Counted from the stretch's first letter, positions 1 to 64,000 are shown. The stretch: DNA of 64,000 nt from Paraspadella gotoi (GCA_051294375.1 CM119270.1:11724416-11788415), one strand, 5' to 3'. Numbers and translations: made by a program. Notes: generated by a model not told the origin, from the letters alone.

Positions 1-56
1 TCAAACGAAATTTTAGACAAAACATGAATTAAAAAAAATACTTTGTGGTTTTAAAT

Positions 57-247
<191 letters not shown>

Positions 248-327
248 CGTATTTTTGCTACTCCTTTCTCTCACTTCCGATTCGTAATCCCAATTCTCTT
301 TCTTCAAATCCCAACTGGTCTTCACCG

Positions 328-3300
328 ATGGCGACGACAGATAACGAAAAACTTTTAAACTTCCGCTCGGATAATTTGCCACCGCCAGGGCCATCACCAA
401 CGCCACGTTCTATCATGTCAACACCTTCTTCAGATGCTTCTCCGATTTCCTCGATGCCGAATACGCCACCACCAGTGTCAAAATCGTCATGAATTCTGTT
501 AACGCCAACACTTTTACCATTAACTCAAACCTGAATGCCATTACCTCGAACTGCAATGCCATGAACGCGCGCGCCCACCCAAACCTCCGCCACCGCTGTC
601 CCCCTTACGAGAAACGGGGAATTGCCAGAAATAATCATGCGCAGTTAGCCTTTGAAATATCCAAAATACCAGCCCTAATTTTTTCTCATACTTTAAATTT
701 GGTTTTTTACTCACAGAAAGAGACAACGCTGTTGCTGGCAACGAACTTTCCTCGAACGAACTCTCATTTTCATCTCGTTTCCTCTTTATCGTCCTCATTA
801 TTATGACGGTCATTCTCGTTGCAAATTTGTCAGGTAATTTCATCGCCTTCTCAAGAGTTAAAAACCCCTAGTGAGTTAAATTTCAGGCTTAAGTCTAAAT
901 AGTTTAAAAGTCATGGATATGTAAAGATCTGTGTAGCTGTGTTACTGTAGTTACTACATTCAGAGCGTTTTCGTTTTGCTTTGCCAGAACGCCAATTAAC
1001 CATCCTCGCAACGCGTCGACGCCGTCGCCGAGAATATGCATCTACGAATGGTGACGACGGCAGCGACTATTTTGAAAGGATTGGATAAACGGGTGGATCC
1101 CTGCGAGTGAGAAAAACAACACCGACAATAATGAAATGAAAACTGATGTTACATAATCGAAAAAGCCTAATCATGACTTTGGATTTTTATTGCCATTCCT
1201 TCAGCGATTTCTACAAGTACGCCTGCGGCAACTGGGATCGATCTCACGTGATCCCGAAGACAATTATGAGTACACGACCTTCAACGAGAAGCGACAAACT
1301 CTACCTCGACGCTCGTTGGTTGTTGGAAGAGCCAATCAACGATCGAGAAATCAAAGCTTTTAGTCAAATCAAAACTTTTTTATCGATCTTGCGTCAACAT
1401 CAGTAATTTTTTTTTTGTGAGTGTTTCAGGTTTCCACTCATTATCACATTCTCATCCTCCCAAATCCCAAATCCCAAATCCCAAATCCCCTATCTCACCA
1501 AGGTGCAGCTCCGAATTTTCACGTGACGGAGTTGAAGCGGCTTCTCCACGAGGATCTCTACGGGTTCCCGCTGCTCGAGGGTCCCATTGGAGTCCCGAAG
1601 GTCCCGACCACTGCAGGACCTCCTCGCTAGTCTGCGCAAGTTCGTCGTCAAACCCATTTTCGCCATTGACGTCCACGAGGACGACAAAAAACTCTTCCAG
1701 GTACATTCTTACAGGTAAGGACAAAGATTATCGTCGGTTGAAGGCGGATATATATTGTACATTTATTTTAAAACTCACAGAAGTGTTAATAACCAGATGA
1801 TAACCTGGAAGATATTAAGAGGTCAATTTTTTTTTCTCATCCAACTCAGCTGGATCAACCCGACGGCTACGCTCCTGGGAATGCCCCGCCCTTACCTCTT
1901 GCGGACAACTCGCCTACATTCCGCAGTACAAGAAGTACATTTCGACGTAATTAATTTGTTGGAACCGAACATTCGACGCATCAACCCGAATTTGCAAACG
2001 AGATCGATGAACTCGTGGAATTCAACATCATGATAGCAAACGTTAGCTCAATGATTGATTTAATAAATGAGTGCATGAATGTTGTACGGCAATTTGTTTG
2101 GGAGATAATCACTTACAGGAATTAGTTAAGGAAAAGGCGTTTTATAGAATGGAAACCAAATAATATGTATTTTTAACGTAAGTGGGACAAACCGTCGGAC
2201 CGACAGACCGACCGAAAAGTGACTTATAGTTGCTCCGCGAATATTCGGGCCAACCAAAAAAGGGTGAATGTTTTTTACGTCCCTAGATCACAACACCGCA
2301 AAGCGAGCGCCGTGATTACATGTCTATGTATTCCAAAATGACGATAGCCGATTTGCAACAACGCTATCCCATGGTTCGTAGCGAAAAACAGACATTGGTT
2401 ATTATAACGAACAAAAGTCGGCTTAATTGAACTTTAAATTTTTAGGTCGACTGGCTAACGCAAATAAACTACCTGACAAAAGTGACCGTGGACGAAAGGG
2501 AAGAGATCGTTCTATACGCTCGAGTTACATGACGAAACTGATGGCCTTAATTAGAGAAACTGACCAAAGGTAAGGCTGTTAAATGTTGAATAAAAAGGAT
2601 AGGTTTAATGTTTTGGACGATCTATCAGAGTTCGTATAAATTCGCCATGTGGATATTTTTAAAAGCGCGAACGGAAAACCTCAAGCATATTTTCGAAGGT
2701 CCAAGTCGAAATTTTCAAAAGGTGCGAAAGAATCAAAATATTGAAAATACCTCATGAATATGTTATAGGTGAACTAATGAAGTAGTATTGCATTAAAATA
2801 GGTGCTATTGGGGTTTCCAAACCTCCCCACGCTGGGAGATTGTTTGATGCAAATCACGAATCATGCCTTTTTAGAAGACGTTATCGGCATTATACGTTGA
2901 CACGATTTTTTTGACGAGGTAACCTTTCATTTAAAATGGAAATTATTTGTTAAAAAATATGATGTTTACTCTTCAATGTCTTCATGCAATTCCATATGTA
3001 TGTTTACTCTTCTTGCAATTCCAGGTGCCAGAACAAGGCTCAGGAGATGGTGAAAGAATTGCAAAAACCTTTATCAACATTTTTGCACAATACAACCTGG
3101 TTGGACGAAGAAACGCTCGCCGTTGCCATTGACAAAGTAACTGAAATTAAAGTTTTTGCCCTTTGAATAAAATAATGAGAAATAGCTCAATGTTAGGTAA
3201 ACAACATCGATGCTCGCATCGGTTATAGGAGTTGCTGAAGAACAACGAATACTTAAATAAAAAGTACGAGCCTCTACAGTACGACTCGCAAAATTATTTA

Positions 3301-4480
3301 GAAATATTTTGATGACCAACAACCAAACTTATGAACAAGATTTTGGACATTTGCGTCAAGAAGTGAACCGAACAATTTGGGACAAGGGACCCGCTATCGT
3401 CAACGCTTACTATCAGCCTAACAAGAACCAAATTAGTAAATATTCTGAGTTATTTACGACTTTTTACTGTTTACTGATGAGTGATGAGTATCCTTTTTAA
3501 AAAAGTTTTTCCGGCGGGAATTCTTCAACGACCTTTCTACGACGCAAACCAGCCTATATCCATGAATTTCGGGGCCATGGGTATGGTGATTGGACATGAG
3601 ATTACTCATGGGTTTGATGATAAAGGTTAGTGATTTGCGGGAAAAAAAAAGTTTTTTGACCCGACAAAGTTATAGCAAAAATTGAATTGAAATTTATCCA
3701 TCAAACTAGAAGTATACGTACTTTACGTAGTTGTATCTTAAATTAAGTAATATCCTAAATTTCACAATAAGGACGCCAATACGACAAAAATGGGAATTTG
3801 CGACAGTGGTGGAGCGAAACCGTAATCGGACAGTTCAAAAACAAAACTAAATGTATAATTGAACAATACAATAACTACACCTTTCCTCACTTGCCCGACC
3901 TTAGTATCAATGGAATATATACGCAGGGGAGAATATAGCCGATAACGGTGGAATCAAAGAGGCATTTAGGTAAGTATTAAATTCTAAAAATTTAAAATTC
4001 GAAGTAAGGAAAAAGAAAATCTAGTATGATAAGGAAATAGAAAGCCGGCACGCTATATACTGTTTTAGAGCCTACAAAAGCTGGATGGAACGAGATCAAG
4101 TCTGGAACAACCAAGTTCTGCCCGGTTTAGATTTAATCACGACCAAATATTTTTTGTTAACTTTGCGCAGGTGAGTTAAATTTGAGAAGCAAACAAATGA
4201 TTTTCAGCTTAACATTTACGATTCTATGTATAGGTTTGGTGCGGTATTACTCGGGCTGAAGCTCTGGCGTATAAAATTCAGAACGAGCATCATACGCCGG
4301 GATATTTTAGGTTATTTAAATTTAGATTTATTTTGTCCTTTGTTATCATTTTTGATTTTAAATCTCTTTTCTTCTCCAGGGTGATTGGAACTCTATCGAA
4401 CAGCAATTGATTTTGCGGACGCGTTTCAGTGTCCTCTCGGGTCAAAAATGAATCCTGCCATCAAATGCAGCGTCTGGTGA
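328..4480 (+). CDS. Neprilysin/endothelin-converting-enzyme-like M13 zinc metallopeptidase (type II membrane), multi-exon, copy 1
   Basis: Exons translate to a cytoplasmic tail, TM segment ([21 protein letters not shown]), [29 protein letters not shown] (HEITH at 3595-3609), GENIADNGG, HTPGxFRVIG and C-terminal CSVW-stop (4478-4480); GT-AG introns; scattered indels. Confidence 0.93.
2180..2260 (+). mobile_element. Helentron/HINE-like element end within an M13 gene intron
   Basis: GACC/GACA microrepeat, GTGACTTATAG, then CCGCGAATATTCGCGG hairpin (intact in copies 2 and 3) and an A-run. Confidence 0.35.
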
Positions 4481-5041
4481 TCTGTCACTCAGCATAGTTA
4501 TCATCTTTATTAGATTCTTATTACTTATTATCAATATTATCATCCTGCTGAGGTCAAAAATTCGGCCATGAGAAAATATGCCTTTTTCTTACATGAGGGT
4601 TTTTCTATTGTGTATAGAGCCTGTACTAAGACATCCTTTCATGACAGTTAATGCTGAAAATATCTCTATTACTGTGAGAAAAAAATATTTCATTGCTTTT
4701 CTAATAATTCTGCTTTCAATTGCTAAATTAGTTGTTGCTACCGATTTGTTGCTGTTATATACTTCAAACGTTATAAATATATTTTCTACATTCCAATCTG
4801 TTTAATTAGTACTGTAAGCTTTAAACAGTTATAATTATAATTATTGATATTCGACTAGTCACACGGTTATTTACATTAACCAATAACCAATAGACATTTC
4901 CCTCATTTTTAAACTCACACAATAGGATTTACCGACTGCTTTTTGTTTGTCATTTCCTCTTGTGGGCGGTACTTTTGAGGCAGTCTCATCTCAATTCCTG
5001 GATATCGCTTAATTCATTTTCTTATTTTCGTATCGACGGGA

Positions 5042-5746
5042 CTATTGCAAACGACTGACTCGATCCTCCAGAGACAAGAGTTTCGATCTGACGGGGTCGG
5101 GTTTAGGTGAACCCTTTTTTTTTTGATCGATGACTAAGAGGAAACTGCGAAAAAAATATGGCCACGCCCAACGGGTAGGGCTCCAACAAGAGACGAAGAA
5201 TTTTGTGCAGGGGTTCGTCGAAATCGTCGCCAGCTTCGCAACCCTTGGCGCCGCAATCCATCCAGCTCGAAGACGAGCTGCCGCGCGCGCCCTTTTGGGC
5301 GGATATGACACTAAAAAGCCAACAAATGAACAGCTTCCGAAATTAATTTTTTTTATAAAAAAACAGAATATCTCAAAAGAGTGAAGCGAAATTGACCCAC
5401 TTTCAATTCCCTTCGTAACGTCGTCTCTTCCTGTCGTCGGCCAGCGTCTCGTAGGCCTCCTTCAGAAGTCGGAATCTCTCGTTGGCATCCGGGGCCGCGT
5501 TTACATCCGGGTGGCAGTCTTTTGCGCGAGCGTAGTAAGCGTTTCTTATTTCCTCCGATCTCGCGTAAGAGCCTACCCCCAACGTTTTGTAGTGACAAAA
5601 ACGCCTGCCTGTCGGAGTTTAATCTCCCTTAAGGATGTTTAATTGATAATATAATTATATAATATTGTATTAAAAAAAATTAAACTCACCGACAAATTCC
5701 CGATCGGCGTGAGAGCTGGCCCACCTCATATAAGAAGTCCTGCCAT
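5042..5746 (-). CDS. Small J-domain (DnaJ, type C) protein with C-terminal hydrophobic segment, probably mitochondrial, copy 1
   Basis: HYKTLGVSSYARSEEIRNAYYARAKDCHPDVNAAPDANERFRLLKEAYETLADDRKRRRYD (HPD motif, read across small indels) followed by an exon with PLGVAIFIFASFLLVI; three exons; start codon uncertain. Confidence 0.85.
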
Positions 5747-5857
5747 CCCCGAAGAAGCATCTTCTCCCCTCCCCCCCAATAAGATTTAAATAGTTGGAAT
5801 AACAGTAAGCCATTCAAGTAGGGATGGATTTATAAAGAGAATGATAGAAGATGGTGG

Positions 5858-6101
5858 CCGTGGTATTCCTCCCACACGGGATTCCTCCCAACTGGATTCC
5901 TCCCACACGGGATTCCTCCCACGCGGATTCCTTCACACGGGATTCCTCCCATGCGGGATTCCACACACATGGGATTCTCCCATGCAGGATTCCTACACAC
6001 GCCATTACTCCCACACGGGATTCCTCCCGCGCTCCCACACGAGATTACTCCCACGGGATTCCTCCCCACGGGGTTCCTCCCACGGGATTCCTCCCACACG
6101 G
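5858..6101. repeat. ~15-bp minisatellite (GGGATTCCTCCCACAC) array with short CCGTG/CACGG inverted ends, MITE-like; copies at 10045-10297 and ~26361-26612
   Basis: More than a dozen degenerate tandem units visible directly. Confidence 0.8.
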
Positions 6102-6269
6102 TTTGAAAGTTATTGTTACCAACATAAAACATAAAAAAATTGTCTTGAATGAATCTTATTTTTTTAATATTATAGTTTGGCATAGCGAATGTCCTTTCTT
6201 TTCGTGTGTGTTTATTAGTGAGAAATAAGTTTGAGTTTATTTTGCAACAACGATTTTATTAGGTACATA

Positions 6270-6314
6270 GGACGTACATGTTTCGGCTTTAGTTAACAGC
6301 CTTCTTCAGCGTCC
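6270..6314 (-). ncRNA. Minimal type I hammerhead ribozyme (Penelope-like element type)
   Basis: Minus strand reads GGACG-CUGAAGA-AGGCUGUUAACUAAAGCC-GAA-ACAUGU-A-CGUCC: stem I GGACG/CGUCC, stem II GGCU/AGCC, palindromic stem III ACAUGU, GUA cleavage triplet; AAUAAA just downstream. Confidence 0.8.
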
Positions 6315-8154
6315 ATGAGAAAAAATTGTTTTTGTGACTTTTACAAATTATTTGTGCAAAGGAAAAGGTAAAGAAAGAGAGAGAGAGAGATCTCTCTCTT
6401 NNNNNNNNNNNNNNNNNNNNNNNNNTTTAAATATAGCAGAGGTGAATGATATTTAAAACAACAATCACGACGTCAAGATCCACGACGACGACGAAGAAGA
6501 CGACGATGGAGACGACGACGTCAGCAATGAAAACGAAAGGTCGGGAAAAAGTTGGAAAACTACGAGTTTTATTATATTTATCAACTGTTGGTTTGTCTAA
6601 GAAACGTCTGCTCTTCTTAGAAAAATCTCCCACGAAAATATCAGGGGAAAAAATTTTCATTTTTTGAGACGTTGTTACAAAAAGTTATCATATCGCAAAG
6701 CATCAATATAGTTACGCACAGTTGATACTGTCAACTTTTCCTTTAGCAGTTCACAGTTCTATTTTCCCCTGCGCTGGCTTCCTCCTCTCGGCTCACGCGC
6801 TCCCAGCACCGCCCAGCCGTGCCCAGCTTCGCCCCGATGCGCCCCGCGGCTCGCGTGCTTTTTTTTTTCACTTCCGGTCTTTTGCCCCAATTCTAAACGC
6901 GCGCGCGATCTCGAAAGATGTGATCTTGACGCACTCAAATCACTTCATAACTTTCAATTTTTATGTTTACACAACTACTATAATTTAATAAAATTCTTAT
7001 GTAATAAAAAAGATTCGTTTTTTAAAAGAAATTTTTACTTATTGATGTGATTNNNNNNNNNNNNNNNNNNNNNNNNNTCCAACTTTTATAAAATGCCCTG
7101 GAAAAAATTTGGTAAAAAATAGATGTAAAAAATGCTCGATTCTGATTGCATTGCATCTGAATTAGCTCGCATTTTTTTCTCTTGTCAAAAACCAACCATT
7201 TTTGATTGCAAATAGAAAATTTTTCATCTCTGATTTTATATAGAAATAAAAGGGGGATTTTTTTCCTTCAAAATTTTATAAACGTGATTGAGGTATGTCA
7301 GTTCCGCAAATGACGTCAAATTCAGGAATTTTGCTAAATTTGAAGGGCTCTAATTTTTTTTTTAGATTTTGTTTAGTTTATTTTCACATGATATGATAAG
7401 GGTAAAAATGAACTGCTCATTTGAGCAAAATTTGTATTTACAATAAAGTAAAAAGAGAAACTAGCGATTTCAAACCAAAATCAGATTTTGTAAAAATGAA
7501 TGGAAAAAAACTTCCATAGAAAAGGCTGATTTTCTAAAAGTTTTCTTTTAATATTTTCTATATTCATGATTCATTTACATGAAAACTTAAATTAAGAATA
7601 TTCCGTCATTCTACATCGGACGGTATATGAATATCCCAAAAAAGCCTCTCTTTCTAAGGAAAATTCAGTCCTATATATATATACTTACCAATGTGCCGGC
7701 TGTTCTGCCTATTGCTTAATTTTTTTAAAAGTTGTTTTAAGTTTTAAAGTTTTTTAAACATCAAATTTAGCCGGCAATCACTCCCAGAATAGACTAGCAA
7801 ACTGATAGCCTGTTCTAGAATCTTTTTCGAATTCTTCACGTACTGTATAATTAGCTAAAAGCAACTTGTCTACTTCATGGCGAATTATTTACGAAGAACA
7901 AATAAGGGGTTTTTTTCTCATTACTGATCTGACTATTCAGAGCATATTTTATTTCTTCCAAAACCATAATCAACTAATTTTTTAAAAGTTTAATTGATAT
8001 TATGCCTAAAAAATTGTTTTTCACATAAAAAATAAGATTATCTCAGAATTAGCATTAGGATATAGTAAGGTATATTTAGAAACACGCAAAAAACATTATT
8101 TAAAAAATTTAAAAAGTAAATTAAACACATATGGTGGAACTAAAATACACCAAC

Positions 8155-8345
8155 CAGCGGTCATTTGGTCCAGGAGGGCAAGGTCATTTCCCTCCAACCC
8201 AATGTCGGGGTTCTAGCTTTGTGGTCGCCAAGCAGTGAAGATGGACGGGGCCCTTAACCGGCCTGTAAACGGTGTTACAGCCTGATCCGAAGCTCAAGGT
8301 ACTGCTTATATTGGAACGGTTCTGTCATTAACAAACAACAATACT
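8155..8345 (+). mobile_element. Possible tRNA-derived SINE (second copy ~28303-28466, minus strand)
   Basis: A-box-like TGGTCCAGGAGG and B-box-like GGGGTTCTAGC at tRNA-like spacing, GC-richer body and short (CAA)-like tail in AT-rich surroundings. Confidence 0.45.
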
Positions 8346-8574
8346 GTCTCTTCACACAATATATTCTTAGGATATATTGGCTTTCGCAAAAGTTGATTAT
8401 TAATATTTTATAGGAATACATAGCCATAGATAGAAATACATGCATATTATAAATCGAAATGTAATCCCTCTTTACCCTTTCCCTCTACCCCTTTTAGCTT
8501 CCTTACCTCTTCTTACATTCTTTGCCTCCTTTTGACCTCCCCTCAACCCATCGAATATTAATTTGAATACAAAA

Positions 8575-9599
8575 ATGTTGACGCTACTCAGTAGTCGTCT
8601 GTCGACTTCCGGTTTTCGTGCCGTGCGGCAAGCTTTCCCGCATAACAGCGCCGCGGAAGACCGCGCCAGCGCTGCAGCTGGCGCGATTTCTCAGCGGAGA
8701 CGAAAATGTCAACGATTGGATCAAAGCCAGAGAAAATCGCTTGTCAGCGGAGGAATATTTGAATTATCCTAAGTAATTAGCTGAATTAATCAATCTGTAA
8801 CAGTGAGGCTAATTTTGTTTATGTTTATGTTTTAGATATCGGTGAATAATAATACTTTGGTTTAAAACCGTTTGAGACTTGTATTCCATTTGCAGAGGCT
8901 ACAGTTTTGGAATAGACGCCAGAATAGAAGCCGCAAAAAGCGGGATCCAGATTGCAAAGTAAGATGGAAATGTTAATCGGAATAATATTCTGTTTTAAAG
9001 AAATAGTTTCATGATCAGTCACGTTAATAAATCTGAACCTTGCTTTTACAATTTATTCAAGAGTTGGTGTGTCGACAATTTGTTTCAACTAGACTAACAA
9101 TAAAAAAAAACTGGAAAGAAGAAAATAAAATTCAAAAAACTGTAATAAAATAAATTATAATAATGACCACTCAGGCCGATTCGGAAACCGGTTAAACAGG
9201 ATGAAACTGATGTCTCTTACATAACCATCACCGATGACATGCCCCCGCGGTACAAGAAACTGAGACAATTGCAACGACTTTATGTCGCCAACGACGGAAA
9301 GGTAACGAGTATACGACTCAAGCTGTCTCAGTTGCTCTGTCGATACTTTAAAAAATGTGTATAAATTGAAGTGAACCATCATTTAAACGAAAGAAAAGTG
9401 AAAAGTTAAGATTTGGCGGAGTTATGTAGTCAAATTCCGTTAAAAACTTGTGACTGCAAAAAAGTCTCTTTTCAATTTCACAGGTGAACGTCTCGCTGAT
9501 GATGGGCGCCCGCGACGTGATCCTACGAAATTAACCCTTGGCCTTGTTATTGTGGGAATCCCCCTTTATGTTTATCATATTTTTTACGTCTTTCCATGA
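8575..9599 (+). CDS. Cytochrome c oxidase subunit 7A-like protein with long N-terminal extension (about 4 exons)
   Basis: N-terminus MLTLLSSRLSTSxFRAVRQ resembles a mitochondrial presequence; exons ~9175-9301 and 9484-9599 give MPPRYKKLRQLQRLYVANDGK|VNVSLMMGARDVILRNLTLGLVIVGIPLYVYHIFYVFP (one indel corrected), matching the COX7A pattern Q..F...DG.PV.L.GG..D..L...T..L...G. Confidence 0.7.
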
Positions 9600-10408
9600 A
9601 AAACCATGATACAAGACTTCGTTTCTTAAGATTACATTTAATTATCTAGATTGATTTGCAGCTTCAATACTCTTTTTTAATTTTGCATGAAATGGAGTTT
9701 GGATTTTTGATCAGCTTAATAAAAGAAACTTCTCGGCTTTAGTTTGATATTTTCTTTTATTTTCCTTTATGCACCTAACGTAATTTCTTGAATATTTTAA
9801 AAACTTACATTTTATTTTACAGCAAAAATTAGCTCTCAGGTTGGACCTTATTTTTTCCATCTGACCCGATCAAGGAATGTCATCTTATGATACAAAATAG
9901 TGTCAGTAGAAAAGTAGAAACATTTTAGCTTTCAACTTAAGCCGCAAAACACACATAAAATCATTTTAAATATAATATTAAAAAAATCAGATTCATTCAA
10001 GACAATTTTTTTTATGTTTTATGTTGGTAACAATAACTTTCAAACCGTGTGGGAGGAATCCCGTGGGAGGAACCCCTGTGGGAGGAATCCCGTGGGAGTA
10101 ATCTCGTGTGGGAGGAATCCGCGGGGAGGAATCCCGTGTGGGAGTAATGGCGTGTGTTAGGAATCCTGCATGGGAGAATCCCATGTGTGTGGAATCCCGC
10201 ATGGGAGGAATCCCGTGTGAGAGGAATCCCGCGTGGGAGGAATCCCGTGTGGGAGGAATCCAGTTGGGAGGAATCCCGTGTGGGAGGAATACCACGGCCA
10301 CCATCTTCTATCATTCTCTTTATAAATCCATCCCTACTTGAATGGCTTACTGTTATTCCAACTATTTAAATCTTATTGGGGGGGAGGGGAGAAGATGCTT
10401 CTTCGGGG

Positions 10409-11119
10409 ATGGCAGGACTTCTTATTATGAGGTGGGCCAGCTCTCACCGCGATCGGGGATTTGTCGGTGAGTTTAATTTTTTTTAATACAATATTATTAA
10501 TTATATTATCAATTAAACATCCTTAAGGGAGATTAAACTCCGACAGGCAGGCGTTTTTTGTCACTACAAAACGTTGGGGTAAGCTCTTACGCGAGATCGG
10601 AGGAAATAAGAAACGCTTACTACGCTCGCGCAAAAGACTGCCACCCGGATGTAAACGCGGCCCCGGATGCCAACGAGAGATTCCGACTTCTGAAGGAGGC
10701 TACGAGACGCTGGCCGACGACAGGAAGAGACGACGTTACGACAGGGAATTGGAAAGTGGGTCAATTTCGCTTCACTCTTTTGAGATATTCTGTTTTTTTA
10801 TAAAAAAAATTAATTTCGGAAGCTGTTCATTTGTTGCGCTTTTTAGTGTCATATCCGCCCAAAAGGGCGCGCGCGGCAGCTTCGTCTTCGAGCTGGATGG
10901 ATTGCGGCGCCAAGGGTTGCGAAGCTGGCGACGATTTCGACGAACCCCTGCACAAAATTCTTCGTCTCTTGTTGGAGCCCTACCCGTTGGGCGTGGCCAT
11001 ATTTATTTTCGCGAGTTTCCTCTTAGTCATCGATCAAAAAAAAAAGGGTTCACCTAAACCCGACCCCGTCAGATCGAAACTCTTGTCTCTGGAGGATCGA
11101 GTCAGTCCGTTTGCAATAG
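10409..11119 (+). CDS. J-domain protein, copy 2
   Basis: Inverted copy of 5042-5746; CHPD motif in ORF 10558-10803. Confidence 0.85.
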
Positions 11120-11683
11120 TCCCGTCGATACGAAAAAAAAGAAATGAATTAAGCGATATCCAGGAATTGAGATGAGACTGCCTCAAAGTACCGCCACCAA
11201 GAGGGAAATGACAAACAAAAAGCAGTCGGTAAATCCTATTGTGTGAGTTTAAAAATGGAGGGAAATGTCTATTGGTTATTTGGTTAATGTAAATAACCGT
11301 GTGACTAGTCGAATATCAATAATTATAATTATAACTGTTTAAAGCTTACAGTACTAATTAAACAGATTGGAATGTAGAAAATATATTTATAACGTTTGAA
11401 GTATATAACAGCAACAAATCGGTAGCAACAACTAATTTAGCAATTGAAAGCAGAATTATTAGAAAAGCAATGAAATATTTTTTCTCACAGTAATAGAGAT
11501 ATTTTCAGCATTAACTGTCATGAAAGGATGTCTATAGTACAGGCTCTATACACAATAGAAAAACCCTCATGTAAGAAAAAGGCATATTTTCTCACTGGCC
11601 GAATTTTTGACCTCAGCAGGATGATAATATTGATAATAAGTAATAAGAATCTAATAAAGATGATAACTATGCTGAGTGACAGA

Positions 11684-14600
11684 TCACCAGACGCTGCATT
11701 TGATGGCAGGATTCATTTTTGACCCGAGAGGACACTGAAACGCGTCCGCAAAATCATTGCTGTTCGATAGAGTTCCAATCACCCTGGAGAAGAAAAGAGA
11801 TTTAAAATCAAAAATGATAACAAAGGACAAAATAAATCTAAAATTTAAATGAACCTAAAATATCCGGCGTATGATGCTCGTTCTGAATTTTATACGCCAG
11901 AGCTTCAGCCCGAGTAATACCGCACCAAACCTATACATAGAATCGTAAAAATGTTAAGCTGAAAATCATTTGTTTGCTTCTCAAATTTAACTCACCTGCG
12001 CAAAGTTAACAAAAAATATTTGGTCGTGACTTAAATCTAAACCGGGCAGAACTCTTGGTTGTTCCAGACTTGATCTCGTTCCATCCAGCTTTTGTAGGCT
12101 CTAAAACAGTATATAGCTCGGGCTTTCTATTTCCTTATCATACTAGATTTTCTTTTTCCTTACTTCGAATTTTTAAATTTTTAGAATTTAATACTTACCT
12201 AAATGCCTCTTTGATTCCACCGTTATCGGCTATATTCTCCCCCTGCGTTATATTTCCATTGATACTAAGGTCGGGCAAGTGAGGAAAGGTGTAGTTATTG
12301 TATTGTTCAATTATACATTTAGTTTTTGTTTTTGAACTGTCCGATTACGGTTTCGCTCCACCACTGTCGCAAATTCCCATTTTTTGTCGTATTGGCGTCC
12401 TTATTTGTGAAATTTAGGATATTACTAATTTAAGATACAACTACGTAAAGTACGTATACTTCTAGTTTGATGGATAAATTTCAATTTTTGCTATAACTTT
12501 GTCGGGTCAAAAAACTTTTTTTTTTCCCGCACATCACTAACCTTTATCATCAAACCCCTGAGTAATCTCATGTCCAATCACCATACCCATGCCCCGAAAT
12601 TCATGGATATAGGCTGTTTGCGTCGTAGAAAGGTCGCTTGAAGAATTCCCGCCGGAAAAACTTTTTTTAAAAAGGATACTCATCACTCATCAGTAAACAG
12701 TAAAAGTCGTAAAATACTCAGAATATTTACTAATTTGGTTCTTGTTAGGCTGATAGTAAGCGTTGACGATAGCGGGTCCCTTGTCCCAAATTGTTCGGTT
12801 CACTTCTTGACGCAAATGTCCAAAATCTTGTTCATAAGTTTGGTTGTTGGTCATCAAAATATTTCTCAATAATTTTGCGAGTCGTACTGTAGAGGCTCGT
12901 ACTTTTTATTTAAGTATTCGTTGTTCTTCAGCAACTGCTATAACCGATGCGAGCATCGATGTTGTTTACCTAACATTGAGCTATGTTCTCATTATTTTAT
13001 TCAAAGGGCGAAAAACTTTAATTTCAGTTACTTTGTCAATGGCAACGGCGAGCGTTTCTCTTCGTCCAACCAGGTTGTATTGTGCAAAAATGTTGATAAA
13101 GGATTTTTGCAATTCTTTCACCATCTCCTGAGCCTTGTTCCTGGGCACCCTGGAATTGCAAAAGAAGAGTAAACATACATATGGAATTGCATGAAGACAT
13201 TGAAGAGTAAACATTCATACTTTTTAAACAATAATTTCCATTTTAAAAATGAAAGGTTACCTCGTCAAAAAATCTGTCAACGTATAATCGGCCGATAACG
13301 TCTTCTAAAAAGGCATGATTCGTGATTTGCATCAAACAATACTCCCAGCGTGGGGAAGGTTTGGAAACCCCAATAGCACCTATTTTAATTGCAATACTAC
13401 TTCATTAGTGTCACCTATAACATATTCATGGGTATTTTTCAATATTTTGATTCTTTCGCACCTTTGAAAATTTCGACTTGGACCTTCGAAAATATGCTTG
13501 AGGTTTTCCGTTCGCGCTTTTAAAAATATCCACATGGCGAAATTTATACGAACTCTGATAGATCGTCCAAAACATTAAAACCTATCCTTTTTATTCAACA
13601 TTTAACAGCCTTACCTTTGTCAGTTTCTCTAATTAAGGCCATCAGTTTCGTCATGTAACTCGAAGCGTATAGAACGATCTCTTCCCTTTCGTCCACGGTC
13701 ACTTTTGTCAGGTAGTTTATTTGCGTTAGCCAGTCGACCTAAAAATTTAAAGTTCAATTAAGCCGACTTTTGTTCGTTATAATAACCAATGTCTGTTTTT
13801 CGCATACGAACCATGGGATAGCGTTGTTGCAAATCGGCTATCGTCATTTTGGAATACATAGACATGTAATCACGGCGCTCGCTTTGCGGTGTTGTGATCT
13901 AGGACGTAAAAAACATTCACCCTTTTTTGGTTGGGCCGCGAATATTCGCGGAGCAACTATAAGTCACTTTTCGGTCGGTCTGTCGGTCCGACGGTTTGTC
14001 CCACTTACGTTAAAAATACATATTATTTGGTTTCCATTCTATATAAACCGCCTTTTCCTTAACTAATTCCTGTAAGTGATTATCTCCCAAACAAATTGCC
14101 GTACAACATTCATGCACTCATTTATTAAATCAATCATTGAGCTAACGTTTGCTATCATGATGTTGAATTCCACGAGTTCATCGATCTCTCGTTGCAAATT
14201 CGGGTTGATGCGTCGAATGTTCGGTTCCACAAAAATTAATTACGTCGAAAATGTACTTCTTGTACTGGGAATGTAGGCGAGTTGTCGGCCAAGAGGTAAG
14301 GGCGGGGCATTCCCAGAGCGTAGCCGTCGGGTTGATCCAGCTGAGTTGGATGAGAAAAAAAAATTGACCTCTTAATATCTTCCAGGTTATCATCTGGTTA
14401 TTAACACTTCTGTGAGTTTTAAAATAAATGTACAATATATATCCGCCTTCAACCGACGATAACTTTGTCCTTACCTGTAAGATGTACCTGGAAGAGTTTT
14501 TGTCGTCCTCGTGGACGTCAATGGCGAAAATGGTTTTGACGACGAACTTGCGCAGACTAGCGAGGAGGTCCTGCAGTGGTCGGGACCTTCGGGACTCCAA

Positions 14601-15871
14601 TGGGGACCTCGAGCAGCGGGAACCCGTAGAGATCCTCGTGGAGAAGCCGCTTCAAACCCGTCACGTGAAAATTCGGAGCTGCACCTTGGTGAGATAGGGA
14701 TTTGGGATTTGGGATTTGGGATTTGGGAGGATGAGAATGTGATAATGATGTGGAAACCTGAAACATCTCACAAAAAAAAAATTACTGATGTTGACGCAAG
14801 ATCGATAAAAAGTTTTGATTTGACTAAAAGCTTTGATTTCTCGATCGTTGATTGGCTCTTCCAACAACCAACGAGCGTCGGGTAGAGTTTGTCCGCTTCT
14901 CGTTGAAGGTCGTGTATCTATAATTGTCTTCGGGATCACGTGAGATCGATCCCAGTTGCCGCAGGCGTACTTGTAGAAATCGCTGAAGGAATGGCAATAA
15001 AAATCCAAAGTCCATGATTAGCTTTTTCGATTATGATAACATCAGTTTTCATTTCATTATTGTCGGTGTTGTTTTTCTCACTCGCAGGATCCACCCGTTT
15101 ATCCAATCCTTTCAAAAATAGTCGCTGCCGTCGTCACGCATTCTTAGTAGTGCATATCTTCGGCGACGGCGTCGACGCGTTGCGAGGATGGGTTAATTGG
15201 CGTTCTGGCAAAGCAAAACGAAAACGCTCTGAATGTAGTAACTACAGTAACACAGCTACACAGATCTTTACATATCCATGACTTTTAAACTATTTAGACT
15301 TAAGCCTGAAATTTAACTCACTAGGGGTTTTTAACTCTTGAGAAGACGATGAAATTACCTGACAAATTTGCAACGAGAATGACCGTCATAATAATGAGGA
15401 CGATAAAGAGGAACACGGAGATGAAAATGAGAGTTCGTTCGAGGAAAGTTCGTTGCCAGCAACAGCGTTGTCTCTTTCTGTGAGTAAAAAACCAAAAAAA
15501 ATTTAAATATGAGAAAAAATATAGGGCTGTGGTACTTTGGATATTTCAAAGGCTTACCTGCGCATGATTATTTCTGGCAATTCCCCGTTTCTCGTAAGGG
15601 GGACAGCAGTGGCGGAGGTTTGGGTGGGCGCGGCGTTCATGGCATTGCAGTTCGAGGTAATGGCATTCAGGTTTGAGTTAATGGTAAAAGTGTTGGCGTT
15701 AACAGAATTCATGACGATTTTGACCCTGGTGGTGGCGTATTCGGCATCAGGAAATCGGAGAAGCATCTGAAGAAGGTGCTGACATGATAGAACGTGGCGT
15801 TGGTGATGGCCCTGGCGGTGGCAAATTATCCGAGCGGAAGTTTAAAAGTTTTTCGTTATCTGTGTCGCCAT
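11684..15871 (-). CDS. M13 peptidase, inverted copy 2
   Basis: Reverse complement of 328-4480 with a different set of indels. Confidence 0.9.
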
Positions 15872-15959
15872 CGGTGAAGACCAGTTGGGATTTGAAGAAA
15901 GAGAATTGGGATTACGAATCGAAGTGAGAGAAAGGAGTTAGCAAAAATACGGAGAGAGG

Positions 15960-16074
<115 letters not shown>

Positions 16075-16087
16075 TGATAGAGAGAGA

Positions 16088-16148
<61 letters not shown>

Positions 16149-16256
16149 TAAAACCACAAAAGTATTTTTTTTAATTCATGTTTTGTCTAAAATTTCGTTT
16201 GAAACTTCAATTGGACACGCGAGTTAAGGCGGATCAATCATAGTTTTTGTTTTGAT

Positions 16257-16325
<69 letters not shown>

Positions 16326-18209
16326 CTCTCTCTCTATCTTTCTTTCCCTCCGCATATTATTTATATCTTCTCTCTCTTTCCACGATTATCCAGCGTTTGA
16401 CTAAACAATTTGACATTTTTCGACAGCCGTTGAACGAGAGAATCGAAGTTAGAGTGTCCAGTGACCTTAGTGTGATGAGTCTTTTTTTAGAATTTTTAGA
16501 AAATTTATTTTGGTAGAACTAGTTTTAGCGAAAAATGGGGCTCATGTGTGTGAAGAGAAAGAATAACGACAATTTAAATATTGCCTTTTGCTTAAGTTTA
16601 GCTAGATGTTTGCTAAATGTTTTTTCTTTTTGCGGAAAAAAATTGTGATGCGCTTCAAAAAACAAACATTCAAATTGACCCTGTGAAAATTTTGTGCATT
16701 TGAATCAACTGAATAAGACCGACAATGATAATAAGAAAAATAATATTATCATTCAAGTGTTGTGATGTTTTAAAAAACAAAAAAATCAAAATAAAAACGT
16801 GTTGAAAATCTCCTTTTTTTGCTTTGTATTTTATTTTGCTCTTTTTTTTATTTTTTTTTTAATGCAGGCTTTTCACTCGGGAATTCAATCAATTAAATAC
16901 TAATTGGAAGGAAGTTTAATCGTTTTTTAGATCGAAAAAAGAAATTCACGCCTCGAAAAAAAAACGAGGCCTATTGTCGAGTTTCAATTTCTATTAAACA
17001 AAATTTATCAATGAAATAAACTGACAGTTTAAATTTTTGTTTGCTTTTTTTTTTTTTTTTTTTTTAAGAATCACGGGATTGCTTCTAACGTACGATTTTC
17101 AATAAAAAATACAAACGACAAAATGTTTAAATATAGCAGAGGTGAATGATATTTAAAACAACAATCACGACGTCAAGATCCACGACGACGACGAAGAAGA
17201 CGACGATGGAGACGACGACGTCAGCAATGAAAACGAAAGGTCGGGAAAAAGTTGGAAAACACGAGTTTTATTATATTTATCAACTGTTGGTTTGTCTAAG
17301 AAACGTCTGCTCTTCTTAGAAAAATCTCCCACGAAAATATCAGGGAAAAAATTTTCATTTTTTGAGACGTTGTTACAAAAGTTATCATATCGCAAAGCAT
17401 CAATATAGTTACGCACAGTTGATACTGTCAAACTTTTCCTTTAGCAGTTCACAGTTCTATTTTCCCCTGCGCTGGCTTCCTCCTCTCGGCTCACGGCTCC
17501 CAGCACCGCCCAGCCGTGCCCAGCTTCGCCCCGATGCGCCCCGCGGCTCGCGTGCTTTTTTTTTTCACTTCCGGTCTTTGCCCCAATTCTAACGCGCGCG
17601 CGATCTCGAAAGATGTGATCTTGACGCACTCAAATCACTTCATAACCTTTCAATTTTTATGTTTACACAACTACTATAATTTAATAAAATTCTTAATGTA
17701 ATAAAAAAGATTCGTTTTTTTAAAAGAAATTTTTACTTAATGATGTGATTAATTTTATTATGATCCATTACAGAATATGACACCATAAAATATACAAATG
17801 ACTATTGACAATTGTTAGAAACGTTTTTACAATGGGAATTCTGGTTTTCTCGGATGTAAGTTGTTGTTGATGATGATGCTGAGGAATTCGATGTCTGAGG
17901 ATAGACAGATGGAATGACTGACTGGACTGATTGACTGAATGAATGAATGATTAATAAATGAATGAATGAATGAATGAATGAGTGAATAGCATCGCAGATG
18001 GAATCGGAACCAAAAATGGTCAGGTATTTTTTCCATCTGCGATAGAGAATAGAATAGAAATATATAAATGGATGATTGAATGATTAAATAACAGACTAGA
18101 GTATTAAAATAAAAAAACAGAATAAATGAAGAAAACATACTCATCAATTTCATTTCACTCTATCGATCCACCCTCCGCCCCCCCCCCCTTTTTCGATCTC
18201 TCCTCCCAG

Positions 18210-18484
18210 TGCCTCGTCGTCGCTGAATCCTGTTCCTCTCAACAGCAAGACCGATGGCTTCCGTTTCCCATGACGACGGAAATCTCGGCTCTGGAAACTA
18301 CGTCCCGATGATGGATCCTTGGGCGCCATGTCCGGATACGGAAGGAGGAAGAGGGACGCTGGAGAGGGAGTGTCGGGGGAGAAGGAGACGTTGGAGGAGA
18401 AGGGGTTGGAGAGGGAGAGAGTGATGCTCGGATGGTTATGGCGCCGGTGAAGTCTGCGTTTAAATTCTGCGAAGATCAAGTGGA

Positions 18485-18580
<96 letters not shown>

Positions 18581-18799
18581 TTTTCTTAATCGCTATTGTT
18601 TATCTTAACTGTTTTTATGCTAGGAAACGACGCGAAAGGCACGAACAGAAACGACAACGGCGGGATGTGGTTCGACTGTCAAAGAATTGCTGTAAGTCTT
18701 TTGTTTGTTGTTTCCAGTTCCTTGATTCAAGTTGTATTATAACATTTTCTTCAACAGGACGTCTGGAAATCATCTATGGAGTTCATGACAAAGTCATGA
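18210..18799 (+). pseudogene. Secreted peptide-precursor family member G (5'-truncated, frameshifted) in palindrome spacer
   Basis: Exon 18210-18485: CLVVAES-CSSQQQDRWLPFP...MSGYG-RRKR-DAGEG; exon ~18624-18702: WFDCQRI(C)CKSF; exon 18758-18799: DVWKSSMEFMTKS-stop; signal exon not found; indels may be sequencing error. Confidence 0.7.
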
Positions 18800-20382
18800 C
18801 TCTAAATCCTCAGACATCGAATTCCTCAGCATCATCATCAACAACAACTTACATCCGAGAAAACCAGAATTCCCATTGTAAAAACGTTTCTAACAATTGT
18901 CAATAGTCATTTTGTATATTTTTATGGTGTCATATTCTGTAATGGATCATAATAAATATAATCACATCAATAAGTAAAAATTTCTTTTAAAAAAACGAAT
19001 CTTTTTTATTACATAAGAATTTTATTAAATTATAGTAGTTGTGTAAACATAAAAATTGAAAGTTATGAAGTGATTTGAGTGCGTCAAGATCACATCTTTC
19101 GAGATCGCGCGCGCGTTTAGAATTGGGGCAAAAGACCGGAAGTGAAAAAAAAAAGCACGCGAGCCGCGGGGCGCATCGGGGCGAAGCTGGGCACGGCTGG
19201 GCGGTGCTGGGAGCGCGTGAGCCGAGAGGAGGAAGCCAGCGCAGGGGAAAATAGAACTGTGAACTGCTAAAGGAAAAGTTGACAGTATCAACTGTGCGTA
19301 ACTATATTGATGCTTTGCGATATGATAACTTTTGTAACAACGTCTCAAAAAATGAAAATTTTTCCCCTGATATTTTCGTGGGAGATTTTTCTAAGAAGAG
19401 CAGAACGTTTCTTAGACAAACCAACAGTTGATAAATATAATAAAACTCGTGTTTTCCAACTTTTTCCCGACCTTTCGTTTTCATTGCTGACGTCGTCGTC
19501 TCCATCGTCGTCTTCTTCGTCGTCGTCGTGGATCTTGACGTCGTGATTGTTGTTTTAAATATCATTCACCTCTGCTATATTTAAACATTTTGGTCGTTTG
19601 TTATTTTTTATTGAAAATCGTACGTTAGAAGCAATCCCGTGATTTCTTAAAAAAAAAAAAAAAAAAAAGCAAACAAAAATTTAAACTGTCAGTTTATTTC
19701 ATTGATTAATTTTGTTTAATAGAAATTGAAACTCGACAATAGGCCTCGTTTTTTTTTCGAGGCGTGAATTTCTTTTTTCGATCTAAAAAACGATTAAACT
19801 TCCTTCCAATTAGTATTTAATTGATTGAATTCCCGAGTGAAAAGCCTGCATTAAAAAAAAATAAAAAAAAGAGCAAAATAAAATACAAAGCAAAAAAAAA
19901 GGAGATTTTCAACACGTTTTATTTTGATTTTTTGTTTTTTTAAAACATCACAACACTTGATGATAATATTATTTTTCTTATTATCATTGTCGGTCTTATT
20001 CAGTTGATTCAAATGCACAAAATTTTCACAGGGTCAATTTGAATGTTTGTTTTTTGAAGCGCATCACAATTTTTTTCCCGCAAAAAGAAAAAACATTTAG
20101 CAACATCTAGCTAAACTTAAGCAAAAGGCAATATTTAAATTGTCGTTATTCTTTCTCTTCACACACATGAGCCCCATTTTTCGCTAAAACTAGTTCTACC
20201 AAAATAAATTTTCTAAAAATTCTAAAAAAGACTCATCACACTAAGGTCACTGGACACTCTAACTTCGATTCTCTCGATCAACGGCTGTCGAAAAATGTCA
20301 AATTGTTTAGTCAAACGCTGGATAATCGTGGAAAGAGAGAGAAGATATAAATAATATGCGGAGGGAAAGAAAGATAGAGAGA

Positions 20383-20448
<66 letters not shown>

Positions 20449-20557
20449 CAAAACAAAAACATAATGATTGATCCGCCTTAACTCGCGTGTCCAATTGAAG
20501 TTTCAAACGAAATTTTAAACAAAACATGAAATTAAAAAAAATACTTTGTGGTTTTAA

Positions 20558-20617
<60 letters not shown>

Positions 20618-20623
20618 ATCACT

Positions 20624-20688
<65 letters not shown>

Positions 20689-20689
20689 G

Positions 20690-20727
<38 letters not shown>

Positions 20728-20824
20728 TCTCCCTCTCTCTCTCCGTATTTTTGCTAACTCCTTTCTCTCACTTCCGATTCGTAATCCCAATTCTCTTTCT
20801 TCAAATCCCAACTGGTCTTCACCG

Positions 20825-23800
20825 ATGGCGACGACAGATAACGAAAAACTTTTAAAACTTCCGCTCGGATAATTTGCCACCGCCAGGGCCATCACCAACG
20901 CCACGTTCTATCATGTCACACCTTCTTCAGATGCTTCTCCGATTTCCTGATGCCGAATACGCCACCACCAGTGTCAAAATCGTCATGAATTCTGTTAACG
21001 CCAACACTTTTACCATTAACTCAAACCTGAATGCCATTACCTCGAACTGCAATGCCATGAACGCCGCGCCCACCCAAACTCCGCCACTGCTGTCCCCCTT
21101 ACGAGAAACGGGGAATTGCCAGAAATAATCATGCGCAGGTAAGCCTTTGAAATATCCAAAGTACCACAGCCCTAATTTTTTCTCATACTTTAAATTTTTT
21201 TTGGTTTTTACTCACAGAAAGAGACAACGCTGTTGCTGGCAACGAACTTTCCTCGAACGAACTCTCATTTTCATCTCCGTGTTCCTCTTTATCGTCCTCA
21301 TTATTATGACGGTCATTCTCGTTGCAAATTTGTCAGTAATTTCATCGTCTTCTCAAGAGTTAAAAACCCCTAGTGAGTTAAATTTCAGGCTTAAGTCTAA
21401 ATAGTTTAAAAGTCATGGATATGTAAAGATCTGTGTAGCTGTGTTACTGTAGTTACTACATTCAGAGCGTTTTCGTTTTGCTTTGCCAGAACGCCAATTA
21501 ACCCATCCTCGCAACGCGTCGACGCCGTCGCCGAAGATATGCACTGACTACGAATGGTGACGACGGCAGCGACTATTTTGAAAGGATTGGATAAACGGGT
21601 GGATCCTGCGAGTGAGAAAAACAACACCGAAATAATGAATGAAAACTGATGTTACATAATCGAAAAAGCAATCATGGACTTTGGATTTTATTGCCATTCC
21701 TTCAGCGATTTCTACAAGTACGCCTGCGGCAACTGGGATCGATCTCACGTGATCCCGAAGACAATTATGAGTACACGACCTTCAACGAGAAGCGGACAAA
21801 CTCTACCTCGACGCTCGTTGGTTGTTGAAGAGCCAATCAACGATCGAGAAATCAAAGCTTTTAGTCAAATCAAAACTTTTTTATCGATCTTGCGTCAACA
21901 TCAGTAATTTTTTTTTTGTGAGAGTTTTCAGGTTTCCACATCATTATCACATTCTCATCCTCCCAAATCCCAAATCCCAAATCCCAAATCCCTATCTCAC
22001 CAAGGTGCAGCTCCGAATTTTCACGTGACGGAGTTGAAGCGGCTTCTCCACGAGGATCTCTACGGGTTCCCGCTGCTCGAGGGTCCCATTGGAGTCCCGA
22101 AGGTCCCGACCACTGCAGGACCTCCTCGCTAGTCTGCGCAAGTTCGTCGTCAAACCCATTTTCGCCATTGACGTCCACGAGGACGACAAAAACTCTTCCA
22201 GGTACATCTTACAGGTAAGGACAAAGTTATCGTCGGTTGAAGGCGGGATATATATTGTACATTTATTTTAAAACTCACAGAAGTGTTAATAACCAGATGA
22301 TAACCTGGAAGATATTAAGAGGTCAATTTTTTTTTCTCATCCAACTCAGCTGGATCAACCCGACGGCTACGCTCTGGAATGCCCCGCCCTTACCTCTTGG
22401 CCGACAACTCGCCTACATTCCGCAGTACAAGAAGTACATTTTCGACGTTAATTAATTTGTTGGAACCGAACATTCGACGCATCAACCCGAATTTGCAAAC
22501 GAGAGATCGATGAACTCGTGGAATTCAACATCATGATAGCAAACGTTAGCTCAATGATTGATTTAATAAATGAGTGCATGAATGTTGTACGGCAATTTGT
22601 TTGGGAGATAATCACTTACAGGAATTAGTTAAGGAAAAAGGCGGTTTTATAGAATGGAAACCAAATAATATGTATTTTTAACGTAAGTGGGACAAACCGT
22701 CGGACCGACAGACCGACCGAAAAGTGAATTATAGTTGCTCCGCGAATATTCGCGGCCCAACCAAAAAAGGTGAATGTTTTTTACGTCCTAGATCACAACA
22801 CCGCAAAGCGAGCGCCGTGATTACATGTCTATGTATTCAAAATGACGATAGCCGATTTGCAACAACGCTATCCCATGGTTCGTATGCGAAAAACAGACAT
22901 TGGTTATTATAACGAACAAAAGTCGGCTTAATTGAACTTTAAATTTTTAGGTCGACTGGCTAACGCAAATAAACTACCTGACAAAAGTGACGTGGACGAA
23001 AGGGAAGAGATCGTTCTATACGCTTCGAGTTACATGACGAAACTGATGGCCTTAATTAGAGAAACTGACCAAAGGTAAGGCTGTTAATATGTTGAATAAA
23101 AAGGATAGGTTTTAATGTTTTGGACGATCTATCAGAGTTCGTATAAATTCGCCATGTGGATATTTTTAAAAGCGCGAACGGAAAACCTCAAGCATATTTT
23201 CGAAGGTCCAAGTCGAAATTTTCAAAGGTGCGAAAGAATCAAAATATTGAAAATACCTATGAATATGTTATAGGTGACACTAATGAAGTAGTATTGCAAT
23301 TAAAATAGGTGCTATTGGGTTTCCAAACCTTCCCCACGCTGGGAGTATTGTTTGATGCAAATCACGAATCATGCCTTTTTAGAAGACGTTATCGGCCGAT
23401 TATACGTTGACAGATTTTTTTGACGAGGTAACCTTTCATTTTTAAAATGGAAATTATTGTTTAAAAGTATGAATGTTTACTCTTCAATGTCTTCATGCAA
23501 TTCCATATGTATGTTTACTCTTCTTGCAATTCCAGGGTGCCAGGAACAAGGCTCAGGAGATGGTGAAAGAATTGCAAAAATCCTTTATCAACATTTTGCA
23601 CAATACAACCTGGTTGGACGAAGAAAACGCTCGCCGTTGCCATTGACAAAGTAACTGAAATTAAAGTTTTTCGCCCTTTGAATAAAATAATGAGAACATA
23701 GCTCAATGTTAGGTAAACAACATCGATGCTCGCATCGGTTATAGCGAGTTGCTGAAGAACAACGAATACTTAAATAAAAAGTACGAGCCTCTACAGTACG

Positions 23801-24984
23801 ACTCGCAAAATTACTTGAAGAAATATTTTGATGACCAACAACCAAAACTTATGAACAAGATTTTGGACATTTGCGTCAAGAAGTGAACCGAACAATTTGG
23901 GACAAGGGACCCCTATCGTCAACGCTTACTATCAGCCTAACAAGAACAAATTAGTAAATATTCTGAGTATTTTACGACTTTTTACTGTTTACTGTGAGTG
24001 ATGAGTATCCTTTTAAAAAAGTTTTTCCGGCGGGAATTCTTCAACGACCTTTCTACGACGCAAACCAGCCTATATCCATGAATTTCGGGCATGGGTATGG
24101 TGATTGGACATGAGATTACTCATGGGTTTGATGATAAAGGTTAGTGATGTGCGGGAAAAAAAAAGTTTTTTGCACCGACAAAGTTATAGGCAAAAATTGA
24201 AATTTATCCATCAAACTAGAAGTATACGTACTTTACGTAGTTGTATCTTAAATTAGTAATATCCTAAATTTCACAATAAGGACGCCAATACGACAAAAAT
24301 GGGAATTTGCGACAGTGGTGGAGCGAAACCGTAATCGGACAGTTCAAAAACAAAACTAAATGTATAATTGAACAATACAATAACTACACTTTCCTCACTT
24401 GCCCGACCTTAGTATCAATGGAAATATAACGCAGGGGGAGAATATAGCCGATAACGGTGGAATCAAAGAGGCATTTAGGTAAGTATTAAATTCTAAAAAT
24501 TTAAAATTCGAAGTAAGGAAAAGAAAATCTAGTATGATAAGGAAATAGAAAGCCGAGCCTATATACTGTTTTAGAGCCTACAAAAGCTGGATGGAACGAG
24601 ATCAAGTCTGGAACAACCAAGTCTCCCGGTTTAGATTTAAGTCACGACCAAATATTTTTTGTTAACTTTGCGCAGGTGAGTTAAATTTGAGAAGCAAACA
24701 AATGATTTTCAGCTTAACATTTTACGATTCTATGTATAGGTTTTGGTGCGGTATAACTCGGGCTGAAGCTCTGGCGTATAAAATTCAGAACGAGCATCAT
24801 ACGCCGGTATTTTAGGTTCATTTAAATTTAGATTTATTTTGTCCTTTGTTATCATTTTGATTTTAAATCTCTTTTCTTCTCCAGGGTGATTGGAACTCTA
24901 TCGAACAGCAATGATTTTGCGGACGCGTTTCAGTGTCCTCTCGGGTCAAAAATGAATCCTGCCATCAAATGCAGCGTCTGGTGA
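20825..24984 (+). CDS. M13 peptidase, copy 3
   Basis: Near-identical to 328-4480; [13 protein letters not shown] and CSVW-stop present. Confidence 0.9.
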
Positions 24985-25541
24985 TCTGTCACTCAGCATA
25001 GTTATCATCTTTATTAGATTCTTATTACTTATTATCAATATTATCATCCTGCTGAGGTCAAAAATTCGGCCAGTGAGAAAATATGCCTTTTTCTACATGA
25101 GGGTTTTTCTATTGTGTATAGAGCCTGTACTATAGACATCCTTTCATGACAGTTAATGCTGAAAATATCTCTATTACTGTGAGAAAAAATATTTCATTGC
25201 TTTTCTAATAATTCTGCTTCAATTGCTAAATTAGTTGTTGCTACCGATTTGTTGCTGTTATATACTTCAAACGTTATAATATATTTTCTACATTCCAATC
25301 TGTTTAATTAGTACTGTAAGCTTTAAACAGTTATAATTATAATTATTGATATTCGACTAGTCACACGGTTATTTACATTAACCAATAACCAATAGACATT
25401 TCCCTCTATTTTTAAACTCACACAATAGGATTTACCGACTGCTTTTTGTTTGTCATTTCCCTCTGTGGCGGTACTTTGGGCAGTCTCATCTCAATTCCTG
25501 GATATCGCTTAATTCATTTCTTTATTTTCGTATCGACGGGA

Positions 25542-26249
25542 CTATTGCAAACGACTGACTCGATCCTCCAGAGACAGAGTTTCGATCTGACGGGGTCGGG
25601 TTTAGGTGAAACCTTTTTTTTTTGATCGATGACTAAGAGGAAACTCGCGAAAATAAATATGGCCACGCCCAACGGGTAGGGCTCCAACAAGAGACGAAGA
25701 ATTTTGTGCAGGGGTTCGTCGAAATCGTCGCCAGCTTCGCAAACCCTTGGCGCCGCAATCCATCCAGCTCGAAGACGAAGCTGCCGCGCGCGCCCTTTTG
25801 GGCGGATATGACACTAAAAAAGCCAACAAATGAACAGCTTCCGAAATTAATTTTTTTTATAAAAAAACAGAATATCTCAAAAGAGTGAAGCGAATTGACC
25901 CACTTTCCAATTCCCTGTCGTAACGTCGTCTCTTCCTGTCGTCGGCCAGCGTCTCGTAGCCTCCTTCAGAAGTCGGAATCTCTCGTTGGCATCCGGGGCC
26001 GCGTTTACATCCGGGTGGCAGTCTTTTGCGCGAGCGTAGTAAGCGTTTCTTATTTCCTCCGATCTCGCGTAAGAGCTTACCCCCAACGTTTTGTAGTGAA
26101 AAAAACGCCTGCCTGTCGGAGTTTAATCTCCCTTAAGGATGTTTAATTGATAATATAATTATAATATTTGTATTAAAAAAAATTAAACTCACCGACAAAT
26201 CCCCATCGCGGTGAGAGCTGGCCCACCTCATAATAAGAAGTCCTGCCAT
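25542..26249 (-). CDS. J-domain protein, copy 3
   Basis: Copy of 5042-5746; CHPD motif in ORF 25877-26086. Confidence 0.85.
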
Positions 26250-27059
26250 CCCCGAAGAAGCATCTTCTCCCCTCCCCCCCAATAAGATTTAAATAGTTGG
26301 AATAACAGTAAGCCATTCAAGTAGGGATGGATTTATAAAGAGAATGATAGAAGATGGTGGCCGAGTATTCCTCCCACACGGGATTCCTCCAACTGATTCC
26401 TCCCACACGGGATTTCCTCCCACGCGGGATTCCTCTCACACGGATTCCTCCCATGCGGGATTCCACACACATGGGTATTCTCCATGCAGGATTCCTAACA
26501 CACGCCATTACTCCCACACGGGATTCCTCCCCGCGGATTCCTCCCACACGAGATTACTCCCACGGGATTCCTCCCACACGGGGTTCCTCCCACGGGATTC
26601 CTCCCACAGCGGTTTGAAAGTTATTGTTACCAACATAAAACATAAAAAAAATTGTCTTGAATGAATCTGATTTTTTTTAATATTATATTTTAAATGATTT
26701 TGTATGTGTGTTTTGCGGCTTAAGTTGAAAGCTGAAAATGTTTCTCTTTTCTACTGACACTATTTTTATCATAAGAATGACATTCCTTGATCGGTCGATG
26801 GAAAACATAATAAGTCCAACCTGAGAGCTAATTTTGCTGTAAAATAAAATGTAAGTTTTAAAATATTCAAGAAATTACGTTAGGTCATAAAGGAAAATAA
26901 AAGAAAATATCAAAACTAAAGCCGAGAAGTTTTCTTTTATTAAGCTGATCAAAAATCCAAACTCCATTTTCATGCAAAATTAAAAAAGAGTATTGAAGCT
27001 GCCAATCAATCTAGATAATTAAATGTAATCTTAAGAAACGAAGTCTTGTATCATGGTTT

Positions 27060-28067
27060 TCATGGAAAGACGTAAAAAATATGATAAACATAAAGGGGAT
27101 TCCCACAATAACAAGCCAAGGGTTAATTTTTTCGTAGGACACGTCGCGGGCGCCCATCATCAGCGAGACGTTCACCTGTGAAATTGAAAAGAGACTTTTT
27201 TTCAGTCACAAGTTTTTAACGGAATTTGACTACATAACTCGCCAAATCTTAACTTTTCACTTTTCTTTCGTTTAAATGATGGTTCACTTCAATTATACAC
27301 ATTTTTTAAAGTATGACAGAGCAACTGAGACAGCTTGAGTCGTATACTCGTTACCTTTCCGTCGTTGGCGACATAAAGTCGTTGCAATTGTCTCAGTTTC
27401 TTGTACCGCGGGGGGCATGTCATCGGTGATGTTATGTAAGAGACATCAGTTTCATCCTGGTTTACCGGTTTCCGAATCGGCCTGAGTGTCATTATTATAA
27501 TTTATTTTATTACAGTTTTTTGAATTTTATTTCTTCTTTCCAGTTTTTTTTTATTGTTAGTCTAGTTGAAACAAATTGTCGACACACCAACTCTTGAATA
27601 AATTGTAAAAGCAAGGTTCAGATTTATTAACGTACTGATCATAAACTATTCTTTAAAACAGAATATTATTCCGATTACATTTCCATCTTACTTTGCAATC
27701 TGGATCCCGCTTTTTGCGGCTTCTATCTGGCGTCTATTCCCAAACTGTAGCCTCTGCAAATGGATACAAGTCTCAAACGGTTTAACCAAAGTATTATTAT
27801 TCACCGATATCTAAAACATAAACATAAACAAAATTAGCCTCACTGTTACAGATTGATTAATTCAGCTAATTACTTAGGATAATTCAAATATTTCCTCCGC
27901 TGACAAGCGATTTTCTCTGGCTTTGATCCAATCGTTGAATTTTCGTCTCGCTGAGAATCGCGCCAGCTGCAGCGTGGCGCGGTCTTCGCGGCGCTGTTAT
28001 GCGGGAAAGCTTGCCGCACGGCACGAAAAACGGAAGTCGACAGACGACTACTGAGTAGCGTCAACAT
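27060..28067 (-). CDS. COX7A-like gene, inverted copy 2
   Basis: Reverse complement of 8575-9599. Confidence 0.68.
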
Positions 28068-28519
28068 TTTTTGTATTTCAAATAATATTCCGATGGGTGA
28101 GGGGAGGTCAAAAGGAGGCAAAGAATGTAAGAAGAGGTAAGGAAGCTAAAAGGGGTAGAGGGAAAGGGTAAAGAGGGATTACATTTGCGATTTATATATG
28201 CATGTATTTCTATCTATGGCTATGTATTCCTATAAAATATTAATAATCAACGGTTGCGAAAGCCAATATATCCTAAGAATATATTGTGTGAAGAGACAGT
28301 AATTGTTGTTATGAGTTAATGACAGAACCGTTCAATATAAGCAGTACTTGAGCTTCGGATCAGGCTGTAACACCGTTTACAGGCCGGTTAAGGGCCCCGT
28401 CCATCTTCACTGCTTGGCGACCACAAAGCTAGAAACCCCGACCATTGGGTTGGGAGGCGAATGACTTNNNNNNNNNNNNNNNNNNNNNNNNNCCTTCTTC
28501 ATTCTTTACTTACGCAGAC

Positions 28520-28730
28520 GAACGTCGTCGCCAATCCAAGCAATATTTTCTCATACATGATAATGATTGTTTCATAAAATTCTTCTGCAGTGAGATTTTT
28601 GACAAATTATGTTTTTGGCATAGGTTTACCGACAAACACTGGTCGTTCCTTAAACATTCATTGACACATTATTAGAATTACAACTAGCACTATATAAATG
28701 CATGTAGATTCGGCGTCGAACCTTACACCT
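28520..28730 (-). CDS. Putative exon with PAN/apple-like cysteine pattern (fragment next to gap)
   Basis: AG acceptor and GTAAG donor flank a frameshifted segment containing CVNECLRNDQCLSVNLC (CxxxCxxxxxCxSxN). Confidence 0.35.
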
Positions 28731-29138
28731 TAAAGATTATTCTACTACATGTCCTTGTAAGTCCAAATATTAAAATCAGTAGATTCAAGTATAAAGCCAC
28801 AATTTAAACTTCGCTTTAAATAAAATTCCACTTCAACCGACGATTAGAAAAAAGTTCAAGGCTCGAATTCCCCAGGGGAGAAAGAAAAAAGGAAACCAAT
28901 TCCCCGCGGAAAAAAAAATAAGGAAGAAAGAAAGAAAGAAAGGGTTTCCTTCTTCCCTCAACGATTGACGATGCACTTCCTTCGGTAAAAAGTTGATTCG
29001 TTAGTCTTTTGTTCGACGACTATCGAGATTTTAGAACTATATACGTCCAATTAGTACATACGAATACGTCAACTATGATGCGAATATAACAACAATAGTT
29101 CGAGGTATATTATTTGCCTTGCAGTTAGGAGGGCGCTT

Positions 29139-29850
29139 TCAGATGTGTTGAACGATGAAAGCGATGGATTGTGACCATCGATTCTGACAAAGATGAGGAG
29201 GGGGAGAAGTGTTATACGTAATAGATATTGTATATTTAGTATTAGATTTAGGTAGTTAAGGATTGACTGAAATAAACATCAAACTCACCATCGAAATTCG
29301 GCACAAATCTGCGCATTGGAAGTTTAAGTCTGCGGAAACCTGTTGAAAGTTGATTAAACAATGTTAGCAAAATATTTAAAAAATCAATAAAAAAAAAATA
29401 AAAACAAAGAAAACAGAAAGCGAGCAAGCATGCATACTTTATTGGTCTGTAGAACGGCCTCCACCTGCGTCACACAATCTGTTACGCAATCATTCACTGT
29501 TTCCGCCAGATGTCCTTGCTTGATCGCTCCGCCCGGTTCCACGCCGTCGGTTTCTGCATCGGCGGCTGCTTCTGCCGTCCTGCCGCTCAGGTGTCTGCCT
29601 TGTTCCCCCGACTGGCAGGCCGCTGTTGATGTCTATGGCATCGCCATGGGATGTACTTGTCGGGTAGTTGGATGAATGACAAAGTCTTTCCGTCTGTTAA
29701 AAAGAGACAAAAAAGGCAATAAAAAGCCAAAACATAGCGATTGGTCAACCTTTTTTAATTGATAAATTTTTATATAATATAATAATGAGGACTCACCATC
29801 GCCGCCAAAAAGGCGACCAATATAGCGAATTTCGTCGTTGTTATCGTCAT
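29139..29850 (-). CDS. Secreted peptide-precursor family member A (exon 2 frameshifted)
   Basis: Exons 29850-29797 MTITTTKFAILVAFLAAM; 29693-29438 TERL-CHSSNYP..DKYIP..GRQK..VNDCVTDC (across indels); 29339-29289 VSADLNFQCADLCRISM; 29183-29139 NRWSQSIAFIVQHI-stop; GT-AG introns. Confidence 0.7.
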
Positions 29851-30172
29851 TGTTTCCCTCAGAACTAAAGCATGCTAAGACTTTCGGGGGGGAAATACAC
29901 GATTCCGGTACGAAAAGGAAACAAAATGATTATGATTTTGTATTTTGTACAATACAGTATGTTAATTCGGAAAGTCAGAAAAGTCCCTAAAAAAGAATGA
30001 GCTGATAGGTTAACTAATAATCTTGGCTAATTATTGACCAACCTTAGCCCTAACTTTTTAAGGGACGTAAAATAAGACATAAAAAGGAACAAATAAGGGT
30101 AAATAATGTCTGGTCAGTGGTCGCTCAGCATTTTCGTTACTGTATTCATTTTTTTCGTTTTTGTTTTAAGCA

Positions 30173-31463
30173 CTACAGCTGCTCCTGTGGCAGCTGTATC
30201 TGCTGCTGTTTTACGATTCTTAAGATGGAATCGTTCCAAAAAGCCTGGGAGAAAAAGAATAGTAAAACTTTAAACTTTAAACTTTTCGATTCATTATTTA
30301 TATTCAGACAATAAACCTACTTGGAATTGTAGACAAAGCTGCTTGCAGTTTTCAGTCACGTATCCTTCATTTTGAATCGCCTTCGCGGGGGACTATGCGA
30401 TCAAAATTTTAAATTTGAATTTGATTTTAGTCAACTATTTTTTTCATCATTTGGCCGTTATTCAACTTTCTTTCAAAAACATTTAATCGGCCTCAATGTA
30501 ATAATCATTTCTTACCTCATCCCTTCATTAATTATTTATCGTTCATCACTTCTAACTCGACCAACCTTCACTTCCCATTCACAAACCCCGACGCATCATT
30601 ATTTATCGTTCATCACTTCCAACTCGTCCTCCCTTCACTTTCCATTCACAAACCCCGACTCATCATTATTTATCGTTCATCACTACCAACTCGACCTACC
30701 TTCACTTCCCATTCACAAACCCCGACGCATCTCTTTAATTCCTTCGTCTGATCCTCGTCCTCGCTCCGCTTCCTCCTTCCGTGAAGGAAAGGAAAGGGAA
30801 AACCGAATCCGCCGCCCATGTATCCTCCGCCGCCGCCCCCGCCTTTGAAGGACAAAGAAATTGGAGTTCAAATACAATTTATTAATTATTTAATTAAAAC
30901 AAAGATAAAACTCTGTTATATTTTTTATGAAATTGGTACAACCAATATAAAAATCATCTATTCATTCAATAAATAAGCTATCTTGCCCCTGACTTTGGAC
31001 ATGCTTTGGTGGTTTAAGGCCTCTATCACTCTTACAAGATAATGACATAGCAGGTCCTTGCAAGCTTTCAATTAAGACTCTCTCACAATCTCGTTTATTT
31101 ACACCCAGAGTATCCCTTCTCTCCTTATTTATTTATACAATCAACAGTTATTTTACTCAGTCATTCATTGATATTATATTATTGTTTAGGGTACTATTGG
31201 CAATAGTTTAAACTAGTACTAGTACTAGTATATTATAATTTTTTTCAAACGAACGAATGTTTGATATATTTCTAAAAAGTCACCTTGAGGAACCGGAATT
31301 GGCATGATTCGATCTCGACCGGGTTGCGAAGAGCAGCCCCATGATATCTCAAACTAAAAAGTTTTTAAATCTTTTAAAATCAAAGTATTCTTAAATAAAT
31401 CCCACATGACCCAGAACTGACGCTCACCATGGCAACGAGAAGAAAACTGAGGGTGACCCACAT
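30173..31463 (-). CDS. Secreted peptide-precursor family member B (intact, 5 exons)
   Basis: Exons 31463-31428, 31353-31284, 30842-30700, 30392-30321, 30244-30173 splice in frame: MWVTLSFLLVAMFEISWG-CSSQPGRDRIMPIPVPQGGGGGGGYMGGGFGFPFPFLHG-RRKR-SEDEDQTKELKRCVGVCEWEVKSPAKAIQNEGYVTENCKQLCLQFQAFWNDSILRIVKQQQIQLPQEQL. Confidence 0.88.
30520..30732. repeat. Three tandem ~65-bp units duplicating the 3' end of precursor B exon 3
   Basis: TTATCGTTCATCACT..AACTCG....CCTTCACTT.CCATTCACAAACCCCGAC repeated three times. Confidence 0.85.
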
Positions 31464-31786
31464 TTTTTTTTCTTAGTCTAAAAATGAAACAATTCTTGCG
31501 CGTAAAAATCAAAACAGTATTGTCGAGTCAAGTAATCAAGTCAAGTAATCAAGTAAATCAATTTTTTTTTCCTCTTCATAATTTCAACAAGACCAAAAGA
31601 CGTGGGTTATTACTCACTCACTTCTTAGGTTTTTATTATGTCATTATTCAAAATTAAATACTGATAATACTTTTTATCCAATTTAACAGAATTATGAATT
31701 GAATTGTTATGAGGTTATTCTTCATCAGTCATTAGTCCTTTCATTTCGTTCTGTCATAAAATTTAAAATTGTTCCGTCCAAAAAAG

Positions 31787-32097
31787 TCATAGATTCCGAC
31801 GCAGAAATTCCGCCGCGGTTCTCTTTCCATCTTGTACGAGCCTCTCCACATCAACAGCCGACCTTTCTCCATCTTCCGTCGACCTTTTTCTCTCGGCAAC
31901 GACGGACTTTTCAGCAGCATTCCTCTTCTTCCGCCCGAACCCCATCATCGGGAAGCCGCCGTAGCCGCCGAATCCGCCGTAGCCGCCCCCGAAGCCCCCG
32001 CCGCCGCCGCCTTGAGGCACCGGAACCGGCATGACTCGATCTCTGCCCGGCTGCGACGAGCAGCTCGAGGAGAACTCGATCTGAAAAGGAAAGTTTT

Positions 32098-32186
<89 letters not shown>

Positions 32187-32263
32187 TTGTCGTGAATGCC
32201 TGAAAACTGAAAACTCACCAATAGAACAAGAAGGAACATGGCTGCAAACCAGGGAGCGTTCAT
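31787..32263 (-). CDS. Secreted peptide-precursor family member C (2 exons, follower lacks cysteines)
   Basis: Exons 32263-32219 and 32080-31787: MNAPWFAAMFLLVLLIEFSSS-CSSQPGRDRVMPVPVPQGGGGGGFGGGYGGFGGYGGFPMMGFG-RKKR-NAAEKSVV... Confidence 0.88.
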
Positions 32264-32386
32264 TTTCCTTGTGGTAAATTTTTACTATACTTCAACTGTA
32301 AAGATTGATAACACAATGTAGAGCGAATGATGTAAAAATGAGGTATATATTCTGAGTATTTGATTTTAATAAATTATGACATTATG

Positions 32387-32911
32387 TCACGTTAACATAA
32401 ATATTAAGTCTTTTAACAGCTGTTCACAGTCGCCGATGCGTCGAGAAATGTTCAAAGATTTTCCGGATTCCTGAATAAAATATTATTCAAGGGAATTTTA
32501 ATATTCGACTGGGCGAATTTAAGTTCAAATTATCTTCCCCCCCCCCATCACCGAGCAACCAAAACACACATCCCCTCAGACACCTTCCAACTCCCCACCT
32601 TTTGTTTTCTTCTTCCAAACTAGAATCTTCGACGTTGCGTTTTCTTCGCCCAAAACCGAAACTGCCGTACCCTCCATAGCCCCCGTAGCCCCCGCCCCCT
32701 TGCGGCACGGGGATGGGCATTATCCGGTCATTTCCCGGCTGGAATGAGCAGCTCCGGCTCACCTCCGCCTTTTTTTTAACGGGTGAGGGGGTAAAAGATT
32801 AATACTTTAAAAATCCTATGATTTTATTAATCCAGCTGTGGAAGAGGGTCACTTTTTTCCAATACTTACACAAATCACGAGTAGAAACGCGAAAAAAAGA
32901 AAGCTCCTCAT
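32387..32911 (-). CDS. Secreted peptide-precursor family member D
   Basis: Exon 32911-32870 and exon from 32768: MRSFLFFAFLLVICAEVSRS-CSFQPGNDRIMPIPVPQGGGGYGGYGGYGSFGFG-RRKR-NVEDSSLEEE...RCLRGC; probable last exon 32470-32387 (IGDCEQL), splice phase uncertain. Confidence 0.85.
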
Positions 32912-34101
32912 TTCGTCGGTATTAAAAAGTCAGGAAAAGTGAATGAAATCCTCTTCTTTCCCTTTTTCGCCTTCGGAAGGAATGAGAAAAAAAAAACAAC
33001 CAAAAAACGCTGCGTTTCCGTTTTATACAAAGAAAAACATTCAAGTTTCGTGTACAATTCATAACCGAAGGTCCATTGATTCCTAATCCCCTTAAAATTC
33101 AACGCCTTCCAAAGAAAATCGTCCCACGGAGAAAATTCCCCCTTTTTTTTCGCTTCTGCCGTTTTTGTCATGCATTCGATTCTAATGGAGAATCGATTTC
33201 GGGGAAATAAAACAAAAATGCGTCGAATTAACTGAGAGAAAATAACTTGGATGACAGTGAATTTCAAGGCCATTTTTTATTTGTGAATGGGATAGTAGTC
33301 GGTGAAAAAATGTTAGATGAGTATAACTTAAAGAGCATTAATTTTTTTTTTAAATTCTTAGTTTACCAGCTTGTCTGTGGGGGTCAGACCGGAAACTAAT
33401 ATAAACATATTATAGAAGTTGTTCGTTAAAATTCAACTCTTCGTAAGCCAGTTTGTTTTGCTTGTTGACTAGCAACAACTTGCAACATCTGAAACCGCCT
33501 AATCATTCTTTTACGTATCTACTCTTATTCGTTACTTATAATCTTCTTGAAGCTTGATGATTATACTATATGTTACTCTTATTTTTATTAGTCTAATCAT
33601 ATCAAAAGTCACGCGCTTTGTTTTGCAGTCAAGTCAGAAGAATGTGGAAGTGACCCTATTCCGCTGCCTTATTAAGAATTCCATTCTACATAGTACAATG
33701 AATCGATTTGATGACAAAATACGTCTATTTTTCGATTTGATTCATTAAAATATTTTTCCCTCCGATCTACATTTTCAGTGGAAAGGGAATCGCGAAGAAT
33801 CACAAAGGAACGAAAACAGATTAGGAACAAACGGTGATTAAAATGACAACGGACGAAAAAAAAACAACAACGAAAAATTGGGTTTCCGTCTACATTGAGG
33901 TGAGGCTCTTTTTGGGTTAGAAAAACCGAGACAGTAGGAATTAGGCTGAAATGGAATAGATTTCAGATTTTTATTCAATGACAATTATTTGTGGTTGCTT
34001 AAACGAAGTTAAAACTTCATTGTAGGCTGACTTCGACGATTAATTGTCAACAACTAATACAAGACCAAATGATTCCGTTCTTATTCCCAATTCACTAAAG
34101 T

Positions 34102-34892
34102 TCACGCATTCACTTCCTTGTTCCTTGAAAGAAAGTTGATCAATTTTCGCTTTTCTTCCTCTTTTATTTCGGTTATACCGTTGATCCAACGATTCTGTAA
34201 ATATAAATATAAAACTTTATTTTGTAAAGTTCAAATAAGTATCTGATGAAAACAAGTCTTCCATTAAATTATTTTTAAGGGAGCCTAAAACCTTTATATC
34301 GTCGCATATCGAGGTACAATCGCCGGCCATAGACTTTCTCCAAAGGCCTTGAGTTCCTCTCTCCTACAAAAAAACGTTTTGTCAAATTGAATAAACGAGA
34401 AAAGTTTGATTTTCTTTTGAGAAGAATCCTACGTCAACAACGCATTCTCTACATTTCTCTCAAGCTTGCTTCCTTGCTTTTCTTTGAAGCCTCGAGTTCC
34501 AACCTCCATAAATCGCCGACAGTTGGCGACGCAGGCGTTGACGACCTCATCGTCTCCCTCTTCCTCCGCGTCGTCTCTGTCTCTATCTTCGATCCCCTCG
34601 CTCCTCCGACGCCGACCAAATCCGAATCCCCCGCCGCCGAACATCGGGACCGGAAGCGGGATCCATCTATCGGGGCCGCGGGAAGAGTCAGAGGACCAGC
34701 AGGCGGAAGAGGCGTGGATCTAAAGGGGGTGATGATGATGATGATGATGATAAATGTATAGCATAAAAAAGTATTTATCGGTGTACAAATAAGTATAATC
34801 TTAGTTAATTTATCAGTATAGCTAAAACTACTGCATTAACCTACCATCGTCACCGCAACGAACGAGCAGAGCAAAAGAGTTTTTCCGTCCAT
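34102..34892 (-). CDS. Secreted peptide-precursor family member E (intact, 4 exons)
   Basis: Exons 34892-34845, 34719-34504, 34363-34292, 34194-34102, all phase 0: MDGKTLLLCSFVAVTMIHASSA-CWSSDSSRGPDRWIPLPVPMFGGGGFGFG-RRRR-SEGIED...VNACVANCRRFMEERGTQGLWRKSMAGDCTSICDDIKNRWINGITEIK... Confidence 0.88.
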
Positions 34893-35097
34893 GAGGAGAG
34901 ATTAAAGATTGGCGCAATGTATTTTTCTTTTAATACTAAAAAACTAAATTATGTCAGTTACCAAAAATACTAAGAGACTGTTAGTGCCAAACTGACAAGA
35001 CATATTTATATGGCCAACAAAGTTTATTTTAAGGAATCTATATAAAACGCACAGCCGAGTCTTTCTGTAAGGACGCGATGAATTGATTGACCGATCT

Positions 35098-37694
35098 TTA
35101 ACTTCGGAAACTTAAGAGCTGGGATTTCCAAAACGTCTGAAGAAAATAAAGAATTTATAAAATCAATATTAAACAAACATTTATTGAGTCCTGGTGAAAT
35201 CCCCCACCTCGACGTCTTGGCAAAGCCATTCGCATTTTCCGATCTCAAAATTATTCGTTTCGGTTCTGAATTCTTCGTTTGTTGAGTCGTTTTCCCTCTA
35301 GAAATTGTAAAAATAAATCGCACAGTTACAAAATTATGACGCATAAATTTGTTTTTAATATATTGTTAAAGTCACTGACTCCCAGCTGTCCCAAGCAAGA
35401 CTTGACGCAATCGTATTTCGTTTCGGCGATCCGAAATTTCCCGGTAGCGGCGTCAGCCGTTGCGTTGTCCGCCCGACGCCGTCGTCCGTGACCGATGACG
35501 CCGACGAATCCCGGCCTCATTCCGCCGCCGCCGCCGCCGCCGACTGGGATGGGAAAGAAACGATCGCGGCCCGGAGTCGAACACGAGATCGAGAGCGGAA
35601 CCTAAAAGAGATTAAAGCGTGGGGTGCGGAAATCGGGAGTCGATAAAGAACACTTGAGATTAGGGATAGTGTGGGGTGAAGGAAATGAGGCAGGGTATTA
35701 AGATTTTTAGATGGGGACCACCGAAATGGATGAAATTTAAATACAGTAAATATTAATACGAAATGGAAAAAAACTGACTAAATATATTCTTCGGGAGAGA
35801 AAGTTATCTTCCCAGGTGAGTTTTGGAAGGTTTGTCATTACGTAATTCAATACCGAAGGTGCAAATTACCATCTTGGAAAATGAATAAGTCGCCAATTTT
35901 TAAAGTTAGTTAATTGTATATTAAAAATTTAAATATAAGAGAAAAAATGGGTATCAATATGTAGTGTAAACTCCCTTGCTCTTCACAACTTCATTTATTC
36001 TGTTCGGCATTGACTCATAGAGCGACTGCAGAATATTCCAAGGAGAGGTTATCCCAAACTTTTTTGATAAGTCGTTTCATGGCTTGCAGAGATGTTGGAC
36101 GTTCGTTTCTCAGTCATTTTTCATCTCTGACCACACCTTTTCGATCGGATTGAGAATCCGGAGAGTTCCCAGGCCAGTCAGGTAGAAAGTTTAACCTCAT
36201 TTCGGCGATGCCACTCTTTTGTCTCCTTGGTCGATTGCGGAGGGGCGTTGCTTCCATAAAAACTCCACCTCGGACGAATTCCTTTATCTTCGCTTCCTCC
36301 AGAATTTCTCTGGATTTGGCGCCATCAACGCGTCCCGAAATGAAGATTAACTTTGACTTGGCACGGGAGGAGATTACAACCGCAACACCATGACCTTCGG
36401 TTGCTGCTTAACCATCTGCAATATGCAATTAGGATGCAATGCTTTGCCGACGCTGCTGCACACTTCGAAGATTCACTCTTAGCTGCTTAGATATGGAAGT
36501 ATTCTTGATACTGTGCAGGTAAGACTTAAAGCTGCCCTCACTGCTGTCCGTCCTCAGCCTCGTCTCAATGGCTGAGCAGGCTAAATCATCTCATTCCATC
36601 CGTGCGTCCGGGTTCAATCCCCGGTATCCCGGTTCTGGCTTAAATGTGACGGTGCCCGGTATAACATGCCAGTGACAGGAGCGAGTCACTGAGGGTCCTG
36701 CAGCCCTTACGCCAGTTGGTGAGATACCCCGCGCCGCCCGGGTATCACAGGCTATCCTCCCGTTGCCATAAGTGGTGAGCCCTAACTATCGAACACGCAA
36801 CCGCTGCGCACCGTGCGCCCACGCTACGTCGCTTAGGGTATGCATTATCACGCCTATGCCCTACTCTCTGGTAACGCTCCAGACTCGCTCGCTCGCTCGC
36901 CCGCTCGCTCTCACTATGGCAATGAGATCAAAACCTTCTCTCAGACATCTCCTCAGGATGAGGCCCCTGTGGAGAAGTCTGGTGGGGGGATCCTGTGGCA
37001 GTAAGACTTAAAGCTGCCTCACTGGGGCTGTCCGTCCCAGCCTCGTCTCAATGGAACTGAGCAGGCTAAATCATCTCATTCATCCGTGCGTCACGGGTTC
37101 AATCCCGGTATCCCGGTTCTGCTAAATGTGACGGTGCCGGTATAAACATGCCAGTGACAGGAGGCGGTCACTGAGGGTCCGCAGCCCTTACGCCAGTTGG
37201 TGAGATACCCGCGCCCCGGTATCACAGGCTATCCTCCCCGTTGCATAGATACCCGCTTTTGTGAAAATTCCAATTATAGATGCACGTTGATCACTTGTAA
37301 AATGCCAACGTTGAGCATAAAAAAGAATATACAGTGAAAATAAAAAAAAAAATGAAGGAAAAAAAATTATTAAAAATCTTGAAAATACGCCAAAGAAAGC
37401 AAATTTTTTTCGATCTCCCTTCTTTTCTTTCCTGCTTGACCCTCGACGCAATTTTAATCATAATCTAACATAAACGGGGCTCCATTGATCGAAAATCGCC
37501 AAGCTTTCTGGAAATATAATTTTTTTTCTTTCGATTATTGTTAGGAAGGGTTTAAAAATGATCGAGAAGTTGTTTGGCGACTTATTCATTTCAACGATGT
37601 ACTGTGATAGGCTTGGCTGGGGGATGCGTAAAAGAATGCCCAAGGTCAAAGTACTTACCGTCAATAAAAATATCCATAACAAGAATTTATTCAT
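35098..37694 (-). CDS. Secreted peptide-precursor family member F (intact, 4 exons; intron 1 carries transposons)
   Basis: Exons 37694-37659, 35601-35380, 35297-35208, 35136-35098, all phase 0: MNKFLLWIFLLTVPLSIS-CSTPGRDRFFPIPVGGGGGGGMRPGFVGVIGHG-RRRR-ADNAT...YDCVKSCLGQLGRENDSTNEEFRTETNNFEIGKCEWLCQDVETFWKSQLLSFRS. Confidence 0.85.
35862..37604 (-). mobile_element. Tc1/mariner DNA transposon relic (internally deleted, frameshifted transposase ~37318-35954)
   Basis: Inverted repeats AAATGAATAAGTCGCCAA (35879-35896) / TTGGCGACTTATTCATTT (37574-37591); fragments AQRWHFTSDQRASIIG..KAGIKNTSISKQLRVNLRSVQ (HTH), KVMV.GC, DWPGNSPDxNPIEKVW, SLYESMPNRINEVVKSKGVYTTY-stop. Confidence 0.88.
36512..37247 (+). 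mobile_element. TRIM-like non-autonomous LTR retroelement
   Basis: ~255-bp direct repeats 36512-36770 and 36994-37247 with TGTG(G)CA...TGC(C)ATA ends; PBS-like TGGTGAGCCC at 36773; purine tract GGTGGGGGGA at 36981-36990; 5-bp target-site duplication GATAC (36507-36511, 37248-37252); no internal pol. Confidence 0.85.
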
Positions 37695-38561
37695 ACTTCT
37701 TGCACTTTCAAATTGGCCCAATCTGCTATAAATATAAGACTTATAAATGAAGAACGCAATTGCTGAAGACTCTCGTTTTACTGAGCCTCACTTGGTTTTT
37801 ATACTCTAATCATTTATTCACGAATAAAAGAGGAAACAAAGGAATCAGCGAACAATGGGTGATAATGATATCTTTGCCTTTAATCTTCTAGGTACCACCA
37901 AGCGACCCTCCTCGTCGTTCCAAAACTTTTGTAACCTCTTACGTAAACTCATTGCAAATTATTGTTTAAAAAAATATTTATTATAATTAACTTCTAATAA
38001 GAGACGGAACATTCTTACTCATCAATCTTAGGCTACTTTTTAAATTTGATTCTATAATTTTAATTCCCTCATTACCTGCTCATTTGTTTTACGGGTTCTA
38101 AATGCGAACGAACTCTATTGTAACTTTTTCGAATAAAAAATAAACGTAAGAGCATCGCAACGGAAGGATTTTTACTTTTTGGAAGAACGAAAACATTTTC
38201 GACGCGCTCGATACGCGATAAATGACAAAAAATAGCGAAAATAATCGTCTTACCCTGGGGTTTTACCGAATGCTGAATACTTTAGATCGAAATCATACTT
38301 TTTTTAACGAATGAAGTCGTAAATGAAAATAATTCCCAATTTTTTTACCGAAAAAAAGTTACTACATTTTCTAGGCAAGTGGCCGAAGAGGTAAGTTGAA
38401 TGAGGACTAAGTTGTACCAAGGAAAGTTTTATATTATGATAAAAAATAACGGAAATGAAAAAAAAAGACTTAAATAAAGGCTTCATTTTAATTGATTCAT
38501 TAAACAAAAGACAAACGTTCATTCCGAATTCATTTACACGACAGAGACAGAGACGATCGAA

Positions 38562-38728
38562 ATGGATCTGTTCTGCCTGCGCATGTGCTGCGAACGCGAG
38601 GAGAAGGGCGGCACGGGCGAAGACGCGTCTCCTCTCATCAAACGAAAAAACAAAGATGGCGTCGCAGGGGATGACGAAGACGATTTGAGACTCTTGGCCT
38701 CCGAAGGAGAGGAGTGGGACAAACGTAA

Positions 38729-38827
<99 letters not shown>

Positions 38828-40550
38828 TAAGCGAGAAAATGGTTGAACGAATGATATAAAAACTTTTAAAAAATGAGACAGCAATGAATGAAATGAATCG
38901 CTAAAAAATTGCAAAGGGCAATAAAAAGAAATGGACAGAAACATGAAAAAATGGAGGAGAGAGAGAGAGTGAGAGAAAAGGAGAGAAGAGAGAGAGAGAG
39001 AAGAGAAGAGAGGAGGAGAGAGAGAGAGAGAGAGAGAGGGAGAAGGAGGAAGAAGAGATAAATAGAAAAAAAAGAAAAAGAAGAGTTAAATAGAGAAAGA
39101 AAAGAAAAGAGATAAATAGAGAAAGGAGGAAAAGAAAGGTACAAGTTGGACCGAGTGTTGCGTCGTCGGTCGTTTCAATCTTTATTGTTCTCTTAAGGTC
39201 CTTTAATGGTTAAATAATTTTCACGTTTATTCGCGTTTTTATCTTTTGTTTGGTCATTTACGGTCCATTCGTGGTTAAAGTACTATAGGTTTGTTACCTC
39301 ATTTGATATTTTGCTTAAACTATTATTATCGAAGGAGGATTCGATCATTGTTTTAGTGATTTTCAGAATTCATTTAATAGTCAGTTGTGGACGCAACAAG
39401 TTTTAGAGTAAGAATGTTGCGTCCACACAGTATTCTTTTTTTTTTTGAATAAGTTGCGTCTCTCGATTCTCGTTTCTCGTCAAAGATTACTCTCACTCTC
39501 TCCTCGATATATTTTTATCCTCTTATTGCTTCTTTCCCTCATTTCATTCTCATTTCTCTCCCATAAATTATCTTATTTTCACATTCGTTTTCTTTTCTTC
39601 CCTTTCACCTTCCTCTTCTCTCTCGCGCCCTCTCCCTTCTCACCTTCAGTCTCACCCATCCGAGCTTTCAGAGCCCAATTCGCCGACCCGTTTCGTCGAA
39701 AACTCTTTTACACGGAACCGCTCGCCGACAAAGAGAATCTTCTTTCCCAAAAACGACGCTTCTCCGTCTTCCGCCGCTGCCGCTGCCGCTGCTGCCCGCC
39801 GCAGCGGCCGCCGCCGCCGCTTCCGACGGAACCATTCGCGGTGCCGCTGGATCGTCCCGGCGACGTCGACTTGGCCCTGAGCGGCGCGGCGGGCGCGGCG
39901 TCGGTGGCAGCGGGCGTCAATCCTAACGTCATCACCCAACATGTCGCTCACCGGACGCCGCCGAATAAGCGAAGTCAGCGGGTAGGCCTCATCGGCTAGC
40001 AGCATGAGCGGCGTCGCCAGCGTTGGGAAAGGAGCCAGTCCGAGGTTGGACGAGAGGGGCACTATTTTCCGAAAGCGCCCCATTTTCTGATTCTAAAACT
40101 TTAACTTAAGTAAAACCTTAATCTTTTTTTCAAAGTGTTTAAACTTCAATCCAATTCATCCTAACCTAATCGATAACTCTCATAGGAATATTCCTTATAT
40201 TCCTAATATTCCTAACCTAATATAGGAATATTCTATCCTTTATCTAAATCCTTTATTCAGCCATTCCTACTTCCTGTCGCCCCGGCGCGGCGTCGGTTGG
40301 CCCTCGCCCCGATCCGGTATCGTTCTCGGCGCCATGCACCCTTCGCCTCGCCGCCTGGGGCTCGGGGCCGCGACGGGCGCCTCACCGTCGTCGAGAGGGT
40401 CGCCTCGTTGGATCGGGAGGGGATTCTCGACTCGGGGAACGGCGTCGACGAGCTCTTTGGAGGATCGCCTGAGGATGTCGCCCATCTCGAGGAGGCCGAA
40501 GAGCTTCTTGACGGCAGAGTTTGCAGGTGGGGGACGGTGAAGAGAAGAGA

Positions 40551-40604
<54 letters not shown>

Positions 40605-41939
40605 AGAGAGAGAGAGAGAGAGAGAGAGAACGGCAAGTATACAGGCAAACTGACAGAAAGACACATTCAGACGGAGAAACAACAAAAAAAAAAGCCAAAA
40701 ATGTTTTAACTTCCCCGATTCCTCCTCCTCCGCCCCCCACATTTCCACATTCCCCCCCTTTTTTAATTAGGCGCCTCCTCTTTCCGACACCCTCAGGACG
40801 CCCCAACAAGGCGTGGGCGTCGATCCAACCGGAAAGTCGCGGACGTCGAGTCGTCGGGAATCCCACGCCTCGCGAGACGAGAAGACGGATGGAGCAAGAG
40901 GAAATGGAGTTTAACATGTCACAGTTATTTTAAGAGAGGGGAAATATTTTAGAGGCCAAGTAGGTTCTCTAATTTATTTAATGTGATATGGATAGTCCAC
41001 CTGTCCCCGACATATTAGAACGTAGCAAAAGGATTTGCAACAAAGAAAAATACTGAGAGTTCCAAACTAATTATTGTTTTTATGCTTACTTACTGAATAT
41101 GTATTTTTAAGGAACGCGTACGCGATTGGCTCGTCAACGAACGACGAGCGATTTCGGAGGATGTCGGGTTCTCCGTGAAGAATCTTCGTGAAGGAGGATT
41201 CGTCGCTGAAGGAAGAAGTTCCTCGCGCGGGGTTCGTCGCCCGTCAAGGAATCTCCCGCGAAAACAACGCCGGCGAGGGGAAGCCAGGGGACAGAGTCGG
41301 CGCCGATCGTCGTCGAGGAGAAAAAGGCGGAGGAGGCCCGAGGTCAAGGAGAGGGATGCAAGGAGGAAGCGTGGACGGCGCGAGCGGCGGAACAGTTGGC
41401 GCCGTCGCGGCCCACACCGTCTGTCGCGATTTGATCAGAGTCAACTCTTCGATTCGCCGGTTAAACTCATGCAATGTGAACGTTATCGCGAATGAACGTG
41501 ATTCGGCGGTCGTCGGCGTCGGCGGCGGCGCGGCGGCGTGACCGGATCAAATAAGGCGGACAATTTGAAGCAGGATCGCCGCCGGAAGCGGCGATAGAGA
41601 AAGAAGACGCTACTAGGTCGGCGCGGCTGTGCTTCCTCATTAAATAAAACCGATACTCAATCAAATATCAATTAGTCGTTTTCTCTTTTATCCCCTTACC
41701 TTTAGAGGCGTCCAGATCGCGACAAACGTGAACTTCGACCGTCAAGAATTGGCGGCGGGATTTTCTCCCCCAAACCATCTTTCGACCGGACGTCCATCTC
41801 CCGCAGCGGTCGGCAGCACCGGCGTCGGCAGCCTCACGGTCTTGACGGCGAAATGACTCGGATGAGCGTGATGGAGAGGAAGAAGATGCTCAACGTCGCG
41901 GAGACTTGCAAGAAGGACATCGGGGTTTGAAGATTCGAC

Positions 41940-42026
<87 letters not shown>

Positions 42027-42915
42027 AGAGAACGAGCAACCTCCCCCTTCTTTTCCCCAGCGAATCCCCGCTCCGCCTCTCCGGCAAGGCTCTCTCCGTG
42101 ACGAGCCATTCCGGGGAAACGAATCTTGGTGAGCGACGTCGGGTCGACGACGCGTCTTCTCGTCCTTCACCCTCGCCCCGCGTCCGCCTCCGGAGCGCGC
42201 TTTCCCGGCTCCTCACAAACGATCCCTACGCGGAGGAAGGATTTCCCAAGCAGACGCTCAAATCCGCGCCCGTCTGCGCCAATGAGGGGGAGGGCGAAAA
42301 GCCTGGAGGCGGAGATCGCCACGGCGTTGCAGGGCGTGGGCAGGGTGAGGGTGTGGAGAGGATTGTGGTGAGGCAGAGTCCGATATTTTAATTTAGTTTT
42401 ATTGTTTTTTGTGAGTGCGGGACGGTTGGACGGGGATCACCTTTCTTTATTGCTTGCGTTCGATATCCCCGTTCAAAAAAATATCGGTTGAGCTGACGGG
42501 TGATGATTGCGTGTCTGATCGAAATAAGAAATCGCGTGGGATTCGTGAAGCTTTTGGTTTTTTTTAATTTATAATTTATCGGTGTTTCCATCGAAAAACG
42601 ATTATAGCAATATCATAACAAACAAGGACAATAACAACAATTGTTGGTTTCGTTCTTAAGGCCTGGATCCTTCCAAGAGTTGGCTGGATTCCGCCTCTCG
42701 TTCCTGCGCCCCCCCCAGGCATCGGCGGCTTCAGCAGCTGCAGCAACAGCAGCATCTTTCGCCGCATCAGCATCCGGATTTTACTTTCGAACGACGAAGT
42801 GAAGCGATCGTTGAGCGAGATCCGACGTGGTTCCGAAGCGATGGTGGAGTCGAGGGAAGATCGATGCGAGGTGAAGAGGGTTGGGGATTGGAGGGTGGGG
42901 TCATTGGGGTTATAA
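38562..42915 (+). CDS. Multi-exon gene for a low-complexity, likely disordered protein of unknown function (copy A, many indels)
   Basis: First exon MDLFCLRMCCEREEKGG...; GC-rich exons at ~39.7, 40.3, 40.8, 41.1, 41.7, 42.06 and 42.66 kb bounded by AG/GT; last exon AWILPRVGWIPP...GSLGL-stop. Confidence 0.55.
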
Positions 42916-43610
42916 ATGGTGAGAGAACCTGGTGAACCACTTTAAAAGTGGGACCAGAGAAATTGTCATTATCAGAGCGGCCTGATACTACTTGGTAATT
43001 TTTTTTATTCAGCTTTTTCTTGATCGATCTGATTATTTAAGTAAAATTCTATGATCACTGGATGGCTTTCGAGTTAGCCCTCGATCGTTTTAAACTGTAA
43101 AATCCTTAATGTGAACGACTTTCTCGCTGGTCTTTAGTACTAAAAATAAAAAAGTAGAGGTGAGTCAAATTTCGCGAGTAACGATTCGCCGACACAGAAG
43201 CCAAGTCCCCTTTTGGGTGAGAGAATAAATAATTATTAATCATCTAATCAATTCTGACGACTTCTGCTGTTAAATTCTCCCTTCCTTTCTCTCTCTCTCT
43301 TCTCTTTCTCTTCTTTCTCTTCTCTTCTCTTCTCTTCTCTTCTCTCTCTTCTCTTCTCTTCTCTTCTCTTTTATTTTCTTTCTTATTCTCTCCGGATCAT
43401 CCTCCCAGACTCCGATCAAACCCGAAGATGAGTAATAGTTAATGAGGTAGATAATTTAAACGCTCGCCGAATAATCTTGCCCAAGAAAGTAAGGGTAGAT
43501 TGATGTCATAAATTTATATAATTTTTTCTATCTTACTTATCAAATTATCGATCTTAACGCTAAGAGGAAGAAAAAAATCTCTCTCTACTCTCTCTCTCTC
43601 TCTTCTCTTT

Positions 43611-43709
<99 letters not shown>

Positions 43710-43751
43710 CCTTTTCGTGCTCGTTTTGATAAAGTTCATCGCTTAATACAG

Positions 43752-46700
43752 GTTGTCCCTCCGCTGAGAAAACGTAAACAACAACGCAGAAACGGTGGAC
43801 TATTGGCCGACCTACGAATACGACGACGACAACGACGACGACGATTTCGGCTTTTGGCGACGACGACGACGACGACGACAACAACAACAACAACAAGGAC
43901 AAAGTGGAGAAAAAAGGAAAAAAATAATGAGGAAGACGAAGGAGAAGCGTGGCTTCGACAGGGGGAAGGTCACGGCAAAGGCGAAAAGAAGGAAGACGCC
44001 GGGGTCGGCGGCGGCGTCGGCGGCGGCGCTGGCGCGTCGGTGGGTGTCGACTCGCGAAGAGAAAGTCCTTCAACGAGAGTCGATTCGTCCTCGGAAGGAA
44101 GAAAAGAATATCGTCCTTTGACGCGAGGGGGAGACGAGAAGTGGGGCGGTCGCCGCTTCAGCCGCCGCCACCGCCGCGGCCCGCTGCCTTGCCCAACTCG
44201 TCCTTGGGAAGGAAAAGGAAAAAGGGGCGTGGCCGTGGCGGTAAGCGACGAGATCGCGTCGAAAATCTGGAGAAAGCGCGCGGAGGGCGTCGTCGTCCGC
44301 CGTGAGGAGGGACGAGGCCAGACGACGATCGGCGAAGGGCGGAGGATGGAATCCTTGGGGGCGGAATGGAGAGAGGCCTCGAGGGAAGTGCGAGTTGATG
44401 AGGAAGATAGAGATTGAGACGGAGGAAAGATCGAAACACGGACGCCATTTTACTAATGAGAAGGAAAGAGTGAGTCAGAGAGATTCCGATTTCGGCTGCT
44501 GGAGGAAGTGGGCGGGTCACAAAGATACCAGTCCACTGGGTGTAACAAAGATGCCGATGAAAACGATGCCTGTTTATCGTTATGTAAGAAGAAGCCAGTC
44601 GGAGAGACGCCAGTTTAAGGAAAGGTAAAAAAGATGGTGGACAAAAAAGGAGCCAGTTTAGCTTTAGGAAAAAAAGAGGCCGGTCAAAAAGATGACAGTT
44701 CGACGATGGGTAAACAAAGAAGGCCGTCAAAAAAGTGAGAGTTTAACCGGTAGTAGAAGGAGCCTGATGCAAAAAGATGGTAGTTTTAACTGTAGGTAAG
44801 AAGGAGCCTGTGCAAAAGATGGTAGTTTAACTATGGGCGAAAGGAGACCAGTTTAAAAAGATACAAGTTTTTTGGCACGAGAGAATCTCGTCGAAAGGAG
44901 GTTGGATTTGCGTGGCTAAAAGAGAAACTGAACAAAAAGATTTTAGTTCCGCAAAAAGTCAAAACGAGGCGAGTCATAAGACACCAGCTTTTGGCAAGAA
45001 GATTGAGGCACGTCGAAAATGCTATGGTGAAAGAGTTACGAGCATGGCTAGTGCAAGAGGAGCGAGTCTGAAACAAGCCAACTTTGGGGTGGTAGGAAAG
45101 GAGGCCAGTCCAAAAATTGCCATCTATTGCAGCGTGAAAAAGAGGCCGGTTAAAACCAGAAATCCTGTCGGCGAGTGGCGAAGAGACCAGTTTTGTAGCC
45201 CGAGATAAAGAGACTATTCAAAAACTGACAATTTTGTGAAGGAAGTTATTCAAAAAATCCGAGTGTGGAGCAAGATTGATTGAACCAATTCATAAAACCG
45301 TTGTATCGAAAAAAATAAATAAAAATAGTCAAAATAACTCGAATTTCATTGAAGAAGAACATCATGCAGTGCAAAGGATTTATTCTCAGACAAAAGAGGA
45401 ATGAGTGTTCACAAGCTTCGCTTTTAAAGTCTTTAAAATAGATGCCATTCAAGAGATGTGGTTACACAGAAGGAGGGGAAGGAGCTTTTAAAAAAGATAC
45501 TGTCTGCACAAAAAAAGCAGAACAGCCGTACAAATAGCTACAAAATTTCGCTGAAGAACGAAGAGAAGCCTTTGTAAAAGATGCTAACTGTACGAAAGAA
45601 AGTACCATGGCCATTAAAAAAATTCTGACAATCTGGAAAAAAGGGAAGAAGCCATTCAAAAAGGTATTGGTAATACAAAAGAAACGGTAGAACCGTTCAA
45701 AAAAATGCCCAGCAACACTGGAGAGGGAAAAGGCCGAAAGAAAGGAAGAGAGCTTGACGGAAGAAGGCGAGGATGATGCTCGCTCAAAGACGTCAGCTTC
45801 GTAGTGATAGAGATGGAATTGGAAGAGGAGTACGAAACTACGACGGATTTGTTGAGATTGGAAACGTTGATTGGCGCGAGTCCGGAGACAAGAATGACGG
45901 ACGAGGGGAAAAATCTGGAAGGAGGAGAAAAAAGGAGACGAAGAAATCGGAGGAAAGGAGGAAGAAAAGGAAAAAGAAAAAGTGGAGAGGAGGAAGAATC
46001 TCGACGGAGACTCATCGATACGGTGAATAAAAATAGATTTATGTTTTGTGTTGAAGGTTTATATTTTTTTTTTAAACAGAAAGGAACCTAAGTTTTTTTT
46101 ATTCTCTCTTTCATCCTCTCGCTCTCGTGTTTTTGTATCATCATCGTCGTTATTCTCCGACGTCTTTCTTAACGTCTTCATCGCGCGATATTCTTGCTTC
46201 CGAGACAGTAGTCATTAACCTTTTGCCACTTTAAAGGGAAGACTCGTTATGGCGATGATCGAGGCAAACTTAAACCTCGCGTCTTTTGTTTTTTGAATAG
46301 TGGCTTTTTTTCGCAATACTCAATAATTTTTAAGTTTGAAACAAAAAGGTAACTAATCGGCATATAACGTCTGAGAAGACAAAATATGGTTCAAACTGCC
46401 GACGTTCTTATTTGGTCGTTGACTCTTCTTCTTGCAGAATCGGCAACGACGACAACGAACGGAGGCAGATACGGCGACAAAGACGACGAAGACGACTCCT
46501 CTCCAGCGACGAAGAAAAGGAGTGACGAGCCAGGGTTCTGTCAAAATGTCTCCGCCGGAACGGAAGTGACGCAGACACCGGCGGCGACGGAAGCCCGCGA
46601 CGTTGACGCCGCGACCAGAGACGGCGTTGTTGCGGCTGCGACAGAGGCCGGCGTCGTGGATGAAATAAGATGGCGGAAGCGGCGGCGGCAGCGGCGCAGC

Positions 46701-48225
46701 GGCGGCGTCGCAGGAGCGTCCGGAGCAGATGGCAGAAGTGAGACGCGAAAGAGAGAGAGACAGACGCAGACGACGAAGACGAGGAATCAGAAAAAGGCGA
46801 ACGTGAGACGTGAAGTGAGAGTCGGTGAGGTGAGTCACGAACTCACGAGTAATTTTGTGATGTGAATATTTTGAAGGATTTGTCTGAATGAGAGAATCAG
46901 GAATTAGTGAAAACTATTTCTAAGTCGTCATTAGTTCATTAGTAAATTCTCGTGATCATTGACTAAATTTTTTTATTAGTAATTTTGACCCCCTGATCGA
47001 TTTGATACGCGGTTCATCGATGTGATAACTCACAATACATCTCTCTCTTTTCATTGCGACCACCTTTTTCCCTTGGTGGAAAGATCAAGGTCAGCGGGTG
47101 AAGGTCAGGGTGAAGGTCAGGTGAAGGTCAAAAAGAGTCTCGGGGTCCACGCCACCAAAATTCGATCCGGTAACGACGTCCGAGGAGGGCGAAGGAGAGG
47201 AAAATAGGGATAAGACTGAGGAAGGAGAGAAGGAAGAAGCAGATGTCACTCTGGTGGATGAATCCCCCCTGTCGAGATGATGTTTTTTGGTGAGGGAGGA
47301 GAGGTGGGGGAGAGGGAGGGAGGCTATCGCGTTTACCGCTCCACAATGCCAACGCCTAAAACGTTATGTTAATGGAGTAGCTGGATTGACTCTTAATAAA
47401 ATTAGAAAAGGGATTGAGATCCTGGACTTTACACCCAATTCTTTTCCCGCCCCTCGCCTTCTCTTCCTTCAGCCAACTACCAACCACTCGACACTTGTTA
47501 TCGCCCACTTCTCCGCGGCGCCCTTTCCGCCGCGTCTTCTTCCTCTTCCGGCGCCATCTGGTTGACACCGACCATCGGCGCCGTCCTCATCTTCGGAGCC
47601 GTCGTTCTTCCTCCGAACGACGCCGTCATCTTTCGCCGCGAAAGGTCGTTGGGGATCGATTGAAGGGGATGTGACGACCGACGACTCGACAACGACGAAC
47701 GGCGATGCTGGCGAATCTCGAAGCGGCCGTCGAAGACTCGAGGTCAGGGCGCGAGGCGTTGGAAGTGGGCGTGGCGGAGCCGATCACCCCGACGGTTTGC
47801 CCAAGCGTTCTTCGACGCTCTCGCGACGCCAACGTCGCCGGGGTCGTGGAAGCGTCGTCGACGCCGCCGACGGCGCCGCCTTCATCGCCGACGAAGAGGA
47901 TAGCGTCGGCCCTGCATCAAGAGCGCGGCGGAAGCGCCGGAGCCGCAGCGGGCGAAATCGCCCTGTCGGAGGTCGACGTCGTCGTCGTCGTAATCGTCGT
48001 CCGAAACCGCGCCGATAAAGAGTCGACTCGCTCGATGAGTCCGTCGACTCCTCCCCTGGAGGATCCGCGCATGCGTGTCCTTCTCCCGACGAATGCTTGA
48101 AAATGGTGGAGGAGGCCGCAGGCAGCAGTGGGCGATGCAACAGATGGAGGAACAGATGCAGAGATGCAACAGCAGCGAGAAGAGCTTCGGGAAGAGGAAG
48201 GAGAACGCGAAGTTCGCTCGATTGA
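43752..48225 (+). CDS. Same large disordered-protein gene, copy A (heavily frameshifted)
   Basis: Aligns by eye to 56862-61345 with many single-base indels. Confidence 0.6.
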
Positions 48226-48649
48226 GGTTCGTAGGAGACGATTAATAACACAACAACAACTACAACAACGAAATCGGTCGGAATCTCGAAAGGAAAATAC
48301 AGCGAAAAATCGATAATCTTTTCGTCTTAGATCCGGAAGTTTGAGCGAAGCGGTCACGCAACCCGGAGCGCGAGAGAACGCAGCTTTTACGAGTCGTTTC
48401 AACTTGTTTTTTTTTTTCCATTGGCCTAAATTTTAATGCTTTTCGCGATGTTATATGGTGGTTTAATATTTTTTTCCCGTAGATTATAACTCGTTGGTGT
48501 TGGACTTTCAAAAAGCGAATTTTATTATCATTTTATATCGTGGTAGAAATTATAATTGGATTTGACGAGAATTGGAAACTTACGGGTATATTATTTTTTT
48601 AGAGGGTGTTGAAAATGAACTTTTTAGGTAGACAACATCATTTTATTAT

Positions 48650-49093
48650 CTTCGAATTAATTTCTGACGAGTACAATGGTTTTCTAGAAAATCAGTCAGA
48701 TCACCTACGCTACGCCGTAGCCTACGGTTCTGAGTTGCACGGACCCCAATTCGAATGTTTGTTTGTCTCTTTTCTTTCTTGTCCTCCTCGTATTTCCTCC
48801 ACGACGATGGCTTCTCCCCTTAATGTTATGTTTCTCTCTTATTTCTTTCGACGCTTCCTCCGTTTTTCTCCGTTTTCTTTTTTTTCCTCTTTCCTCGTTT
48901 TTTCTCCTTTTTCCTCTTTTCCTCCTTTTTTCTCCTTTTTCCTCCATTCATTCATCCCATTTTTTCCTTGTTTTTTCTACTCCGATTTTTCCGAATTATT
49001 CTCCAGCTTTCCACCATTTTCGCAGACACTTCTCTCTCTCTCTCCTCTCTCTCTCTCGCCTCGTCTCTCTCTCTCTCTCTCTTCTCTCTCTCC

Positions 49094-49124
<31 letters not shown>

Positions 49125-50544
49125 CATCTCTCCCAATTGTCGCTTCTTTTTTCCTCCTTGACACAACTGCTTCCTTCACTTTTTTTATTCACTCTGTGGC
49201 GTCAACTGCCCTGGGGTTATATCTTATACGTCTCTTTTTCACCATCCGAGTGTTAGAAATTTATTCCACTTTTATTCTATGTTCCAGCGACTAACGATAC
49301 TAATTTAATTTATATAAACATTTAAAGTTAATTAGATTAGCTTTTCACCCAATTAACTCTACTAACTCGGCCACACACTCGACTCACCGATTCTCTTCAC
49401 GTTCACCGACTCTTTCACCTTCGGGTCCATTCGACCCTCATATCGCCGGGTGACCTTTATCCATGTCCGATTGACCTCTCCCTCGCCCGCCTCGCCGCCC
49501 GCCTAGCCCTGTCGAGTCTCTCAAGTTTGCCGGACCCGTTTTCCTTTTCCAACGTCCGCTACCTCTGGGAGGGGTGGGTATCCAGTTCAGATTTCCCTCA
49601 AAAATTTCTCGTTCTGTGAAAGTTATATTTTTAGTTAAGTGTATGCTTAATTTAATACCTGTGCTGCATTATAGACAGATGTATTTAATTAGTATAGTTT
49701 CAAGCCTTGTAATAAATGCTGCGTAGGACGATGGTCAATGGATCCTGTTTAACGCGTAAGTGCAACTTAAAAAAAAAGGGTGTCTTATTTGGGTGTGAAT
49801 AAATCGAGCGTTCACTGTACTTAGTAAAAGGAACATATATCAGGAATCGTTGCTACTTTTTCCTTCACTTTTCTTTCCTTTTCTTCTCTTTTTTTTAATT
49901 CCGCTTCTCTTTCCTCCCTTCGAGTTTTTGTTTTGTTCCGCAGGCGCTGACTTCAACTAATCCAAGGTCTTCGTTTCTTCGCATTTTGCTCCGGTTTCTT
50001 AGGTTATTTCCTTTTCCTTATTTCCTCGTCCTCTCTAATTTCTCATTAAAATTGCCAGTTTTAATTTTCCTTATTTCATCTAGTTTTTTTTTTTCGCATC
50101 TACATTTTGCTTTGCTCGAGAATTAGTAGATCATTAGTCATGCACCGATGCTTGGAGTCATTATCGCCCTCATCAACCTTAAACCTGGATATAAATTATT
50201 AAATTAAAACTTTATTGGCGAGTTTATTCATGAATCTCTACGTCATTATCAGCAATAAGATCTTACGTGGATAAGAGCCTCTTCATACACTCAAGTGTTC
50301 GTTACTTCCCACAGGCCGAGAACGGTCTCACGGATCCCCCTTTCCGCGTTAGACCCCATTTAAGATCCGGTCTATACACGCCCTTTTCACGCCACAATTA
50401 CCGGCAATACGCGCACTTTCGAGCCACACTCGCGCCAGGTCGAGACAGACTCGTCTTGCATAATCGCCCCATTACGAAATGCCTTTGATTTCATGAGTGA
50501 ACCGGGACGGGGAAAAAAAGACGACGACGATGCGACAGCAGCAA

Positions 50545-50579
<35 letters not shown>

Positions 50580-50650
50580 TTGAGAGGAGATGGCGTCTAG
50601 AAAAGAAAGTCGACTTTGGCGACGATGAGGACTTTGAAGAGCTTGACGGT
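48650..50650 (-). other. Possible multi-exon gene of unknown function (duplicate ~61780-63810)
   Basis: GC-richer blocks with minus-strand GTAAG/GTGAG donors (e.g. near 50262 and 49383); no recognisable domain; frames broken. Confidence 0.25.
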
Positions 50651-51867
50651 CTCAAAAAATGAAGAGGGTTCGAATAATTAGTTAAGTATAGTTGTATACA
50701 ATATATGGTTGTATACAAGGTGCATATATACTATCTATTCCAAGCCTCAAGGAAAGAATATCAAAAGTTAAAAACAGAGGGAGGGCGGCACTAAACAAGT
50801 AAAAAGAGAGAGATTGAGAGAGAAAAGAGAAAGCGCGAGAAAAAGAGAGCTCAGTAACCGGCTTGACTCCCGATTGCTTAAAACAATGAAAATCGTGCAT
50901 TGACCCCTTGTCTTGGAAACCTTCGAAGCCACAAAACTTTTATCTTTGTCCTTTTGGCTGTTGCAACAGTTTGAATTGAGAGGTTTACGCCCTGGCACTT
51001 CCAACAGGAAGCGCGCAGCTTCCACAAAATCGTGACAATAGCAACACTTGACGTCTTTTGTTTTTCGATGAAATCGAAACGGAAATGATTCGTCTCTCGC
51101 TCGATGGACGAAATCGCTAGAGGGCAGGAGTCGAAACTCGATGCAAAAAAGACGAGAGAATCAATTGTCTTTGACCAAAGGCAATCGCACGCTCCGTTTG
51201 AGAGGAACGAAGACGGCGATGAGACGACTCGATGCGCGCGGAGAAAAAAAGAAAGTTGACCTAGAAAAAAAAACAAAAGGGAAAGGATAAATCATAGACA
51301 GGAACGAAGGAGAAAAAAATGAAGAAGTGTCAGTGAAATAAATAAAAAGGGAAGGAAGAATGGATTCTGGAGAGTTTAGATTAATCCAGAAAATTGTCGA
51401 AAAAGAGAGCTAAATAAATACAGAAAATAATATATCAACTGAATAATAAGGTTTTTGAGATTGCATAAAGTGAATAAAGTATCATTTTTGTGACTCAAAT
51501 CACATATAGTAGATTTCACCACTCAACGGTTTGAATATATGTTACAAACTGCTGAAAGAAGAGTTTGAAGCGAGCCAACGAGTTAAGGGAAGGTGAGTTC
51601 AGTTCAAACAGCTGTCGATGTAAATACAGAAAAAAGGATAAAGATAAAAAAGAGAAGAAGACAAGGACATCAGGACAAATCCGAACTCGTCAGAGAATGT
51701 AATAACGATGATGAAAATTTAAAGCAGACAATAAAACAGACAATGACGAGAACTAACGATGATNNNNNNNNNNNNNNNNNNNNNNNNNAGAGATGAGCAG
51801 GAGAGAGATAGAGAGGAGAGATGATGATGAGAGAAAGAGAGAGAGAGAGAGAGGAAGAGAGGAGGGG

Positions 51868-51912
<45 letters not shown>

Positions 51913-52765
51913 AAATAAGCGAGAAAATGGTTGAACGAATGATATAAAAACTTTTAAAAAATGAGACAGCAATGAATGAAATGAATCGCTAAAAATTAAA
52001 GGGCAATAAAAAGAAATGGACAGAAACATGAAAAAATTGGAGAGGGAGAGAGATGTGGGAGAGTATGAGGAGATGGAGAGAGGAGGAGACGGGAGAGAAG
52101 CATGAGAGATGAGAGAGAAGAGAGAGAGGAGAGAGAGAGAGAGAGAAGGAAAGAAATAAATAGAGAAAGAAAAAGAAAGAGTTAAATAGAGAAAGAAAAA
52201 GAAAGAGATAAATAGAGAAAGGAGGAAAAGAAAGGTACAAGTTGGACCGAGTGTTGCGCCGTCGGTCGTTTCAATCTTTATTGTTCTCTTAAGGTCCTTT
52301 AATGGTTAATAATTTTCACGTTTATTCGCGTTTTTATCTTTTGTTTGGTCATTTACGGTCCATTCGTGTTAAGTACTATAGTTTGTTACCTCATTTGATA
52401 TTTTGCTTAAACTATTATTATCGAAGGAGGATTCGATCATTGTTTTAGTGATTTTCAGAATTCATTTAATAGTCAGTTGTGGACGCAACAAGTTTTAGAG
52501 TAAGAATGTTGCGTCCACACAGTATTCTTTTTATTTTTGAATAACGTTGGTCCTCGATTCTCGTTATCTCGTCAAAGATTACTCTCACTCTCTCCTCGAT
52601 ATTATTTTTATCCTCTTATTGCTTCTTTCCCTCATTTCATTCTCATTTCTCTCCCATAAATTATCTTTATTTTCACATTCGTTTTCTTTTCTTCCCTTTC
52701 ACCTTCCTCTTCTCTCTCGCGCCCTCTCCCTTCTCACCTTCAGTCTCACCCATCCGAGCTTTCAG

Positions 52766-53628
52766 AGCCACAATTCGCCGACCCGTTTCGTCGAAAACTC
52801 TTTTAACACGGAACCGCTCGGCCGACAAAGAGAATCTTCTTCCAAAACGACGCTTCTCCGTCTTCCGCCGCTGCCGCTGCGCTGCTGCCCGCCGCAGCGG
52901 CCGCCGCCGCCGCTTCCGACGGACCATTCGCGGTGCCGCTGGATCGTCCCGGCGACGTCGACTTGGCCCTGAGCGGCGCGGGGGCGCGGCGTCGGTGGCA
53001 GCGGCGTCAATCCTAACGTCTCACCAACATGTCGCTCACCGGACGCCGCGAATAAGCGAATCAGCGGGTAGGCCTCATCGGCAGCAGCATGAGCGGCGTC
53101 GCCAGCGTTGGGAAAGGAGCCAGTCCGAGGTTGGACGAGAGGGGCACTATTTTCCGAAGCGCCCCATTTCTGATTCTAAAACTTTAACTTAAGTAAACCT
53201 TAATCTTTTTTCAAAGTGTTTAAACTTCAATCCTAATTCATCCTAACCTAATCGATAACTCTCATAGGAATATTCCTTATATTCCTAATATTCCTAACCT
53301 AATATAGGAAATTTTACTTCTATCCTTTATCTAATCCTTTATTCAGCCATTCCTATTCCTGTCGCCCCGGCGCGGCGTCGGTTGCCCTCGCCCGATCCGG
53401 TATCGTTCTCGGCGCCATGCACCCTTCGCCTCGCCGCCTGGGGCTCGGGCCCGACGGGCGCCTCACCGTCGTCGAGAGGGTCGCCTCGTTGGATCGGGAG
53501 GGGATTCTCGACTCGGGGAACGGCGTCGACGAGCCTCTTGGAGGATCGCCTGAGGATGTCGCCCATCTCGAGGAGGCCGAAGAGCTTCTTGACGGCAGAG
53601 TTGCAGGTGGGTCGGAGCGGTGAAGAGA

Positions 53629-53711
<83 letters not shown>

Positions 53712-55037
53712 ACGGACAAGTATACAGGCAAACTGACAGAAAGACACATTCAGACGGAGAAACAACAAAAAAAAAACCCAAAAAATGTTTAACTTCCCGA
53801 TTCTCCTCCCCCCCCCCACATTCCCCCCCCCCTTTTTTTATTAGGCGCCTCCTCTTTCCGACACCCTCAGGACGCCCCACAAGGCGTCGGGCGTCGGATC
53901 CAACCGGAAGTCGCGGACGTCGAGTCGTCGGGAATCCCACGCCTCCGCGGAGACGAGAAGACGGATGGAGCAAGAGGAAATGGAGTTTAACATGTCACAG
54001 GTTATTTTAAGAGAGGGGAATATTTAGAGGCCCAAGTAGGTTCTCTAATTGATTTAAATGTGAATATGGATAGTCCACCTGTCCCCGACATATTAGAACC
54101 GTAGCAAAGGATTTGCAACAAAGAAAAATTACTGAGAGTTCCAAACTAATTATTGTTTTTATGCTTAACTTACTGAATATGTATTTTTAAGGAACGCGTA
54201 CGCGATTGGCTCGTCAACGAAACGACGAGCGATTTCGAGGATGTCGGGTCTCCGGTGAAGGAATCTTCCGTGAAGGAGGATTCGTCGCTGAAGGAAGAAG
54301 ATTCCTCGGCGAGGGGTTCGTCGCCCGTCAAGGAATCTCCCGCGAAAACAACGCCGGCCGAGGAGGAAGCTCAGGGGACAGAGTCGGCGCCGATCGTCGT
54401 CGAGGAGAAAAAGGCCGAGGAGGCCGAGGTCAAGGAGAGGGATGCCAAGGAGGAAAGCAGTGGCGGCGCGAGCGGCGGAACAGTTGGCGCCGTCGCGGCC
54501 ACACCGTCTGTCGCGATTGATCAGAGTCAACTCTTCGATTCGCCGGTTAAACTCATGCAAGTGAAGTTATCGCCGATGAACGTGAATTCGGCGGTCGTCG
54601 GCGTCGGCGTCGGCGGCGGCGGCGTGACCGGATCAAATAAGGCGGACAATTTGAAGCAGGATTCGCCGCCGGAAGCGGCGATCGAGAAAGAAGACGCTAC
54701 TAGGTGGGCGCGGCTAGTGACTTCTTCATTAAAATAAAACCGATTACTCGATCAAATATTCAATTAGTTGTTTTCTCTTTTATCCCCCCCACCTTTAGAG
54801 TGCGTCCCGATCGCGACAAACGTGAGACTTCGACCGTCAAAGAATTGGCGGCGGGGATTTTCTCCCCCAAACAATCTTTCGACCGGACGTCCATCTCCGG
54901 CAGCGTCGGCAGCACCGGGGTCGGCAGCCTGACCGGTCTTGACGGCGAAATGACTCGGATGAGCGTGATGGAGAGGAAGAAGATGCTCAACGTCGGCGGA
55001 GACTTGAAGAAGGACATCGGGGTTTGAGAGATTCGAC

Positions 55038-55134
<97 letters not shown>

Positions 55135-56024
55135 GCAACCTCCCCCATTCTTTTCCCCAGCGAATCCCCGCTCCGCCTCTCCGGCAAGGCTCTCTCCGTG
55201 GACGAGCCATTCCGGGGAAAACGAATCTTGGGTGAGCAGACGTCGTCGACGACGGTCTTCTCGTCCTTCCACCCTCGCCCCGCGTCCGCCTCCGAGCGCG
55301 CTTTCCCGCTCCTCAACAAACGGATCTCTTACGCGGAGGAAGGATTTCCCAAGCAGACGCTCAAATCCGCGCCCGTCTGCGCCAATGAGGGGGAGGCGAA
55401 AAGCCTGGAGGCGGAGATCGCCACGGCGTTGCAGGGCGTGGGGCAGGGTGAGGGGTGTGAGAAGGATTGTGGTGAGGCAGAGTCGATATTTTAATTTAGT
55501 TTTATTGGTTTTTTGTGAGTGCGGGACGGTTGGACGGGGATCACCTTTCTTTATTGCTTGCGTTGCGATATCGCCGTTTCAAAAAAAATATCGGTTGAGC
55601 TGACGGGTGATGATTGCGTGTCTGATCGAAATAAGAAATCGCGTGGGATTCGTGAAGCTTTTTTGGTTTTTTTTAAATTTATAATTTATCGGTGTTTCCA
55701 TCGAAAAACGATTATAGCAATATCATAACAACAAGGACAATAACAACAATTGTTGGTTTCGTTCTTAAGGCCTGGATCCTTCCAAGAGTTGGCTGGATTC
55801 CGCCTCTCGTTCCTGCGCCCCCCCCAGGCATCGGCGGCTTCAGCAGCTGCAAGCAACAGCAGCATCTTTCGCCGCATCAGCATCCGGATTTTACTTTCGA
55901 CGACGAAGTGAACGCGATCGTTGAGCGAGATCCGACGTGGTTCGAAGCGATGGTGGAGTCGAGGGAAGATCGGATGGAGGTGAAGAGGGTTGGGGATTGG
56001 AGGGTGGGGTCATTGGGGTTATAA
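52766..56024 (+). CDS. Same gene, copy B (first exon absent, next to gap)
   Basis: Duplicate of ~39672-42915 with longer open frames (54255-54737, 55024-55494, 55692-56024). Confidence 0.55.
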
Positions 56025-56684
56025 AGGTGAGAGAACCTGGTGAACCACTTTAAAAGTGGGACCAGAGAAATTGTCAATTATCAGAGCGGCCTGATACTAC
56101 TTGGTAATTTTTTTTATTCAGCTTTTTCTTGATCGATTCTGATTATTTAAGTAAAATTCTATGATCACTGGATGGCTTTCGAGTTAGCCCTCGATCGTTT
56201 TAAACTTGTAAAATCCTTTAATGTGAACGACTTTCTCGCTGGTTCTTTTAGTACTAAAAATAAAAAAGTAAGAGGTGAGTCAATTTCGCGAGTAACGATT
56301 CGCCGAACAGAAGCCAAGTCCCCTTTTGGTGAGAGAATAAATTAATTATTAATCATCTAATCAATTCCTGACGACTTCTGCTGTTAAATTCTCCCTTCCT
56401 TTCTCTTCTCTTCTCTTCTCTTCTCTTCTCTTCTCTTCTCTTCTCTTCTCTTCTCTTCTCTTCTCTTCTCTTCTCTTCTCTTCTCTTTTATTTTCTTTTC
56501 TTATTCTCTCGGATCATCCTCCCAGACTCCGATCAAACCGAAATGAGTAATAGTTAATGAGGTAGATAATTTAAACGCATCGCCGAATAATCTTGCCCAA
56601 GAAAGTAAGGGTAGATTGATGTCATAAATTTATATAATTTTTTATTATCTTATTATCAATTTATCGATCTTAACCTAAGAGGAA

Positions 56685-56819
<135 letters not shown>

Positions 56820-56861
56820 CCTTTTCGTGCTCGTTTTGATAAAGTTCATCGCTTAATACAG

Positions 56862-59800
56862 GTTGTCCCTCCGCTGAGAAACGTAAACAACAACGCAGAA
56901 ACGGTGGACTATTGGCCGACCTACGAATACGACGACGACAACGACGACGACGATTTCGGCTTTGGCGACGACGACGACGACGACGACAACAACAACAACA
57001 ACAAGGACAAAGTGGAAGAAAAGGAAAAAAATAATGAGGAAGACGAAGGAGAAGCGTGGCTTCGACAGGGGAAGGTCACGGCAAAGGCGGAAAAGAAGGA
57101 AGACGCCGGGGTCGGCGGCGGCGTCGGCGGCGGCGCTGGCGGCGTCGGTGGCGTGTCGACTCGCGGAAGAAGAAAGTCCTTCGAAACGAGAGTCGATTCG
57201 TCCTCGGAAGGAAGAAAAGAATATCGTCCTTTGACGCGAGGAGGAGACGGGAGAAGTGGGGCGGTCGCCGCTTCAGCCGCCGCCACCGCCGCGGCCGCTG
57301 CTTCGCCCAACTCGTCCTGGGAAGGAAAAGGAAAAAGGGGCGTGGCCGTGGCGGTAAGCGACGAGATCCGCGTCGAAAATCTGGAGAAAGCGCGCGAGGG
57401 CGTCGTCGTCGCCGTGAGGAGGGACGAGGCCAGACGACGATCGGGCGAAGGGCGGAGGATGGAATCCTTGGGGGCGGAATGGAGAGAGGCCTCGAGGGAA
57501 GTGCGAGTTGATGAGGAAGATAGAGATGGAGACGGAGGAAAGATCGAAACCACGGACGCCAATTTTACTATGAGAAGGAAAAGAGTGAGTCAGAGAGATT
57601 CCGATTTCGCTGCTGGAGGAAGTGGGGCGGGTCACAAAGATACCAGTCTCACTGGGTGTAACAAAGATGCCGATGAAAACGATGCCTGTTTATCGTTATG
57701 TAAGGAAGAAGCCAGTCGGAGAGACGCCAGTTTAAGGAAAGGTAAAAAAGATGGTGGACAAAAAGGAGCCAGTTTAGCTTTAGGAAAAAAAGAGGCCGGT
57801 CAAAAAGATGACAGTTCGACGATGGGTAAAAAAGAAGGCCGTCAAAAAAGTGAGAGTTTAACCGTAGGTAAGAAGGAGCCTGTGCAAAAAGATGGTAGTT
57901 TAACTGTAGGTAAGAAGGAGCCTGTGCAAAAAGATGGTAGTTTAACTATGGGCGAAAAGGAGACCAGTTTAAAAGATACAAGTTTTTTGGCACGAAGAGA
58001 ATCTCGTCGAAAGGAGGTTGGATTTGCGGTGGCTAAAAGAGAAACTGAACAAAAAGATTTTAGTTCCGCAAAAAGTCAAAACGAGGCGAGTCATAAAGAC
58101 ACCAGCTTTTTGGCAAGAAGAGAGGCACGTCGAAATGCTATGGGTGAAAGAGTTACGAGCATGGCTAGTGCAAGAGGAGCGAGTCTGAAACAAGCCAACT
58201 TTGGGGTGGTAGGAAAGGAGGCCAGTCCAAAAATTGCCAATCTAATTGCAGGTGAAAAAGAGGCCGGTTTAAAACCAGAAATCCTGTCGGCGAGTGGCGA
58301 AGAGACCAGTTTTGTAGCCCGAGATAAAGAGACTATTCAAAAAACTGACAATTTTGTGAAGGAAGTTATTCAAAATAATCCGAGTGTGGGAGCAAGATTG
58401 ATTGAACCAATTCATAAAACCGTTGTATCGAAAAAAATAAATAAAAATAGTCAAAATAACTCGAATTTCATTGAAGAAGAAAATCATGCAGTGCAAAAGG
58501 ATTTGATTCTCAAGACAAAAGAGGAAGTGAGTGTTCACAAGGCTTCGCTTTTAAAGTCTTTAAAAATAGATGCCATTCTAAGAGATGCTGGTTACACAGA
58601 AGGAGGGGAAGGAGCTTTTAAAAAAGATACTGTCTGCACAAAAAAAGCAGAACAGCCCGTACAAATAGCTACAAATTTCGCTGAAGAACGAAGAGAAGCC
58701 TTTGTAAAAGATGCTAACTGTACGAAAGAAAGTACCATGGCCATTCTAAAAAATTCTGACAATCTGGAAAAAAGGGAAGAAGCCATTCAAAAAGGTATTG
58801 GTAATACAAAAGAAACGGTAGAAGCCGTTCAAAAAAATGCCAGCAACACTGGAGAGGAAAAGGCCGAACAGAAGGAAGAGAGCTTGACGGAAGAAGGCGA
58901 GGATGATGCTCCGCTCAAAGACGTCAGCTTCGTAGTGATAGAGATGGAATTGGAAGAGGAGTGGACGAACTACGACGGATTTGTGAAGATTGGAAACGTT
59001 GATTGGCGCGAGTCCGGAGACAAGAATGACGGACGAGGGGAAAATCTGGAAGGAGGAAAGAAAAAGGAGGACGAAGAAATCGGAGGAAAGGAGGAAGAAA
59101 AGGAAAAAGAAAAAGTGGAGGAGGAGGAAGAATCTCGACGGAGACTCATCGATACGGGTGAATAAAAATAGATTTATGTTTTGTGTTGAAGGTTTATATT
59201 TTTTTTAACAGAAAGGAACCTAAGTTTTTTTTTTATTCTCTCTTTCATCCTCTCGCTCTCGTGTTTTTGTATCATCATCGTCGTTATTCTCCGACGTCTT
59301 TCTTAACGTCTTCATCGCGCGATATTCTTGGCTTCCGAGACAGTAGTCATTAACCTTTTGCCCTTTAAAGGGAAGACTCGTTAATGGCGATGATCGAGGG
59401 CAAACTTTAAACCTCGCGTCTTTTGTTTTTTGAATAGTGGCTTTTTTCCGCAATACTCAATAATTTTTAAGTTTGAAAACAAAAAGGTAACTAATCGCAT
59501 TATAACGTCTGAGAAGACAAAATATGGTTCAAACTGCCGACGTTCTTATTTGGTCGTTGACTCTTCTTCTTGCAGAATCGGCAACGACGACAACGACGGA
59601 GGCAGATACGGCGACAAAGACGACGAAGACGACTCCTCTCAGCGACGAAAGAAAAGGGAGTGACGAGCCAGGGTTCTGTCAAAATGTCTCCGCCGGAACG
59701 GAAGTGACGCAGACGCCGGCGGCGACGGAAGCCGGCGACGTTGACGCCGCGACCAGAGACGGCGTTGTTGCGGCTGCGACAGAGGCCGGCGTCGTGGATG

Positions 59801-61345
59801 AAATAAGGATGGCGGAAGCGGCGGCGGCAGCGGCGGCAGCGGCGTCGCAGGAGCGTCCGGCGCAGATGGCAGAAGTGAGACGCGAGAAGAGAGAGAGACA
59901 GACGCAGACGACGAAGACGAGGAATCAGAAAAAGGCGAACGTGAGACGTGAAGGTGAGAGTCGGTGAGGTGAGTCACGACTCACGAGTAATTTTGTGATG
60001 TGAATATTTTTGAAGGATTTGTCTGAATGAGAGAATCAGGAATTAGTGAAAACTATTTCTAAGTCGTCATTAGTTCATTAGTAAATTCTCGTGATCATTG
60101 ACTAATTTTTTTATTAGTAATTTTGACCCCCTGATCGATTTGATACGCGGTTCATCGATGTGATAACTCACAATACATCTCTCTCTTTTCATTGCGACCA
60201 CCTTTTTCCCTTTGGGTGAAAGATCAAGGTCACGGTGAAGGTCAGGGTGAAGGTCAAGGTGAAGGTCAAAAGAGTCTCGGGTCCACGCCACCAAAATTCG
60301 ATCCGGTAACCGACGTCGAGGAGGGCGAAGGAGAGGAAAATAGGGATAAGACTGAGGAAGGAGAGAAGGAAGAAGCAGATGTCACTCTGGTGGATGGAAT
60401 GTCGGAGATGAGGTGGGAGGGAGGGAGAGGGAGGGAGGGAGGCTATCGCGTTTTACCGCTCACAATGCCAACGCCTAAAACGTTAATGTTAATGGGAGTA
60501 GCTGGATTGACTCTTAATAAAATTAGAAAAGGGATTGAGATCCTTGACTTTACACCCAATTCTTTCCCGCCCCTCGCCTTCTCTCCTTCAGCCAACTACC
60601 AACCACTCCGACCACTTGTATCGCCCACTTCTCCGCGGCGCCCTTTTCCGCCGCGTCTTCTTCCTCTTCCGGCGCCATCTGGTTGACACCGCCATCGGCG
60701 CCGTCCTCATCTTCGGAGCCGTCGTCTTCTCCTCGAACGACGCCGTCATCGTCGCCGCGAAAGTCGTTGAGGGATCGATTGAAGGGGATGTTGACGACGA
60801 CGACCTCGACAACGACGACGGCGATGCTGGCGAATCTCGAAGCGGCCGTCGAAGGACTCGAGGTCGGGCGCGAGGCGTTGGAAGTGGGCGTGGCGGAGCC
60901 GATCACCCCGACGGTTTCGCCAAGCGGTTCTTCGACGCTCTTCGCGACGCCAACGTCGCCGGGGTCGTGGAAGCGGTCGTCGACGCCGCCGACGGCGCCG
61001 CCTTCATCGCCGACGAAGAGGATAGCGTCGGCCCTGCATCAGAGCGCGGCGGAAGCGCCGGAGCCGCAGCGGGCGAAATCGCCTGTCGGAGGTCGACGTC
61101 GTCGTCGTCGTAATCGTCGTCGAAACCGCGCCGATAAAGAGTCGACTCGCTCGATGAGTCCGTCGACTCCTCCCCTGGAGGATCCGCGCATGCGTGTCCT
61201 TCTCCACGACGAATGCTTGAAAATGGTGGAGGAGGCGCAGCAGCAGTGGGCGATGCAACAGATGGAGGAACAGATGCAGAAGATGCAACAGCAGCGAGAA
61301 GAGCTTCGGGAAGAGGAGGGAGAACGCGGAAGTTCGCTCGATTGA
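56862..61345 (+). CDS. Large acidic/Lys-rich disordered protein with 14-aa repeats and C-terminal Gln/Glu coiled coil (copy B; may be the 3' part of the upstream gene)
   Basis: 2.3-kb open exon from acceptor at 56862 (753-aa ORF), then exons ~59577-59953, ~60223-60412 and ~60592-61345. Confidence 0.7.
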
Positions 61346-62166
61346 GGTTCGTAGGAGACGATTAATAACAACAACAACAACTACAACAACGAAATCGGTC
61401 GGGAATCTCGAAAGGAAAATAACAGCGAAAAATCGATAATCTTTTCGTTTAGATCCGGAAGTTGAGCCGAAGCGGTCACGCAACCCGGAGCGCGAAGAAC
61501 GCAGCTTTTACGAGTCGTTTCAACTTGTTTTTTTTTTCCATTGGCTAAATTTTAATGCTTTTCGCGATGTATATTGGTTGTTTAATATTTTTTTCCCGTA
61601 GATTATAACTCGTTTGGTTGTTTGACTTTCAAAAGCGAATTTTATTATCAATTTTATATCGTGGTAGAAATTATAAATTGGATTTGACGAGAATTGGAAA
61701 CTTACGGGTATATTATTTTTTAGAGGGTGTTGAAAATGAACTTTTTAGGTAGACAACATCATTTTTATTATCTTCGAATTATTTCTGACGAGTACAATGG
61801 TTTTCTAGAAAATTCAGTCAGATCACCTACGCTACGCCGTAGCCTACGGTTCTTGAGTTTGCACGGACCCCATTCGAATGTTTGTTTGTCTCTTTTCTTT
61901 CTTGTCCTCCTCGTATTTCCTCCACGACGATTGGCTTCTCCCCTTAATGTTATGTTTCTCTCTTATTTCTTCGACGCTTCCTCCGTTTTCTCCGTTTTCT
62001 TTTTTTTCCTCTTTTCCTCGTTTTTTCTCCTTTTTCCTCTTTTCCTCCTTTTTTCTCCTTTTTCCTCCATTCATTTCATCCCATTTTTTCCTTGTTTTTT
62101 CTACTCCGATTTTCCGATTATTCTCCACTTTCCACCATTTTCGCAGACACTCTCTCTCTCTCTCTC

Positions 62167-62249
<83 letters not shown>

Positions 62250-63684
62250 CATCTCTCCCAATTGTCGCTTCTTTTTTCCTCCTTGACACTAACTGCTTCC
62301 TTCACTTTTTTTATTCACTCTGTGGCGTCAACTGCCCTGGGGTTATATCTTATACGTCTCTTTTTCACCATCCCGAGTCGTTAGAAATTTATTCCACTTT
62401 TATTCTATGTTCCAGCGACTAACGATACTAATTTAATTTATATAAACATTTAAAGGTTAATTAGATTAGCTTTTCACCCAATTAACTCTACTAACTCGCA
62501 CACAACTCGACTCACCGATTCTCTTCACGTTCACCGACTCTTTCACCTTCGGGTCCATTCGACCCTCATATCGCCGGGTGACCTTATCATGTCCGATTGA
62601 CCCTCTCCCTCGCCCGCCTCGCCCGCCCGCCTAGCCCTGTCGAGTCTCTCAAGTTTGCCGGACCCGTTTTCCTTTTCCAGACGTCCGCTACCTCTGGGAG
62701 GGGGTGGGTATCCAGTTCAGATTTCCCCTCAAAAATTTCTCGTTCTGTGAAAGTTATATTTTTTAGTTAAGTGTATGCTTAATTTAATACCTGGCTGCAT
62801 TATAGACAGATGTATTTAATTAGTATAGTTTCAAGCCTTGTAATTAAATGCTGCGTAGGACGATGGTCAATGGACCTGTTTAACGCGTAAGTGCCAACTT
62901 AAAAAAAAAGGGTGTCTTATTTGGGTGTGAATAAATCGAGCGTTCACTGTACTTAGTAAAAGGAACATATATCGGGAATCGTTGCTACTTTTTCCTTCAC
63001 TTTTCTTTCCTTTTCTTCTCTTTTTTTTTAAATTCCGCTTCTCTTTTCCTCCCTTCGAGTTTTTGTTTTGTTCCGCCCAGGCGCTGACTTCACTAAGTCC
63101 AAGGTCTTTCGTTTTCTTCGCATTTTGCTCCGGTTTCTTAGGTTATTTCCTTTTTCCTTATTTCCCTCGTCCTCTTAATTTCTCTTAAATTGCCAGTTTT
63201 AATTTTCCTTATTTCATCTAGTTTTTTTTTCGCATCTACATTTTGCTTTGCTCGAGAATTAGTAGATCATTAGTCATGCACCGATGCTTGGAGTCATTAT
63301 CGCCCTCATCAACCTTTAACCTGGATATAAATTATTAAATTAAAACTTTATTGCGAGTTTATTCATGAATCTCTACGTCATTATCAGCAATAAGGATCTT
63401 ACGTGGATAAGAGCCTCTTCATACACTCAAGTGTCTCGTTACTTCCCACAGGGAGAACGGTCACACGGATCCCCTTTCTCGCGTTAGACCCCATTTAAGA
63501 TCCGCGTCTATACACGCCCCTTTCACGCCACAATTACCGGGCAATACGCGCCACTTTCGAGCCACACTCGCGCCAAGGTCGAGACAGACTCGTCTTGCAT
63601 AATCGCCCCATTACGAAATGCCTTTGATTTCATGAGTGAACCGGGGACGGGGAAAAAAGACGACGACGATGGCGACAGCAGCAA

Positions 63685-63731
<47 letters not shown>

Positions 63732-64000
63732 TTGAAGAGGAGATGGCGTCTTAGAAAAGAAAGTCGACTTTGGCGACGATGACGACTTTGAAGAGCTTGA
63801 CGGTCTCAGAAAATGGAAGAGGGTTCGAATAATTAGTTAAGTATAGTTGTATACAATATATGGTTGTATACAAGGTGCATATATACTAATCTAGTCCAAG
63901 CCTCAAGGAAAGAATATCAAAGTTAAAAACAGAGGGAGGGCGGCACTAAACAAGTAAAAGAGAGAGAGATTGAGAGAGAAAGAGAAAGCGAGAAAAAGAG

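Follow-up and report, generated by a model that had tools for sequence, protein, structure and literature searches.

Six tandem genes (A to F) with GT-AG introns are modelled on the minus strand at positions 29139-37694 of the window, by which we mean the whole 64-kb stretch of DNA that was analysed (Table 1). The cluster is bounded by the ATG of gene F at 37694 and by the end of the gene A stop codon at 29139. These limits equal the coordinates given in a preliminary description of the locus, which had also recognised a tandem array of six genes on one strand. Each gene begins with a short phase-0 exon, as had been described (54, 36, 45, 42, 48 and 36 nt in A to F, respectively), and the encoded proteins are 107-141 residues long. 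The neighbours of the cluster are animal-like, with fragments of peptidase M13 found in a Pfam search.

The whole window was scanned in all six frames with the regular expression C-x(3-12)-[DN]-[RK]-x-x-P-x-P, which describes the head of the predicted peptides. This returned six matches, five on the minus strand within 31294-35583 and one on the plus strand at 18210-18269, and no further match anywhere in the 64 kb. A local profile was built from the spliced proteins and run against all six-frame window segments of at least 12 aa. It recovered the family exons at E-values of 2e-11 to 2.3e-30, the top match being gene D (2.3e-30), and found nothing below E 0.5 in the window besides these exons and a copy at 18.2 kb (G). 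Judged by these scans, the family pattern exceeds chance.

Table 1. Positions of the family genes, the repeat in gene B and the outlying copy, counted from the first letter of the window
Feature	Span	Strand	Structure
Gene A	29139..29850	-	4 exons: 29797-29850, 29438-29693, 29289-29339, 29139-29183
Gene B	30173..31463	-	5 exons: 31428-31463, 31284-31353, 30700-30842, 30321-30392, 30173-30244
Gene B repeat	30531..30731	-	67-nt unit, three tandem copies
Gene C	31787..32263	-	2 exons: 32219-32263, 31787-32080; open frame
Gene D	32487..32911	-	2 exons as modelled: 32870-32911, 32487-32768; open frame
Gene E	34102..34892	-	4 exons: 34845-34892, 34504-34719, 34292-34363, 34102-34194; open frame
Gene F	35098..37694	-	4 exons: 37659-37694, 35380-35601, 35208-35297, 35098-35136; open frame
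Copy G	18210..18800	+	Located by head regular expression and local profile

Splicing and gene structure

In the contigs of one public run (X1), nine of the 15 predicted introns have been removed, and all nine joints have GT..AG ends on the minus strand. They lie in gene A (29183/29289), gene B (30392/30700 and 30243/30320), gene C (32080/32219), gene E (34362/34503 and 34194/34292) and gene F, where all three joints were seen (35599/37657, 35297/35380 and 35136/35208). The length of the run X1 contig and the bin depths suggest that the joint between exons 1 and 2 of gene E is present as well. The contigs that cover B, C, E and F agree with the window except for 0-1 letters (the gene C contig has no other letters and three gaps over 31638-32080), and contig depths are modest, at 5-30. 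The cluster genes are real, spliced and expressed, with spliced molecules seen for five of the six.

Genes B, E and F had been proposed to splice into complete open frames; they do so, and C and D behave likewise. Gene B contains an additional phase-1 intron after the head, at a position (after ..P-Q-G) that is also implied by the exon ORFs of two relatives, P0017 and P0019. Its 67-nt unit repeats the 3' end of exon 3, which carries the first CX3C, together with the splice donor, and the contig uses only the exon-proximal copy (the 30392/30700 joint). Gene C has the head, a Gly core, G-RKKR and a tail without Cys. Gene D has the head, a Gly core, G-RRKR and a read-through tail with one CX3C plus F-W, and the local profile found no later exons for it. 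The first intron of gene F measures 2057 nt and contains transposon debris. A stretch at 36114-36407 looks by eye like a Tc1/mariner remnant, and its ORF matched no Pfam family.

The earlier picture of six genes plus a copy at 18.2 kb held for the existence of that copy, but in the assembly exon 2 of gene A has a broken frame. The run X1 contig has 20 extra and three other letters within 29444-29676, and with these letters a single frame runs through the head, G-RKRR and the first CX3C. The 29183/29289 joint is seen in this same contig, and its loose end at 29676 bears the last letters of exon 1. Copy G has the head motif expected of a seventh member, but it is on the plus strand and could be read as one protein only with two or more frame changes: its head motif is not in frame with its G-RRKR stretch, the local profile matches fall in two frames (18126-18308, E 0.017; 18274-18447, E 0.12), and the Cys positions of the tail exons are lost. 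It is likely a pseudogene or a badly assembled copy.

Precursor layout and relatives

The genes share a layout of leader exon, invariant Cys, Pro-rich head (D/N-R-x-x-P-x-P), Gly/aromatic core, Gly plus four basic residues, and tail. Judged by inspection and the -3/-1 rule, the first exon of every gene codes for a hydrophobic stretch, and small residues directly precede the invariant Cys in B to F. The basic sites are RRKR, RKKR, RRKR, RRRR and RRRR in B to F, respectively, and RKRR in A from the contig, so that the type R-x-[KR]-R occurs in all six genes. Gly precedes the site in all six (five in the genome, A only via the run contig). The cores are of low complexity and variable length, with 21-40% Gly and three to six aromatic residues. 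Tails are 44-87 residues long, and those of A, B, E and F (four of six) contain two CX3C motifs followed by Trp, in line with the earlier statement that most genes carry them. On comparison of its 17 codons, the head is under purifying selection, with synonymously versus non-synonymously differing codons numbering 7 versus 2 for B/C, 12 versus 2 for B/D and 7 versus 4 for C/D.

Profile searches recovered 13 unnamed relatives from aquatic samples (sources JGI, ENA, Logan and merc), with E-values of 9e-12 to 1e-9 against 1.84 billion proteins. They fall into four subtypes which match genes B, C, E and F, such as P0011, P0018 and P0025 for E (E and P0011 are identical at 57 of 118 aligned residues) and P0012 and P0010 for F. 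Intron positions are common to relatives and window genes. In the relatives the previously described order is kept, from the leader through the constant head and the variable Gly-rich core to the tetrabasic site with its Gly and the tail, and their basic site is invariant. The C-terminal end of the peptide varies within subtypes, whereas the N-terminal head is constant. Amidation had been predicted throughout from the Gly before the basic site, and while this Gly is present in all six window genes, the residue is not a family constant, being absent from two of the six full-length relatives (P0001 and P0012). Because counterparts of B, C, E and F occur elsewhere at 38-57% identity, the paralogues are, on sequence comparison, old and retained.

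These observations bear on whether the frames are genes at all. Open frames arising by chance in GC-rich DNA of low complexity might be suspected from the low-complexity cores and from a window full of simple repeats. They are refuted by the nine canonical splice joints in the contigs, by relatives that share the intron positions and reach E 9e-12 against 1.84 billion proteins, and by the excess of synonymous over non-synonymous changes in the head.

The tail, which is 60-92 residues long in the relatives, had been taken for an acidic spacer, and this does not stand. Four Cys (both CX3C motifs), one Val and one Trp are invariant in the tails of all six full-length relatives. The AlphaFold model of P0011 predicts a leader helix over residues 3-21 and a disordered N-terminal half (pLDDT below 50 over residues 1-65), followed by helices at 67-79 and 84-122 which hold both CX3C pairs as a helical hairpin, with block pLDDT of 64-77 across residues 71-120. 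Given the invariant residues and the predicted hairpin, the tail is likely a second product or a folding/escort domain, and not a mere spacer.

The earlier view that the family is an unrecognised one was upheld by the searches. Family proteins had no match in Pfam and no significant match in a PDB sequence profile search, and fold searches gave generic helical matches only (Foldseek best E 2.3; VIA Z at most 5.9). None of the 15 cluster members examined bears a name, and a literature search with 12 sequence motifs of the family gave no match. Small Tim proteins, which have twin CX3C motifs, were rejected: TIM8 reached a non-significant E of 1.5 in the PDB profile search, Pfam gave no match, and the family proteins have a hydrophobic N-terminal leader. 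By these searches the family is without a named match and is present beyond this genome.

Processing and possible roles

The genes very probably encode secreted precursors that are processed by convertases. Removal of the leader would make the invariant Cys the first residue, and a furin-type convertase would cut after the four basic residues to release an N-terminal peptide of 28-42 residues, the size range proposed earlier. This peptide would start with a charged Pro-rich head, continue through a poly-Gly/aromatic stretch to a hydrophobic end, and be weakly cationic (predicted net charge +1 to +3, pI 6.0-10.3). Since the window peptides end in Gly, they would be amidated after carboxypeptidase trimming, with predicted ends FGF in D and E, MGF in C, FLH in B, IGH in F and GGL in A. 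The other product would be the mostly acidic tail (net charge -2 to -7 in four of five window genes), which in A, B, E and F may form a helix-loop-helix in which two disulfides link the CX3C pairs and could act as an escort or second effector.

Our leading reading, with a probability of about 0.45, is that these are extracellular host-defence peptides; the Gly/aromatic-rich cores and acidic tails are defence-like traits, and the parallels with myticalins, the nlp-29 cluster and armadillidins set out below also favour it. It is weakened because the peptides are only weakly cationic and because two of the six full-length relatives are without the amidation Gly. Defence peptides are usually most variable in the mature region, whereas in this family conservation is highest in the mature head, which also counts against a defence role. 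So does the retention of the paralogues, unlike the lineage-specific turnover of the C. elegans nlp-29 cluster, and so does the finding that the 250 nt before the six start codons contain no common motif, GATA site or kappa-B-like site.

Old, retained paralogues would suit a signalling role no less well than fast-evolving defence. Neuropeptide or hormone precursors, in which the amidated N-terminal peptide is a receptor ligand, every old paralogue provides its own signal and the tail is a precursor-associated peptide, are a possible, if somewhat unlikely, alternative. The amidation signal and convertase site in all six window genes, the four subtypes retained across sources, the selection on the head and the modest contig depths (5-30) are all consistent with it. 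In most neuropeptide families, however, it is the amidated C-terminus that stays constant, and here this end differs among members of one subtype and the constancy lies in the N-terminal head. The sites are tetrabasic and furin-type and not the usual K-R pair, the Gly-rich cores are of low complexity and variable length, the amidation Gly is missing in the two relatives, and each precursor contains a single copy of the peptide, unlike the multi-copy precursors of the allatostatin type. In favour of signalling, the predicted ..F-G-F-amide of D and E and ..M-G-F-amide of C recall the FGFamide and MGFamide ends of the allatostatin-like C. elegans nlp-6 peptides (PMC3414713).

The conserved tail raises another reading, that the hairpin is the main product (a toxin, channel blocker or alpha-hairpinin-type defence module) and the Gly-rich part a pro-piece. 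Scorpion kappa-hefutoxins, peptides of the Cys-stabilised alpha/alpha type, are defined by the same Cys motif and fold. Plant alpha-hairpinins are defined by them too (PMC11591084), and in the full-length relatives the C-X3-C...C-X3-C pattern is invariant with Trp and a helix-loop-helix is predicted. We nevertheless consider this reading improbable: the tail of C is without Cys and that of D has one CX3C, yet head, core and site are kept in both; conservation of the head equals or exceeds that of the hairpin; and the tails, besides being acidic, far exceed known hairpin peptides in length. There is similarly little to be expected of structural secreted proteins, Gly/Tyr/Phe-rich and cross-linked in cuticle, egg coat, cement or mucus via the head Cys and Gln. 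The G-G-Y and G-G-F repeats, the single unpaired Cys and Gln residues of the head, and the precedent of adhesive glycine-rich proteins, for example in ticks (PMC11772090), would suit them, but the proteins are very small and have no long repeats, a conserved tetrabasic site with Gly is hard to explain for a matrix protein, and the tail that is predicted to fold is conserved.

A more speculative and rather unlikely proposal draws on both products. It envisages an old two-product peptide system of aquatic animals, in which the N-terminal Cys would be lipidated or disulfide-linked, the poly-Gly stretch would form a tether to an amidated aromatic end, and a stapled alpha-hairpin would be released. 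B, C, E and F would then be four paralogous signals kept linked since before the divergence of the sources. Acylation of an N-terminal Cys occurs in Hedgehog and Spitz.

Comparison with known peptide systems

The C. elegans nlp-5 and nlp-6 peptides are short and come from multi-copy precursors. Their allatostatin-A-like ends, ..M-G-F-amide and ..F-G-F-amide (PMC3414713), resemble the predicted ends of C, D and E, whereas B, F and A end otherwise. Allatostatin-A-like precursors have several [YF]-x-F-G-[LI]-amide copies between dibasic sites, and in the window each precursor contains one long Gly-rich peptide.

Plant alpha-hairpinins have the motif C-X3-C-Xn-C-X3-C and a helix-loop-helix (PMC11591084), and the Cys motif is shared by the tails of A, B, E and F and of all six full-length relatives. 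The alpha-hairpinin fold has disulfides C1-C4 and C2-C3; the P0011 model predicts a helix-loop-helix with both CX3C pairs. The family differs in its loop of 18-26 residues and in having an acidic domain within a longer tail that follows a Gly-rich peptide. The plant precursors, vicilin-like or composed of hairpin cassettes, are unlike the single hairpin, tetrabasic site and animal-like neighbours found here, and our searches gave no sequence or fold match to alpha-hairpinins.

Armadillidins of crustaceans are Gly-rich linear secreted peptides of ~50 residues with G-G-G-aromatic units, held to be antimicrobial, and synthetic copies were made without C-terminal amidation (PMC7017220). They differ from the window peptides in being repeats of a Gly-rich tetrapeptide, Arg/His-rich and without a conserved head, and that account describes no Cys tail (PMC7017220).

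The precursor order of the window genes is like that of the myticalins of Mytilus, a multigene family with a signal, a variable mature peptide of 23-42 residues, a dibasic site often after Gly, from which amidation is predicted, and an anionic extension (PMC5577615). Myticalins are described as strongly cationic with a pI above 11, as Pro/Arg/Tyr-rich and without Cys, and as combining a conserved signal peptide with a hypervariable mature part; the window leaders are unlike the signal consensus given there (PMC5577615). In contrast, the window peptides have a constant mature head, a charge of +1 to +3 with pI 6.0-10.3, a tetrabasic site and a four-Cys hairpin tail. Profile searches found no sequence relation to myticalins.

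To our knowledge, neither the C. elegans nlp-29 cluster nor the caenacins show a Cys/Pro-rich head, a tetrabasic site followed by an acidic tail with Cys, or a hairpin. The nlp-27..34 and cnc genes are absent from the profile search matches, which are unnamed proteins only, in a type of search that low-complexity relatives can escape. They are like the window locus in forming a tandem cluster of Gly/aromatic-rich peptides, the nlp-29 cluster holding six small secreted peptide genes of this composition in 12 kb (PMC2453101). That cluster varies between close species, with lineage-specific turnover (PMC2453101), whereas the window subtypes are retained across sources. Its peptides are neuropeptide-like by name and defence peptides by action (PMC2453101).

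Gene models and their transcripts

The DNA of the window is eukaryotic in character, with GT-AG introns and many (GA)n runs, and an Rfam search of it returned 0 matches. Using open frames and splice signals, we built six minus-strand gene models, A to F, whose outer limits coincide with those of the preliminary description (29139-37694). Their first exons measure 54, 36, 45, 42, 48 and 36 nt; all six are phase 0 and code for a hydrophobic leader, as had been proposed. The complete frames reported for B, E and F were borne out, and C and D are complete too. A six-frame scan of the window with the head motif, i.e., the stretch from Cys to P-x-P, gave five minus-strand matches in 31294-35583, one plus-strand match at 18210-18269 and none elsewhere. 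The upstream sequences of the genes hold no shared words, GATA sites or kappa-B-like sites, and TATA-like boxes occur only in D, E and F, at -109 to -118. A bacterial-type promoter scan was set aside as irrelevant here.

Gene models of the cluster and its seventh copy, with exon joints in X1 contigs and paired relatives (identical/aligned residues)
Feature	Position	Strand	Exons	Joints seen in X1	Paired relatives
Gene A	29139-29850	-	4	29183/29289	
Gene B	30173-31463	-	5	30243/30320, 30392/30700	P0001 (56/127)
Gene C	31787-32263	-	2	32080/32219	P0002-P0009 (38/67 for P0002)
Gene D	32487-32911	-	2		
Gene E	34102-34892	-	4	34194/34292, 34362/34503	P0011, P0018, P0025 (57/118 for P0011)
Gene F	35098-37694	-	4	35136/35208, 35297/35380, 35599/37657	P0012, P0010 (44/115 for P0012)
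Seventh copy	18210-18800	+			

The run search found no run listed as RNA. The sole public run found, here called X1, is kept as contigs and contains a quarter of the sampled words; its label 'RNA?' is the guess of the index, and we relied only on joints bridged by contigs. X1 contigs skip nine stretches in the cluster, with ends CT..AC on the plus strand and hence GT..AG on the minus strand. The preliminary description had looked to RNA data for its junctions, and these contigs join exons across nine of the 15 modelled introns, every one at its predicted place, in all genes but D. With nine canonical joints in five genes, spliced RNA is the plain reading, and intron-less DNA copies are a formal but less likely alternative. 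In B, C, E and F the contigs differ from the window by 0-1 letters, and are therefore from this genome or one very close to it. Exon 2 of gene D (32544-32830) is without X1 cover. The joint between exons 1 and 2 of gene E is unlisted, and we infer it from a contig of 820 letters together with bin depths: a jump from 34719 to 34845-34966 gives computed depths of 7.27 and 23.58 for bins 34553-34839 and 34840-35126, where 7.29 and 23.6 were reported. By record lengths checked against bin depths, the gene F contig ends at about 34954 and the gene E contig starts at about 34966, so that the 3' end of F and the 5' end of E overlap by about 13 nt, which could reflect read-through or a shared transcript.

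Several repeats lie within the genes. In gene B, a 67-nt unit occurs three times (30531-30731), duplicating the end of exon 3, with its first CX3C, and the splice donor; the spare donors could give alternative tails, and the contig seen uses the first only. Intron 2 of the same gene holds a short element (30822-31108) with a summed X1 depth of about 60,000 over some 45-72 contigs, a very high-copy repeat in many X1 transcripts or contigs. Intron 1 of gene F carries an ORF (36114-36407) that by eye resembles a Tc1/mariner transposase remnant, with 0 Pfam families, and two repeat copies (36597-36698 and 37081-37180) spaced by about 480 nt, with a tRNA-like G-G-T-T-C-A-A-T-C-C box and X1 depth of up to thousands.

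Frame-broken copies and the surrounding DNA

Exon 2 of gene A changes frame in the assembly. An X1 contig matches the last two exons and 3' end of A without difference, and over 29444-29676 it has 20 extra and three other letters at 12 places, most of the extra ones being lone C or G letters where the sequence is GC-rich. With the X1 letters, one frame runs through Cys-His, D-K-x-x-P-x-x-x-P, a short core that contains Gly, G-RKRR and then acidic residues up to and including the first CX3C, so A is intact in the expressed molecule; the P-x-P ascribed to every head is here widened by two residues between the prolines. At the locus itself, either the assembly is wrong or the allele is broken. 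If the former, other GC-rich coding stretches may be frame-broken likewise.

The seventh copy, at 18.2 kb, is present as had been described and is frame-broken: its head and G-RRKR lie in different frames, and its tail exons are without some of the Cys positions. It is either a pseudogene or a poorly assembled copy. It sits in the unique centre of a large palindrome (14443-22246, centred near 18350), the arms of which are 82-100% complementary in eight pieces at 17119-17902 and 18806-19592 and 98% complementary at 14443-14816 and 21873-22246; the palindrome could be a true inverted duplication or an assembly artefact.

Elsewhere in the window, copies of the N-terminal portion of a neprilysin-like peptidase M13 gene lie in duplicated segments at 1140-1403 (+), 14181-15017 (-) and 21650-21904 (+). 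Four peptidase M13 ORFs match PF05649 (E 7.4e-08, 4.3e-04, 1.8e-10 and 6.1e-06), and since only the first 135 profile positions are covered, the copies may be gene fragments. The segments 39400-51000 and 52500-64000 look alike by eye: both are long, abound in (GA)n runs and carry long low-complexity open frames rich in E/K/R/S, including one of 828 aa without a Pfam family (56679-59165). They share no gapless repeat of at least 300 nt, so either indels separate them or their likeness is smaller than it seems.

Precursor anatomy and relatives

After the leader, the order of parts is an invariant Cys, the head S-x-x-G-x-[DN]-R-x-x-P-x-P, a Gly run with Tyr, Phe or Met, a hydrophobic end, Gly plus four basic residues, and the tail. 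Intron positions correspond between the window genes. The tail of A, B, E and F is spread over three exons: one C-X3-C closes the core exon, another lies in the exon that follows, and x-[RF]-W opens the last one. The claim that most tails carry two CX3C and a Trp holds for these four; the tail of C has no Cys, and that of D is a read-through with one CX3C and F-W. Counting the invariant Cys as residue 1, the predicted peptides have 28-42 residues, in line with the length first proposed, with 21-40% Gly, 3-6 aromatics and a net charge of +1 to +3. Tail net charge is -2 to -7, gene C (+1) being the exception. The genes have no DNA repeats of at least 40 nt in common, and the 17 head codons differ mostly at synonymous sites (synonymous/non-synonymous differences: B-C 7/2, B-D 12/2, C-D 7/4). 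The duplications are therefore old, and it is selection, not recent gene conversion, that maintains the head.

A single-sequence search with exon 2 of gene F gave no candidate. A profile of the window exons found four unnamed proteins (E 2.9e-11 to 8.5e-10) and, against 1,835,955,588 representatives, 11 proteins at E <=0.001, here numbered with a P. Seven were accepted (P0001, P0002, P0003, P0010, P0011, P0012 and P0017); the other four, P0013-P0016, were rejected as repeat proteins matching only in the G-basic-acidic stretch. A profile of full-length relatives added P0025 and P0026, with P0027 (E 0.07) as a doubtful member. In a scan of metagenome contigs 103 stretches matched and one passed, L001, a high-GC bacterial-looking contig that was rejected because E-R-D-R-V-M-P-V-P occurs there by chance inside long unrelated ORFs. 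The relatives, which come from JGI, ENA, Logan and a marine eukaryote catalogue, fall into four types pairing with window genes B, C, E and F. The profile search that the preliminary description had suggested thus yields real relatives and no characterised family.

In the five or six full-length relatives compared, the first Cys, S, G, R, P-x-P, the Gly run and the basic site do not vary, nor do four tail Cys, a Val and a Trp; the Gly before the basic site is absent in two of six (P0001 and P0012). P0017, P0019 and P0026 are exon-sized ORFs ending where gene B introns lie, so the relatives share intron positions too. For the F-type P0012 and the E-type P0018 alike, the source is given as a JGI contig 1367 nt long. 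The two entries may refer to a single contig, in which case the adjacency of F and E is kept elsewhere.

The AlphaFold2 model of the E-type relative P0011 (six-row alignment) has a mean pLDDT of 54. Residues 1-65 are below 50 except for the leader helix, and helices 67-79 and 84-122 carry both CX3C pairs and the Trp (block pLDDT 64-77 over 71-120); the model thus predicts an unstructured N-terminal product and a helical hairpin in the tail. Foldseek against the PDB found nothing specific (best E 2.3), the VIA wide fold search only generic helices (best Z 5.9) and a PDB sequence profile only an unrelated best match (E 0.012), with TIM8 at E 1.5. Small Tim proteins, which have a twin CX3C, were rejected because a leader peptide is present and no match to them was significant. 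Pfam recognised 0 families in the family exons and ten relatives, a weak MFS18 row (E 0.095, 1/6) being rejected. The protein Atlas held nothing usable for exon 2 of E (best score 0.76) or P0011, no names were found among 15 cluster members read, the family motifs were not found in open-access full text (main texts), and literature on the amide-end names included none on such precursors. With no Pfam model, name, solved structure or motif printed in open-access full text found, this appears to be a new family without a name.

Likely role and comparison with known peptides

It is safe to read A-F as a family of small, putatively secreted pre-pro-proteins, since the sequence can be read as having a leader, a Gly donor and a furin-type site that is conserved. 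The oddest feature is the invariant Cys right after the predicted leader cut. An unpaired thiol on the peptide points to a possible dimer, mixed disulfide or lipid link. The predicted tail hairpin, dispensable in some members to judge from genes C and D, may escort the sticky Gly-rich part or constitute a second product, and its Cys motif is that of plant alpha-hairpinins (PMC11591084).

By analogy, we put a defence role first: myticalin precursors have the same order of parts (PMC5577615), the nlp-29 cluster of C. elegans is similar in composition and tandem layout (PMC2453101), and Gly-rich arthropod peptides recall the cores in composition (PMC7017220). However, conservation is highest in the mature head, the peptide charge is low, and the paralogues are old with counterparts elsewhere, all of which makes signalling a strong rival. 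Some predicted ends, ..F-G-F-amide and ..M-G-F-amide, resemble allatostatin-like nematode peptides (PMC3414713), although the single-copy, long, Gly-rich design is unlike these. The cluster would offer candidates for new antimicrobial or hormone-like peptides, each some 30-40 residues long, in which the head is constant and the end, predicted to be amidated, varies. The four subtypes that have been retained (B, C, E and F) form a natural set for studying division of labour among paralogous peptides.

Should the predictions prove right, an aquatic animal lineage has a new family of secreted peptides, for which there is no domain model and whose relatives turn up in transcript catalogues of the ocean and other environments. 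The precursor is unusual in combining two conserved parts, a Pro-rich head that begins with Cys and a helical hairpin with four Cys. In kind the system is known, being one of convertase-cut secreted peptide precursors in a tandem cluster, and such clusters are common; what is new is the combination of head, tether-like core and hairpin tail.
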